Assembly (NCBI GenBank): GCA_964016885.1 | Contig: OZ024744.1 | Location: 44,516,001 to 44,580,000 of the forward strand | Origin: Eledone cirrhosa | Lineage: Eukaryota | Reading direction: 5' to 3' | Length of the DNA stretch: 64,000 nt | Shown: positions 1-64,000 of the stretch, in pieces | Layout of the letters: each line of letters begins with the position of its first letter | How positions within the stretch are numbered: position 1 is the first letter of the stretch | Translations under genes and position numbers: made by a program | Notes under the pieces: generated by a model | Databases searched by the model: none | What the model saw: only the letters and a program-made list of their open reading frames with translations | What the model was told of the DNA's origin: nothing

Positions 1-113
<113 letters not shown>

Positions 114-428
114 AATCTACCAAAATATACGGTAGTGTCCAATCAGTATGAAGAACGCAATGTAATCCAAATATCATGAAAAGAGAAGATGCATTCAAAA
201 ATTTTCGATGAAAATCACAGGAAAACAGAGTCAAGATAAATTAATCAAAACAATGAATAATTACAAAGAACAAGTTCCTTATATTAAAAAATTCATCATT
301 TTACAATCGTTTCTAGGATATATATGTTTTTATCGGTATATATATCATATAGATCTATGTAAAAATATTACAAACTATCAGAGGAAATATACATACCTTC
401 ACATATATATGCTGTCTTCAGAAATAAT

Positions 429-477
429 TGTTTCTACTTTAGGAACAAGGCCAGAAATTACCCAGTGCATTACTGGT
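429..477 (-). mobile_element. 5'-truncated SINE (3' tail only)
   Basis: Matches the 3' end of the SINE at 752-931. Flanked by AAATAAT at 422-428 and 478-484. The empty site is visible in the right arm near 4052-4068. Confidence 0.85.
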
Positions 478-751
478 AAATAATGAGATTTGTTTATTGA
501 AAAAAAAACAACAAGAGTTAATATAATAGGTCTGTTTTGGGAACAGGTTTTGAATTGACCAATAGAAAATTAGTTAGAGGTCAAGTTGATAGAATAGTAG
601 TAGTAGTAGTAGAAATTTAATTCAAGGGTAGAGGAATGCAGACTTATGTTTTGAATGGAAAGAATACTTTGAATGAAAAGAATACTTTGGGGATGAAAAG
701 AGGTCAAGCCGATGAAGGGTACACGAAAATTTGATGTTATTAAAGAATAAT

Positions 752-931
752 TGTTTCTACTTTAGGCACAAGGCCAGCAAATACCCAGTACATTACTGGT
801 ACTTTATTTTATTGACCCCGTAAGGATGAAAGGCAAAGTTAACCTCGGCGGGATTTGAACTCAGACTGTAAAGGGACGTAACTATGCTAGAAAGCATGGC
901 GTCCAACCCTGTACCGATACTGCCAATTCAC
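752..931 (-). mobile_element. tRNA-derived SINE resembling cephalopod SINEs
   Basis: Minus strand has A-box TGGCAGTATCGG, B-box GAGTTCAAATCCC, core CTTTGCCTTTCATCCTTACGGGGTCAATAAA and tail GGCCTTGTGCCTAAAGTAGAAACAATT. Three further copies in the window. Confidence 0.88.
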
Positions 932-1607
932 AGAATAGTAGTAGTAGACATTTAATTTAAGGGTAGAGGAATGCAGACTTATGTTTTGAATGGAAAGAAT
1001 ACTTTGAATGAAAAGAATACTTTGGGGATGAAAAGAGGTCAAGCCGGTGAAGGATACACGAAAATTTGATGTTATTAAAGAATAATGTTAAAAACGAAGG
1101 AGAGTAAAATTTTAGGGAAAAGGTATTAGTGAGAAATACTAATCTTATTTAAAACACAAGGAATTTAGATCTGTAACAAGAAATTAAATTAATTGATAGG
1201 TATACTTATAGGGATAAATTTATATTAATTCATATGGATGTGATAAATAAGAATTAGATGTTATTAAAGAATGTTGTTAAAAACGAAGGAAAATAACATT
1301 TTAGGATAAGTGTAGTAGTGAGAAATACCAATCATATATAGACTACAAGGAATCTAGATTCATAACAGGAAATTAAATTAATTTATATGTATACTTTTAG
1401 GTATTAATTTTAGGAAAAGAGAGCTGTAAGAGGAAATGAAATTATGAAGTTCTCTGTAGTAAAGTACTAATTATAGGTTAACTAAATAAAAAAAAACTAA
1501 TTATAATAACATGTAAAATATAATTGTAAGGTGTATATTAATTAGATTTATAATATTTGAAAGTTCTTCTAATTCTATGATTGCAAGATATAATTAATTC
1601 TTGTCGC

Positions 1608-3347
1608 AAAGCCTTGATATTTGCCAAAAATAGATCAAACTTAACTATGGATGACATTAATATTATTATCACGCACGCTAGACAAACACTACTGGAATTT
1701 CAGAAGGAATACTGGACCAGAAATACACATAGTAATCTATTCCACATTACTATGGGTTCTAGTGATTCTGCCCAAATTACCGATCTTGTGGGCCTCTTTC
1801 TTCTATTTACCATAAATTATTCTTTTCCCCACCTTAAAGGTAGTTGCTATCGTGATGACTGTCTTCTTCTTTCCACTAATCTTAGCCTATCAGAAATTGA
1901 AAAAAGTAAAAAACTTATTAGAACTTTCCTCAAAGACTATTATAATCTCACTATTACATTTGAGAACACCAGTAAAATAGTTAATTTCCTAGATATAACT
2001 TCAGACTTATCTACGGGTATCTACCAACCTTACCATAAACCTAACCAAAACTTACATTAAATACACTCACAATCCAATCACCCTAGATCTATCCTTAAAA
2101 ACCTATCATATGATATCTCACTCAGAATCTGTAACCTTTCATCTAACCAGGATGTATTCGATAAAAATGCGCCCTTTTATAACGAAGCTTTAGCTAGAAG
2201 CGGCCACAAAAACAAATTATCTATATACCTTGCACCAATAATACTTCAAACATACAACCCAATATTACCAACAAACACCAAATGAAAAACACACACCTAA
2301 ATGCCACTCAGACTACACCCCAAAATACCAACCTAAAACTTAATTTCGTTACCTCTTCTCACATAAAATATAATAACTTTCAAAAAACCATTCATCCTAA
2401 TACTCCAATATACGTTAATAACATTACTAACAAAGTTCCCAATAATCAGCCTAAAACACCTAAATCAGTTAATCTAACTAAACCTATATATAATAAATTC
2501 ACTATACTAACTCTCTTAGTAAACATCCTGATACATCGTATAAATATAAAAAAACAACATCGAAACCGTAATAGACGAGTTACTTGGTATAATGCTCCAT
2601 TTAATCTACAAATTAAAGATAATATCCCTAAAAATGTTTACTATCCTAGAGAAAAACTTCCCGCCAAACCATAAATACCATCAAATTTTAAATAGATCAA
2701 CTGTCAAATTTTCATACTCCACTACCAAAAATATACAACAAAATATAAGTGCGTACAACGCATATAAATGTAAAAAACCCACGAATATACCACCAACACA
2801 TCAAACCAACCATAATACTAAAATAAACCGCAACAAACCATCATCTCCTTCACATATAACAAGTCGAGTAAATTCCACACCAAATTTGACTAACTCCCCT
2901 GATATAATATTCACGAATGGTTGTAACTGTAGAAACAAAAGAAATTGCCCATTAAAGGCAAATTGTCTTATTAATAACATAGTATATAAATGTAAAATTA
3001 TCACTAAGGACTCAACTTATTCATATATAGGAGCTACGTCTAACCAATTTAAAGTAAGATTTAATACTCACAAACTTAGTTTTTAAAATGCCGCATTAGC
3101 TAATACAACATCCTTGACTGAAACAATTAATAATTATAGAAAAAATAATATCGATTACAACCTGACCTGGAGTGTGCTCAAAAGAGCCACCCCTGATCAA
3201 AATAACAGATATGAATGTAGATTATGCTCCCAGGAACCTTTTGAAATAATGAAATCTAAGGATATCCTATTAAATAAGCGACAAGAATTAATTATATCTT
3301 GCAATCATAGAATTAAAAGAACTTACAAATATTATAAACCTAATTAA
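1608..3347 (+). pseudogene. PLE reverse transcriptase and GIY-YIG endonuclease, frameshifted
   Basis: ITMGSSDSAQITDLVGLFLL, CYRDD, VNFLDIT, PYHKPN, WYNAPFN, CNCRNKRNCPL, IVYKC..YIGATSNQFKVRFNTH, CRLCSQE..LLNKRQE..CNHR. Several stops and frameshifts. Confidence 0.9.
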
Positions 3348-4243
3348 TATACACCTTACACTTATATTTTACATATTATTATAATTAGTTTATTTTATTT
3401 AGTTAACCTATAATTAGTACTTTACTACAGAGAACTTCATAATTTTATTTCCCTCTTACAGCTCTCTTTTCCTAAAATTAATACCTAAAAGTATATATAT
3501 AAATTAATTTAATTTCCTGTTATGAATCTAGATTCCTTGTAGTCTATATATGATTGGTATTTCTCACTACTACACCTATCCTAAAATGTTATTTTCCTTC
3601 GTTTTTAACAACATTCTTTAATAACATCTAATTCTTATTTATCACATCCATATGAATTAATATAAATTTATCCCTATAAGTATACCTATCAATTAATTTA
3701 ATTTCTTGTTATAGATCTAAATTCCTTGTGTTTTAAATAAGATTAGTATTTCTCACTAATACCTTTTCCCTAAAATTTTACTCTCCTTCGTTTTTAACAT
3801 TATTCTTTAATAACATCAAATTTTCGTGTATCCTTCACCGGCTTGACCTCTTTTCATCCCCAAAGTATTCTTTTTATTCAAAGTATTCTTTCCATTCAAA
3901 ACATAAGTTTGCATTCCTCTACGCTTAAATTAAATGTCTACTACTACTATTCTATCAACTTGGCCTCTTACTACTTTTCTATTGATCAATTCAAAACCTG
4001 TTCCCAAACAGACCTATTATATTAAATCTTTGCTGTTTTTTTTCAATAAACAAATCTCATTATTTCTGAAGCCAGCATATATATATGAAGGTATGTACAT
4101 TTCCTCTGATAGTTTGTAATATTTTTACATAGATCTATATTATATACATACCAACACACATATATATCCTAGTAACGATCGTAAAATGATGAATTCTTTA
4201 ATATAAGGAACTTGTTCTTTGTTTTTATTCATTGTTTTTATTA

Positions 4244-4250
<7 letters not shown>
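1608..4250 (+). mobile_element. Penelope-like retroelement 1, 5'-truncated and degenerate
   Basis: RT, linker and GIY-YIG remnants followed by a ~900 bp 3' UTR/pseudo-LTR whose inverted copy lies upstream. Confidence 0.92.
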
Positions 4251-4275
<25 letters not shown>

Positions 4276-4277
<2 letters not shown>

Positions 4278-5509
4278 TAATGCTTTACCTTATATAAATT
4301 CTCCCATTTCTAAGAGTTGTAACCTATATACCACTGAAATTCTTTATATTCTTAAGAATAGGAAAATAATTATTAATAAAAATCTGATATCTTTATCTCC
4401 TGCCTCCACCGATTCTCAAAAACGGTTCATGGAGGTTTTAGTTAAGTTTTAAAATAGATAACATAATAGTGAATATTCCTTTACATATAGTTTTAATTCT
4501 CGCCTCCACCTATTCACGAAAATGTTTAGAGATTTTAATTAAGCTTTATATATAAAAATAATTATAAGACAGGTATAACTCTTTTATATATAATATTTAA
4601 ATGATTTTTTTAAAATAGAGATTATACGACAAAATAAGTTAACTAATTTTTCCTCCGATATTTTCTCCGTTATTTTTTCTGTTTCCGTTAAAATTGTTCA
4701 TCTACTTTAACTTTAGGTTGTATCTAAATAAATTGAATCTAATATAAATTGATAAATTCGGCTATCATTCATACATTTTTTTTCTTTCTAAATTGTTACA
4801 CAAAGTTTTAATAATTTCTCCTATACATATATTAACTACTTAAATAAAATCGTTGAATTGATAAATTTTGACATAGATAATTATCTCCTTTCTTTTAAAA
4901 TAAATAATTTATCACATAATATTACAACCTAACTCAACTATATATTTAAAAGAAAAGAACCATATCAATTATTAAATACTTTTGTACTCATATAATTTCA
5001 AAATCAAATTATACATAAACAAAGATAACTTTCCTACAAATTATGTAATCCAAATTCTTTCCCCCTTTATTATATTTTCATAATACTACTTTTGTTTCCT
5101 AGAATATTATTTTCATTTTTTCCTTTGATATAATATATACTTTTGATTTAATACCTATTTGAATTGATTATAAGCAGCATAGAGACTGAATAACGGTCAA
5201 CTTTTGTTTATTTTAAAAAAAATCTAATTACGCTATATTTTAAATAATTTATTAAACGTTTAAACCAACTGTAATTATTCTCCCAGTCACGTAACCTATG
5301 TATTGAGTTTTTTTCTAGTCATATGCTTGGTGGTCACCGATCTGTCCAGCTCGTTTTTCTACCAGCATATCATGAACAATTATACATCTCGTATGTATTT
5401 TATCTGATGGGGACATGTTTTGCTTTACGTTATATATAAAACTTTGGATCTTCGAAATGTATATAATAAAATAACTAGAGATGATATAAAGTACATATAT
5501 TTCGTCTAT

Positions 5510-5520
<11 letters not shown>
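4276..5520 (+). mobile_element. Penelope 3' remnant (GIY-YIG C-terminus and 3' UTR)
   Basis: ALPYINSPISKSCNLYTTEILYIL..INKN..SCLHR parallels the C-terminus of element 1. Hammerhead motif at 5396-5473. Confidence 0.65.
5396..5473 (+). ncRNA. Type I hammerhead ribozyme motif, core variant
   Basis: TATTTTAT-CTGATGG-stem II-GAAA-TGTATA-TA-ATAAAATA. Perfect 8 bp stem I; A9 changed to G. Confidence 0.7.
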
Positions 5521-7806
<2,286 letters not shown>

Positions 7807-7860
7807 ATATATGTATATATACATATACATTTATACACACACACACAGATACATATATAT

Positions 7861-8035
7861 TGTACGTTCCACTGCAAATGACTACAATAAAAATCAATCA
7901 CAATAGATATTAGTATAGAAAATCAACACGAGACGAAACACATATTGCAGACACTGTCCACTTTTTTTTCATCTACAGGAGCAATTTACCCAATTTTCTC
8001 AACTATTATTGTAGTCATTTGCATTGGGAAGTACA
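7861..8035. mobile_element. Short element with ~30 bp terminal inverted repeats (MITE-like)
   Basis: TGTACGTTCCACTGCAAATGACTACAATAA at 7861 and TTATTGTAGTCATTTGCATTGGGAAGTACA ending at 8035. Confidence 0.6.
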
Positions 8036-8220
8036 CATTTCAAATGTTTCCAATGCTTTGATAATAGAATGTATGATTTTAAACTATAACATATTTGTTT
8101 GTGTTTCCCCATACCAGCTGAGATATCTTTACTGTCAAAGTAATCACTGTGTGTCAAAGTAATGATGACGAGAGAGGAACGGATGTGAATAGATGGACAA
8201 GACTTTGAAAGAGGAAGTAG

Positions 8221-10159
8221 GGAGAGACTGTGGTAGAATAGTATAGGGGAGAGAGAGACTGTGGTATAATAGTATAGGGGAGAGAGAGACTGTGGTAGAT
8301 AGTATAGGGGAGAGAGAGAGACTGTGGTAGAATAGTATGGGAGGGAGAGAGAGAGAGACTGTGGTAGAATGGTAAGGAGGGAGAGAGAGAGACTGTGGTA
8401 GAATGGTAAGGAGGGAGAGAGAGAGAGACTGTGGTAGAATGGTAAGGAGGGAGAGAGAGAGAGACTGTGGTAGAATGGTATAGGAGGGAGAAAGAGAGAG
8501 AAACTGTGGTATAATAGTATAATTGGGAGAGAGACTGTGGTAGAATGGTATAGGGGGGAGTGAGAGAGATTGTGGTAGAATGGTAAGGAGGGAGAGAGAG
8601 AGAGAGAGAGAGAGACTGTGGTAGAATTGTATAGAAGAGAGACAGACTGTGGTAGAATGGTATAGGAGAGAGAGAGACTGTGGTAGAATGGTAAGGAGGG
8701 AGAGAGGGACTGTGGTAGAATAGTAGAGGGGAGAGAGAGAGACTGTGGTAGAATGGTAAGGACGGAGAGAGAGATAGACTGTGGTAGAATGGTATAGAAG
8801 AGAGACAGACTGTGGTAGAATGGTATAGAAGAGAGACAGACTGTGGTAGAATGGTATAGGAGAGAGAGACTGTGGTAGAATAGTAAGGAGGGACAGAGGG
8901 ACTGTGGTAGAATAGTATAGGAGAGAGAGAATGTGGTAGAATAGTATAGGAGAGAGTGAGAGAGAGACTGTGGTAGAATGGTATTGGAGGGAGGGAGAGC
9001 GAGACAGTGGTATAATAGTATAGGAGAGAGAGAGACAGTGGTAGAATGGTTATGAGGGAGAGAGAGATTGTGGTAGAATGGTATAGGAGGGAGAGAGTAT
9101 GTGGTAGAATTGTATAGGAGAGAGAGAGACAGTGGTAGAATGGTATAGGAGAGAGAGTGACTGTCGTAGAATAGTATAGGAGGGATAGAGACTAAGGTAG
9201 AATAGTATAGGAGGGAGAGAGAGACTGTGGTACAATAGTAAAGGGGAGAATGACTCTGGTACTATAGTATATGGGAAAGAGGCTGTGGTAAAATAGTGTA
9301 GGGAGAGAGACTGTGGTAGAATGGTATAGGAGGGAGAGAGACTGTGGTAGAATGGTATAGGGGAGAGAGAGACTGTGGTAGAATGGTATAGGAGGGAGAG
9401 AGAGAGACTGTAGTAGAATGGTATAGGAGGGAGACAGAGAGACTAGTAGAATGGTATAGGTGGGAGTGAGGCTGCGTAGATTACTTGAGGAGGGAGAGTG
9501 ACTGTGGTAGAATGGTATAGGGGAGAGAGAGTCTCTGATAGTATAGTATAGGAGGGATAGAGACTATGGTAGAATAGTATAGGAGGGAGAGAGAGACTGT
9601 AGGAGATTAGTATAGGAGGGAGGGAGTCTGTGGTAGAATTGTATAGGGCAGAGAGTCTGTGGTATAATAGTATAGAAGAGAGAGAGACTGTGGTACAATA
9701 GTAAAGGGGAGAGTGGCTGTAGTAGAATGGTATAGGAGGGAGACTGTGGTACAATAGTATAGAGGAGAGAGACTGTGGTACAATAGTATAGGAGGAAGAG
9801 AGACTGTGGTAGAATAGTATAGGGGAGAGAGAGACTGTGGTAGAATGGTATAGGATGCAGAGAGACTGTGGTAGAATGGTATAGGAGGGAGAGAGAGAGG
9901 CTGTGGCAGAATAATATAGGTGGGAGAGAGAGAAACACTGTGGTAGAATGGTGTAGGAGGGAGTGAGTGACTATTGTAGAATGATATGGGAGAGAGCGAC
10001 GGCAATAGAATGGTATAGGGAAGAAAGTATGTGGTAGAATAGTATAGGTGGGTGAGAGATTGGTACAATAGTATAGAACGGAGAGAAAATATGGTAGAAT
10101 GGTATAGGAGGTAGAGAAACTGTGATAGAATGTATGAGGGAGAGAGATTGAGAGAGAGA

Positions 10160-10253
<94 letters not shown>

Positions 10254-13200
10254 TAGAGATTGTGGTAGAATGGTATAGGTGAGAGATAGACTATGGTCGA
10301 GGTGCATAGAAGTGAGAGAGACTGTGGTAGAATGGTATAGGAATGCGAGGGAGAGAACGTGGTAGAATGGTATAGTAGTGAGATAGGCTGTGGTAGAATA
10401 GTATAGGGAGAGAGAGTCTGTGGTACAATATTATAGGACGGAGAGAGATTGTGGTAGAATGGTGTAGGGTGGAAACAGAGAGACTGTGGTAGAATAGTGT
10501 AGGGAGAGAGACTCGGGTAGAATGGTATAGGAGGGCGAGAAAGAGACTGTAGTAGAATAGTATAGGAAGGAGTGAGGCTGGGTAGAATAGTAGAGGAGGG
10601 AGAGAGACTGTGGTCGAATGTTATAGGAGGGATAGAGACTATGGTAGAATAGTATAGAGGAGAGAGAGACTGTGATAGAATGGTATAGGTGGGATAGAGT
10701 CTATGGTAGAATAGTATAGGAGGGAGTGAGACTGTGGTAGAATGGTATAGGAGGGACAGAGACTGTGGTCCAATAGTATAGAAGGGAGAGAGAGACTGTG
10801 GTAGAATGGTATAGGATGGAGGGAGAGACTGTGGTAGAATGGTATAGGAGGGAGGGAGTCTGTGGTAGAACGGTATAATCAGAGTCTGTGGTAGAATAGT
10901 ATAGGAGAGAGAGAGAGACTGTGGTACAAGTGTATAGGGGAGAGAGACTGTGGTACAATAGCATAGGGGAGAGAGACTGTGATACAATAGTATAGTGGAG
11001 AGAGACTGTGGTACAATAGTATAGGGGAGAGAGAGACTGTGGTAGAATAGTATAAGAGGGCGAGAGACTGCGAAACTACAGTATACGAGTAAGAGAGACT
11101 GTGGTAGAATGGTATAGCAGGGAGAAAGACTGTGGTAAAATACTATAGGAGGAAGAGAGACTGTGGTAGAATAGTATAAGAGGGAGAGAGACTGCGAAAC
11201 TACAGTATACGAGTAAGAGAGACTGTGGTAGAATGGTATAGCAGGGAGAAAGACTGTGGTAAAATACTATAGGAGGAAGAGAGACTGTGGTAGAATAGTA
11301 TAAGATGGAGAGAGACTGCGGTACTATAGTATACGAGTAAGAGAGACTGTGGTAGAACGGTATAGCAGGGAGAAAGACTGTGGTAAAATACTATAGGAGG
11401 AAGAGAGAATGTGGTAGAGTTTTATAGAGGAGAGAGAGACTGTGGTCGAATAGTATAGGAGTGAGAGAGATTGTTATAGAATGGTATAGGAAGGAGAGAG
11501 ACTATGGTAAAATAGTATGGGAGGAGAGAGACTGTGGTAGATTGGTATAGGGGCGAGAGAGACTGTGGTAGAATTGTATAGGAGGGAGAGAGAGAGACTG
11601 TGATAGAATTGTATAAGAGTTAGAGAGAATGTGGCAGAATGGTATAGGAGGGACAGAGACTGTGGTACTATAGTATAGAAGGGAGAGAGAGACTGTGGTA
11701 GAATGGTATAGGAGGGAGAGAGATTGTGGAAGAATGGTATAGGAGGGAGGGAGTCTGTGGTAGAATAGTATAGGGCAGAGAGAAATTGCGGTAGAATAGT
11801 ATAGGAGAGAGAGAAAGAGTGAGTGTAATGGTATAGCGGGGTGAGAGAGACTGTGGTATAATAATATAGGAGAGAGAGAGAGACTGTGGTACAATAGTAA
11901 AGGGGAGAGAGACTGTGATACAATAGTATAGTGGAGAGAGACTGTGTTACAATAGTATAGGGGAGAGAGAGACTGTGGTAGAATAGTATAAGAGCGAGAG
12001 AGACTGCGGTACTATAGTATAGGAGGAAGAGAGACTGTGGTAGAATGGTATAGCTGGGAGGAAGACTGTGTTAAATTACTATAGGAGGAGGAGAGAATGT
12101 GGTAGAATTTTATAGAGGAGAGAGAGACTGTGGTAGAATAGTATAGGGGAGAGAGAGAATGTGGTAGAATAGTATAGGAGTGAGAGAGACTGTGGTACAA
12201 TTGTATAGTGGAAACAGAGACTGTGGTAGAAAACTATAGAAGGGAGAGAGACTGTTGTAGAATGGTATAGGAAGGTGAGTGACTGTGGTACACTAGTAGT
12301 AGAGGGAGAGATGCGGTACAATATTATAGGGGGTGAGAGACAGTGGTACAATAGTATAGGAGTTAGAGAGACTGTGGTAGAATGGTATAGGCGAGAGAGG
12401 GTCTGGTAGAATGGCATAGGAGAAAGAGAGAGAAAAACTGAGTAGAATGGTATAGGAGGGAGGGCGAGACTGTGGTGCAATAGTATAGGGGAGAGAGACT
12501 TTAGTAGAGTGGTGTAGGAGGGAGAGAGACTGAGGTACAATAGTATAGAGGAGAGAGACTGTGGTACAATGATATAGTGGAGAGAGACTGTGCTAGAATT
12601 TTATAGTAGGGAGAGAAACTGTGATACTATAGTATAGGGGAGAGAGACTGTGGTAGAATGGTATAGGAGGGCGAGAGAAAGAATGTGGTAGAATGGTATA
12701 GTAGGGAGAGAGACTGTGGTAGAACAGTATAGTAGGGAGAGAGACTGTGGTAGAATGGTTTAGGGGAGAGAGAGACTGTGGTAGAATAGTGTAGGGAGAG
12801 AGACTGTGGTAGAATGGTATAGGAGGGAGACAGACTGTTGTAGAATTGTATAGGGAGAGAGAGACTGTGGTAGAATGCTATAGGAGAGAAAGAGAGTCTG
12901 CGGTAGTATGGTATAAGAGGGAGTGAGACTGAGATACAAAAGTATAGGGAATATAGACTGTGGTAGAATGGTATAGGAGGGCGAGAGAGAGACTGTAGTA
13001 GAATGGTATAGGAGGCAGTGAGACTGGGTAGATTAGTAGAGGAGGGAGAGTGACTGTGGTAGAATGGTATAGGGGAGAGAGAGAGACTGTGGTAGAATGG
13101 TATAGAGGAGAGAGAGAGAGACTATGATAGAATTGTATAGGAGGGAGAGAGACTGTGGTAGAATGTTATGGGGAAGAGAGAGACTGCGGTAGAATGGTAT

Positions 13201-16200
13201 AGGGGAGAGCGAGACTGTGGTAGAATGGTAGATTAGGGACATAGACTGTGGTACAATAGTATAGGATGGAGAGAGAGTCTGTGCTAGAATGGTATAGGAA
13301 GGAGGGAGAGACTGTGGAACAATGGTTTAGGAGGGAGGGAGTCTCTGATAGAATGGTATAGAGCAGAGAGACTGCAGTAGAATAGTATAGGAGGGAGAGA
13401 GAGAAAGAGTGAGTATAATGGTATAGGAGATTGAAAGAGACTGAGGTATAATAGTATAGGAGAGAGAGTGACTGTGGTACAATAGTAAAGGGGTGAGAGA
13501 CTGTAGTAGAATGGTATTGGAGGGAGAGAGACTGTAGTAAAATAGTATAGGGGAGAGAGAGATTGTGTTAGAATGGTATAGCAGGGAGAGAGACTGTGGT
13601 ACAATACTATAGGAGGAAGGGAGTATGTGGTAGAATTGTATAGAGGAGAGAAAGACTGTGGTAGAATGCTATAGGGCAGAGAAAATGTGGTAGAATTGTA
13701 TAGGAGGGAGAGAGACTGTGGTAGAATAGTATTGGATTGAGAGAGACTGTGGTAGAATGGTATAGGAGGGAGAATATCTGTGGTAGAATAGTATAGGCAT
13801 GAGAGAGACTGTGGTAGAATGGAATAGGAAGGAGAGAGACTGTGGTAAAATAGTATGGGGGAAGTGAGACTGTGGTAGTTAGGTATAGGGGCGAGAGACT
13901 GTGGTAGAATAGTATAGGGAGAGAGAGACTGTGGTACTATTGTATAGTGGAATGTGACTGTGTTACGATTGTATAGTGGAAACTGACTGTAGTACAATAG
14001 TACAGGAGGTTGAGAGACTGTGGTACAATAGTATAGGGCAGAGCAATTTTAGTTGAATGGTTTAGGAGTGAGAGAGACAGTGGTACAGTAGTATAGGGGA
14101 GAGAGACTGTGGTACAGTAGTATAGGGGAGAGAGACTGTGGTACAGTAGTATAGGGGAGAGAGACTGTGGTAGAATTGTATAGGAGGGAGAGAAACTGTG
14201 ATACTATAGTATAGGGGAGAGAGACTTTGGTAGAATGGTATAGGTTGGCGAAAGAGAGAATGTGGTAGAATGGTATAGTAGGGAGAGAGGCTGTGGTAGA
14301 ATAGTATAGGAGGGTGAGAGACTGTGGTAGAATGGTATAGGTGTGAGAGAGACTGTGGTAGAATGGTATAGGAATGAGAGAGACTGTGATACAATAGTAT
14401 AGGTATGAGAGAGAGACTGTGGTAGAATGGTATATGCGGGAGAGAGACTGTGGTAGAATTGTATAGGGGAGAGAGAGAGACTGTTGTAGAATTGTATAGG
14501 GGATAGTGAGGCTGGGTAGATTAGTAAAGGGAGGGAGAGAGACTGAGGTAGAATTGTATAGGGGAGAGAAAGAGACTGTTGTAGAATTGTATAGGAGAGA
14601 GAGAGATATTGATAGAATTGTATAGGAGGAAGAGAGTATGTGGTAGAATGGTATAGGGGAGAGAGACTGTTGTAGAATGGTATAGGGGAGAAAGAGGCTG
14701 TGGTAGAATGGTATAGGATGGAGAGAGACAGTGTTAGAATGGTATAGGAGGGAGAGAGAGACTGTGGTAGAATGGTATAGGAGGGAGAGAGAGACTGTGG
14801 TAGAATGGTATAAGTGGGAGAGAGAAAGACACTGTGGTAGAATGGTGTATGAGGGAGAGCGAGACTGTGGTAGAATGGTATAGGAGTGAGAGAGAGACTG
14901 TTGTAGAATGGTATATGGGAGAGAGCGACTGTGATAGAATGGTATAGGGAAGAGAGACTGTAGTAGAATAGTATAGGTACGAGAGACTGTGGTACAATAG
15001 TATATGGGAGAGAGAGACTGTGTAGAATAGTATAGGTGGGAGAGAGGGAAAGAGTGAGTATAATGGTATAGGAGGGTGAGAGAGACTGTGGTAGAATAGT
15101 ATAGGGGAGAGAGACTGTGGTAGAATTGTATAGGAGGGAGAGAGACTGTGGTTGAATGGTATTGGTATAGGAGAGAGAGAGACTGTGGTAGAATGGTTTA
15201 GGAGAGAGAGTGTCTGCGGTAGTATGGTATAGGAGGGAGTGAGACTGGGACACAAAAGTATAGGGAATAGAGGCTGTGGTAGAATGGTACAAGAATGAGA
15301 GAGACTGTGATACAATAGTATAGGTATGAGAGGGAGACTGTGGTAGAATGGTATATGAGGGAGAGTAACTGTGATACAATAGTATGGGGTAGAGCGACTG
15401 TGGTAGAATGGTATAGGAGGGAGAGAGATAGACTGTAGTAGAATGGTATAGGTGGGAGTGAGGCTGGGTAGATTAGTAGGGGAGGGAGAGAGACTGAGGT
15501 AGAATTGTATAGGGGAGAGAGAGAGAGACTGTTGTAGAATTGTATAGGGGAGAGAGAGATTGTGCTAGAATGGTATAGGAGGGAGAGAGTATGTGGTAGA
15601 ATGGTATAGGGGAGAGAGAGATTGTGATAGAATTGTATAGGAGGGAGAGACTGTGGTAGAATGGTATAGGTTAGAGAGAGACTGTGGTAGAATGGATTAG
15701 GAGTGAGGGAGAGACTGTAGTAAAAGGGTATAGGAGGGAGGGAGTCTGTGGTAGAATCGTATAGGGCAGAGAGTCTATGCTAGAATAGTATAGGCGGGAG
15801 AGAGAGAAAGACTGTGTATAATGGTATAGGAGGGAGAGAGAGACAGTGGTATAATAGTATAGGAGAGAGAGAGACTGTGGTACAATAGCAAAGGGGAGAG
15901 AGACTGTAGTAGAATTGTATAGGAGGGAGAGAGACTGCGGTAGAATGTTATAGGGGAGAGAGAGACTGTGATAGAATGGTATAGGAGGGATAGAGACTAT
16001 GGTAGAATAGTATAGGATGGAGCTAGACTGTCATAGAATGGTACAGTAGGGACAGAGACTGTGGTAGAATAGTATAGGAGGGAGAGAGAGACTGTGGTAG
16101 AATGGTATAAGAGGGAGGGAGAGACTGTGGTAGTATGGTATAGGAGGGAGAGAGAGAAAGACTGAGTATAATGGTATAGGAGGGAGAGAGTGGCTGTGGT

Positions 16201-19200
16201 ATAATAGTATGGTAGAGAGAGAGAGTCTGTGGTACAATAGTAAATGGGAGAGAGACTGTAGTAGAATTGTATAGGATGGAAAATATGGTACAATAGTATA
16301 GGGGAGAGAGAGACTGTGGTAGAATAGTATAGGAGAGAGAGAGACAGAGATACATTCGTAAAGGTGACAGAGACTGTAGTACAATGGTATAGTGGAGAGA
16401 GACTGTGGTACAATAGTATAGCGGAGAGAGAGACTGTGGTAGAATAGTATAGGAGGGAGAGAGACTGCGGTACTATAGTATAGGAGGAAGAGAGAATATG
16501 GTAGAATGGTATAGGGGAGAGAGACTGTTGTAGAATGGTATAGGGGAGAGGGGGACTGTGGTAGAATGGTATAGGATGGAGAGAGACAGTGGTAGAATGG
16601 TGTAAGATGGAGAGAGAGACTGTGGTAGAATGGTATATGAGGGAGAGAAACTGTGATACAATAGTATGGGGTAGAGAGACTGTGGTAGAATGGTATAAGA
16701 GGACGAGAGATAGACTATAGTAGAATGGTATAGGGGAGAGAGAGACTGTGGTAGAATGGTATAGGTGGGAGTGAGGCTGGGTAGATTAGTAGGTGAGGGA
16801 GAGAGACTCAGGTAGAATGGTATAGGGGAGAGAAAGAGACTGTTGTAGAATTGTATAGGGGAGGGAGAGACTGTGGTAGAATGGTATAGGAGGGAGAGAG
16901 AGACTGTAGTAGAATGGTATAGGTGGGAGTGAGGCTGGGTAGATTAGTAGGGGAGGGTGAGAGACTGAGGTAGAATTTTATAGGGGAGAGAGAGACTGTT
17001 GTAGAATTGTAGAGGAAGGAGCGAGACTGTCGTAGAATGGTACAGTAGGGACAGAGACTGTGGTACAATAGTATAGGAGGGTGAGGGAGACTTTGGTATA
17101 ATTGATTAGGAGTGAGAGAGAGACTGTGGTAAAATGGTATAGTAGGGAGAGAGACTGTGGTACAATAATATAGGGGAGAGAGAGACTGTGGTAGAATAGT
17201 ATAGGAGGGAGAGTTAGAATGCGGTATTATAGTATACGAGGAAGAGAGACTGTGGTAGAATGGTATATGAGGGAGGGAGTCTGTGGTAGAATTGTATAGG
17301 GCAGAGAGACTGTTGTAGAATAGTATAGGAGGGAGAGAGAGAAAGAGTGAGTATAATGGTATAGGAGTGTGAGAGAGTCTGTGGTAGAATGGTATAGGAG
17401 GGAGAGAGACTGTGGTAGAATGGTATATTGGAGAGAGAGCCTGTTGTAGAATGATATAGGGGAGAGAGCGACTGTGATAGAATGGTATAGGAGGGATAGA
17501 GACTATAGTAGAATAGTATAGGAGGGAGCGAGAGTGTGGTAGAATGGTATAGGAGGGAGGGAGTTTGTGGTAGAATGGTATAGGAGGGAGAGAGAGAAAG
17601 AGTGAGTATAATGGTATAGGAGGGAGAGATAGACTGTGGTATAATAGTATAGGAGAGAGAGAGAGACTGGTACACTAGTAATAGGGAGAGAGACTGTAGT
17701 AGAATGGTATAGGAGGGAGAGACTGTGGTACAATAGTATAGGGGAGAGAGAGAAAGAGTGAGTATAATGGTATAGGAGGGAGAGATAGACTGTGGTATAA
17801 TAGTATAGGAGAGAGAGAGACTGTGGTACACTAGTAATAGGGAGAGAGACTGTAGTAGAATGGTATTGGAGGGAGAGACTGTGGTACAATAGTATAGGGG
17901 AGAGAGACTGCGGTACAATATTATATGGGAGAGAGACTGTTATACAATAATATAGTGGAGCGAGACTGAGGTACAATAGTATAGGGGAGAGAGAGACTGT
18001 GGTAGAATAGTATAAGAGGGAGATAGACTGCGGTACTATATTATACGAGGAAGAGAGTATGTTGTAGAATGGTATAGGGGAGAGTGACTGTTGTAGAATG
18101 GTATAGTGGAGAGAGATAAAGACTGAGTATAATGATATAGGAGAGCGAGAGACTGTGGTACGATAGTAAAGGGGAGAGAGACTGTAGTAGAATGGTATAG
18201 GAGGGAGAGAGACTATGGTACAATAGTATAGGGCAGGGAGACTGCGGTACAATAGTATATGGGAGAGAGATTGTGGTACAATAATATGGTGTAGAGAGAC
18301 ATTGGTACAATAGTATAGTGGAAAGAGAGACTATGTTAGAAAAGTATAGGAGAGAGAGAGTCTGTGGTACAATACTATAAGGGGAAGAGAGAATTTGGTA
18401 GAATGGTATAAGGGAGAGAGTCTGTGGTATAATGGTATAGTAGTGAGAGAGACTGTAATAGAAAATATAGGGAATAGAGACTGTGAAAGAATGGTATAGG
18501 AGGGAGAGAGACTGTGGTACAATAGAATATGTATGAGAGAGACTGTGGTAGAATGGTATAGGAGGGAGAGAGACTGTGGTTGAATAGTATAGGGGAGAGA
18601 GACTGTGGTAGAATGGTATGGGAGTGACTGAGAGACTGTGGTAGAATAGTGAGGAGAGAGACTGTGGTAGAATAGTATAGGGCAGAGAGACCTTGATAAA
18701 ATAGTATAGGAGGGATAGCGAGAAAGACTGATTGTAATGGTATAGTAGGGAGAGAGTGGCTACGGTATAATATTATAGAAGAGAGAGAGACTGTGGTACA
18801 ATAGTAAAGGGGAGAGAGACTGTAGTAGAATGGTATAGGAGGGAGACTGTGGTACAATAGTATAGGGGAGAGAGAGACTGTGGTAGAAGAGTATAGGAGA
18901 GAGAGAGACTGTGGTGCAATAGTAAAATGGGAGAGAGAGACTGTGGTAGAATATTATAGGGGAGAGAGACTGTTGTAGAATGGTATAGGGGAGAGAGAGT
19001 CTGTGCTAGAATGGTATAGGATAGAGAGAGACAGTGGTAGAATGGTATAGAGGGGAGAGAGAGACTGTGTTAGAATGGTATAGGTGGGAGAGACTGTGTT
19101 AGAATGGTATAGGTGGGAGAGAGAAAGACACTGTTGTAGAAAGATGTAGGAGGGAGAGAAAGACTGTGGTAGAATGGTATAGTGAAGAGAGACTGTGGTA

Positions 19201-22200
19201 GAATAGTATATGTGCGAGAGACTGTGGTACAATAGTATAGTGGAGAGAGATTGTGGTACAATAGTATAGGGGAAAGCGAGATTGTGGTAGAATAGTATAG
19301 GAGCGAGAGAGACTGCGGTGCTATAGTATAGGAGGAAGAGAGACTGTGGTAGAATGGTATAGGAGGGAGAGAATCTGTGGTAGAATGGTACAGGATGGAG
19401 AGAGTCTTTGTTAGAATGGTATAGTAGGGACAGAGACTGTGTTACAATAGTATAGGGCAGACTGTGGTAGAATGGGATAGGGGGGAGAGACACTGTGGTA
19501 CAATAGAATAGGTATGAGAGAGACTGTGGTAGAATGGTATAGGAGGGAGAGAGACTGTGGTTGAATAGTATAGGGGAGAGAGACTGGTAGAATAGTATAG
19601 GATGGAGAGAGAGTGTCAGGGTGGTATAGAGGGGGGAGAGAGACTGTGGTAGAATGGTATAGGAAGGAGAGAGGCTGTGTAGATTAGAGGGACTGAGAGA
19701 CTGTGGTAGAATAGTGAGAGGAGAAAGACTATGGTAGTATGGTATAGGAGGAGGGAGACTGTGGTAGAATGATATAGAGAGAGAAAGAAACTGTTGTAGA
19801 ATAGTGTAGGTGGGAGAGAAAGACTGTGGTAGAATGGTATAGGGAAGAGAGACTGTGGTAGATTAGTATATGGGAGAGTGACTGTGGTACAATAGTAATA
19901 AGGAGAGAGACTGTAGTAGAATGGTATAGGAGGGAGAGACTGTGGTACAATAGTATAGGGGGGAGAGACTGTGGTACAATATTATATGGGAGAGAGACTA
20001 TTATACAATAATATAGTGGAGCGAGACTGAGGTATAATAGTATAGGGGAGAGAGAGACTGTGGTAGAATAGTATAAGAGGGAGATAGACTGCGGTACTAT
20101 AGTATACGAGGCAGAGAGAATGTGGTAGAAAGGTATAGAGGAAAGAGAAACTGTGGTAGAATCGTAAAGGGGAGAGAGAGTATGTGGTAGAATTGTATAG
20201 GAGGGGAGAGACTGTGGTCGAATTGTATAGGAAGGAGAGAGACTGTGGTAAAATAGTATGGGGGAGAGAGACTGTGGTACAATATTATAGGAGGAAGAGA
20301 GACTTTGATAGAATGGTATAGGAGAGAGAGAGACAGTGGTAGAATGGTATACAAGGAAGAGAGATTGTGGTAGAATGGTATATATGAAAGAGAGACTGTG
20401 ATATAATGGTATATGAGAGAGTGAGAGTGAGTGTGGTAGAATAGTATAGGAGGGAGAGACTGTGGTAGAATAGTATAGGAGGGAAGGAGACTGTGGTAGA
20501 ATAGTATAGTACGAAGAGAGACTGTGGTAGTATCATATAGGAGGGAGAGAGAGACTTAGGTAGAATAGTACAGGAGGGAGAGAGACTGTGGCAGAATGGT
20601 ATAGGAGGCAGAGAGACTGTGATACAATAGTATAGGAGGGAGAGAGACGGTGGTAGAATGGTATAGGTGATAGAGACTGTGATACAATAGTATAGGAGGG
20701 AGAGACGGTGGTAGAATGGTATAGGTGATAGAGACTGTGTTAGAATGGCATAAGGGAGATAGGCAGAGGTAGAATAATATAGGAAGGAGAGACTGTGGTA
20801 CAATAGTATAGGAGGGAGAGAGACTGTGGTAGAATAGTATAGGGGAGAAACCGTTGTAGAGTTTTGTCGGAGAGCGAGACTGTGGTAGAATTGTATAGGA
20901 GAGAGAGACTGTGGTAGAATGGCATAGGAGGGAAAGAGACTATGATACATTAGTATAGCGGAGGGAGACTCTGGTAGAATAGTGTAGGTGAGAGAGACTG
21001 TGGTAGAATAATATGGGGGAGAGAGAGACTGTGGTAAAATAATATAGGGGAGAGAGAATGTGGTAGAATTGTATAGGAGGGAGAGAGACTGTGGTAGAAT
21101 GGTATAGGACGGAGAGAGACGTTGATAACAGAGTATGGAGGAGAGAGACTGTGGTTGAATTGTATAGGGAGAGAGATTGTGGTACAATTGTATAGTGGAA
21201 ACAGAGACTGTGGTACAATAGTATCAGAGAGAGAGAGACTGTGGTAGGGTAGTATAGGGAGATAGAGACTGTGGTATTATCGTATAGTGAAAACAGAGAA
21301 TAGTATGGGAATAGATGGTAGAATAGTATGGGATGGAGCTAGACTGTTGTAGAATGGTACAGTAGGGACAGAGACTGTGGTAGAATAGTATAGGAGGGAG
21401 AGAGACTGTGGTAGAATAGTATAGGAATGGGAGAGACTGTTGTAGAGTGGTATAGGAGGGAGAGAGACTTTGGGAGAATAGTATAGGAATGGGAGAGACT
21501 GTTGTAGAGTGGTATAGGAAGGTGAGAGACTGTGGAAACAATTGTATATAAGGTACAATAGTACAGGGGAAGAGAAACAGTGGTAGAATAGTATAGGAAG
21601 AAGAGAGACTGTGGAAGAATGGCATAGAGGTGACATACTGTGGTAGAATGGTAAGGAGGGAGAGAGGGACTGTGGTAGAATAGTAGAGGGGAGAGAGAGA
21701 GAGAGAGACTGTGGTAGAATGGTAAGGTGGGAGAGAGGGAGAGACTGAGTAGAATGGTATAAAAGTGAGAGAGACTGTGGTACAATAGTAGAGGGGCGAG
21801 AGACTGTGGTACAATAAAATAGGGGAGTGAGACTGTGGTAGATTGGTATAGGAGGAACAGGGACTGTGGTAGAATAGTATAGGGGGGAGACAGACTGTGG
21901 TACAATAGTATAGGAAGTGAGAGACTGTTGTAGAATGGTATAGGAGGGAGAGAGACTTTGGGAGAATAGTACAGGAGGGAGAGAGAGAGACTGTGGTAGA
22001 ATGGTATAGGGGAGAGAGACTGGTAGAATAGTATAGGAGGGAGAGAGACGGTGGTAGAATAGTATAGGGGAGAGATTGTGGTAGAATTGTATAGGAGAGA
22101 GATAGACTGTGGTACAATAGTATAGGGGAGAGAGACTGTGGTACAATAGTATAGGGGAGAGAGACTGTGGTACAATACTATAGGGGAGAGAGACTGCGGC

Positions 22201-24604
22201 ACAATAGTATATCGGAGAGACTGTGGTAGAATAGTATAGGTACGAGAGAGATTGGTACAATAGTATAGGAAGGCGAGAGACTGTGGTAGAATGGTATAGG
22301 AGCGAGAGAGACAGTGGTAGAATGATATAGGAGGGAGAGAGACGGTGGTAGAATAGTATAGGAGGGAGATAGACTGTCGTAGAATCTTATAGAAGAGTGA
22401 GAGACTGTCGTAGAATGGTATAGGAAGGAGAGACTGTGGAAGAATGGTATAGGTGAAAGAGAGACTGTACTAGAATGGTATATGAGTGAAAGAGACTGTG
22501 TTACAATAGTATGGGACGAACAGATCTGTGGTAGAATGGTATAGGGGGGAGAGAGACTTTGGTAGAATAGTACAGGGACGAGAGAGAGACTGTGTTAGAA
22601 TGGTATAGGGGAGAGAGAGACTGTGCTAGAATGGTATAGGGGAGAGAGGGAGACTGTGGTAGAATGGTATAGGAGGCAGAGGGACTATGGTAGAAGTGCA
22701 TAGAAGAGAGGGAGAGAGACTGGGGTAGAATTATATAGGAGAGAGAGACTGTGGTAGAATGGTTTAGGATGGAGAGAGAGACATTGGTAGAATGGTATAG
22801 GAGGGAGAGAGACGGTGGTAGAATAGTATAGGAGGGAGAGAGACTGTCGTAGAATGGTATAGGGGAGAGAGAGCCTGTGGTACAATATTATAGGAGGGAG
22901 AGAGACTGTGGAAGAATGGTATAGGTGAAAGAGAGACTGTGATAGAATGGTATATGAGAGAGAGGGAGACTATGGTAGAATAGTATAGGAGGGAGAGACT
23001 GTGATAGAATAGTATAGGAGGCATAGAGACTGTGGTACAATGGTATAGGGGAGAGAGACCGTGGTAGAATAGTATAGGAGGGAGAGAGACTGGTACAATG
23101 GTATAGGGGAGAGGGACTGTGGTAGAATGGTATAGGAGGGAGAGAGAGACTGTGAAAGAATGGTATAGAAGGCAGAGAGACTGTAATACAATATTATAGT
23201 GGACAGAGACTGTGGTAGAATGGTATAGGAGGGAGAGAGACTTTGGAAGAATAGTACAGTAAGGAGAGAGAGACTGTGGTAGAATGATATAGGAGGGAGA
23301 GAAACGGTGGCAGAATGGTATAGGGGGAGAGAGATTGTGGTAGAATTCTATAGGAGGGAGAGAGACGGTGGTAGAATGGTATAGGAGGGAGAGAAACTAT
23401 CATACAATAGTATAGGGGATAGAGACTGTGCTACAATGGTATAGGGGAGAGAGACTGTGGTATAATAGCATATGAGGGAGAGAAAATGTGGTACAATGGT
23501 ATAGAGAAGAGGGACTGTTGTAGGATGGTATAGGAGGGAGACAGAGACTGTGAAAGAATGGTATAGGAGGCAGAGAGACTATGATACAATAGGATAGGCG
23601 GGAGAGAGACGGTGGTAGAATGGTATAGTGGACAGAGACTGTGGTATAGGAGGGAGAGAGACGGTGGTAGAATAGTACAGTAAGGAGAGAGAGAGACTGT
23701 GGTAGAATGATATAGGGGAGAGAGACTGTGTTACAATGGCATAGGGGAGAGAGACAGTGGTAGAATAATAAAGGAGGGAGAGAGACTGTGGTAGAATAGT
23801 ATAGGAGAGAGAAACTCCGGTAGAATTATATAGGAGAGAGAGAGAGACTGTGGTAGTATGGTATAGGAGCGAAAGAGACTTGTATACAATAGTATAGGGG
23901 AGAGAGTATATGGTAGAATGGTATAGGGGAGAGAGACTGTGTTAGAATTGTACAGTGGAGAGAGACTGTGGTACAAAGTATAGGAGGAAGAATGACAGAG
24001 TAGAATAATATAGGAGGGAGAGAGACTGTGATACAATACTATAGGGTCGAGAGACTGTGTTTCAATGGTATAGGGGAGAGATACTGTGGTAGAATTGTAT
24101 AGGAGGGAGAGAGACTGTGGTAGAATTCTATAGGAGAGAGAGAGAATGTGGTAGAATAGTATAGGGGGAGAGAGACTCTGGTCCAATAGTATAGGAGAGA
24201 TGGTGGCTGTGGTAGAATGGTATAGGGGAGAGAGACTGTGGTAGAATAGTATAGGAGGGAGAGTGAGAGAGAGAGTGGTAGAATGGTATAGGAGGGAGAG
24301 TGAGGGACTGTGGTAGAATAGTATTGGAAAGAGAGAGAGACTGTTGTAGAATGGTATAGGGAAGAGGGACTGTGGTAGAATTCTATACGAGTGAGAGAGA
24401 GAGAGAGAGAGTGGTAGAATGGTATAGGATGGAGAGTGAGGGACTGTGGTAGAATAGTATTGGAAAGAGAGAGAGACTGGTAGAATGCTATAGGAGGGTG
24501 AGGGACAGTGGTATAATAATATAGGGGAGCGACACTGTGGTAGAATAGTATAGGACGGTGTAGTGACTCTGGTAGAATGGTAATGGAGGGAGAGACGGTG
24601 GTAG
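8221..24604 (+). repeat. Minisatellite array 1, ~16.4 kb, unit ~29-33 bp (GA)nCTGTGGTAGAATGGTATAGGAGG
   Basis: Hundreds of diverged head-to-tail copies with a variable GA tract, strongly purine-rich on the + strand. Pure (GA)n at about 10150-10250. Confidence 0.98.
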
Positions 24605-24807
24605 GTACGTGATTGTTGTTGCAAAGGAGGCGAGTAAAACACCATGAACTACGCGAAGAGATAGCAATAAGAACATATATGTCTTCTTCCTTTGGTAATA
24701 AGGTCTGGTTGCGTAAGCCTAGTCCGGGCGGTACATGTAGGTGTTAGGTTGAGAGTATTTACTGTGGGTCAGTAGACTGGTAGGAGCAATAATGTTCTTT
24801 ATTTTGG

Positions 24808-24839
24808 TATATATATATATATATGTGTGTGTGTGTGAG

Positions 24840-24889
<50 letters not shown>

Positions 24890-24934
24890 TGTGTGTGTGT
24901 GTGTTTGTGTGTGTTTGTGTGTGTGTGTGTGTAT
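24808..24934. repeat. (TA)n(TG)n microsatellite
   Basis: Direct inspection. It is the insertion site of the outer LTR element. Confidence 0.95.
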
Positions 24935-26418
24935 TTAACGAAGGCGCATTAGTAGTGGTTATTAGAATGTGATTATAACATGTTTGTTAGATGTAATAAC
25001 AAGAATGGCCGTTTTACTTTATACAAAATGAACAATAAATATATTACCACGAGTTGCGAAGGTTGACAATGTTATCTTGTTGTTGCTTCATGAGGCTGGT
25101 GTAGTCTGCGACCAAAAGAGAGAGAGTGGTGTTGGTCTGTAGTTGGTTGTAGACTACTGTGGCCTGTAGATAGCGGTGATCTTTACATAACTTATTGTAG
25201 GCGTATTGCTCCGATATATCTGTATGTCTGTAGACCTCTGGGGCCTGAAGGTAGCGGTGAACCTTTCACATAGCTAGTCTGTATCGTGGTGCTCCGATCT
25301 CTCTGTATCTAAGGAGGGAAAATATAGGCTTTATATACCCGTCGCTTTCTGTCTCCCACCTTGAGGGGATAGCCCACGCATTAACCTGTTCACACCAAAA
25401 GGGTGGTGACCTACAGTTTGACCTTAGGTGTCAGCCAAGGTTCAATGCGTGGACAGATTTCGCTACATTAGTTCCCTACCCAGATCGATGCAGGAGCAGC
25501 GTTGGATTATAAAAGGGGTAGCGAAATCTGATTCTAGAAGCGTGTCCCAAAACACACAAAATGTGGGTACTGCGCATTTCGAGTGCAGAGAAATTTGGAG
25601 AGAGGAAAAAAATATCGTATAACCGTGTATGCATGTGTGCGTGTAACGTTTAGAAGAAACTGTAAATATACAAAGTTGTGATAGTATTTCGAACTGTTGT
25701 GTATGGATGGATGGATTACGGTATCGGATTACGATATGACAACACAGAAACTATTTCTCTCGATGTATCATCATAAGTAAGATTCTCTTCCAGTGAGTCG
25801 AGGTTTACGCTATGACATGAGTGTGTGCAATTTTGAGTTGCCTGCATGAGTGAGTCCAGACGTGCTTGAGTGTGTCCAAGCGAGTGAGTAGTAACCGTGG
25901 GTTGTTTATCATGTGTATAACGGAATACCCCTACATATTACCGGCGAAGATTCGAAACCGAATCTGAGTTTTCCCGCCTCTGGGACAAGCCGTGGTTGAA
26001 AGGTTTCGCCTTTGTCCTGTCAACGATGATGGATGACATTCTATTTGACCTGTGACCCAAACCCCTTGGGAGATGCTAACCACAGGTCAGATGATATATC
26101 CATCCTTCTAACTACAACGAAGTTATAAATACAAGGATTTGTTTATGCCCAGCAGAAAAAGTCGTACTACATGTGGTGATAGTGTGTGAGTGTGGAGGAG
26201 GTGACCGGAAGCTGGGGACGCCTGACCGGAGGCGGAAGACGAAGTGACGTGAGATGCGTACCCAGGAGCATCTGGGGGCGCTTTTTCAGCTGTGACCCGC
26301 GACGAACGGACGTGTGAAGGCGAGCGGCAACCGACGAACGGATATCCCCAAGTGGATGAGGCTGGCTCGCTAAGGGAGCTAGCAGAATTGCGGTAAGTGC
26401 AGTCACTTTCTCATTACA

Positions 26419-26430
26419 AGCTATTTCGGC
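26419..26430 (+). promoter_or_regulatory. Non-canonical PBS complementary to nt 1-12 of tRNA-Phe
   Basis: AGCTATTTCGGC directly follows the 5' LTR. Its reverse complement GCCGAAATAGCT is the 5' end of metazoan tRNA-Phe(GAA) as I recall it. No TGG-type PBS is present. Confidence 0.7.
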
Positions 26431-26549
26431 ATCTGAAGACTTACAATCGAAAAAAAAAAAAAAAAAAATTGGAAGAATTTTTTTGAAGACAAAGCTTCTG
26501 GAAAACAGAGAGGATTCTGTTGTTTGTTACTTACCGCAGGACTAAGGAG

Positions 26550-27314
26550 ATGGCGACGAGATTACGGATGAGACGAGAAGTAATTAGAGCTTTTATCGGT
26601 GAAGCTGACGCTGTCGCTTGGATGCGAAATGTTCGGCTGGTCGCTGAGCTACAAGAGATAGACAATGTAGAGGGCCTCATCGCACTCTATCTCGAGGGCG
26701 ACGCGCTAGCATTGTATCTCGAGATGGACGAACTCAGTCAGATGGACGCGCAAAAAATTGAGCGGCGTATGATGGAAGCGTTCGCGGAAGGACCGCTTAC
26801 CGCGTTTGCTAAGCTGGCAAGGATTAGGTGGAATAGTGAGCATATGGATATTTTTGCAGCGGAGATAAGGCGATTGGCCATGCTGGCTGGGTTGCAGGTC
26901 GAATGCGAACATGTGGTGCGGTTGGCGTTCATAAACGTATTTCCGGATGACATCGCGGTGAAACTGCAGCAAATACCTGGCTAAAAGGAAATGGAGATGC
27001 GTGCACTGGTAGAGCAAGCCCGCATCATAGCAGAGGATGCCAAGAAGAGTATTGCGGCAATAGCAGCAACGGAGGCCCGGGGCAACCGACAGCGAAATGG
27101 CGAAAGGGAGACAAACACGGCGCGCAGTTGCCCGCAAACGTTTAGAGGTCGTTGTTTTAGGTGCCAGGGCGCGCACATGGCGAGAGACTGTAGAGAGTCA
27201 AGGCCGGACATAATTTGCTACTGGTGTAAGCGGCCAGGCCACATCGCTACCAGTTGCGACCAGGGAAATGGACCAAGAGGCGTTACTGCGCCAGTAGCTA
27301 CCCCTCGCGAGTAG
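26550..27314 (+). pseudogene. gag: Gypsy Gag with two zinc knuckles, one internal stop
   Basis: ATG at 26550, TAA at 26982-26984, knuckles CFRCQGAHMARDC and CYWCKRPGHIATSC. Confidence 0.88.
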
Positions 27315-30015
27315 AGGCGCTGCTCGTGGTGAAAGTCTTTGTGAGAGGAAAGCCATTACGAGCCCTCGTGTACACGGGCTGTACGACGACTCAGTGACCA
27401 CGGGGGGGGGGTGCAGAAGTGGAGGGGAAGAGCAGAGTAAGGGCAGTCGATGGTAGGAAGATTGAATGTCGAGGTCGCAGCGAAGTGGAGATGGTGGTAC
27501 GGGGAAAGAAAATAAGGCTTTCGGCCATTGTGGTCGACTGCGTGGTGGATGGAATCAGCGTAGTTATGGGCATGGACGCGATTGGCCGTTTAGGAGGCGT
27601 CACAGTGAACGATGTAGGCGTGACGTTTGGCGGCGCCGCACCGGTATGCGCTGTGAGTACGCGACAAGAAAACGCGAAGGCCCACGAGGAAAAATATGCC
27701 GCTTACACTGTACAGGATAAGGACTTCAAGGCCGTGTTCGACGGGCACCGATGGGTTGTTGAGTGGTACTGGAAGGGAGAACCACCAACACTGAAGGACA
27801 AAGTGGGCTGCTATCAACACACATTGAAAGGAGAATACTAGGAGCGAGTTTGAGCGAGAGGTAGAGAGATGGATCGAGGAGGGCATACTGCTTCCCTGGA
27901 AAGAGGAGGTGAAGTGTGGGGTACTGCCGTTAATGGTAGTGGCGCAACCCACGAAGAACAAGGTGAGACCGGTATTGGATTTTCGGGAGCTGAATGAGCA
28001 CGTGTCGTGCCACACGGGTGGCGAGGTCAGGGATGTCTGCGGGGAAACCCTGCGTGAGTGGAGACGTATGACGGGGGCTTCCACAATCGTCGATTTAAAG
28101 TCGGCATATCTACAGCTACACGTGGAGGAGAAGCTGTGGCAGTATTAGCTGGTCAGGTATAAGGGCCAGACATATTTCCTGACCAGGCTCAGATTCGGGC
28201 TGAACTCTGCACTGAAGATCATGGCGGCGGTCCTCAAGACGATTTGGGAAAGGCCGATAAGATGAAGAGGGCTACCAATTCCTAGATCGACGACATCCTA
28301 GTGGACGAGACTGTAGTGTTGGCGGCGGAGGTCACGAGCCATTTACAAGGGTACGGATTGACTGCGAAGCCGTCGGAGGCGTTGGAGGGAGGAGTCGCGC
28401 TGGGACTTAGGCTTCGAAGAAACAAGACGGGCACGCTAGTATTTCGGAGGGGAAATGAAGTCCCGGAACTGGGCCCAAATATGACAGGAACTCTTCTCGG
28501 TGTGTGGAAAATTGGTGGGTCACTACTCAATCGCTGGGTGGCTCCGGACGGCATGCAGCTATGTCAAGAGACGAGCGGACGGGGTGACTTTGAGTGATAA
28601 AGTGGGAGAGAGGACGGTAGCCATGATGCAGGAGATCGTGGGGAGGGTGAAGGCCGACGACCCGGTGCAAGGACGCTGGTATGTCCTCAAATCACAGAGC
28701 GGGACCGTATGGTGTAATGCCAGCAGCATAGCGCTAGGTGTCACGCTGGGGATAGGAGGTGTCGAGGTCGAGGATGCAGTCTGGCTCAGGAATAAGGATG
28801 ATTGCAACCATATCAATGTGGTCGAGCTGGATGCGGTGTTGAGAGGGGTGAACTTCGCCTTGAAGTGGGTACTGCGCACCATTGAGATTCGCACTGACTC
28901 GGCCACTGTACTCGGATGGGTGAGATGAGTGCTTACCAGTGAGAAGAGTGTGCGGCGGAAATGCTGATAAAGCGCCGCCTGGGAACTCTAGGAGAGCTGG
29001 CCACCGAGTTCAACCTGAGGTTGAGTGTAGTCTTCGTGCCCTCAGAGAAAAATAGACCAGACGTCCTAACCAGGGTGAAGAAAGCCTGGATGGAAGCGCC
29101 GGAGGATGTAGAAGAGGGGTTAGCTGCTGTGTGTCGGTTGAGCGGGTTGAAGCTTAAAGGGTTGCATCACATGGGAGTGGATAGGACCCTGTTCCTAGCC
29201 AGGAGAATCGACTCCGACGTTAGCAGACAAAGTGTCCAGAGAGTGGTCAGAGGCTGCGTCCGATGTCAGTCTATTGATCCTGCCTCGGGTGTACACGAAA
29301 CGGGAAGTCTCCCGGTGGATCGCGACTGGAAGCGATTGCCGGTGGACGTAACACACTACCGACAGGGAACATACCTCTCGATGGTTCACTGTGGACCGGG
29401 ACGGATGGCGATATTGGGGGAAATGAAGACGGCAACTGCGGAGGAAATCACACGGATGTTGAGAGAGATATTCTTGGAGCAGAGGCGCCGAGGGAGATTC
29501 TTGATGGATAGAAGGTGGACCGCTTCTTCAGAGCACCATACAGGCCAAGTGGAAATGGAATCGTGGAACGACACCACCGCACAATCAAAGCAATGGCGGA
29601 GCGGGGGCACATCTCACCAATGGAGGTAGTGTTTTGGTAAAACATGTCCCCCGCGGGTGGGACAGGCTGAGGAATCGGTGCCACACAGAGCAATATACAG
29701 ATACGAGTGGCAGCACCCGTCCACCGTACCAGAACGGCCAGTGTAGAGAGAGAACGCATTCGTACAGGTGGGCGAAGAAGTCTGGGTTAAGTCCCCAGAC
29801 GCACGTTGCACATCTCAATGGGGAAAGGGAACGGTAACAGCTGTAAATTCCCAGAATAACGTGTCCGTGGACGGAGTGCCACGTCATATCCTGGATGTCC
29901 GTAGAATCGTTGTGTCGACGGACTCCGAGGAAGTGGAAATCCAAAGCGCCGCCCCAACATTACGGAGATCGCAACGAGATCGCCGACCGCCTAGCTGGAG
30001 GGTAGATTATCACAT
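27315..30015 (+). pseudogene. pol: Gypsy Pol (protease, RT, RNase H, integrase), disrupted
   Basis: ALVYTGC (mutated DTG), KVRPVLDFRELN, VDLKSAYLQL, FGLNSA, *IDDILV, VWCNASS, HINVVELDAV, TDSATVLGW, HHMGVDRT..CVRCQ, VDVTHY. Many stops and frameshifts. Confidence 0.9.
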
Positions 30016-30575
30016 GCAGCAGTGTGAAGGGAGATTGATCCTTGAGATCAGGGGGGAGTGTGGGGATGGTGTGGTAGTGTGGAGGTGGTGACCGGAAGCT
30101 GGGGACGCCTGACCGGAGGCGGAAGAGGAAGTGACGTGAGATGCGTACTCAGCAACATCTGGGGGTTCTCTTTCGGCTGTGACCCGCGATGGACGGACGT
30201 GCGAATGCGAGCTGCAACTTGGCGAACAGATTATACCCACGTGGATGAGGGATGGCTCGCTGAGTGGGCTAGCAGAATTGCGGTAAGTGCAGTAGCTTTC
30301 TCATTACACTACAAATAAGAGAGGAGGTATTCACTGACGCTGTCAAATCTCGCTTCACGAAAAACCAGTCTGTCCACTAATTTCTCACAGCCATTCCCGC
30401 CTGGCTGATTGAATACTACTACTACTAAGACAAGAACATATAATAATACGCACACACACATAGTAAGTTCACACTGTTTGCATTTTGCATTCACCATTTC
30501 TGTTTGTCATATTGTATCTTTCGGATACAATACAAATTATATTATATCGTATTCTGTGATAATTGCATTTTTTTT

Positions 30576-31948
30576 CAATTCAATTCAATACAATATATTT
30601 GGCAGAAATTAAAACATAGATGCTTCAGATGCCATGTAAAGAGGGGAGAGGGGGAAAATTTACACAGTCGGAAACCCAGTTGTCCAACACCGGTCCAATT
30701 TCGCCTTGAATTGTTGCCTGGTTGTCGCGTTGGCTACTTCTTCTGGAAGCCGATTCCAGGGTCCAGAGATGCGGATCGAGAAAGCAGCTTTCCGTCTATT
30801 TAGGCGAAAGTTGTGGTGAAACAGCTTTTTGTCATGTCCACGTAGACCCCTTTCAAGTGCGGGAGTGAATAGGAGATATTGAGGGAGATCGTAATGGCCA
30901 TTGAAGAGATTGTAAGCCAAAAGGAGATCGCCTCTTAGCCGTCGACGTTCCAAGGAGAAGAGGTTCAGCTTCTTCAGCCGGCTTTCATAGGGCAGCTCAT
31001 GAAGACCATGTACCATTCGAGTCGCTCGTCGTTGAACTCTCTCCAAGTGATGGATATCCCGGATGAGATATGGGTTTGATGCTTAGGTGCCATATTCTAG
31101 GTGCGGTCTCACGAGGGCGACATAGAGAGGCCTGAACATTTCTGGAGTGAGTTTGGCAAAGGAGCGTCGAATAAGAAAAAGAGAGCTCCTTGCCTTGTTG
31201 GCGGCTTGAATGCAATGTCTTGATGGTTTGAAGGACTAGTCGACCAGCAGACCAACATCTTTAGTCTCCTCAACCTCCTTCAAAGGAGCAGTGCCACCGT
31301 TGAAGGTAAGGCTGTGTATCCACTACCACATGGCAACATTTATCGACATAGAGGTATAAATCCCAGTCAATGGACCAACTCCAGGCGCGCTGGAGGCTAG
31401 ACTTGAGATTGTCGATCTCACTCCTACGAGCTACCATTTTTACATCATCTGCAAATAGAAGCACGTTTCCACCAATCACGTCCGGCATGTCGTTGATGTA
31501 TAGAAGGAAGAGAATTGGGCCCAACACAGAGCCCTGGGGAACGCCGCTGCCTACACCGACCCCCGATGACAGACTGCCATTGATCCGAACTCTGCAAGTA
31601 TGACCCTCCAGAAATGATCCAATCCACTTTATAATCGAATCATGGAGACCATAGTTGCTGAGCTTATGCAGGAGCAGGCGGTGGTTGACAGAGTCAAAGG
31701 CTTTTGCGAAATCCAGAAAGATAATATCGGCCTCATCTCCATCGTCTATTATCCTCGTCACCCATTCTTCCATCACGAGTAGGTTTGTAAGACAGGAACG
31801 TTTCGGGATGAAACCGTGTTGAGATGGAGAGATGGCAGTGAAAGACGCAAGATGAGCCATAATTGCCCGCTTTATTAGAGATTCCAAGGCTTTACAGACG
31901 ATTGGGATGAGGCTCACGGGTCTGTAGTTCCCCGGATCTTCTTTGTCG
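30576..31948 (-). mobile_element. 5'-truncated LINE (CR1/L2-like group) RT fragment
   Basis: [81 protein letters not shown]. (TTGAA)n tail near 30576-30592. Confidence 0.92.
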
Positions 31949-32905
31949 TGACTCGAAGAGCCATCAACTTATTGTACGAATATTTCATGTTATAGATTTT
32001 ATCATCCAATGTTCAAATTCAATATTGTTATAATAAAATAAACATTGTAACAACACAATCCTGGTATTATTCTTTGCATTGAAGCCATCATACCAACAAT
32101 TCCATATATTCGTTACAACAGGTGACCCCGTGAAACGGACACACAACCTTCTGTTTATTCACTACAAACGATGTCCCTAGTGCACGACGATTCATCTACG
32201 GCAGAAATGGCAGTCCAGGCGGCGTTTACATTAAGGGTGCACGATCCAACACTGTGGTTCGCGCACATCGAAGCGCAGTTCGCATCGAACCGGATCGTTA
32301 GCGAGGCATCTCGTCTAACACATGTCATTGGTTCGATGTCTCCGGAGATTATGAATGAGGTTCGAGACCTCATTTTAGCACCACCCAGCTCTGTGTCATA
32401 TGACACATTTAAAACGATGTTAATTACGAGGACGTCGGAGTCGCAGCAGAAGCGCTTGCACCAGCTCCTCATATCGGAGGAATTAGGAGATAAAAAGCCG
32501 TCGCAACTCCTACGGCGAATGAAGCAGCTCCTGGTAGAACATAAACTCCCAGATGAAATTTTCAAGCAACTCTTCCTCCAGCATTTGCTTTCTGCCACAC
32601 AAGTTGTTCTGGCGTCCACCAGGGTGTCCACCTCCATTGAAGAACTCGCTGAGCTGGAAGATAAAATCATGGAGGTACAACATCGGCACTCGACTTTAGC
32701 GAATGTGACGCCAGCCGTGCCTTCCACCAATCCTTTCCTTCAGCCCTCCAATGCCACAGAGATGCCCGATCTACACCAGTTACTGGCACAGCAAGCAACA
32801 CGCCTTGACGCAACAAATTCAGGCCTTGTCACTGAGTAACCCTGCCATGCCTCGGTCTAACAGTCGAACTCGAAGGTTCGGTGGTCGCTCTAGAAGTCCG
32901 AATGG
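31949..32905 (+). mobile_element. gag: CsRn1-type Gypsy 5' fragment (LTR end, PBS, partial gag)
   Basis: AATAAA-containing LTR remnant, then GGTGACCCCG (Trp-like PBS, 32121-32130). ORF 32171-32839 has DPTLWFAHIEAQF and ELGDKKPSQLLRRM. Confidence 0.82.
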
Positions 32906-33510
32906 GTAGTACCCGTTGGTGAGTTTCTCGTATCTTTAATAGCTATTGCCGTACCTCGACCAGTTGAAAAGTGATCTCGCTGAGACCCAACCTAATCCAG
33001 AATATACCATAGACAAAAACATATTGGTGTGTGACAAAGAAAATGATGTGTGTTTGATGTCAAACTGGATATATTCATACAGGCATATAATACAGTAAAA
33101 CGAATAAAAAAATAAAAATGAGCGTTCATATATAACCTGTAAACATTTCTTTTTTAAATATTTATATAATTGTTCTTTACAAAAAGTTCAGTTTTCTCTT
33201 CTTTATGTGATCGTTTTCTTGCTAGGAAGCTAGTAGTATTGTCTGTTGTTGTTGGAGATTACGAATCACGTGGTTAAATGTTTGGTAATGAATCGAAAAA
33301 TCAAAGCGAAGTCACTGTAAATATTCCGTAGAATGGAAGTTTGGTGATTAATTTGAAAAAGTGAAGTTTTATCATATCGTACCATATAGCTGAGAAGCTT
33401 GGTAATTATATATTGCTGAGAAAGTTGTTGACGGTGGCCATGCTGAAAATAAGTTTCGTGTTGTTTTCTTTTTTTTTTTATATACCACATCGTATTTTTT
33501 TTTTATATAT

Positions 33511-33528
33511 ATCACGTCGGGTTCACCA
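33511..33528 (-). promoter_or_regulatory. Primer-binding site, tRNA-Trp type
   Basis: Minus TGGTGAACCCGACGTGAT versus canonical TGGTGACCCCGACGTGAT (17/18), 3 nt from the LTR. Confidence 0.85.
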
Positions 33529-34014
33529 ATATAACGAAGGATGATTTTAGTTAGTTGTTAGAATGATTATAACATGGTTGTTAGATGGAATAACAAGAAT
33601 AGCGATTTACTTTATATATGAAAAGATTTACTTCACTTCAGTCAAAAAGTCTGCGACCAGGAGAGAGAGAGTATTGGTCTGTAATTGACTGTAGACCACT
33701 GTGGCCTGTAGATCTTTACATAGCTTGTTGTAGGCGTATTGCTCCGATATATCTGTAGACCTCTGGGGCCTGAAGGTAGCGCTGAATCTTTTACATAGCT
33801 AGTCTGTATCGTGGTGCTCCGATCTCTCTGTATCTAAGGTGGGAAAATATAGGCTTTATATACCTCTCGATTTCTGTCTCCCACCTTGAAGGGATAGCCC
33901 ACGCATGAACCTGTTCACACCAAAAGGGTGGTGACCTACAGTTTGACCTTTAGCTGTCAGCCAAGGCCAAGGCGTGGACAGATTTCGCTACATATATATG
34001 TATATATGTATATA

Positions 34015-34465
34015 TGGAGAATAGAAATGTCTGTGTAGTTGCTATTTAAGGTAACTTAAAATGCAGTGGGAATACGAAGAAAGCAAGAACAGGGAGGGGG
34101 TAGGGCTCCCTCATCAGTTGTCTACTGGGGGTCTCGGATATTTCTACGTTTTAAAGACAATACACATCGCCCCAGGATATATATATATGGGCTGTGTAGA
34201 CGATGTAGTTCCACATAGTCCCCAGCAGTGTTACGTACGTGAAGATAGGGGTGTGTGAGCTATAGATATATAATGTAAGTGTGATATTTACCTGCAAAGA
34301 TGGCCACGAAAGCAAGTGCGAGGCAACTCAAGTACAACATGGTTGAAGAAGAAGAGAACAGCTGTGTCTTCTCTCTGTTATTCCTACTCTTTATATAGTC
34401 AGTGGTCTTACAGGAGACATATGGTACAAACATGAACACATATGGATACACCACCATCAATACAT
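34015..34465 (-). other. Candidate host-gene segment: 7TM/GPCR-like TM1-TM2 with very short introns (alternatively a signal-peptide exon)
   Basis: Removing a 37 nt intron (GTAAGA..AACAG, 34375-34411) and a 32 nt intron (GTAAAT..TATAG, 34260-34291) gives [48 protein letters not shown] follows downstream. Confidence 0.4.
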
Positions 34466-34479
34466 GTGTGTGTAGGTGT

Positions 34480-34505
34480 ATGTATATATATATATATTCC
34501 GTATG

Positions 34506-34595
<90 letters not shown>

Positions 34596-34686
34596 TATAG
34601 TTATGTACATATATATATATATGTATATAAATATATATATATGGGTGTGTGTATGTGTGTGTGTGTATACACACACATATATGTAT
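34480..34686. repeat. Compound (CT)n/(TA)n/(TG)n microsatellite
   Basis: Direct inspection. Confidence 0.93.
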
Positions 34687-35130
34687 GAGGTGCGTATTGA
34701 ATTGTGTACTAGAAAAAAATACAATTGAAATGTTTATGTATGTCGGTGGAAATTCATGAAACTTTTAATAGCAATTGCTTGTGATTCTCAAGGTTTTTTT
34801 AAAAAAAGAAAACAAAAAAGAATATTTTGTAGAGTTTATTTACGTAATATGCCAAGTGACAACTCTGAACATTTATGATCTGGTTAACAGATTACTTTTC
34901 TACGTTCCTTATTGTTTGGGGTTTAGATTTTTACAAAGGAAAAAAGTTTAGGACGGATTTCATCTGGAGTAATTTACATAATTGAATATAAAAGAGGTTA
35001 AGAGAAGTACTTTTTGCCGTGTCACCACCATGACCACTTTACAGTGTCGGCTAGAGGCTTCACTGGACATATGCTACAGCCTGTCCTCATGAGAGATGTA
35101 TGGGAGGGATGCATACTATATATATATATA

Positions 35131-37712
35131 TGTATGCTTTAGCTTCAGCCTGTGCCCATGGGAAGGCGGGTATTCTGTATTACTATAACACCAGAGATCC
35201 TGGTCCTGTGTCATCACATTTGAGAGGTGCAATTGGGCAAGGTCAGCTTTTATCACCTCATGCCAAGTCTTCCTGGGTCTTTCCACCCAATGGCTTCCAT
35301 CAATTTTGAGCGCTCTGCAACTTTTTATACAGCTGTCATCCTTAATACGCGTCACATGTCCATACCAACGTAATGTCCTCTCCTGCACACATCATCTGAT
35401 TCCTCTTATGCCTAGTTTCTTTTTCAGTTCGTTTATGCTTTGTCGTTCACGTATATTACAATTACATATTCATCAGAGCATGTGAGTTTCATTTCTTTCC
35501 AACGTATGCAAGTCTTCTGCACACAGCGCTCCGGTCTCACTACCATGCAATATTGTTGTTCCTATGCACGCATCATACTGGTTGCCTTTCATTTTGAGGA
35601 AAAAAATATTGTAGCTAGCTGTGGTAGTACTGCTAGCTACAACATCCTTTCTATCCTGATCTTACTCTGGCTACTATAGTTTCAGAACACCCACCTCCGC
35701 TAGTAATTTGGTCACACCGGTAGGAGAAGCTGTCTACTGTTTCTACCGAACTACCCCAAAATTTGATAGCGTTTATTTCCTGTGGTCATTTGCTGCTTAC
35801 TGCCCCGATGCAGCGGTTACATGTGAGGCCTATATTCTTAGCTAAACTTATTGATATCCCACTACATCTCTTGTGTAGTCATAGTTTGCATTTGGGCAGA
35901 GTATGGAATTTCTACCGACTTTTTTCCTACAAATTGAGCAAGGCCATTTCCCCGGGGGACCAGGGATCCCTTTTCTCTTCTACTTACTAGCACGTTAGTT
36001 TTTGTCAGGTTGACTTTAAGACCTCTTGTTTCTAGGCCCTGCTTCCATGTTTGGAATTTCTTTTCTATTTCCACCAAAGACTCCACTATGTGTAATATCA
36101 TCCGCGTACAGGAGTTCCCACGGGCAGCCAGTCTGAAACTCCTCTGTTATAGCCTGTAGTACGATTATAAACAGGAGAGGGCTAAAAACAAAGCCCTGAT
36201 GGACGCCAAGTTGTGCGCTAAATGCCTCGCTATAGTCATTGCTAATCCTAACTTTGCTGGCTGCTCCTCTATCCATGACTTGTACAGCCTTTACAAGCCA
36301 CTCATCTACTCCTAGTTTTCTAAAAGCCCACCAAATTATGGCACGGGGTACCCTATCAAAAGCTTTTCCAAATCGACAAAATGCCAAGTAGCGCGGCTTC
36401 CTTTTAGCTTGGTACTTTTCCTGCAGCTGCTTTACCAATAAGAGGCGATCTGTGGTGCTTTTGCCGGATACAAATCCGAACGGCATCTCATCTAGACTTA
36501 CCCGGTCCCTAATCAGCTGTTCTATAACTCTTTCTGTTACTTTCATGACCTGGTCCATCAACTTTATACCTCTATAGTTTCCTCTATCTAGTGCATCTCC
36601 TTTACCCTTGTAGCAGTTGACAATGATGCTACTGTGCTAATCATTTGGTATGACACTATCTAGTATTACCTGGTTAACAATACGTGTGGTTATGGTGTGT
36701 CCTACCGACTAAGATACTTTCAGCACCTCGGTAACTATGCCTGATAGCCCGGCTGCTTTCCCAGTCTTCATATCCTTAATTGCCTTACTTACTACATTGT
36801 TGCTGACTTCTATTGCTTGGCCCTCTGTAGGATCCACTTGGGGTAGGGTCTTTAACTCCAATGTATTCTCCTCATTTAGTAATCTTTCATAATGGCTCTT
36901 GCATGCAGCTTTATTATCGGCGTCTGTGACGACAAGTGAACCTTTACCATCCCGGCTCACGAATGACATCACAATTTTACCTAACTCACTGTCTCACAAT
37001 CCTGAACACTTCCTGTTTTTGGTCATCACGCTGAAAAACATGCTTGTTTCTTTTGTCCCCTGCTTCCCTCCTTGCTAAGTATACTTGTTGCCCAGCTTCC
37101 CTCCTGGTCTCTATGTAGTGTACTCTGCTTCTCCCGTTCTTCCATTTTTCCTATGCCAGTCTCTTGGCTTTAATTGACACATATACCTTATTGTTCCACC
37201 CCCAGTCACCCTCCTCTTAGTAGCCCTGCTCCATTCAAATATCTCGTCTGTCGCCTTCAGGAACTCCCAGTGCTCCCCTATATTGAATGCTTCTATCTGT
37301 TGTTCTTTACTGTCATAAGAGTCAAGCAAAGTATCTCTCAATCTGTAGCTGCATGAGGAATCTTTCTGCTTCCATATCCTTCTCCTTTAGGCTGCTTTCT
37401 GTTTCCAAGTTCGTCTAGCTTTGACAATGAGGTCGCTGACTACTAGGTTATGTTGGGTGGTACATTCCTCACCAGGGTAGGATTTCGTGTTTACCACCGA
37501 TACTCTATCTCGCCTTCTGATAAAGATAAAATCTATCTGACTAGAATGCTCCCTTGATCTACAGGTGATCAGGTGGTTGTCGGGTTTTTTGAAGCGTGTG
37601 TTTCATATGAATATTTCATTGGCGTTGCAGAATTCTAGGAGCCTGAAACCTTCCTGATGCCTTTTGCCAAATCTGTGGCCTCCAGGGACTCTGTAGAAGC
37701 CATCAATGTATA
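35131..37712 (-). mobile_element. RTE-clade LINE, 5'-truncated and degenerate
   Basis: APE tail GGHRFGKRHQEGFRLLEFC, MKTGKAAGLSG, NYRGIKL, KAFDRVPR..WWAFRKLGVDEWLV, GVHQGFVFSPLLF, LLYADD, LRWYGHV..RPRKTW. Confidence 0.92.
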
Positions 37713-37974
37713 CATTGTTAATACTATTTGCCATTTGCGTCTCCTGGGCAGAGCATTTGAAAACGGAAGGCACTGAAACCAGATCAGATACCATAAAACA
37801 TCCCATCAGTATTTTAACAATTCCGCCAATTTCCGCCAATTCATCCTCGACGAAAGGCAAAATTGATCTCAAAAAGATGAAAGGCAAAATTGAGGTAAAA
37901 AAATTAAAAGACAAAGTTGACCTCAATGAGTCTTACGAGCACCACATTGACGTATGACGATGATGGTGATATGA

Positions 37975-38021
<47 letters not shown>

Positions 38022-38023
<2 letters not shown>

Positions 38024-38460
38024 GTTTAAGCAGATTAAAGTTTAAGCAAAGAATCTCTGCTTTCACCCTTAACGGGATCTTCTGAAACTAACAAAGTCAA
38101 TCTGTGAACGCAGAAGTGAATATTTCAAAATACGTTGCAACCGGAGGAAGACAGGAAGACGATACTTTGGTTCGTGGAAACGTTCCCTGGCAAAGAACGG
38201 GAAAAACGAATATAATACGTCATTAATAGGTACGGTGAAAAACAATTACGCGGAAAGACAGAACCACGTTTATGGTATAAAGAAGTCGTAGGCTAATGTT
38301 CTCTTAGGTGGTTCATAGAGACGTTTTCTGGCAATGAACGGAAAAAACGAAGATAATACGTCATATGTGGAGCGTGGAGAACAATTGCGCGCAAAGACCA
38401 AACCACGGTTCTTATATATTTGATATATATTTATCCTTATCGAGCCCTCTTTGGATTTTA
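38022..38460 (-). mobile_element. Small non-coding hammerhead-bearing repeat (family X), copy 1
   Basis: 38030-38185 is the reverse complement of 40758-40868 joined to 46040-46085. Internal ~140 bp tandem duplication at 38169-38410. Abuts (TA)n. Confidence 0.75.
38039..38089 (-). ncRNA. Type I hammerhead motif, U4-to-A variant
   Basis: Minus: AGTTT-CAGAAGA-TCCC GTTAA GGGT-GAAA-GCAGAGATTCTTTGC-TT-AAACT. Confidence 0.68.
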
Positions 38461-38480
38461 GTCTTCAAATTTATTATTAT

Positions 38481-38547
<67 letters not shown>

Positions 38548-38551
38548 TAAC

Positions 38552-38614
<63 letters not shown>

Positions 38615-38617
<3 letters not shown>

Positions 38618-39090
38618 CATCCTCAGTGTATACTGATTAATGTTCAGAGCCATCCTCAGCATTCTCGTGTAGCACCCATCCACCATCTGAGTGAGTCTCT
38701 TGGTCAGTGTCCAAGTCTCAGACCCATACAGCAGCACAGACTCCACTACAGCAATGAAGAGGCGGATTTTCAGGTCTCTACGAAGGTCCGACTCAGAGCT
38801 GTATGGGACCATCCCAAAAGTCAGCTCAAAAGTGACACAGAGGAGACTGAGGTTGGCTGGACATGCTCACCGACATCCAGAGTTGACATTGCACTCAGTG
38901 CTCCTTTGGGAGCCCCTACATGGACACACTAGAAGAGGAAGACCAAGGTTAACATATGTTGATGCCCTAAGGACAGACACTGGTCTGTTGGAGATGCAGG
39001 ATATGGCAGCGATAATGAGGGACAGAGACCGCTGGAGAGAACTCGTCCATGGATCTCGGGAATTTTACCCGCCTTAGATAGATAGATATA
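38615..39090 (+). mobile_element. RTE-group LINE 3' end with 5' inversion
   Basis: Minus 38615-38791 reads [29 protein letters not shown]. Plus 38793-39077 reads [27 protein letters not shown]. (TAGA)n tail. Confidence 0.88.
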
Positions 39091-39101
39091 TATATATATA
39101 T

Positions 39102-39451
39102 AAAAGATGAATATAAAATGAAAGTGCTTTTATAAAAGAATTTATTAGGTATTGACATATGTTTCTGTAACAGACGGAATACCTATGTATCGCTGCTTGC
39201 GTAATCATATAATGTTAGCAAGTATTCGATAGCAAATGCATAATCAGTTGTCACTTCTTCAGAGATATTGGATAAATTTATCCAATATCTCTGAAGAAGT
39301 GACAACTGATTATACATTTGCTATCGAATACTTGCTAACATTATATGATTACGCAAGCAGCGATACATAGGTATTCCGTCTGTAACAGAAACATATGTCA
39401 ATACCTAATAAATTCCTTTATAAAAGCACTTTCATTTTATATTCATCTTTT
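39102..39451. repeat. Spacer-less 350 bp palindrome containing two hammerhead-like motifs
   Basis: Centre at 39276/39277 (GGATAAA|TTTATCC), 175 bp arms, 3 mismatches by eye. Right arm has CTGAAGA at 39291 and GAAA-CATATG-TC-AATA at 39388-39403. Confidence 0.93.
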
Positions 39452-39556
39452 CTATATTTTCTCCGGAATATAATTTATACTCGTTGAGCAAACCTACACC
39501 TACGCTGTTCATCTCTAACGTGACGATATATTATCACTACATTATTAATAACCTGA

Positions 39557-40022
<466 letters not shown>

Positions 40023-40095
40023 TTGTTTCGACACACGATTTCATATAAAAAAAACCTCGCAAAACTATATATATATATATATAAATATATATATT

Positions 40096-40538
40096 GTATT
40101 GAAAATTAGAATGGTGCTCTGAAATAGCGATGTATACATGAAATTATATATAGTATGTTTGGCAATATACTGTATGCTTAATTAAAAACATTTTGAAAAC
40201 TATGTTACTTCTTTTTTCAACAAACAAAGGGAGATAAACTGTATATACTATATATACATTCATGTATACATCGCTATTTCAGAGCCCCATTCTAATTTTC
40301 AATTTTTGCTGGACCGGCAATCGCTCTGTATAATCAGTTCCTGATTACTACTGGAATTCTATAAGAATCCAACATCTATAATTTTCAACAAGCATCGGCG
40401 AGTGTTAAGCTCTGATGATTACGAACAGTATGAAACAGATCTGTCAGCTTATCTCCCTTTGTTTGTTGAAAAAATAAGTGACATAGTCACTACTTTAAAA
40501 TAATAGCGCAAGGTCTTCAAAACGTTTTTAATTAAACA
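40096..40538 (+). mobile_element. Retrozyme-like repeat (318 bp family), copy 1
   Basis: Homologous to 47357-48094. An inverted partial unit at 40096-40241 precedes a forward unit at 40242-40538. Confidence 0.82.
40407..40450 (+). ncRNA. Type I hammerhead ribozyme with intact core
   Basis: AAGCT-CTGATGA-T TAC GAACA GTA T-GAAA-CAGATCTG-TC-AGCTT. Perfect stem I, palindromic stem III, GUC cleavage triplet. Confidence 0.88.
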
Positions 40539-41563
40539 TCTATACTATAAAGCTGACGGCCGTATGTAAGTAACAAACTTTCCGCCAAGCGGCTGGACCA
40601 AACGGCTCCAAATTTGCACCATAGATGTAACTTTTTCCAAGTTAGAAAGTGAGGGTATTTTTGTGTACTCAATTTTGTTAAAAGATTAAAGACATTATTT
40701 AAATATTCACTTCTTTAAAATGTTCAAATGTCAACACTTCCGGTTATACGACATTCCTAACGTCTTCACGAACCAAAGCATCATCTTCCTGTTTTCTTCC
40801 GGTTGCAACGTTTTTAGAAATATTTACTTCTGCGTTCACAGATTGATTTTTTTTAGTTTCAGAGATCCTAAAGGAAAGGGATGTTTCTCTTTGTTGAATA
40901 AATAAATGAACAATCAAATCTAACAATCATTTTATTAAATGCGATAATTTAGTAAATTTCCTACAACGTCAATATTTTGAGGAGCGAATCTTTCCACGTC
41001 TGTTCATGTCCGCGGTCCAAAGAGAGTGAGTGAACCTGCGTCTGTGTCCGGATGTATTTTTGCCTCCGCTCTCTGAAGTGTTGTTAAGGGGAGGCAACTG
41101 CTAGTTGCCAAGCGACCATCTCAGCCACTACATTCACCTTGTAGCAGATTTTTTGTCGAAAAACCGTTAACAATGAAGCGAAGGTAGTTTACAAAATGTA
41201 GAAGAATGTATCAACAAATTAAAAAAAAAATAATAAATAGGTTCATGTCTGCAAGCATTAACACAGAAAAAAAAAACGTACAGTAAAAGATGCAAAATGC
41301 ATGAAAAGATAACACTCTTCGCAATAAAGGGGCCCCAAATGCGATAAACAAGAAAAAATGTTTTGCTAGGCAATAAAAATGCCATATGTAGCATAGTTAT
41401 AAAAATGCACTAAAAAAAATGGACTGTGTCAGAATTGACAATAGTCGTAATGTTACGAAAAATATAATATATTGACACTGCCGTAGGCAGTCAAGAATCA
41501 AAAAGTAACAAAATGCAATATACAGCAAAAACAATTGGAAGAAAAAAAAGAATACAATTCAGT

Positions 41564-44500
41564 TTATATTACTGCATAGCTTACGGGGCCAATGCACCTT
41601 TCGCCCAGAACGGGTCGTAGTTCTGTGTGTTGATGGGGGGGGGGAGAAATAGGCCTATGTGGCAAAGAAAAAGAAGGGGGCATTTGAGTTTCAAGTGTCA
41701 TTGTGTCATTGTCCAGGTTTGCTCGTTTGAGACGATCAACGGAAACCGTTTCCCTGGAACCCTGAATGTCCAGTGTGAAATGTTTGTCTGTGCGAACAAG
41801 CACACGATAGGGTCCAGAGTACGGCCGTTGAAGAGGGGGTCTCACGGCGTCGTCTCTAACGAACACATGTGTCTACAAGGCAATATCCCTTGGGACGGCA
41901 GTTTTTACAGTCTGCTTCCTAGTGCCCATCGGTGGTAGATCCTTGAAATAAGAGTGAAGCCGGGACACGTAGGAAGCGGGGTCCTGCGAAGTCAGGTCAA
42001 AAGGAGCCAGCATTTTCCCCGGTAACGCCAGAGGAGTACTATAAACTAATTCGGCAGAGGAGAACCCAAGGTCCACCTTTACCGTCGACCGAATACCCAA
42101 CAACACAATAGGTAGGTACTCGCTCCAACGTGAAGAGTCCATGGAAGCCCTTAAGGAGGCTTTGAGCTGCCTGTGGAATCTTTCCACCATTCCGTTTGAG
42201 GCTGGGTGGTAAGCCGTGGTTCTTATTCGAGTAGCCCCCAGGATTTGGGTTAATTCTCGGAAGAGGTTAGACTCAAATTGACGACCACGATCCGTTGTGA
42301 TGGTGGTTGGTACACCGAAACGAGCGATCCATGAAGATACGAGAGTACGGGCTGTGGTTTCAGCGGTGATATCTGTTATAGGGATGGCTTCAGGCCAACG
42401 CGAAAAACGGTCAACAATCGTCAAAAGATACGAAAAGCCACGACTAACCGGCCACGGGCCGACGATGTCCACATGAATGTGACGAAATCTTGCATCGGGG
42501 CAGGTGAAGGTTCCGAGAGGAGCCTTAACATGTCTATGAACTTTCGCTTGTTGGCAAGCAACACAGGAACGACACCAAGCAGCAATGTCACGTCTCATCT
42601 CAGGCCAGAAAAATCTGGCTGTTATGAGTTTTACTGAGGCTGATACTCCTGGGTGAGAAATGCCATGTAAAGCGAGAAACGCAGTTCGTCGATGTTCCAC
42701 TGGGACTAGAGGTCGTGGTGAGTCCAACGAAACATCACACAGTATTTGTCCGTCAGCAGTTGAGATCGGAATGTATTTCAGTTTGCACTGTACAAACTCT
42801 GGCGATGTAACATCCAACGATTCGAGAGTGGGTTGGGCAGCTGCCATTCGATGTAAACCTATCTCCTCGGAAGACGAAATCGATGCGATCGGCAGGCGAG
42901 ACAGCGCATCGGCCGCTGTATTCAAAGAACCCGGAATATGTTGAATGTCGTTCGTGAACTGTGAGATGAAGTCCAGATGTCTCGTCTCTCTGGGCGAATA
43001 TTTGTCTGCTTTAGTTCGAAGAGCAAACGTCAAAGGTTTATGATCAGTGAAAATGGTGAATGTTCTACCTTCAAGTACATGAGCAAAATGTTTCACTGAT
43101 AAATAAATTGCTAATAGCTCCCTTCCAAAGGTGCTATAGCGAGTTTCGGCAGGCTTTAACTTCCTCGAAAAGAACTCGAGTGGTTGCTGTACCCCATCAT
43201 ACTTCTGCTGTAAGACTGCGCCCACGGCGCTATCCGAAGCATCAACACATAGCGATAGCTCGGCGTTGGGTACTGGGTGGGCGAGCAAAGACGCGTTCGC
43301 TAACGCCTTTTTCACTTTTTTAAAATCCTCAAGCTGCGTTTTATTTAAGGAAATGTCCATATTCTTAAGCCGGCAACCCTTAAAAATGTCTGTCAACGAG
43401 AACAGGAAGTTGGAACAACCAGGTACGAATCGCCTATAAAAATGTACAAGGCCCAGGAATTGACGCAATTGTCGCAGTGAACTTGGCGGAGGCAAATCCG
43501 ATACTGCCTTAACCTTCTCAGGAAGAGGTCGAATACCATCGGCGTCAATCAGATGGCCTAAAAATGTTAGTGAAGTCGAGCCGAAAACACACTTGGAAGC
43601 ATTAATACGGACATTATATCTCTGTAAACGACGAAATAGGGTATCCAGATGCTTTGAATGCTGCTCAGGGGGAGAACTAGAAATCAGTACATCATTGATA
43701 TACGTGTACACAAAATCCAGGCCCCGAGTAATATCATCCATAAATCGTTGGAAGGTACTTGCAGCATTTCTAAGGCCGAAAGGCATAGTGAGGAACTCGA
43801 ATGCTCCAAAAGGAGTGGCAATAGCAGTCTTCGGAATATCCTCCTTGTTAACCGGAATTTGATTATAAGCACGAATCAAATCAAGCTTAGAAAAGATTCT
43901 GCAACCTTGCAATGACGATGCAAAATCCTGCAAATGCGGGATTGGATAACGGTCAGGCACAGTAATCGCGTTTAAGCGTCGCTAGTCACCCGTCGGTCTC
44001 CAATCACCAGAAGATTTAAGTACCATATGTAGAGGCAATGCCCAAGGACTTGTGGAACGCCGAATTATTCCCAATTCCAGCATGTGGTCGAATTCAGACC
44101 GTGCAGCTTTCAACTTCTCTGTAGATAATCTTCGAGGACGTGAGAAAACAGGTGGATCTGTAGTGGATATAAAGTGTTCAATCGCATGATCCCGGCTAGT
44201 TATTCGTAACTTTCCCTGCGTCAACTGAGGGAATGAATGTAACAGGCTTTGATACTGGTTGCCCACTTCAGCCAAGTAAAAGGAAGGGTTGACAGTGGCG
44301 ACGTCCGGCTCTGAACCCTCGAAAGAAAGACCTGTTTCAGCATAAAAAAGGCGTTGTCTGCGAATGTCCACCAACAAGGAAAAATGGTGGAGAAAATCCG
44401 CTCCCAAAATGGCGTATGGCAAGTCGGCGATAGTAAACTTCCACTTCAAATCACGCCGCAAATTTTTTAACCGAAGAGGAAGCGAAATTTGCCCGTACGT

Positions 44501-44680
44501 TCGAATGGCCGTGTGGTTGACTGCTCGTAGATTTATATTTGTTTCAGCTGGGCTTTTTTTGAGATAACTGACTGGCCAAATACTCAGCGACGCGCCAGTA
44601 TCGACAATTTTTTTGACCGCAGGTCGTATACGAAAAGATGGCGGTTCGGTCGGTTTTCCCAGAGTTCACTAGCCGCCCCT
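41564..44680 (-). pseudogene. pol: Pol (protease, RT, RNase H, integrase)
   Basis: VDTGAS; WRPTGD*RRLN; [13 protein letters not shown]; MPFGLRNA; YIND in place of YIDD; VDASD..RELLAIY..FTDHKPL; HPG..CVAC..HVDIVGP..TDRGRQF..VERFHR; GPY. In-frame TAG at 43982 and 41873. Confidence 0.95.
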
Positions 44681-45202
44681 AGTGCCTCAGCTTTGCGTTT
44701 CCCGATCTCTTGTAATTACAGGGCGTGCGACAACGTTGTGCCCTACTGCCGAAGTTAGCATGATACCAACACAACGAAGAATTATTGTTGTCTGCGTCGT
44801 AGTGCTGGCGATGAATAGAGGACGGCGGCGAACGATACCTCAAACGTTGAGAAGGCTCTCTGTGATGTACAGTCAAATCTTCTACCTTTTTGGTGAGAGC
44901 TTCAATCAACTCCAACAGTTTGCTGTCGGCCACAGAAGAACTGCGTGGGGGGACGCAAGCTGAAGCCACATAAAGATTATGCTGATTGCTGTTCGAGTCC
45001 ACCTCAAGTATTTTATCCGCGGACGCGGCAAGTTGCTCTAACGACTCCTTCTCTAAACTATTAACCAAAATCCTTTGCGCACTTGGCGGTGGACCTTCAG
45101 CTTATGCTGTTCTTTTGTCTTGGTTAATTCAAAGAAACATTCCAGCTGCGCAAACCACAACTTGATGTCGCCTGCGAAGGACGGCAAATGATGTTGACTC
45201 AT
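44679..45202 (-). pseudogene. gag: Gag, internally deleted, with CHCC motif
   Basis: MSQHHLPSFAGDIKLWFAQLECFF ... LEQLAASADKI ... CWYHANFGSRAQRCRTPC (C-X2-H-X9-C-X3-C). Confidence 0.88.
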
Positions 45203-46086
45203 GGTGCCACGTATTTGATGAATTTTTGGTGTTGGTTAATATTTAGCCAGGTGTTGCTGCTGATTGCTGGTAATTGGTGGTAGCCGTTTTGAAATACTGC
45301 AAATTTTTTTTCTTTAAAAAAAATATTCCAAAGAAAATTTTAATAATAAAAAAAATCATTTTCTATGAAAATTAATGGTAAGAAAATCCAAGATGGCTGA
45401 TTTAAAAATGTGTCCGTGATGAAGAAGCCGTCATGTGGCACGATGCAGCCAATCCGATGGCTGGGATTGGAGAAGACAAGCTGAACGCGGGAAAACAAAA
45501 TATCTGAGTCTCCATTTGTAATTTCCACAAATGTTGAAAGCAAAATTCTATATCCAGAGAAATCCTTTTTTTTTTTTTTATTATTTTTTTTTTGTGTTGT
45601 ATTTTTGTGTTTGTCTGTATGCGTGCTTCAACAAATGGAATATTATGAATTTTATGGACTTACGCTAAGTGATTCGAACATTCCAAATGTTAAGCCATTC
45701 CACATTGCCGTTAAAACGAATGGCGAATTCAAATAGGCTGCGTTTTCATTCTTTATCGTCAGGGTCGCCAATAAAGGAAAGGGATGTTTCTCTTTGTTGA
45801 ATAAATAAATGAACAATCAAATCTAACAATCATTTTATTAAATGCGATAAATTAGTAAATTTCCTACAACGTCAATATTTTGAGGAGCGAATCTTTCCAC
45901 GTCTGTTCATGTCCGCGGTCCAAAGAGAGTGAGTGAACCTGCGTCTGTGTCGGGATGTATTTTTGCCTCCGCTCTCTGAAGTGTTGTTAAGGGGAGGCAA
46001 CTGCTAGTTGCCAAGCGACCATCTCAGCCACTACAATCCTGTTAAGGGTGAAAGCACCGATTCTTTGTTTAAACTGTAATCTGTTA

Positions 46087-46136
<50 letters not shown>

Positions 46137-46282
46137 TATATTCGTGTACAGATATTTTTGCATACACAAAAACAAAATATAAACAAACGTATTTATTTCA
46201 CGAAAGCACAGACGGCTTATCGTCATTGTTACTGCCGATATGCCACCCAAAAAGTCCTAGCCTGGCCGCAAGATCAGAGAGA

Positions 46283-46469
46283 CTAAGCTTCGCGATTACC
46301 ATCAACAAAGCTCAGGGTCAAACCCTAAAAGTGGCTGGTCTTCATCTGGGAAAAACAAGATCCATTGTATGTAGGATGCTCTAGAGTGAGCTCGCCAAAC
46401 AATCTCTTCATCTTTGCTCCCGAGGTCCGAACAAAAAATATTGTATACTCTGAGGCTCTAACAATGTAA
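46283..46469 (+). pseudogene. Helitron PIF1-like helicase C-terminus
   Basis: LSFAITINKAQGQTLKVAGLHL and LYVGCSRVSSPNNLFIFAP..TKNIVYSEAL. Confidence 0.88.
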
Positions 46470-46747
46470 TTTATGGTTGTACAAATTATTGTAAAGTTTG
46501 TTAAAAAAATGTGTTCTCTGTTCAACCTTTATTGTTGTAACTATCAATTTTCTTTAACGTACTGGCTGAGAAAAGAAACCTACAATGAAAGAACATCTTA
46601 AAGTTTACCCAAGCCAAATGTTGTATTTATTAAAATTTCTACCTGCAGATTCTTAGCAAGCTTACTGGCGCTTTAGTATGGTATTCAATTCTCATATCGT
46701 TTTTGATTGATATGGTGCATGTATCGCAGCTATTTATGTTTTAAACA

Positions 46748-47090
46748 TTAGATAACGATTGGGTCATCTTGATCATGTCCCTTAGGGTTATAGCTGATCC
46801 TATGGCTGTGGGACGCCTTAGGTAGCGCTGAGTTATAGTAATCAGCGTTACTATTGAAGATCTCTTTATTAGCCGACAAGTTAGAGATCCTGTCAGAGAC
46901 ACTCTTAACTACGGCCGTAACTATAGATCTAGGGTGATTGGACCCAGCGTTGATATACACCAGCTTCTCATTGGGTTTATGATATGGGTGGTGTAGCTTG
47001 GTGTTGAGGTTGAGGGTGGTGTCCAGGAAATTCACTATTTTTCTATTGGGTTCCATCTCTACCTTAAGTCCTACCTTGCTAAAGGTAGGA
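46748..47090 (-). mobile_element. Penelope RT C-terminal fragment
   Basis: IVNFLDTTLNL..PYHKPN..SNHP..RISNLSANKEIFN..YYNSAL. Confidence 0.85.
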
Positions 47091-47315
47091 CATATATATA
47101 TGTGTGTGTGTGTATATTTTTTCTCGCGAGTCAGTTCTTTCGTTGCTACAGTCCCCGCGGCTAAATTACCGGTCGCTATCTTCCATTTCCAAAGCTCTTT
47201 AAACGTAATGTTATTACTCTAAGGTTTTATACCTTATCGAGTGCTTGGCTGTACTTTCTGATTGCATTTGTTGGCTTAGCTGCGGCTCGAGCTTCGATTA
47301 TGCTGTACTTCCATT

Positions 47316-47356
<41 letters not shown>

Positions 47357-47357
<1 letters not shown>

Positions 47358-48094
47358 TATTAGAATTGGTGCTCTGAAATAGCAATATATATATGATTGT
47401 ATATATAGTGTATTTTGCAATACACTGTATGGTTAATTAAAAGCATTTTGAAGACCATACGTTATTGTTTTAAAATAGTGACAATGTCACTTATTTAAAT
47501 TTTCATCAAACAGGGGAGATAAACTGACAGACCTCTGTTTTGTACTTGTTGGTACTTATCAAAGTTCACTACCCCTCCTGTTTGCCGAAAATTATGTGTG
47601 TTGGATTCTTATAGAATTCCAGTAATAATCAATAATTGATTATACAGAGCAGTCGCCGGTCCCCTGTTTGCTGAAAATTTAAATAAGTGACATTGTCACT
47701 ATTTTAAAACAATAGCATCTGGTCTTCAAAATGCTTTTAATTAAGTATACAGTGTATTGCAAAATACACTATATATACATTCATATATATATCGCTATTT
47801 CAGAGCACCAATTCTAATTTTCAATTTCTACTGGACCGGCGACCGCTCTGTATAATCAGTTCCTGATTATTACTGGAATTCTATAAGAATCCAACACACA
47901 TAATTTTCGGTAAACAGGAGGGGTAGTGAACATTGATAAGTACCAAAAAGTACGAAACAGAGCTCTGTCAGTTTATCACCACTGTTTGCTGAAAATTTAA
48001 AGAAGTGACATTGTCACTATTTTAAAACAATAACGTATGGTCTTCAAAATGCTTTTTATGAAGCATACAGTGTATTGCAAAATACACTATATAT
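47357..48094 (+). mobile_element. Retrozyme-like repeat, copy 2: inverted monomer plus ~1.35 tandem monomers
   Basis: 47664-47775 recurs at 47982-48093 (period 318 bp). 47357-47662 is an inverted, differently permuted monomer. Decayed hammerheads at 47929-47974 (+) and 47521-47566 (-). Confidence 0.85.
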
Positions 48095-48095
48095 A

Positions 48096-48228
<133 letters not shown>

Positions 48229-48300
48229 TATTCAAACAGAACTCAAAACGTGAGTTCTAGTTTTGAATATTATGTCACTATCTGTAAAAGAATTTTTGTA

Positions 48301-48361
48301 TTTTATCTGATGAGTGCGTACCAAAATGTTGGTACCCTTAAAAAATATATATAATAAAATA
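48301..48361 (+). ncRNA. Decayed type I hammerhead motif
   Basis: TTTTAT-CTGATGA-..GTACCAA AATG TTGGTAC..-AAAA (for GAAA)-TATATA-TA-ATAAAA. Same stem I/III type as 5396-5473. Confidence 0.55.
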
Positions 48362-49712
48362 AATATGGGTTTATAAAGATAGTTTCCATTTATTAATATC
48401 ATTTATATATATATACATACATAAAGAACTAGGAAACAATTACATACATTTTTCAAAAACTTAGGTATTACTTAGATATTACCTTAGATATTACCTTAGA
48501 TAACTTAGGTATTAACTTAGGTATTACCTTAGATAAAAACACTAAAAACGTTAACTTTCTTGATGCTACCCTTTGCCTGGACTCTAAAATATATACACCA
48601 TTTCATAAACCAAACGAAAAACTACTTTATGTGGATATCAACTCTAACCACCCTAACTCCATATTAAACTCAATTACTAAAGGAATATCAAATAGAATTT
48701 CTACTCTATCATATAATGAAACCATATTTAACAGTGATTCCCAATACTATAATGAGGCCTTAGCTAAATCAGGACATAAAAATGAAATTAAATTTTTACC
48801 CATAAAATCACCTAGTTACAACATTATTTCTCACAATATGGCCATGAAGAAAAATAATAAAAGTACTAACCACTATAACTATAGTACGAAGGGTAATATC
48901 AAATTTAACTCGCACCAAAATAAACACCCCAATAATAATATAAACAGAAATATAAACAAACCTCAAATAACATTACAAAAAACAAAAATAGTAGAACTAA
49001 TACATTTTTCAATCCCCCCTTTCAATCTAAACGTCTCTACCAACTTGCCTAAGGCTTTCTTCACAATCTTAGAAAAAAACTTCCCAGTCGGCCACAAATA
49101 CCATAATCTTATCAATAAAAATACCATTAAAATCTCTTATTCTACCACACCTAACATCGCGTACTATATATACTATATAGCTAGTAGTAATAAAAGGAAG
49201 ATTAATAATTATTTTCAACTAATTAAATCATAATACCAGAGCAATTCTAGTAGCAACAATAGTAATAGCACTAATGAAATTAATAACAAGGAGAATGATA
49301 ATCATCATTACCCTAATACTACCCCTAACAACCATGCATCTACACACCCTATTAACCAGCAAGTAAACAACCAGAATAACTGTAACTGTAGAACAAATAG
49401 AACGTGCCCCTTAGGTAAAAATTACTTAATCAAAGACATAAGTTACTCATGCACAGTCAATACAAACATCTCTTCAAAAACATATATCGGTTCTACTTCG
49501 ATCTGCTTTAAGACGAGATATAACTCGCATCTCACTTTCAAAAATCGCAATCTAGCCAACTCCACTTCTTTATCTAACTACATACACTATCTGAAAACTA
49601 AAAATAGACCATACACACTTCAATGGGTAGTAATAGATTAGGCCGCATCGTATAAACCCCGAATAAATTATAGCTTACTTATATTTTATTCAGTAATGGG
49701 TAGATAATAATA

Positions 49713-49895
49713 TAATTGTTTTTACTTTTGGCACAAGGCCAGCAATTACCCGGTTCATTTCTGGTACTTTATTTTATCGACCCGGTAAGGATGAAAAGCA
49801 AAGTTAACCTCGACGGGATTTGAACTCAGACCGTAAAGCGACGTAACTATGCTGGAAAGCATGGCGTCCGACCCTCTACCGATACTGCCAATTCA
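49713..49895 (-). mobile_element. tRNA-derived SINE
   Basis: Full-length homologue of 752-931. Confidence 0.88.
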
Positions 49896-49968
49896 ATGAG
49901 ACCTTTAATGTATTATAGGAGAATAGATTGTATTTAAAATTAAATATATAAATAAATAGCATTATATA

Positions 49969-50154
49969 GGATTGGCAGTATCGGTAGAGGGTCGGACGCC
50001 ATGCTTTGCAGAAAAGAGTTACGGCCCTTTATGATCTGAGTTCAAAACCCGCCGGAGTTAACTTTGCCTTTCATAGTTACGGGGTCGATAAAATAAAGTA
50101 CCAGTAATACACTGGAATAATTGCCGGCCTTGTGCCAAAACTAGAAATAATTAT
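49969..50154 (+). mobile_element. tRNA-derived SINE
   Basis: TGGCAGTATCGG A-box, GAGTTCAAAACCC B-box, same core and tail as 752-931. Confidence 0.88.
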
Positions 50155-50927
50155 ATAAAAGGGATTCACTTAAAACATAATATATTGTATATTAGCACAA
50201 GGAATCTAACTAATTGAAGCTGTAAACAACTATACATTTTTTCTATTATATACAAATTAATCACTAATTATCTCCCCTTTCACATTAGCTCCCCTTAATA
50301 TAGATCTGTAATCCACTTCCTGAAATTAAACCGTTAGACAAATCACACCAGAACAACTCAACTCTGGATAAGATTGTAATAGGACCAATATACAAACATA
50401 GTTGTAACTACTAATAAACATTATTAAAATATAACCAATGTAATGGAAAGGAAAACCTTATTATTAATACCCACAACACATGCACATTTGAACATTACCG
50501 GAACAATTATCACACTACATCCACTATAAACTTCATAGAAACTACTTTCAATACACAAATATCTCTGTCTGCTTAATATGCTTTTATACCTGTATTGTAT
50601 TATGTGATACCTTTGCCACACTGTAATATATATGCCTAGTACAATTGCTTGTTTCCTACCTAGCTATTCTGTACACGCCTAACACATTTGCACTCTCTAT
50701 ACGCTTGCATATGTACTGCTAATGTCCTCGTTTTGCGAGTAACTTTCTGCCTTAATTCCTATATAATTGTTATATTATTCTTTTGTAATCTTTGTCACAT
50801 CCACTGTTACTGACCTCAACATCTCCACTCTGTAAATATGACACTGTTGATGATAACATTAATATCTATGTATCTTTATGTTTGTTCTGTAGAATAGTAC
50901 GTTAATTATATGTCTAAACTTTGCTAG

Positions 50928-50974
50928 TGCTCCGATGATTCCAAACGAAAGTTTGGAAGAAACGATTGTCAGAA
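50928..50974 (+). ncRNA. Decayed type I hammerhead motif at the PLE 3' end
   Basis: TGCT-CCGATGA-TTCCAAAC GAAA GTTTGGAA-GAAA-CGATTG-TC-AGAA. Perfect 8 bp stem II with a GAAA tetraloop. Confidence 0.72.
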
Positions 50975-51153
50975 ATAAAATGTTTTGAACATAGTTTTGA
51001 TTATTCTGTAATTTATATTCCTGCTCTGTAAAACATCTGATGTATTTACGTTGAACTATTTTTCTTACTGGTAATAAGGTAGTAATGAATTACTGACCTT
51101 ACCTGGTTATAATTATATATAGTGTATATATAAGTATAAATAATATTATTATT

Positions 51154-51230
<77 letters not shown>

Positions 51231-51721
51231 CCAAATTCTAAGTCTCCCCACTTTAGCTTTGCCCTGCCAATACAACAGAACAAATACGAATAAATAAGGA
51301 AAATATGTTTATTCAAAAATATAGACCAGCATTAAATATAGTTTAATATACATTATGTTAACACCATAACATGCTAACCATCCAAACAGACACATACATA
51401 CACACATACACACATATCACTTTCTATATTCTAAAATAAAAACCAGAGCTAAATATACCTTAACATACGTTAATACTCTAACACCTTAACATGCTAACCA
51501 TACCCGCCACACAGACATAACTCCCTCCTCCATTTCTACTAACAGAATCATTTGCAATTGGAACACATGTATACTTATATCTGTGTTCATCTCTCTCATA
51601 TATTCAATTATATATATGTATATCTTTATATATATCCATATATCCATATATATCTTTATATATATACATATATCCATATGCAAATGACCAAGTTAGCTAA
51701 GTTGAAAAAATACTAACTTAA

Positions 51722-52225
51722 AACAATATGGATTGCCTGTCTCGATTTAAAGTAATAAATCAATAAAATTAACAAACATATACCGCGAAACAGCCTTTGA
51801 TAGCCAGACAAACCTAAATATGTTTCGCAAGGATTATTAAGTGAAAGCCACCATTCCTATGCTCATCAGAAGGTATCTATTTTTAGTTTCTAACTCAATC
51901 TATGATATTCTCGTCTCCTTACGTACAGCTAAATTTAGTCTCATAAACCCGGCTGCTATTTTTAGCGGCATCAGTATGAGACGCGCTAGGCGCTGCAACA
52001 TGTGCTTTTATATCGGCAAATCTTTCAGTCTTCTCAGATACTTTGAAGTAAAAATTACGAAATTCTGGATACCTACTGACGAGCACAGGAATGTTGGCTT
52101 TCAATTATTAATTCTTGCGAAACAGATTTAGGTCTCGCTGCGTATCAAAGGCTGCTGCCCGATATAGGTTTGTTATTTTTATTGATTTATTACTCTAAAT
52201 CAGAAATATACAGCATGCTATATTG
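51722..52225. mobile_element. Small element with ~155 bp inverted arms, each carrying a hammerhead motif
   Basis: Plus 52071-52133 reads ACCTA-CTGACGA-GCA..TGC-GAAA-CAGA-TT-TAGGT. The mirror copy at 51812-51874 has CTGATGA. Confidence 0.75.
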
Positions 52226-52232
52226 CCTCCAC

Positions 52233-55200
52233 AATGACACCACACTCTGTTACCTCTACATTAGACACCACCCTATGTTATCTCTGTAATAGAGACCACC
52301 ATATATAAGACACCACCATATGTTAGCTCTATATTAGACCCCAACCTATATTACCTCTATAAGGACATCACCCTATGTTACCACTATAATAGACACCACT
52401 CTATAATACCTCTATACTAGACACCACCCTATGTTACCTCTATACAAGACACCACCCTATATTACCTCAATATTAGACACCTCCCTATGTTACCACTATA
52501 ATAGACACCACCCTATATTACCTCTATATTAGACACCACGCTATATTATCTCTATAATAGACACCATCCTATGTTACCACTATAATAGACCCCAACCTAT
52601 ATTACCTCTATAAGGACATCACCCTATGTTACCACAATAATAGACACCACCCTATAATACCTCTATACTAGACACCACCCTATGTTACATCTATAATAGA
52701 CACCACCCTATCTTACCTCTATAATAGACACCACCCTATATTACCTCTATATTAGACACCACCCTATATTACCTCTATAATAGACACCACCCTCTATTAC
52801 CTCTATATTAGACACCACCCCATAATACTTCTATATTAGACACCACCCTATATTACCTCTATATTAGACACCACCCTATATTACCTCTATATTAGACACC
52901 ACTCTATGTTGCCTCTATATTAAACACCACCCTATGTTACCTCTATAATGACACCACCCTAAGTTACATCTATATTAGACACCACCCTATATTACCTCTA
53001 TAATAGACACCGCACTATGTTACCTCTATAATGGCACCACCCTATAATACTTCTATAATAGACACCACCCCATATTGCTTCTATATTAGACACCACCCTA
53101 TATTACCTCTATATTAGACACCACCCTATATTACCTCTATATTAGACACCATCCTATGTTACCTCTATAATAGACACCACCCTATGTTACCTCTATATTG
53201 GAGACCAACCTATATAACCTCTATATTAGACACTACCCTATGTTACCCCTATATTAGACACCACCATATGTTACATCTATAATAGACACCACCCTATATT
53301 ACATCTATATTAGACACCATCCTATGTTACCTCTATAATAAACACCACCCTATGTTACCTATATATTGGAGACCACCCTATATAACCTCTATATTAGACA
53401 CTACCCTATGTTACCTCTATATTAAACAACACCCTGTGTTACCTCTATACTAGACACCACCCTATGTTGCCTGTGTATTAGACGCCACACTTTATTACCT
53501 CTATATTAGACACCACCCTATGTTACCTCTATAATGACACCACACTATGTTACCACTATAATATACACCATCCTATATTACCTCTATAATAGACAAAACC
53601 CTATGTTATCTCGATATTAGATATCACCCTAGGTTACCTCTATATTAGACACCACCCTATCGTAGCTTTATTCTAGACACCACCCTGTGTTACCTCTATA
53701 ATAGACACCACCCTATATTACCTCTATTTTAGACACCACACTATGTTACCTCAGTATTAGATGCCACGCTATATTACATCTATATTAGACACCACACTAT
53801 GTTACCTCTATAATGGACACCACACTATGTTTTTTCTATATTAGAGACCACCCTATGTTACCTCTATATTAGGTACCACCCTCTGTTAACAGTATAATAG
53901 ACACGACCCTATATTACCTCTATAATAGACGCCACCCTATGTCATCTCTATATTAGACACCACATTGAGTTACCTCTATAATGGTCACCGCCCTATGTTA
54001 CCTCTATATTAGACACCACACTATGTTACCACTATAATGACACCAAACTATGTTACCACTATAATATACACCATCCTATATTACCTCTATAATAGACACA
54101 ACCCTATGTTACCTCTATATTAGACATCACCCTATGTTACCTCTATATTAGACACCACCCTATCTTACTTCCCTCTATATTACCTCTGAAATTAGGCACC
54201 ACCCTATGTTACTTCTGTATAAGACGCCACCCTATATTACCTCTATATTAGACACCACCCTATGTTACCTCTATCATGGACACCACCCTATGTTACCTCT
54301 ATATTATACACCACCCTATGTTACCTCTATATTAGACACTATCCTATGTTACCTCTATACTAGACAACACCCTATGTTACCTCTATAATTACACCACACT
54401 ATGTTACCACTATAATATACAAAACCCTATATTACCTCTATATTAGACATCAATCTGTTTTACCTCTATATTAGACAGCACCCTAAGTTACCTCAGCATT
54501 AGACGCCACCCTATATTACCTCTTTATTAGACACCACCCTATGTTACCTCTATAATGGATACCACCCTATGTTACCTCTATATTAGACACCACCCTATGT
54601 TACCTCTGTATTAGACACCACCCTATGTTACCTCTATAATAGGCCTCACCATATGTTACCTCTACAGTAGACACCACCCTATGTTACCTCTATAATGACA
54701 CCACCCTATGTTACCTCTATAATAGACACCACCCTGTTACCTCTATATTATACACCACCTTATGTTACTTCTATAATGACACCGCCCTATATTACCTCTA
54801 TAATAGACACCATCCTATGTTACGTCTATAATGACACGACCCAATACTACCTCTATAATAGACACCAGCCTCTCTTAACTCTATATTAGACACCACCCTA
54901 TATTACCTCTATATTAGACACCACCCTATAATAAATCTATAATAGACACCACCCTATAATACCTCTATATTATACACCACCCTATGTTACCTCTATAATA
55001 TACACCACCCTATGTTACCTCTATAATATACACCACCCTATGTTACCTCTATACTAGACACCACCATGTGGTACCTCTATAATACACACCACCCTATATT
55101 ACTTCTATATTAGACACCACCCTATGTTAGCTCTATAATGACACCACCCTATATTACCTCTAAAATAGATACCACCCAATATACTTCTATATTAGACACC

Positions 55201-58200
55201 ACCCTATGTTACCGCTATATTAGACACCACCCTATGTTACCTCTATAATAGACACCACCCTATGTTACCTCTATATTATACACCATCCTATGTTACCTTT
55301 ATAATAGACACCACCCTCTATTACCTCTACATTAGACACCACCCCATAATACTTCTATATTAGACACCACCCTATATTACCTCTATATTAGACACTACCC
55401 TACGTTACCTCTATATTAGACACCACCATATGTTACATCTATAATAGACACCACCCTATATTACCTCTATATTAGACACCACCCTATAATAAATCTATGA
55501 TAGACACCACCCTATGTTACCTCTATATAAGACACCACCCTATATTACCTCTATATACATAGCACCTTATGTTACCCCTATAATAGACACAACCCTATAT
55601 TACCTCTATAATAGACACCACCCTATATTACCTCTATAATATACACCACCCTATGTTACCTCTATAATATACACCACCCTATGTTACCTCTATACTAGAC
55701 ACCACCATGTGGTACCTCTATAATAAACACCACCCTGTATTACTTCTATATTAGACACCACCCTATGTTAGCTCTATAATGACACCACCCTATATTACCT
55801 CTACAATAGATACCACCCAATATACTTCTATATTAGACACCACCCTATGTTACCGCTATATTAGACACCACCCGATATAACCTCTATATGAGACACTACC
55901 ATATGTTACATCTATAATAGACACCACCCTCTATTACCTCTATATTAGACACCACCCCATAATACTTCTATATTAGACACCACCCTATATTACCTCTATA
56001 TTAGACACCAACCTATGTCTACCTCTATATTAGACACCACCCTATGTTACCTCTATAATAGACACCACCCTATGTTACCTTTATATTGGAGACCACCCTA
56101 TATAACCTCTATATTAGACACTACCCTATGTTACCTCTATATTAGACAGCACCATATGTTACATCTATAATAGACACCACCCTATATTACCTCTATATTA
56201 GACACCACCCTATGTTACCTCTATATTAGACACCACCCTATGTTACCTCTATAATGACACCACACTATGTTACTACTATAATATACACCATCCTATAGTA
56301 CCTCTATAATAGACACAACCCTATGTTACCTCTATATTAAACAACACCCTGTGTTACCTCTATACTAGACACCACCCTATATTGTCTCTGTATTAGACGC
56401 CACCCTTTATTACCTCTATATTAGACACGACCCTATGTTACCTCTATAATGACACCACATTATGTTACCTCTATAATATCCACCATCCTATATTACCTCT
56501 ATAATAGACACAACCCTTTGTTATCTCTATATTAGACATCACCCTATGTTACCTCTATATTAGACATCATCCTATCTTACCTCTGTATTAGACGCCACCC
56601 TATATTACCTCTATATTAGACACCACCCTATCGTAGCTTTATTCTAGACACCACCCTGTGTTACCTCTATAATAGACACCACCCTATGTTACCTCTATAC
56701 TTGACAACACCCTATGTTACCTCTGTATTAGACGCCACCCTATATTACCTCTATTAGACACCACATTATGTTACCTCTATAATGGTCACCACCCTATGTT
56801 ACCTCTATATTAGACACCACCCTATGTTGCCTCTGTATTACCCAGCCCCTATATTAGCTCTATATTAGACACCACCCTATGTTACCTCTATATTAGACAC
56901 CACCCTATGTTACCTCTAAATTAGACACCACCCTATATTACCTCTATACTAGACTTAAGCCTGTGTTACCTCTATAATAGACACCACCCTAAATTACCTC
57001 TATAATAGACACCGCACTATGTTACCTCTATAATGACACCACCCTATATTACCTCTACAATAGACACCACCCGATATACTTCTATATTAGACACCACCCT
57101 ATGTTACCTCTATAATAGACACCACACCATGTTACATCTATATTGGAGACCACCCTATATAACCTCTATATTAAACACTACCCTATGTTACCTCTATATT
57201 AGACACTACCATATGTTACATCTATAATAGACACCTACCTATCTTACCTCTATAATAGACACCACCCTATATTACCTCTATATTAGACACCACCCTATGT
57301 TACCTCTATAATGACACCACCCTATGTTACCTCTATATTAGACACAACCCTATATTACCTCTATATTAGACACCACCCTATGTTACCTCTATAATGACTC
57401 CCCCTTATATTACCTCTATATTAGACACTACCCTATGTTACATCTGTATTATAGGCCACCATTTATTACCTCTATATTAGACACCACGCTATGTCACCTC
57501 TATAATGACACCACACTATGTTACCACTATAATATATACCATCCTATATCACCTCTATAATAGACACAACCCTATGTTACCTCTATATTAGACATCACCC
57601 TATGTTAACTCTACATTAGACACCACCCTATCTTACTTCACCCTATGTTACCTCTGTATTAGACACCACCCTTGTTACCTCTATATTAGACACCACCCTA
57701 TGATATCTCTATAATATACACCACCCTATGTTACCTCTATATTAGACACCACCCTATCGTAGCTTTATACTAGACACCACCCTGTGTTACCTCTATAATA
57801 GACACCACCCTATGTTACCTCTGTATTAGATGCCACCCTATATTACCTCTATATAAGACACCACCCTATGATACCTCAATAATATACACCACCCTATGTT
57901 ACCTCTATGTTAGACACCACCCTATCGTAGCTTTATACTAGACACCACCCTGTGTTACCTCTATAATAGACACCACCCTATGTTACCTCTATATTAGACA
58001 TCACCCTATGTTACCTCTATATTAGACACCACCCTATCTTACTTCACCCTATATTACCTCTGTATTAGACACCACCCTATAATACCTCTATATTAGACAC
58101 CATCCTGTATTACCTCTATACAAGACACCACCCTATGTTACCACTATAATGGACACCACCCTATGTTACTTCTACAATAGACACCACCCTATTTTACCTA

Positions 58201-61200
58201 TATCAGACACCACCATATGTTACCTCTATCTTTGACACCACCCTATATTACCTCTATATTAGACACCACCCTATATTACCTCTATATAGATACCACCCTA
58301 TGTTACCTCTATAATAGACACGACACTATATTACGTCTATAATATACACCACCCTATGTTACCTCTATACTAGACACCACCCTGTGGTACCTCTATAATA
58401 CACACCACCCTATATTACCTCTATATTATACACCACCCTATGTTGCCTGTATAATAGACAACAACCCTATGTTACCTCTATACTTGACAACACCCTATGT
58501 TACCTCTGTATTAGATGCCACCCTATATTACCTCAGAATTAGACACCACATTATGTTACCTCTATAATGGACACCGCCCTATGTTACCTCTATATTAGAT
58601 AGCACCCTATGTTACCTCTATATTAGACACCACCCTATGTTACCTCTATATTAGACACCACCCTATGTTACCTCTATAATGACACCAGCCTATAATACCT
58701 TTATAATAGACACCACCCTATATTACCTCTATATTAGACACCACTCTATGTTACCTCTATATAAAATACCACCCTATATTACCTCTATAATGACACCACC
58801 CTAAGTTACATCTATATTAGACACCACCCCATATTACCTCTATAATAGGCACCGCACTATGTTACCTCTATAATGACACCACCCTATATTACGTCTATAA
58901 TAGACACAACCCCTTATTACTTCTATATTAGACACCACACTATATTACCTCTATAATAGACACAACCCTATGTTACCTCTATATTAGACATCACCCTCTG
59001 TTACCTCTATATTAGACACCACCCCATCTTACTTCACCCTATATTACCTCTGTATTAGACACCACTCTATATTAACTCTATACTAGACACCACCCTATGT
59101 TACCTCTATATTAGACACCACCCCAGGTTACCTCTATAATAGACCCCACCCTATATTACCTCTATATTAGACCCCAGCCTATGTTACCTCTATTACAGAC
59201 ACCACCCTATGTTACCTCTATAATAGACACCACCGTATGTTACCTCTATATTAGACGCCACCATATGTTACCTCTATAATGACACCACCCTATATTACCT
59301 CTATAATAGACAGTATCCTATGTTACCTCTATATTAGACACCACCCTATGTTACCTCTATACTAGACACCACCCTATGTTACCTATATAAGGACACCACC
59401 CTATGTTAGAACTATAATAGACACCACCCTATAATACCTCTATATTAGACACCACCCTATGTTACCTCTATAATGGACACCACTCTATGTTACTTCTATA
59501 ATAGACAACACCATATGTTACCTCTATATTTGACACCACCCTATATATCACCTCTATATTAGACACCACCCTATTTTACCTCTATATTAGACAGCACCCT
59601 ATATTACCTCTATATGAGTCACCGCATCATTTTACCTCTCTAATGGACACCGCCCTATGTTACCTCTATTATTAGACACCACCCTATGTTGCCTCTGTAT
59701 TAGCCGGCCCCTATATTACCTCTATATTAGACACCACCCAATGTTACCTCTATATTAGACACCACCCTATGTTAACTCTATAATAGACACCACCCTATAT
59801 TACCTCTATAATAGACACCACCCTATGTTAACTCTATAATAGACACAACCCCTTATTACTTCTATATTAGACACCACACTATATTACCTCTATAATAGAC
59901 ACCACCCTATATTACCTCTATTTTGGAGACCACCCTATATAACCTCTATATTAGACACCACCCTATATTTCCTCTATATTAGACACTACCCTATGTTACC
60001 TCTATAATGACATCTCCCTATGTTACCTGTATAATAGACACCACCATATGTTACCTCTATATTTGAGACCACCCTATATAACCTCTATATTAGACACTAC
60101 CCTATGTTACTTCTATATTAAACAACACCCTGTGTTACCTCTATACTAGACACCACCCTATGTTACCTCTGTATTAGACGCCACCTTTTATTACCTCTAT
60201 ATTAGACACCACCCTATGTTACCTCTATAATGACACCACACTATGTTACCACTATAATATACACCATCCTATATTACCTCTATAATAGACACAACCCTAT
60301 GTTACCTCTATATTAGACATCACCCTATGTTACCTCTATATTAGACACCACCCTATGTTACTTCTGTATTAGACACCACCCTATGTTACCTCTATAATGA
60401 CACCACACTATGTTACCTCTATATTAGACAACACTTTATGTTACCTCTATACTAGACACAACCCTACGTTACCTCTATATTACACACCACCCTATAATAC
60501 CTCTATAATATACACCACCCTATGTTACCTCTATATTAGATACCACCCTATCGTAGCTTAATACTAGACACCAGCCTGTGTTACCTCTATAGTAGACACC
60601 ACCCTATGTTACCTCCGTATTAGATGCCACCTTATATTACCGCTATATTAGACACCTCACTATGTTACCTCTATAATGGACACCACCCTATGTTACCTCT
60701 ATATTAGACACCACCCTATATTACCTCTATATTAGACACCACCCTATTTTACCTCTATATTAGATACCACCCTCTGTTAACTCTATAATAGACACGACCC
60801 TATATTAACTCTATAATAGACACCATCCTATATTACCTCTATATTAGACAACACCCTATGTTACCTCTGTATTAGATGCCACCCTATATTACCTCTATAT
60901 TAGACAACACCCTATGATACCTCTATATTAAACACCACCATATGTTACCTCTATATTAGACACAACACTATTTTACCTCTATATTAGACACCACTCTATA
61001 TTACCTCTATATTAGACACCACCCCAGGTTACCTCTATAATAGACACCACCCTATATTACCTCTATAGTAGACCCCACCCTATGTTACCTCTATTACAGA
61101 CACCACCCTATTTTACCTCTATAATAGACACCACCCTATCTTACCTCTATATTAGACACCACCCTCTGTTACCTCTATATTAAACGCCACCCTATGTTAC

Positions 61201-62190
61201 CTCTATAATGACACCACCCTATATTACCTCTATAATAGACAGTATCCTATGTTACCTCTATATTAGACACCACCCTATGTTACCTCTATACTAGACACCA
61301 CCCTGTGTTACCTCTATAAGGACACCACCCTATGTTAGAACTATAATAGACACCACCCTATAATACCTCTATAGTAGATACCACCCTATGTTACCTCTAT
61401 ATTTGACACAACCCTTTATATCACCTCTATATTAGACACCACCCTATATTACCTCTATATTAGACACCACCCTATGTTAACTCTATATGAGACACCACCA
61501 TATGTTACTTCTATATTGGAGACCACCGTATATTACCTCTATAATGACACCACCCTATATTACCTCTATATTAGACACCACCCTATGTTAACACTATAAT
61601 TGATACAACCCTATGTTACCTCTATAATAGACACCACCCACTGTTACCTCTATGCTAGACACCACCCCATGTTGCCTCTATTAGAGACACCACCTTATGT
61701 TACTTCTATACTAGACAGCACTCTATATTACCTCTATAATAGACACCACCCTATGTTACCTCTATATTAGACACCACCCTATGTTACCTCAACAATAGAC
61801 CTCACCTATGTTACTTCTATATTAGACACCACCCTAAGTTACCTCTATATTAGACACCACTCTATATTACCTCTATATTAGACACTACCCTGTGTTACCT
61901 CTATCTTAGATACCACCCCATGTTACCTCTATATTAGACACCACCCTATATTACCTCTATATTAGACACAAACCTATATTACCTCTATAATGACACCACC
62001 CTATGTTACCTCTATACTAGACACCACCCCATGTTACCTCTATAATAGACACCGTTCTATATTACCTCTATAATAGACATGACCCTATGTTACCTCTATA
62101 ATGACACCAGTCTATACTACCTCTATAATAGACACCGCCCTATATTACCTCTATATTGGACACCACCCCATGTTACCTCTATAATAGACA
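52233..62190 (+). repeat. Minisatellite array 2, ~10 kb, 28 bp unit AGACACCACCCTATGTTACCTCTATATT
   Basis: Period 28 (for example 52741 and 52769), about 350 diverged copies. Confidence 0.98.
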
Positions 62191-64000
62191 TGTAGTGACC
62201 TACATTCCGCGGGCTCACATACATTCTCTGTGCGTGATTTGGCTCAGTTTAGCCAATCACCGGCAGTAGAATAGGATATATCCCTATGCGCCCTGAGGAA
62301 GAAATTCCCCGCGAAGATTTGAAGAATCTTTCTCTTGTACCAGGAACTTTGAACCAGCAACACGTAAAATGTAACGGTGAGATTTTGCACCCTAGCCTGC
62401 CGGCTTTCCGGCGCATTGGCACATTCCCTTTTGTAACCTCATTTTATGTGTAACTTCAACCATATAAGTTAACAAACATTGTTTGTGCTACATCAAAAAT
62501 AAACATACATTTCATCTCTAATTTCTGCTGTTGAAATCATTATTATGTTTCTCGTGTCTCAATAACATCTATAATCCAAGCTGCTGGAATTGGCGACCTG
62601 ACGAAAGGAATATTGAAATACAAAGATGGTAAATAGACGAGGGACCTTCCCCCACGTCTATGTCGACAAGACAATCCAACGCGGATACCATCATTTTACC
62701 ACACTGGCGACCACGACTTCATACTGCTACACTGCTTAAGTGGTGACCGACGTAAGAATTTAACGCAGCCTTCTTTCTTGTTCAGTTGAACTTTTATTGC
62801 CGCGTTGCCGGCCTTTTCGCAACTTGCGAAAATACAATATATTACTTTCAAAATTTTTTGAAAAATTAGCAGTATTTCAAAAGCTTTTCGCCACGAGGAA
62901 ATTTCAAAATGGCTACCGACAAGTCCTGTCTACAATCAACAACGACAGCAGCAGCAGCAGCGACCACATTGTTTAACCACTGGCCAACGACAGGGAATTG
63001 TGAGATGGCAGCTACATAGCCTTACCGACGAAAACCACCACACATCGGAAATTTCAAAACGGCTTGTAACTTTACCGACGCAACCACCATACCTTCTGTC
63101 TCGTTACCACAGGGACTCGAGAAATTGAGAGGTAGTTTTCTCACCATTATGGCGTCAGACTTGGCTGCCATGTTGGTGACTGCTACTCTACAGAAGATTC
63201 ATTGACTTTGCTTTAACAACAAGCAACACAACCTTATGTCACACAAGGTGGCAGGACGGTAAAATGGCCACGAAAACTCTCAAAAACACCATACATCTAA
63301 CCCCTAACGGCATTAACAAACTTCTTTTTCAGTTTTCAGATAGAACTAGTGTCAGAAAGTCTGTACACTGGTGACGTGTGAACTATTTGACTTTGAAAAA
63401 CTTTGAACTTTTCATTGAGAAATTTCTCTGCTCCCTCAGATTGACTTTGAATTATCAGTTTGTTACATTCACATATTTCTTTGTAGAATGCATTTACTTA
63501 TTTTGTGCTCCTTTGCTATTTGCTTGCTCATGGTTTTTGTTCATTCACATACTTTGCTGTTTTACATGCCTGCATATGCACACATTTTTTTGTCACACAC
63601 CAACATGTTGTTCTTGGTATATGTTCTTCAAACATGATATTCTGCGAGTCCCTTTTCACCTGGTTGAGATGCTGTCACATGCTAGCAGCTCACAGAGCTT
63701 AATCCACTTGGATTCAAACAGGCACCGCAACACAAGAATACTAATTGCAGCTAAGCTCAAACAGTTTTGCATCTCGTTGCACACTGATCGTCCATGACGG
63801 CCTTCGTCTTGCTGTTTTTGCCCGACTCGCTGGGAAAACGGCAAATTGAACTGGACTTGTCAGCATTTCCACCACTTCTGTGGATTCGCCCGAATTATAG
63901 AATTTACACTGCAACCCACCTACAGATTAAACTTGCTTTTTTTCTTTTCAAAGCAACCAGCCATTTTTTCCTGGCTCCCTAGCACATTCGGCAATACATC
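62191..64000 (+). mobile_element. 5' part of a Gypsy-type LTR element (LTR and long leader), continuing beyond the window
   Basis: Begins TGTAGTG abruptly after the satellite. AATAAA near 62498, probable LTR end ..TCAATAACA at 62567, PBS-like motifs. The leader shares GCAGTATTTCAAAA and GGCTACC motifs with the CsRn1 leader at 45280-45305. Confidence 0.72.

Follow-up and report, generated by a model that had tools for sequence, protein, structure and literature searches.

A dispersed 318-nt hammerhead repeat in Eledone cirrhosa, probably a retrozyme mobilized by Penelope-like elements

A head-to-head repeat and its hammerheads

Two arms of a 318-nt repeat lie head to head within the 64,000-nt stretch of Eledone cirrhosa DNA analyzed here (the window), which also contains a second, more diverged insertion of the same repeat. 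The unit was numbered as a circle with position 1 at 47661, and the two 3' ends at which copies of the family stop are called A (short, circle position ~130) and B (long, circle position ~158), ~28 nt apart. The features are as follows.

47354 to 47662, minus strand: inverted arm, 309 nt, 5'-truncated at circle position 173
47661 to 48094, plus strand: forward arm, 1.4 units (~450 nt), 5'-truncated at circle position 1
47791 to 47818, plus strand: the 28-nt "tail" that separates end A from end B, here as an internal copy
47905 to 47994, plus strand: type I hammerhead of the forward arm, predicted cut after 47969
47502 to 47591, minus strand: hammerhead of the inverted arm, U3:A8 core at 47562 to 47556
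40098 to 40535, no single strand: second, more diverged insertion, C3:G8 core at 40412 to 40418

The head-to-tail period of 318 bp described in a first-pass annotation was recovered by comparing 47661-47792 with 47979-48110 (92% identity, 10 differences in 132 positions), and the unit is, as stated there, non-coding (318 nt, GC content of 0.33, longest ATG frame of 28 aa). The inverted arm spans circle positions 173 round to ~160 and terminates at the long end B (~47359), inside a (TA)n run at 47318-47354, and the forward arm terminates at the short end A, merging into (TA)n at 48088-48225. The locus therefore pairs B on the inverted arm with A on the forward arm, and the arms meet with a 2-nt overlap. 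The annotation had also described an inverted monomer starting at a different point; the inversion is real, with its start at circle position 173, but the difference in start is ordinary 5' truncation. In contigs from public runs, the sequence past 47818 gives way to (AT)n. Because the forward part comprises 1.4 units rather than two full units, it holds a single hammerhead, and with one sense hammerhead per direction the locus itself is unable to release a monomer by double cleavage.

The claim of a second, diverged locus with the same inverted-then-forward layout holds at 40098-40535. This insertion is 82% identical to the first, with an inverted arm (40098-40215) that has end B, a forward arm (40243-40535) that stops short of end A, and a canonical core at 40412. 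At least the part of the window from 43106 to 52805 is present a second time, inverted and 97 to 99% identical, on the same contig at a distance of ~0.74 Mb (L002 and L146).

Several unrelated features share the window. A second hammerhead repeat without relation to the first (51570-52201) has a canonical core and a long helix II and forms a head-to-head pair; its copies in the genome wrap with a ~497-nt period and seemingly have two ends, with a fragment of a Penelope-like element (PLE) nearby in 1 of 18 loci. An LTR-retrotransposon-like pol on the minus strand (41873-44665) encodes protease, reverse transcriptase (RT), RNase H, and integrase in two frames with a stop between them. Long minisatellite arrays with periods of 31 and 28 nt and strong strand skew occupy 8222-24604 and 52302-62190, and a palindrome of ~360 nt (98%) lies at 39096-39457. 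The intervals 31270-31968, 32126-32839, 36016-36636, 6742-7506, and 46781-47086 contain additional fragments of RT, a frame with DUF7041, and a pair of small PLE fragments.

One type I hammerhead per unit, as first proposed, is upheld by both folding and covariation, but its core is not CUGAnGA; at 47933 it reads UUGAUAA (U3:A8). The forward-arm hammerhead has an extended helix I, a U3:A8 core (47933-47939), helix II (47940-47953), GAAA (47954-47957), and a palindromic helix III (47957-47968). Both hammerheads at the locus are damaged, the forward one at 47932, where the first helix I pair is broken, and the inverted one at 47541, where G12 is replaced by A, a change that likely renders it inactive. 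The hammerhead region folds far better than shuffled sequence (z scores of -4.3 and -4.0, 0 of 200 shuffles), and an Rfam search returned 0 matches at the gathering score.

Among 101 hammerheads taken from loci chosen via another part of the unit (a few loci being represented twice), 86 had the compensated and otherwise rarer U3:A8 core, 6 had C3:G8, and 9 were mismatched or gapped, so that a Watson-Crick 3:8 pair was kept in 92 of 101. Since U3:A8 predominates in this sample, UUGAUAA at 47933 is not a product of decay. Pattern searches of the genome found 384 U3:A8 and 251 C3:G8 matches and none with reversed controls; in the C3:G8 subfamily position 7 is free, with all four bases among the matches listed. 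This suggests that most members of a family like this one would escape searches that demand tandem arrays or the CUGAnGA core. For covariation, the window copy was aligned with 54 of 58 candidate segments, the four with deletions or junctions being excluded. In this alignment 94% of cells were paired and 15 of 29 pairs had changes on both sides, a level reached by 0 of 500 shuffles, whereas slid controls were only 33 to 47% paired; because relatedness within subfamilies inflates such counts, they should be read as several compensated states and not as dozens of events. Helix III is palindromic in several alternative versions across the family, which suits dimeric cleavage, and its four pairs may also allow cleavage of a monomer.

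Fixed 3' ends and paired arms across the genome

A 39-nt anchor from close to the 3' end had 2,166 exact matches in the 3.0-Gb genome, and the unit thus has at least 2,166 dispersed copies. In an independent sample, 21 of 52 anchor-covering units matched the anchor exactly, a rate that implies, as a rough figure, a genome total of 5,400 copies. The first 100 anchor matches, all on contig C1, represent 78 distinct loci, and the 160 segments aligned from these loci had 3' ends at A (72), at B (67), or elsewhere (21), placing 139 of 160 at fixed sites. A hammerhead-anchored sample of 31 loci shows the identical two ends, and in two public runs, with 42 to 50 contigs each, sequence exits from the unit into (AT)n at B. 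The ends lie in TA runs in 61 of 70 cases for B and in 50 of 72 for A.

The 5' ends, in contrast, are scattered round the circle. Because 3' ends are fixed and 5' ends truncated, the element is not permuted, and the description "circularly permuted" in the first-pass annotation has to be given up. Fixed termini, which it had listed as evidence against its own reading, were found by half: the 3' ends are fixed and the 5' ends variable.

Multi-unit copies are in the minority. Two or more hammerheads in tandem occur in 14 of 131 arms and in one 4.6-kb array of ~14 units (L147/L148, G000:C1 ~93.4618-93.4664 Mb), which has its 3' end at A and, as in the arms, a truncated 5' end. Only such multi-unit copies, to which the window locus does not belong, could release a monomer. 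At a further locus (L091, 949-1576) a ribozyme-less deletion unit of 163 nt is repeated 4.7 times, with an alternating variant, and ends at B. This deletion unit narrows the likely cis-element to circle positions 44 to 209; a mobile ribozyme-less subfamily was considered and rejected, as the unit was found at this one locus only.

Head-to-head arm pairs occur at 52 of 77 loci (with the array locus set aside), and 44 of the 48 scorable pairs among them combine one A with one B end. Extending the sample to 126 loci, after removal of 19 duplicate or array identifiers, gave 64 AB, 4 AA, and 3 BB pairs, i.e., AB in 64 of 71 (p of 1e-12 against 50:50) and a one-short-one-long rule broken by 7 of 71. 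The C3:G8 subfamily follows the same rule, with AB in all 7 scorable pairs among 16. The junction gap is 5 nt or less in 39 of 64 AB pairs. Paired arms exceed 318 nt in 35 of 90 cases, the longest being 991 nt.

The template and the mobilizing enzyme

Most arms (94 of 131) extend across the predicted cut site, 14 of them at least twice. Since arms read through the cleavage site, the template was a circle or an uncut multimer, and the earlier proposal of a circular or multimeric template is supported insofar as the template, as the ~14-unit array also indicates, was longer than one unit. Arms stop at the cleavage site 4 times, compared to 2.4 expected; in a wider interval, chosen afterwards, there were 15 stops compared to 8.9 expected (p of 0.04). 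There is thus no wall of arm ends at the cut site, and cut linear monomers were at most a minor template.

Between circle and uncut multimer the evidence is divided. One natural unit folds well as a predicted circle (z of -6.6 against 60 shuffles), and the units repeated within one insertion show equal relatedness to each other, with odd-one-out counts of 99, 116, and 91 (3,743 sites, 37 loci, p of 0.20), as predicted for a monomer circle. If, instead, tandem source loci supplied an uncut linear multimer as the template for PLE-driven insertion, no circle would be needed and the hammerhead would act at another step. The L091 multimer and a single arm at locus L008 in which a C3:G8 and a U3:A8 unit are linked both favor that reading and speak against a pure monomer circle; the 14-unit array could act as a source, and the anole PLE is described as inserting in vitro without hammerhead cleavage, using unprocessed RNA (PMC11167929). 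Rarer variants shared pairwise also lean toward the two terminal units (13 versus 3 and 3, some counted twice). Against a linear multimer stands the equal relatedness of units within an insertion, given that the units of the one known array are 8 to 17% apart, although a homogeneous young array would fit both relatedness results. We put the circle as the main template at even odds, and the linear multimer somewhat below that.

The arms themselves constrain how the inversion arose. Fold-back self-priming of one cDNA, hypothesized for PLEs in PMC3846280, and L1-type twin priming on one linear RNA would both produce inverted arms. A few junctions are near-symmetric, and the short-ended arm is contained in the other in 32 of 64 AB pairs, as these routes would have it. 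In 24 of the 64, however, each arm includes sequence missing from its partner, so that the two derive from a template longer than either and one is not a fold-back copy of the other. Classical twin priming, moreover, does not yield arms that overlap on the same unit, as the arms do here, and fold-back gives no reason to expect a short end paired with a long one; we regard this pair of explanations as unlikely. Rare variants are common to both arms of an insertion in 20 of 230 cases, compared to 2 of 148 in a divergence-matched control (p of 0.003), which points to one RNA or one source for both arms, and to which conversion could contribute.

The repeat reproduces the type of inversion known from PLEs, as the first-pass annotation had suggested. 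From 53,627 candidates, 145 PLE-like genome matches were scored. The genome carries intact PLE frames of 820 to 830 aa with Hydra-clade motifs; for example, the intact 827-aa ORF of one family has the RWR, DKT, CxCX5C, CxxC, and CxH motifs described for the (TA)n-targeting Hydra clade (PMC8557442). The clade was assigned by these motifs, as Pfam and PDB sequence searches gave the PLE ORFs no name. The ends of local Hydra-type PLEs likewise lie in TA runs. In one protein-coding Hydra-clade family, other than that of the 827-aa ORF, all 9 scorable head-to-head pairs are short plus long, with a 133-nt tail; 20 of its 29 loci were extended, with preference for loci showing inverted self-matches.

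PLE fragments were present in 19 of 149 unit loci and joined an arm directly in two. At L024 (1500/1501) a truncated PLE abuts a unit arm head to head with no gap, and at L052 (~1745) a 389-nt arm, joined at a 2-nt microhomology, stands in place of the final stretch of the PLE itself. These chimeras involve different Hydra-type PLE families and fit shared use of an enzyme, and they could also be deletions between neighbors in a shared (TA)n run. Two further candidate links were dropped: shuffles gave no support to a 10-nt word common to the unit and one PLE tail, and at L120, where a PLE end lies ~570 nt upstream of an arm, the intervening sequence is absent from other loci.

PLE sequences are also found in the window itself. 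The PLE already noted at its left end reaches to ~109 (109-4247), and the extra 128 nt weakly resemble the tail of another Hydra family (E of 7.5e-4), so that this PLE, too, looks like one long plus one short end. Directly after the (TA)n run of the 318-nt locus, 48230-49659 comprises a short segment, shared with other loci, whose minimal hammerhead (48308) has decayed, and then a truncated Hydra-type ORF fragment; the interval has no sequence relation to the 318-nt unit.

The same PLE traits (tail, inversion, and (TA)n target) would be expected if the unit were the pseudo-LTR of an autonomous PLE yet to be found and the copies its truncated ends. Truncated PLEs are described as giving pairs of minimal hammerheads on opposite strands (PMC4209133), and the loci read number ~250 of thousands. 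Arms longer than one unit, however, wrap into the unit itself, direct joins to a PLE piece are limited to 2 of 149 unit loci, and, with Hydra-type ORFs as probes, the unit was the end of a PLE in none of the samples of 50, 30, 20, and 30 PLE loci, save the two chimeras. In the loci examined, the unit did not regularly flank an ORF with RT and GIY-YIG domains, and in none was it the pseudo-LTR of a PLE ORF, an arrangement the first-pass annotation had named as contrary to its view. Comparison of the unit with five PLE-type termini gave no convincing similarity, the best match being reached by 8 of 200 shuffles on TA-rich sequence. A pseudo-LTR origin is therefore even less likely than fold-back or twin priming. 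A DNA-level element (foldback, MITE-like, or satellite) with an incidental hammerhead-like motif, which the resemblance of the arms to terminal inverted repeats, the TA targets, and the tandem array might suggest, is very improbable given unequal ends, a variable central junction, graded 5' truncation, and a ribozyme that covaries down to its 3:8 core pair.

On sequence evidence, the best reading is a genuine retrozyme-like family of high copy number whose behavior is that of a non-autonomous PLE, in keeping with the ORF-less hammerhead family first proposed. That this is a PLE-mobilized retrozyme seems very likely; the fuller statement, a non-LTR retrozyme moved in trans by a PLE, probably of the Hydra clade, we hold with a probability of about 0.78. 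Priming from two ends at insertion is favored with less assurance, and the complete scheme, in which a 318-nt circular ribozyme RNA templates a PLE dimer that primes from both break ends at two fixed circle sites, is offered tentatively, at rather less than an even chance.

From what the copies display directly (anatomy, fixed ends, the one-short-one-long rule, target tract, cut-site read-through, and covariation), we infer cleavage, circularization, the enzyme, and its dimer. Multi-unit copies would be transcribed, the hammerhead would cut the transcripts to monomers, and a host ligase may circularize them. A dimer of the PLE protein would then associate with this RNA and make a double-strand break in a (TA)n tract. 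Reverse transcription would be primed by both of the DNA ends so exposed, by each at one of a pair of internal sites separated by 28 nt, and the resulting cDNAs, halted at variable points, would be joined at their truncated ends. Parts of this route have counterparts in PMC11167929, which describes the tail as the stretch between two internal reverse-transcription start sites, a PLE protein that cuts both strands of AT-rich DNA, and a predicted dimer; in that in vitro system, the start sites showed no strand difference.

The family bears on how animal retrozymes are copied into genomes and on how PLE insertion is completed. If the complete scheme with its circle and PLE dimer is right, the one-short-one-long insertions, which number in the thousands, would be the first footprint seen directly in a genome of animal retrozymes using PLE machinery, and the rule would cover autonomous PLEs too. 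The footprint is countable, ties a retrozyme to PLE chemistry, and supplies a 318-nt substrate with mapped start sites for in vitro assay.

Comparison with known systems

What is new is the insertion footprint; retrozymes, tails, inversions, and U3:A8 cores have each been published. Our search found no publication that scores retrozyme ends or a one-short-one-long rule; subscription journals, Repbase, and supplements, which may contain the family, were outside its scope.

Non-LTR retrozymes and their circular RNAs have been described with PLEs as candidate mobilizers (PMC7229834, PMC7761336). The mobilizing enzyme is presented as a hypothesis in PMC7229834 and in a preprint (10.64898/2026.07.22.740005), which for Xenopus describes both co-occurrence and homology of pLTRs, without settling the mechanism. 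Compared to the metazoan elements as these two sources describe them, the repeat falls in the same 170 to 400-nt range, lacks an ORF, has a GC content of 33% (the size and GC criterion being a unit of ~150 to 450 nt with GC below 50%), and shares the type I hammerhead, the stable predicted circle, and co-occurrence with PLEs. It differs in occurring mostly as dispersed head-to-head pairs of 0.3 to 2 units and not as tandem arrays, in its dominant U3:A8 core and two-site fixed 3' ends, and in that no pLTR homology to a PLE was found.

With endonuclease-bearing PLEs, as described for anole Poseidon PAc (PMC11167929), rotifer Penelope (PMC3846280), and the Hydra clade (PMC8557442), the unit shares a tail at one end, an inverted 5'-truncated partner, partial tandems, an AT-rich or (TA)n target, a hammerhead upstream of the two ends, and cut-site read-through. 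That one of a pair of inverted ends bears a tail is itself given as a PLE trait in PMC3846280 and PMC8557442. Unlike these elements, the unit has no ORF, and its hammerhead is canonical, with a 4-bp palindromic helix III, and not minimal; its tail is 28 nt, compared to 133 nt in the local Hydra family measured. The non-autonomous Chlamys PLEs of PMC8557442, such as MRC1, are likewise ORF-less, PLE-moved, and found as head-to-tail copies, but their 3' ends generally resemble those of their own autonomous family, and hammerheads are described there as absent from most Chlamys elements.

The compensated U3:A8 core pair has precedents in variants described as natural and active in vitro (PMC3088659) and in minimal hammerheads of Schistosoma PLEs (PMC4209133). 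Unlike in those accounts, it is here the majority form of a canonical-size retrozyme and stands beside a C3:G8 subfamily.
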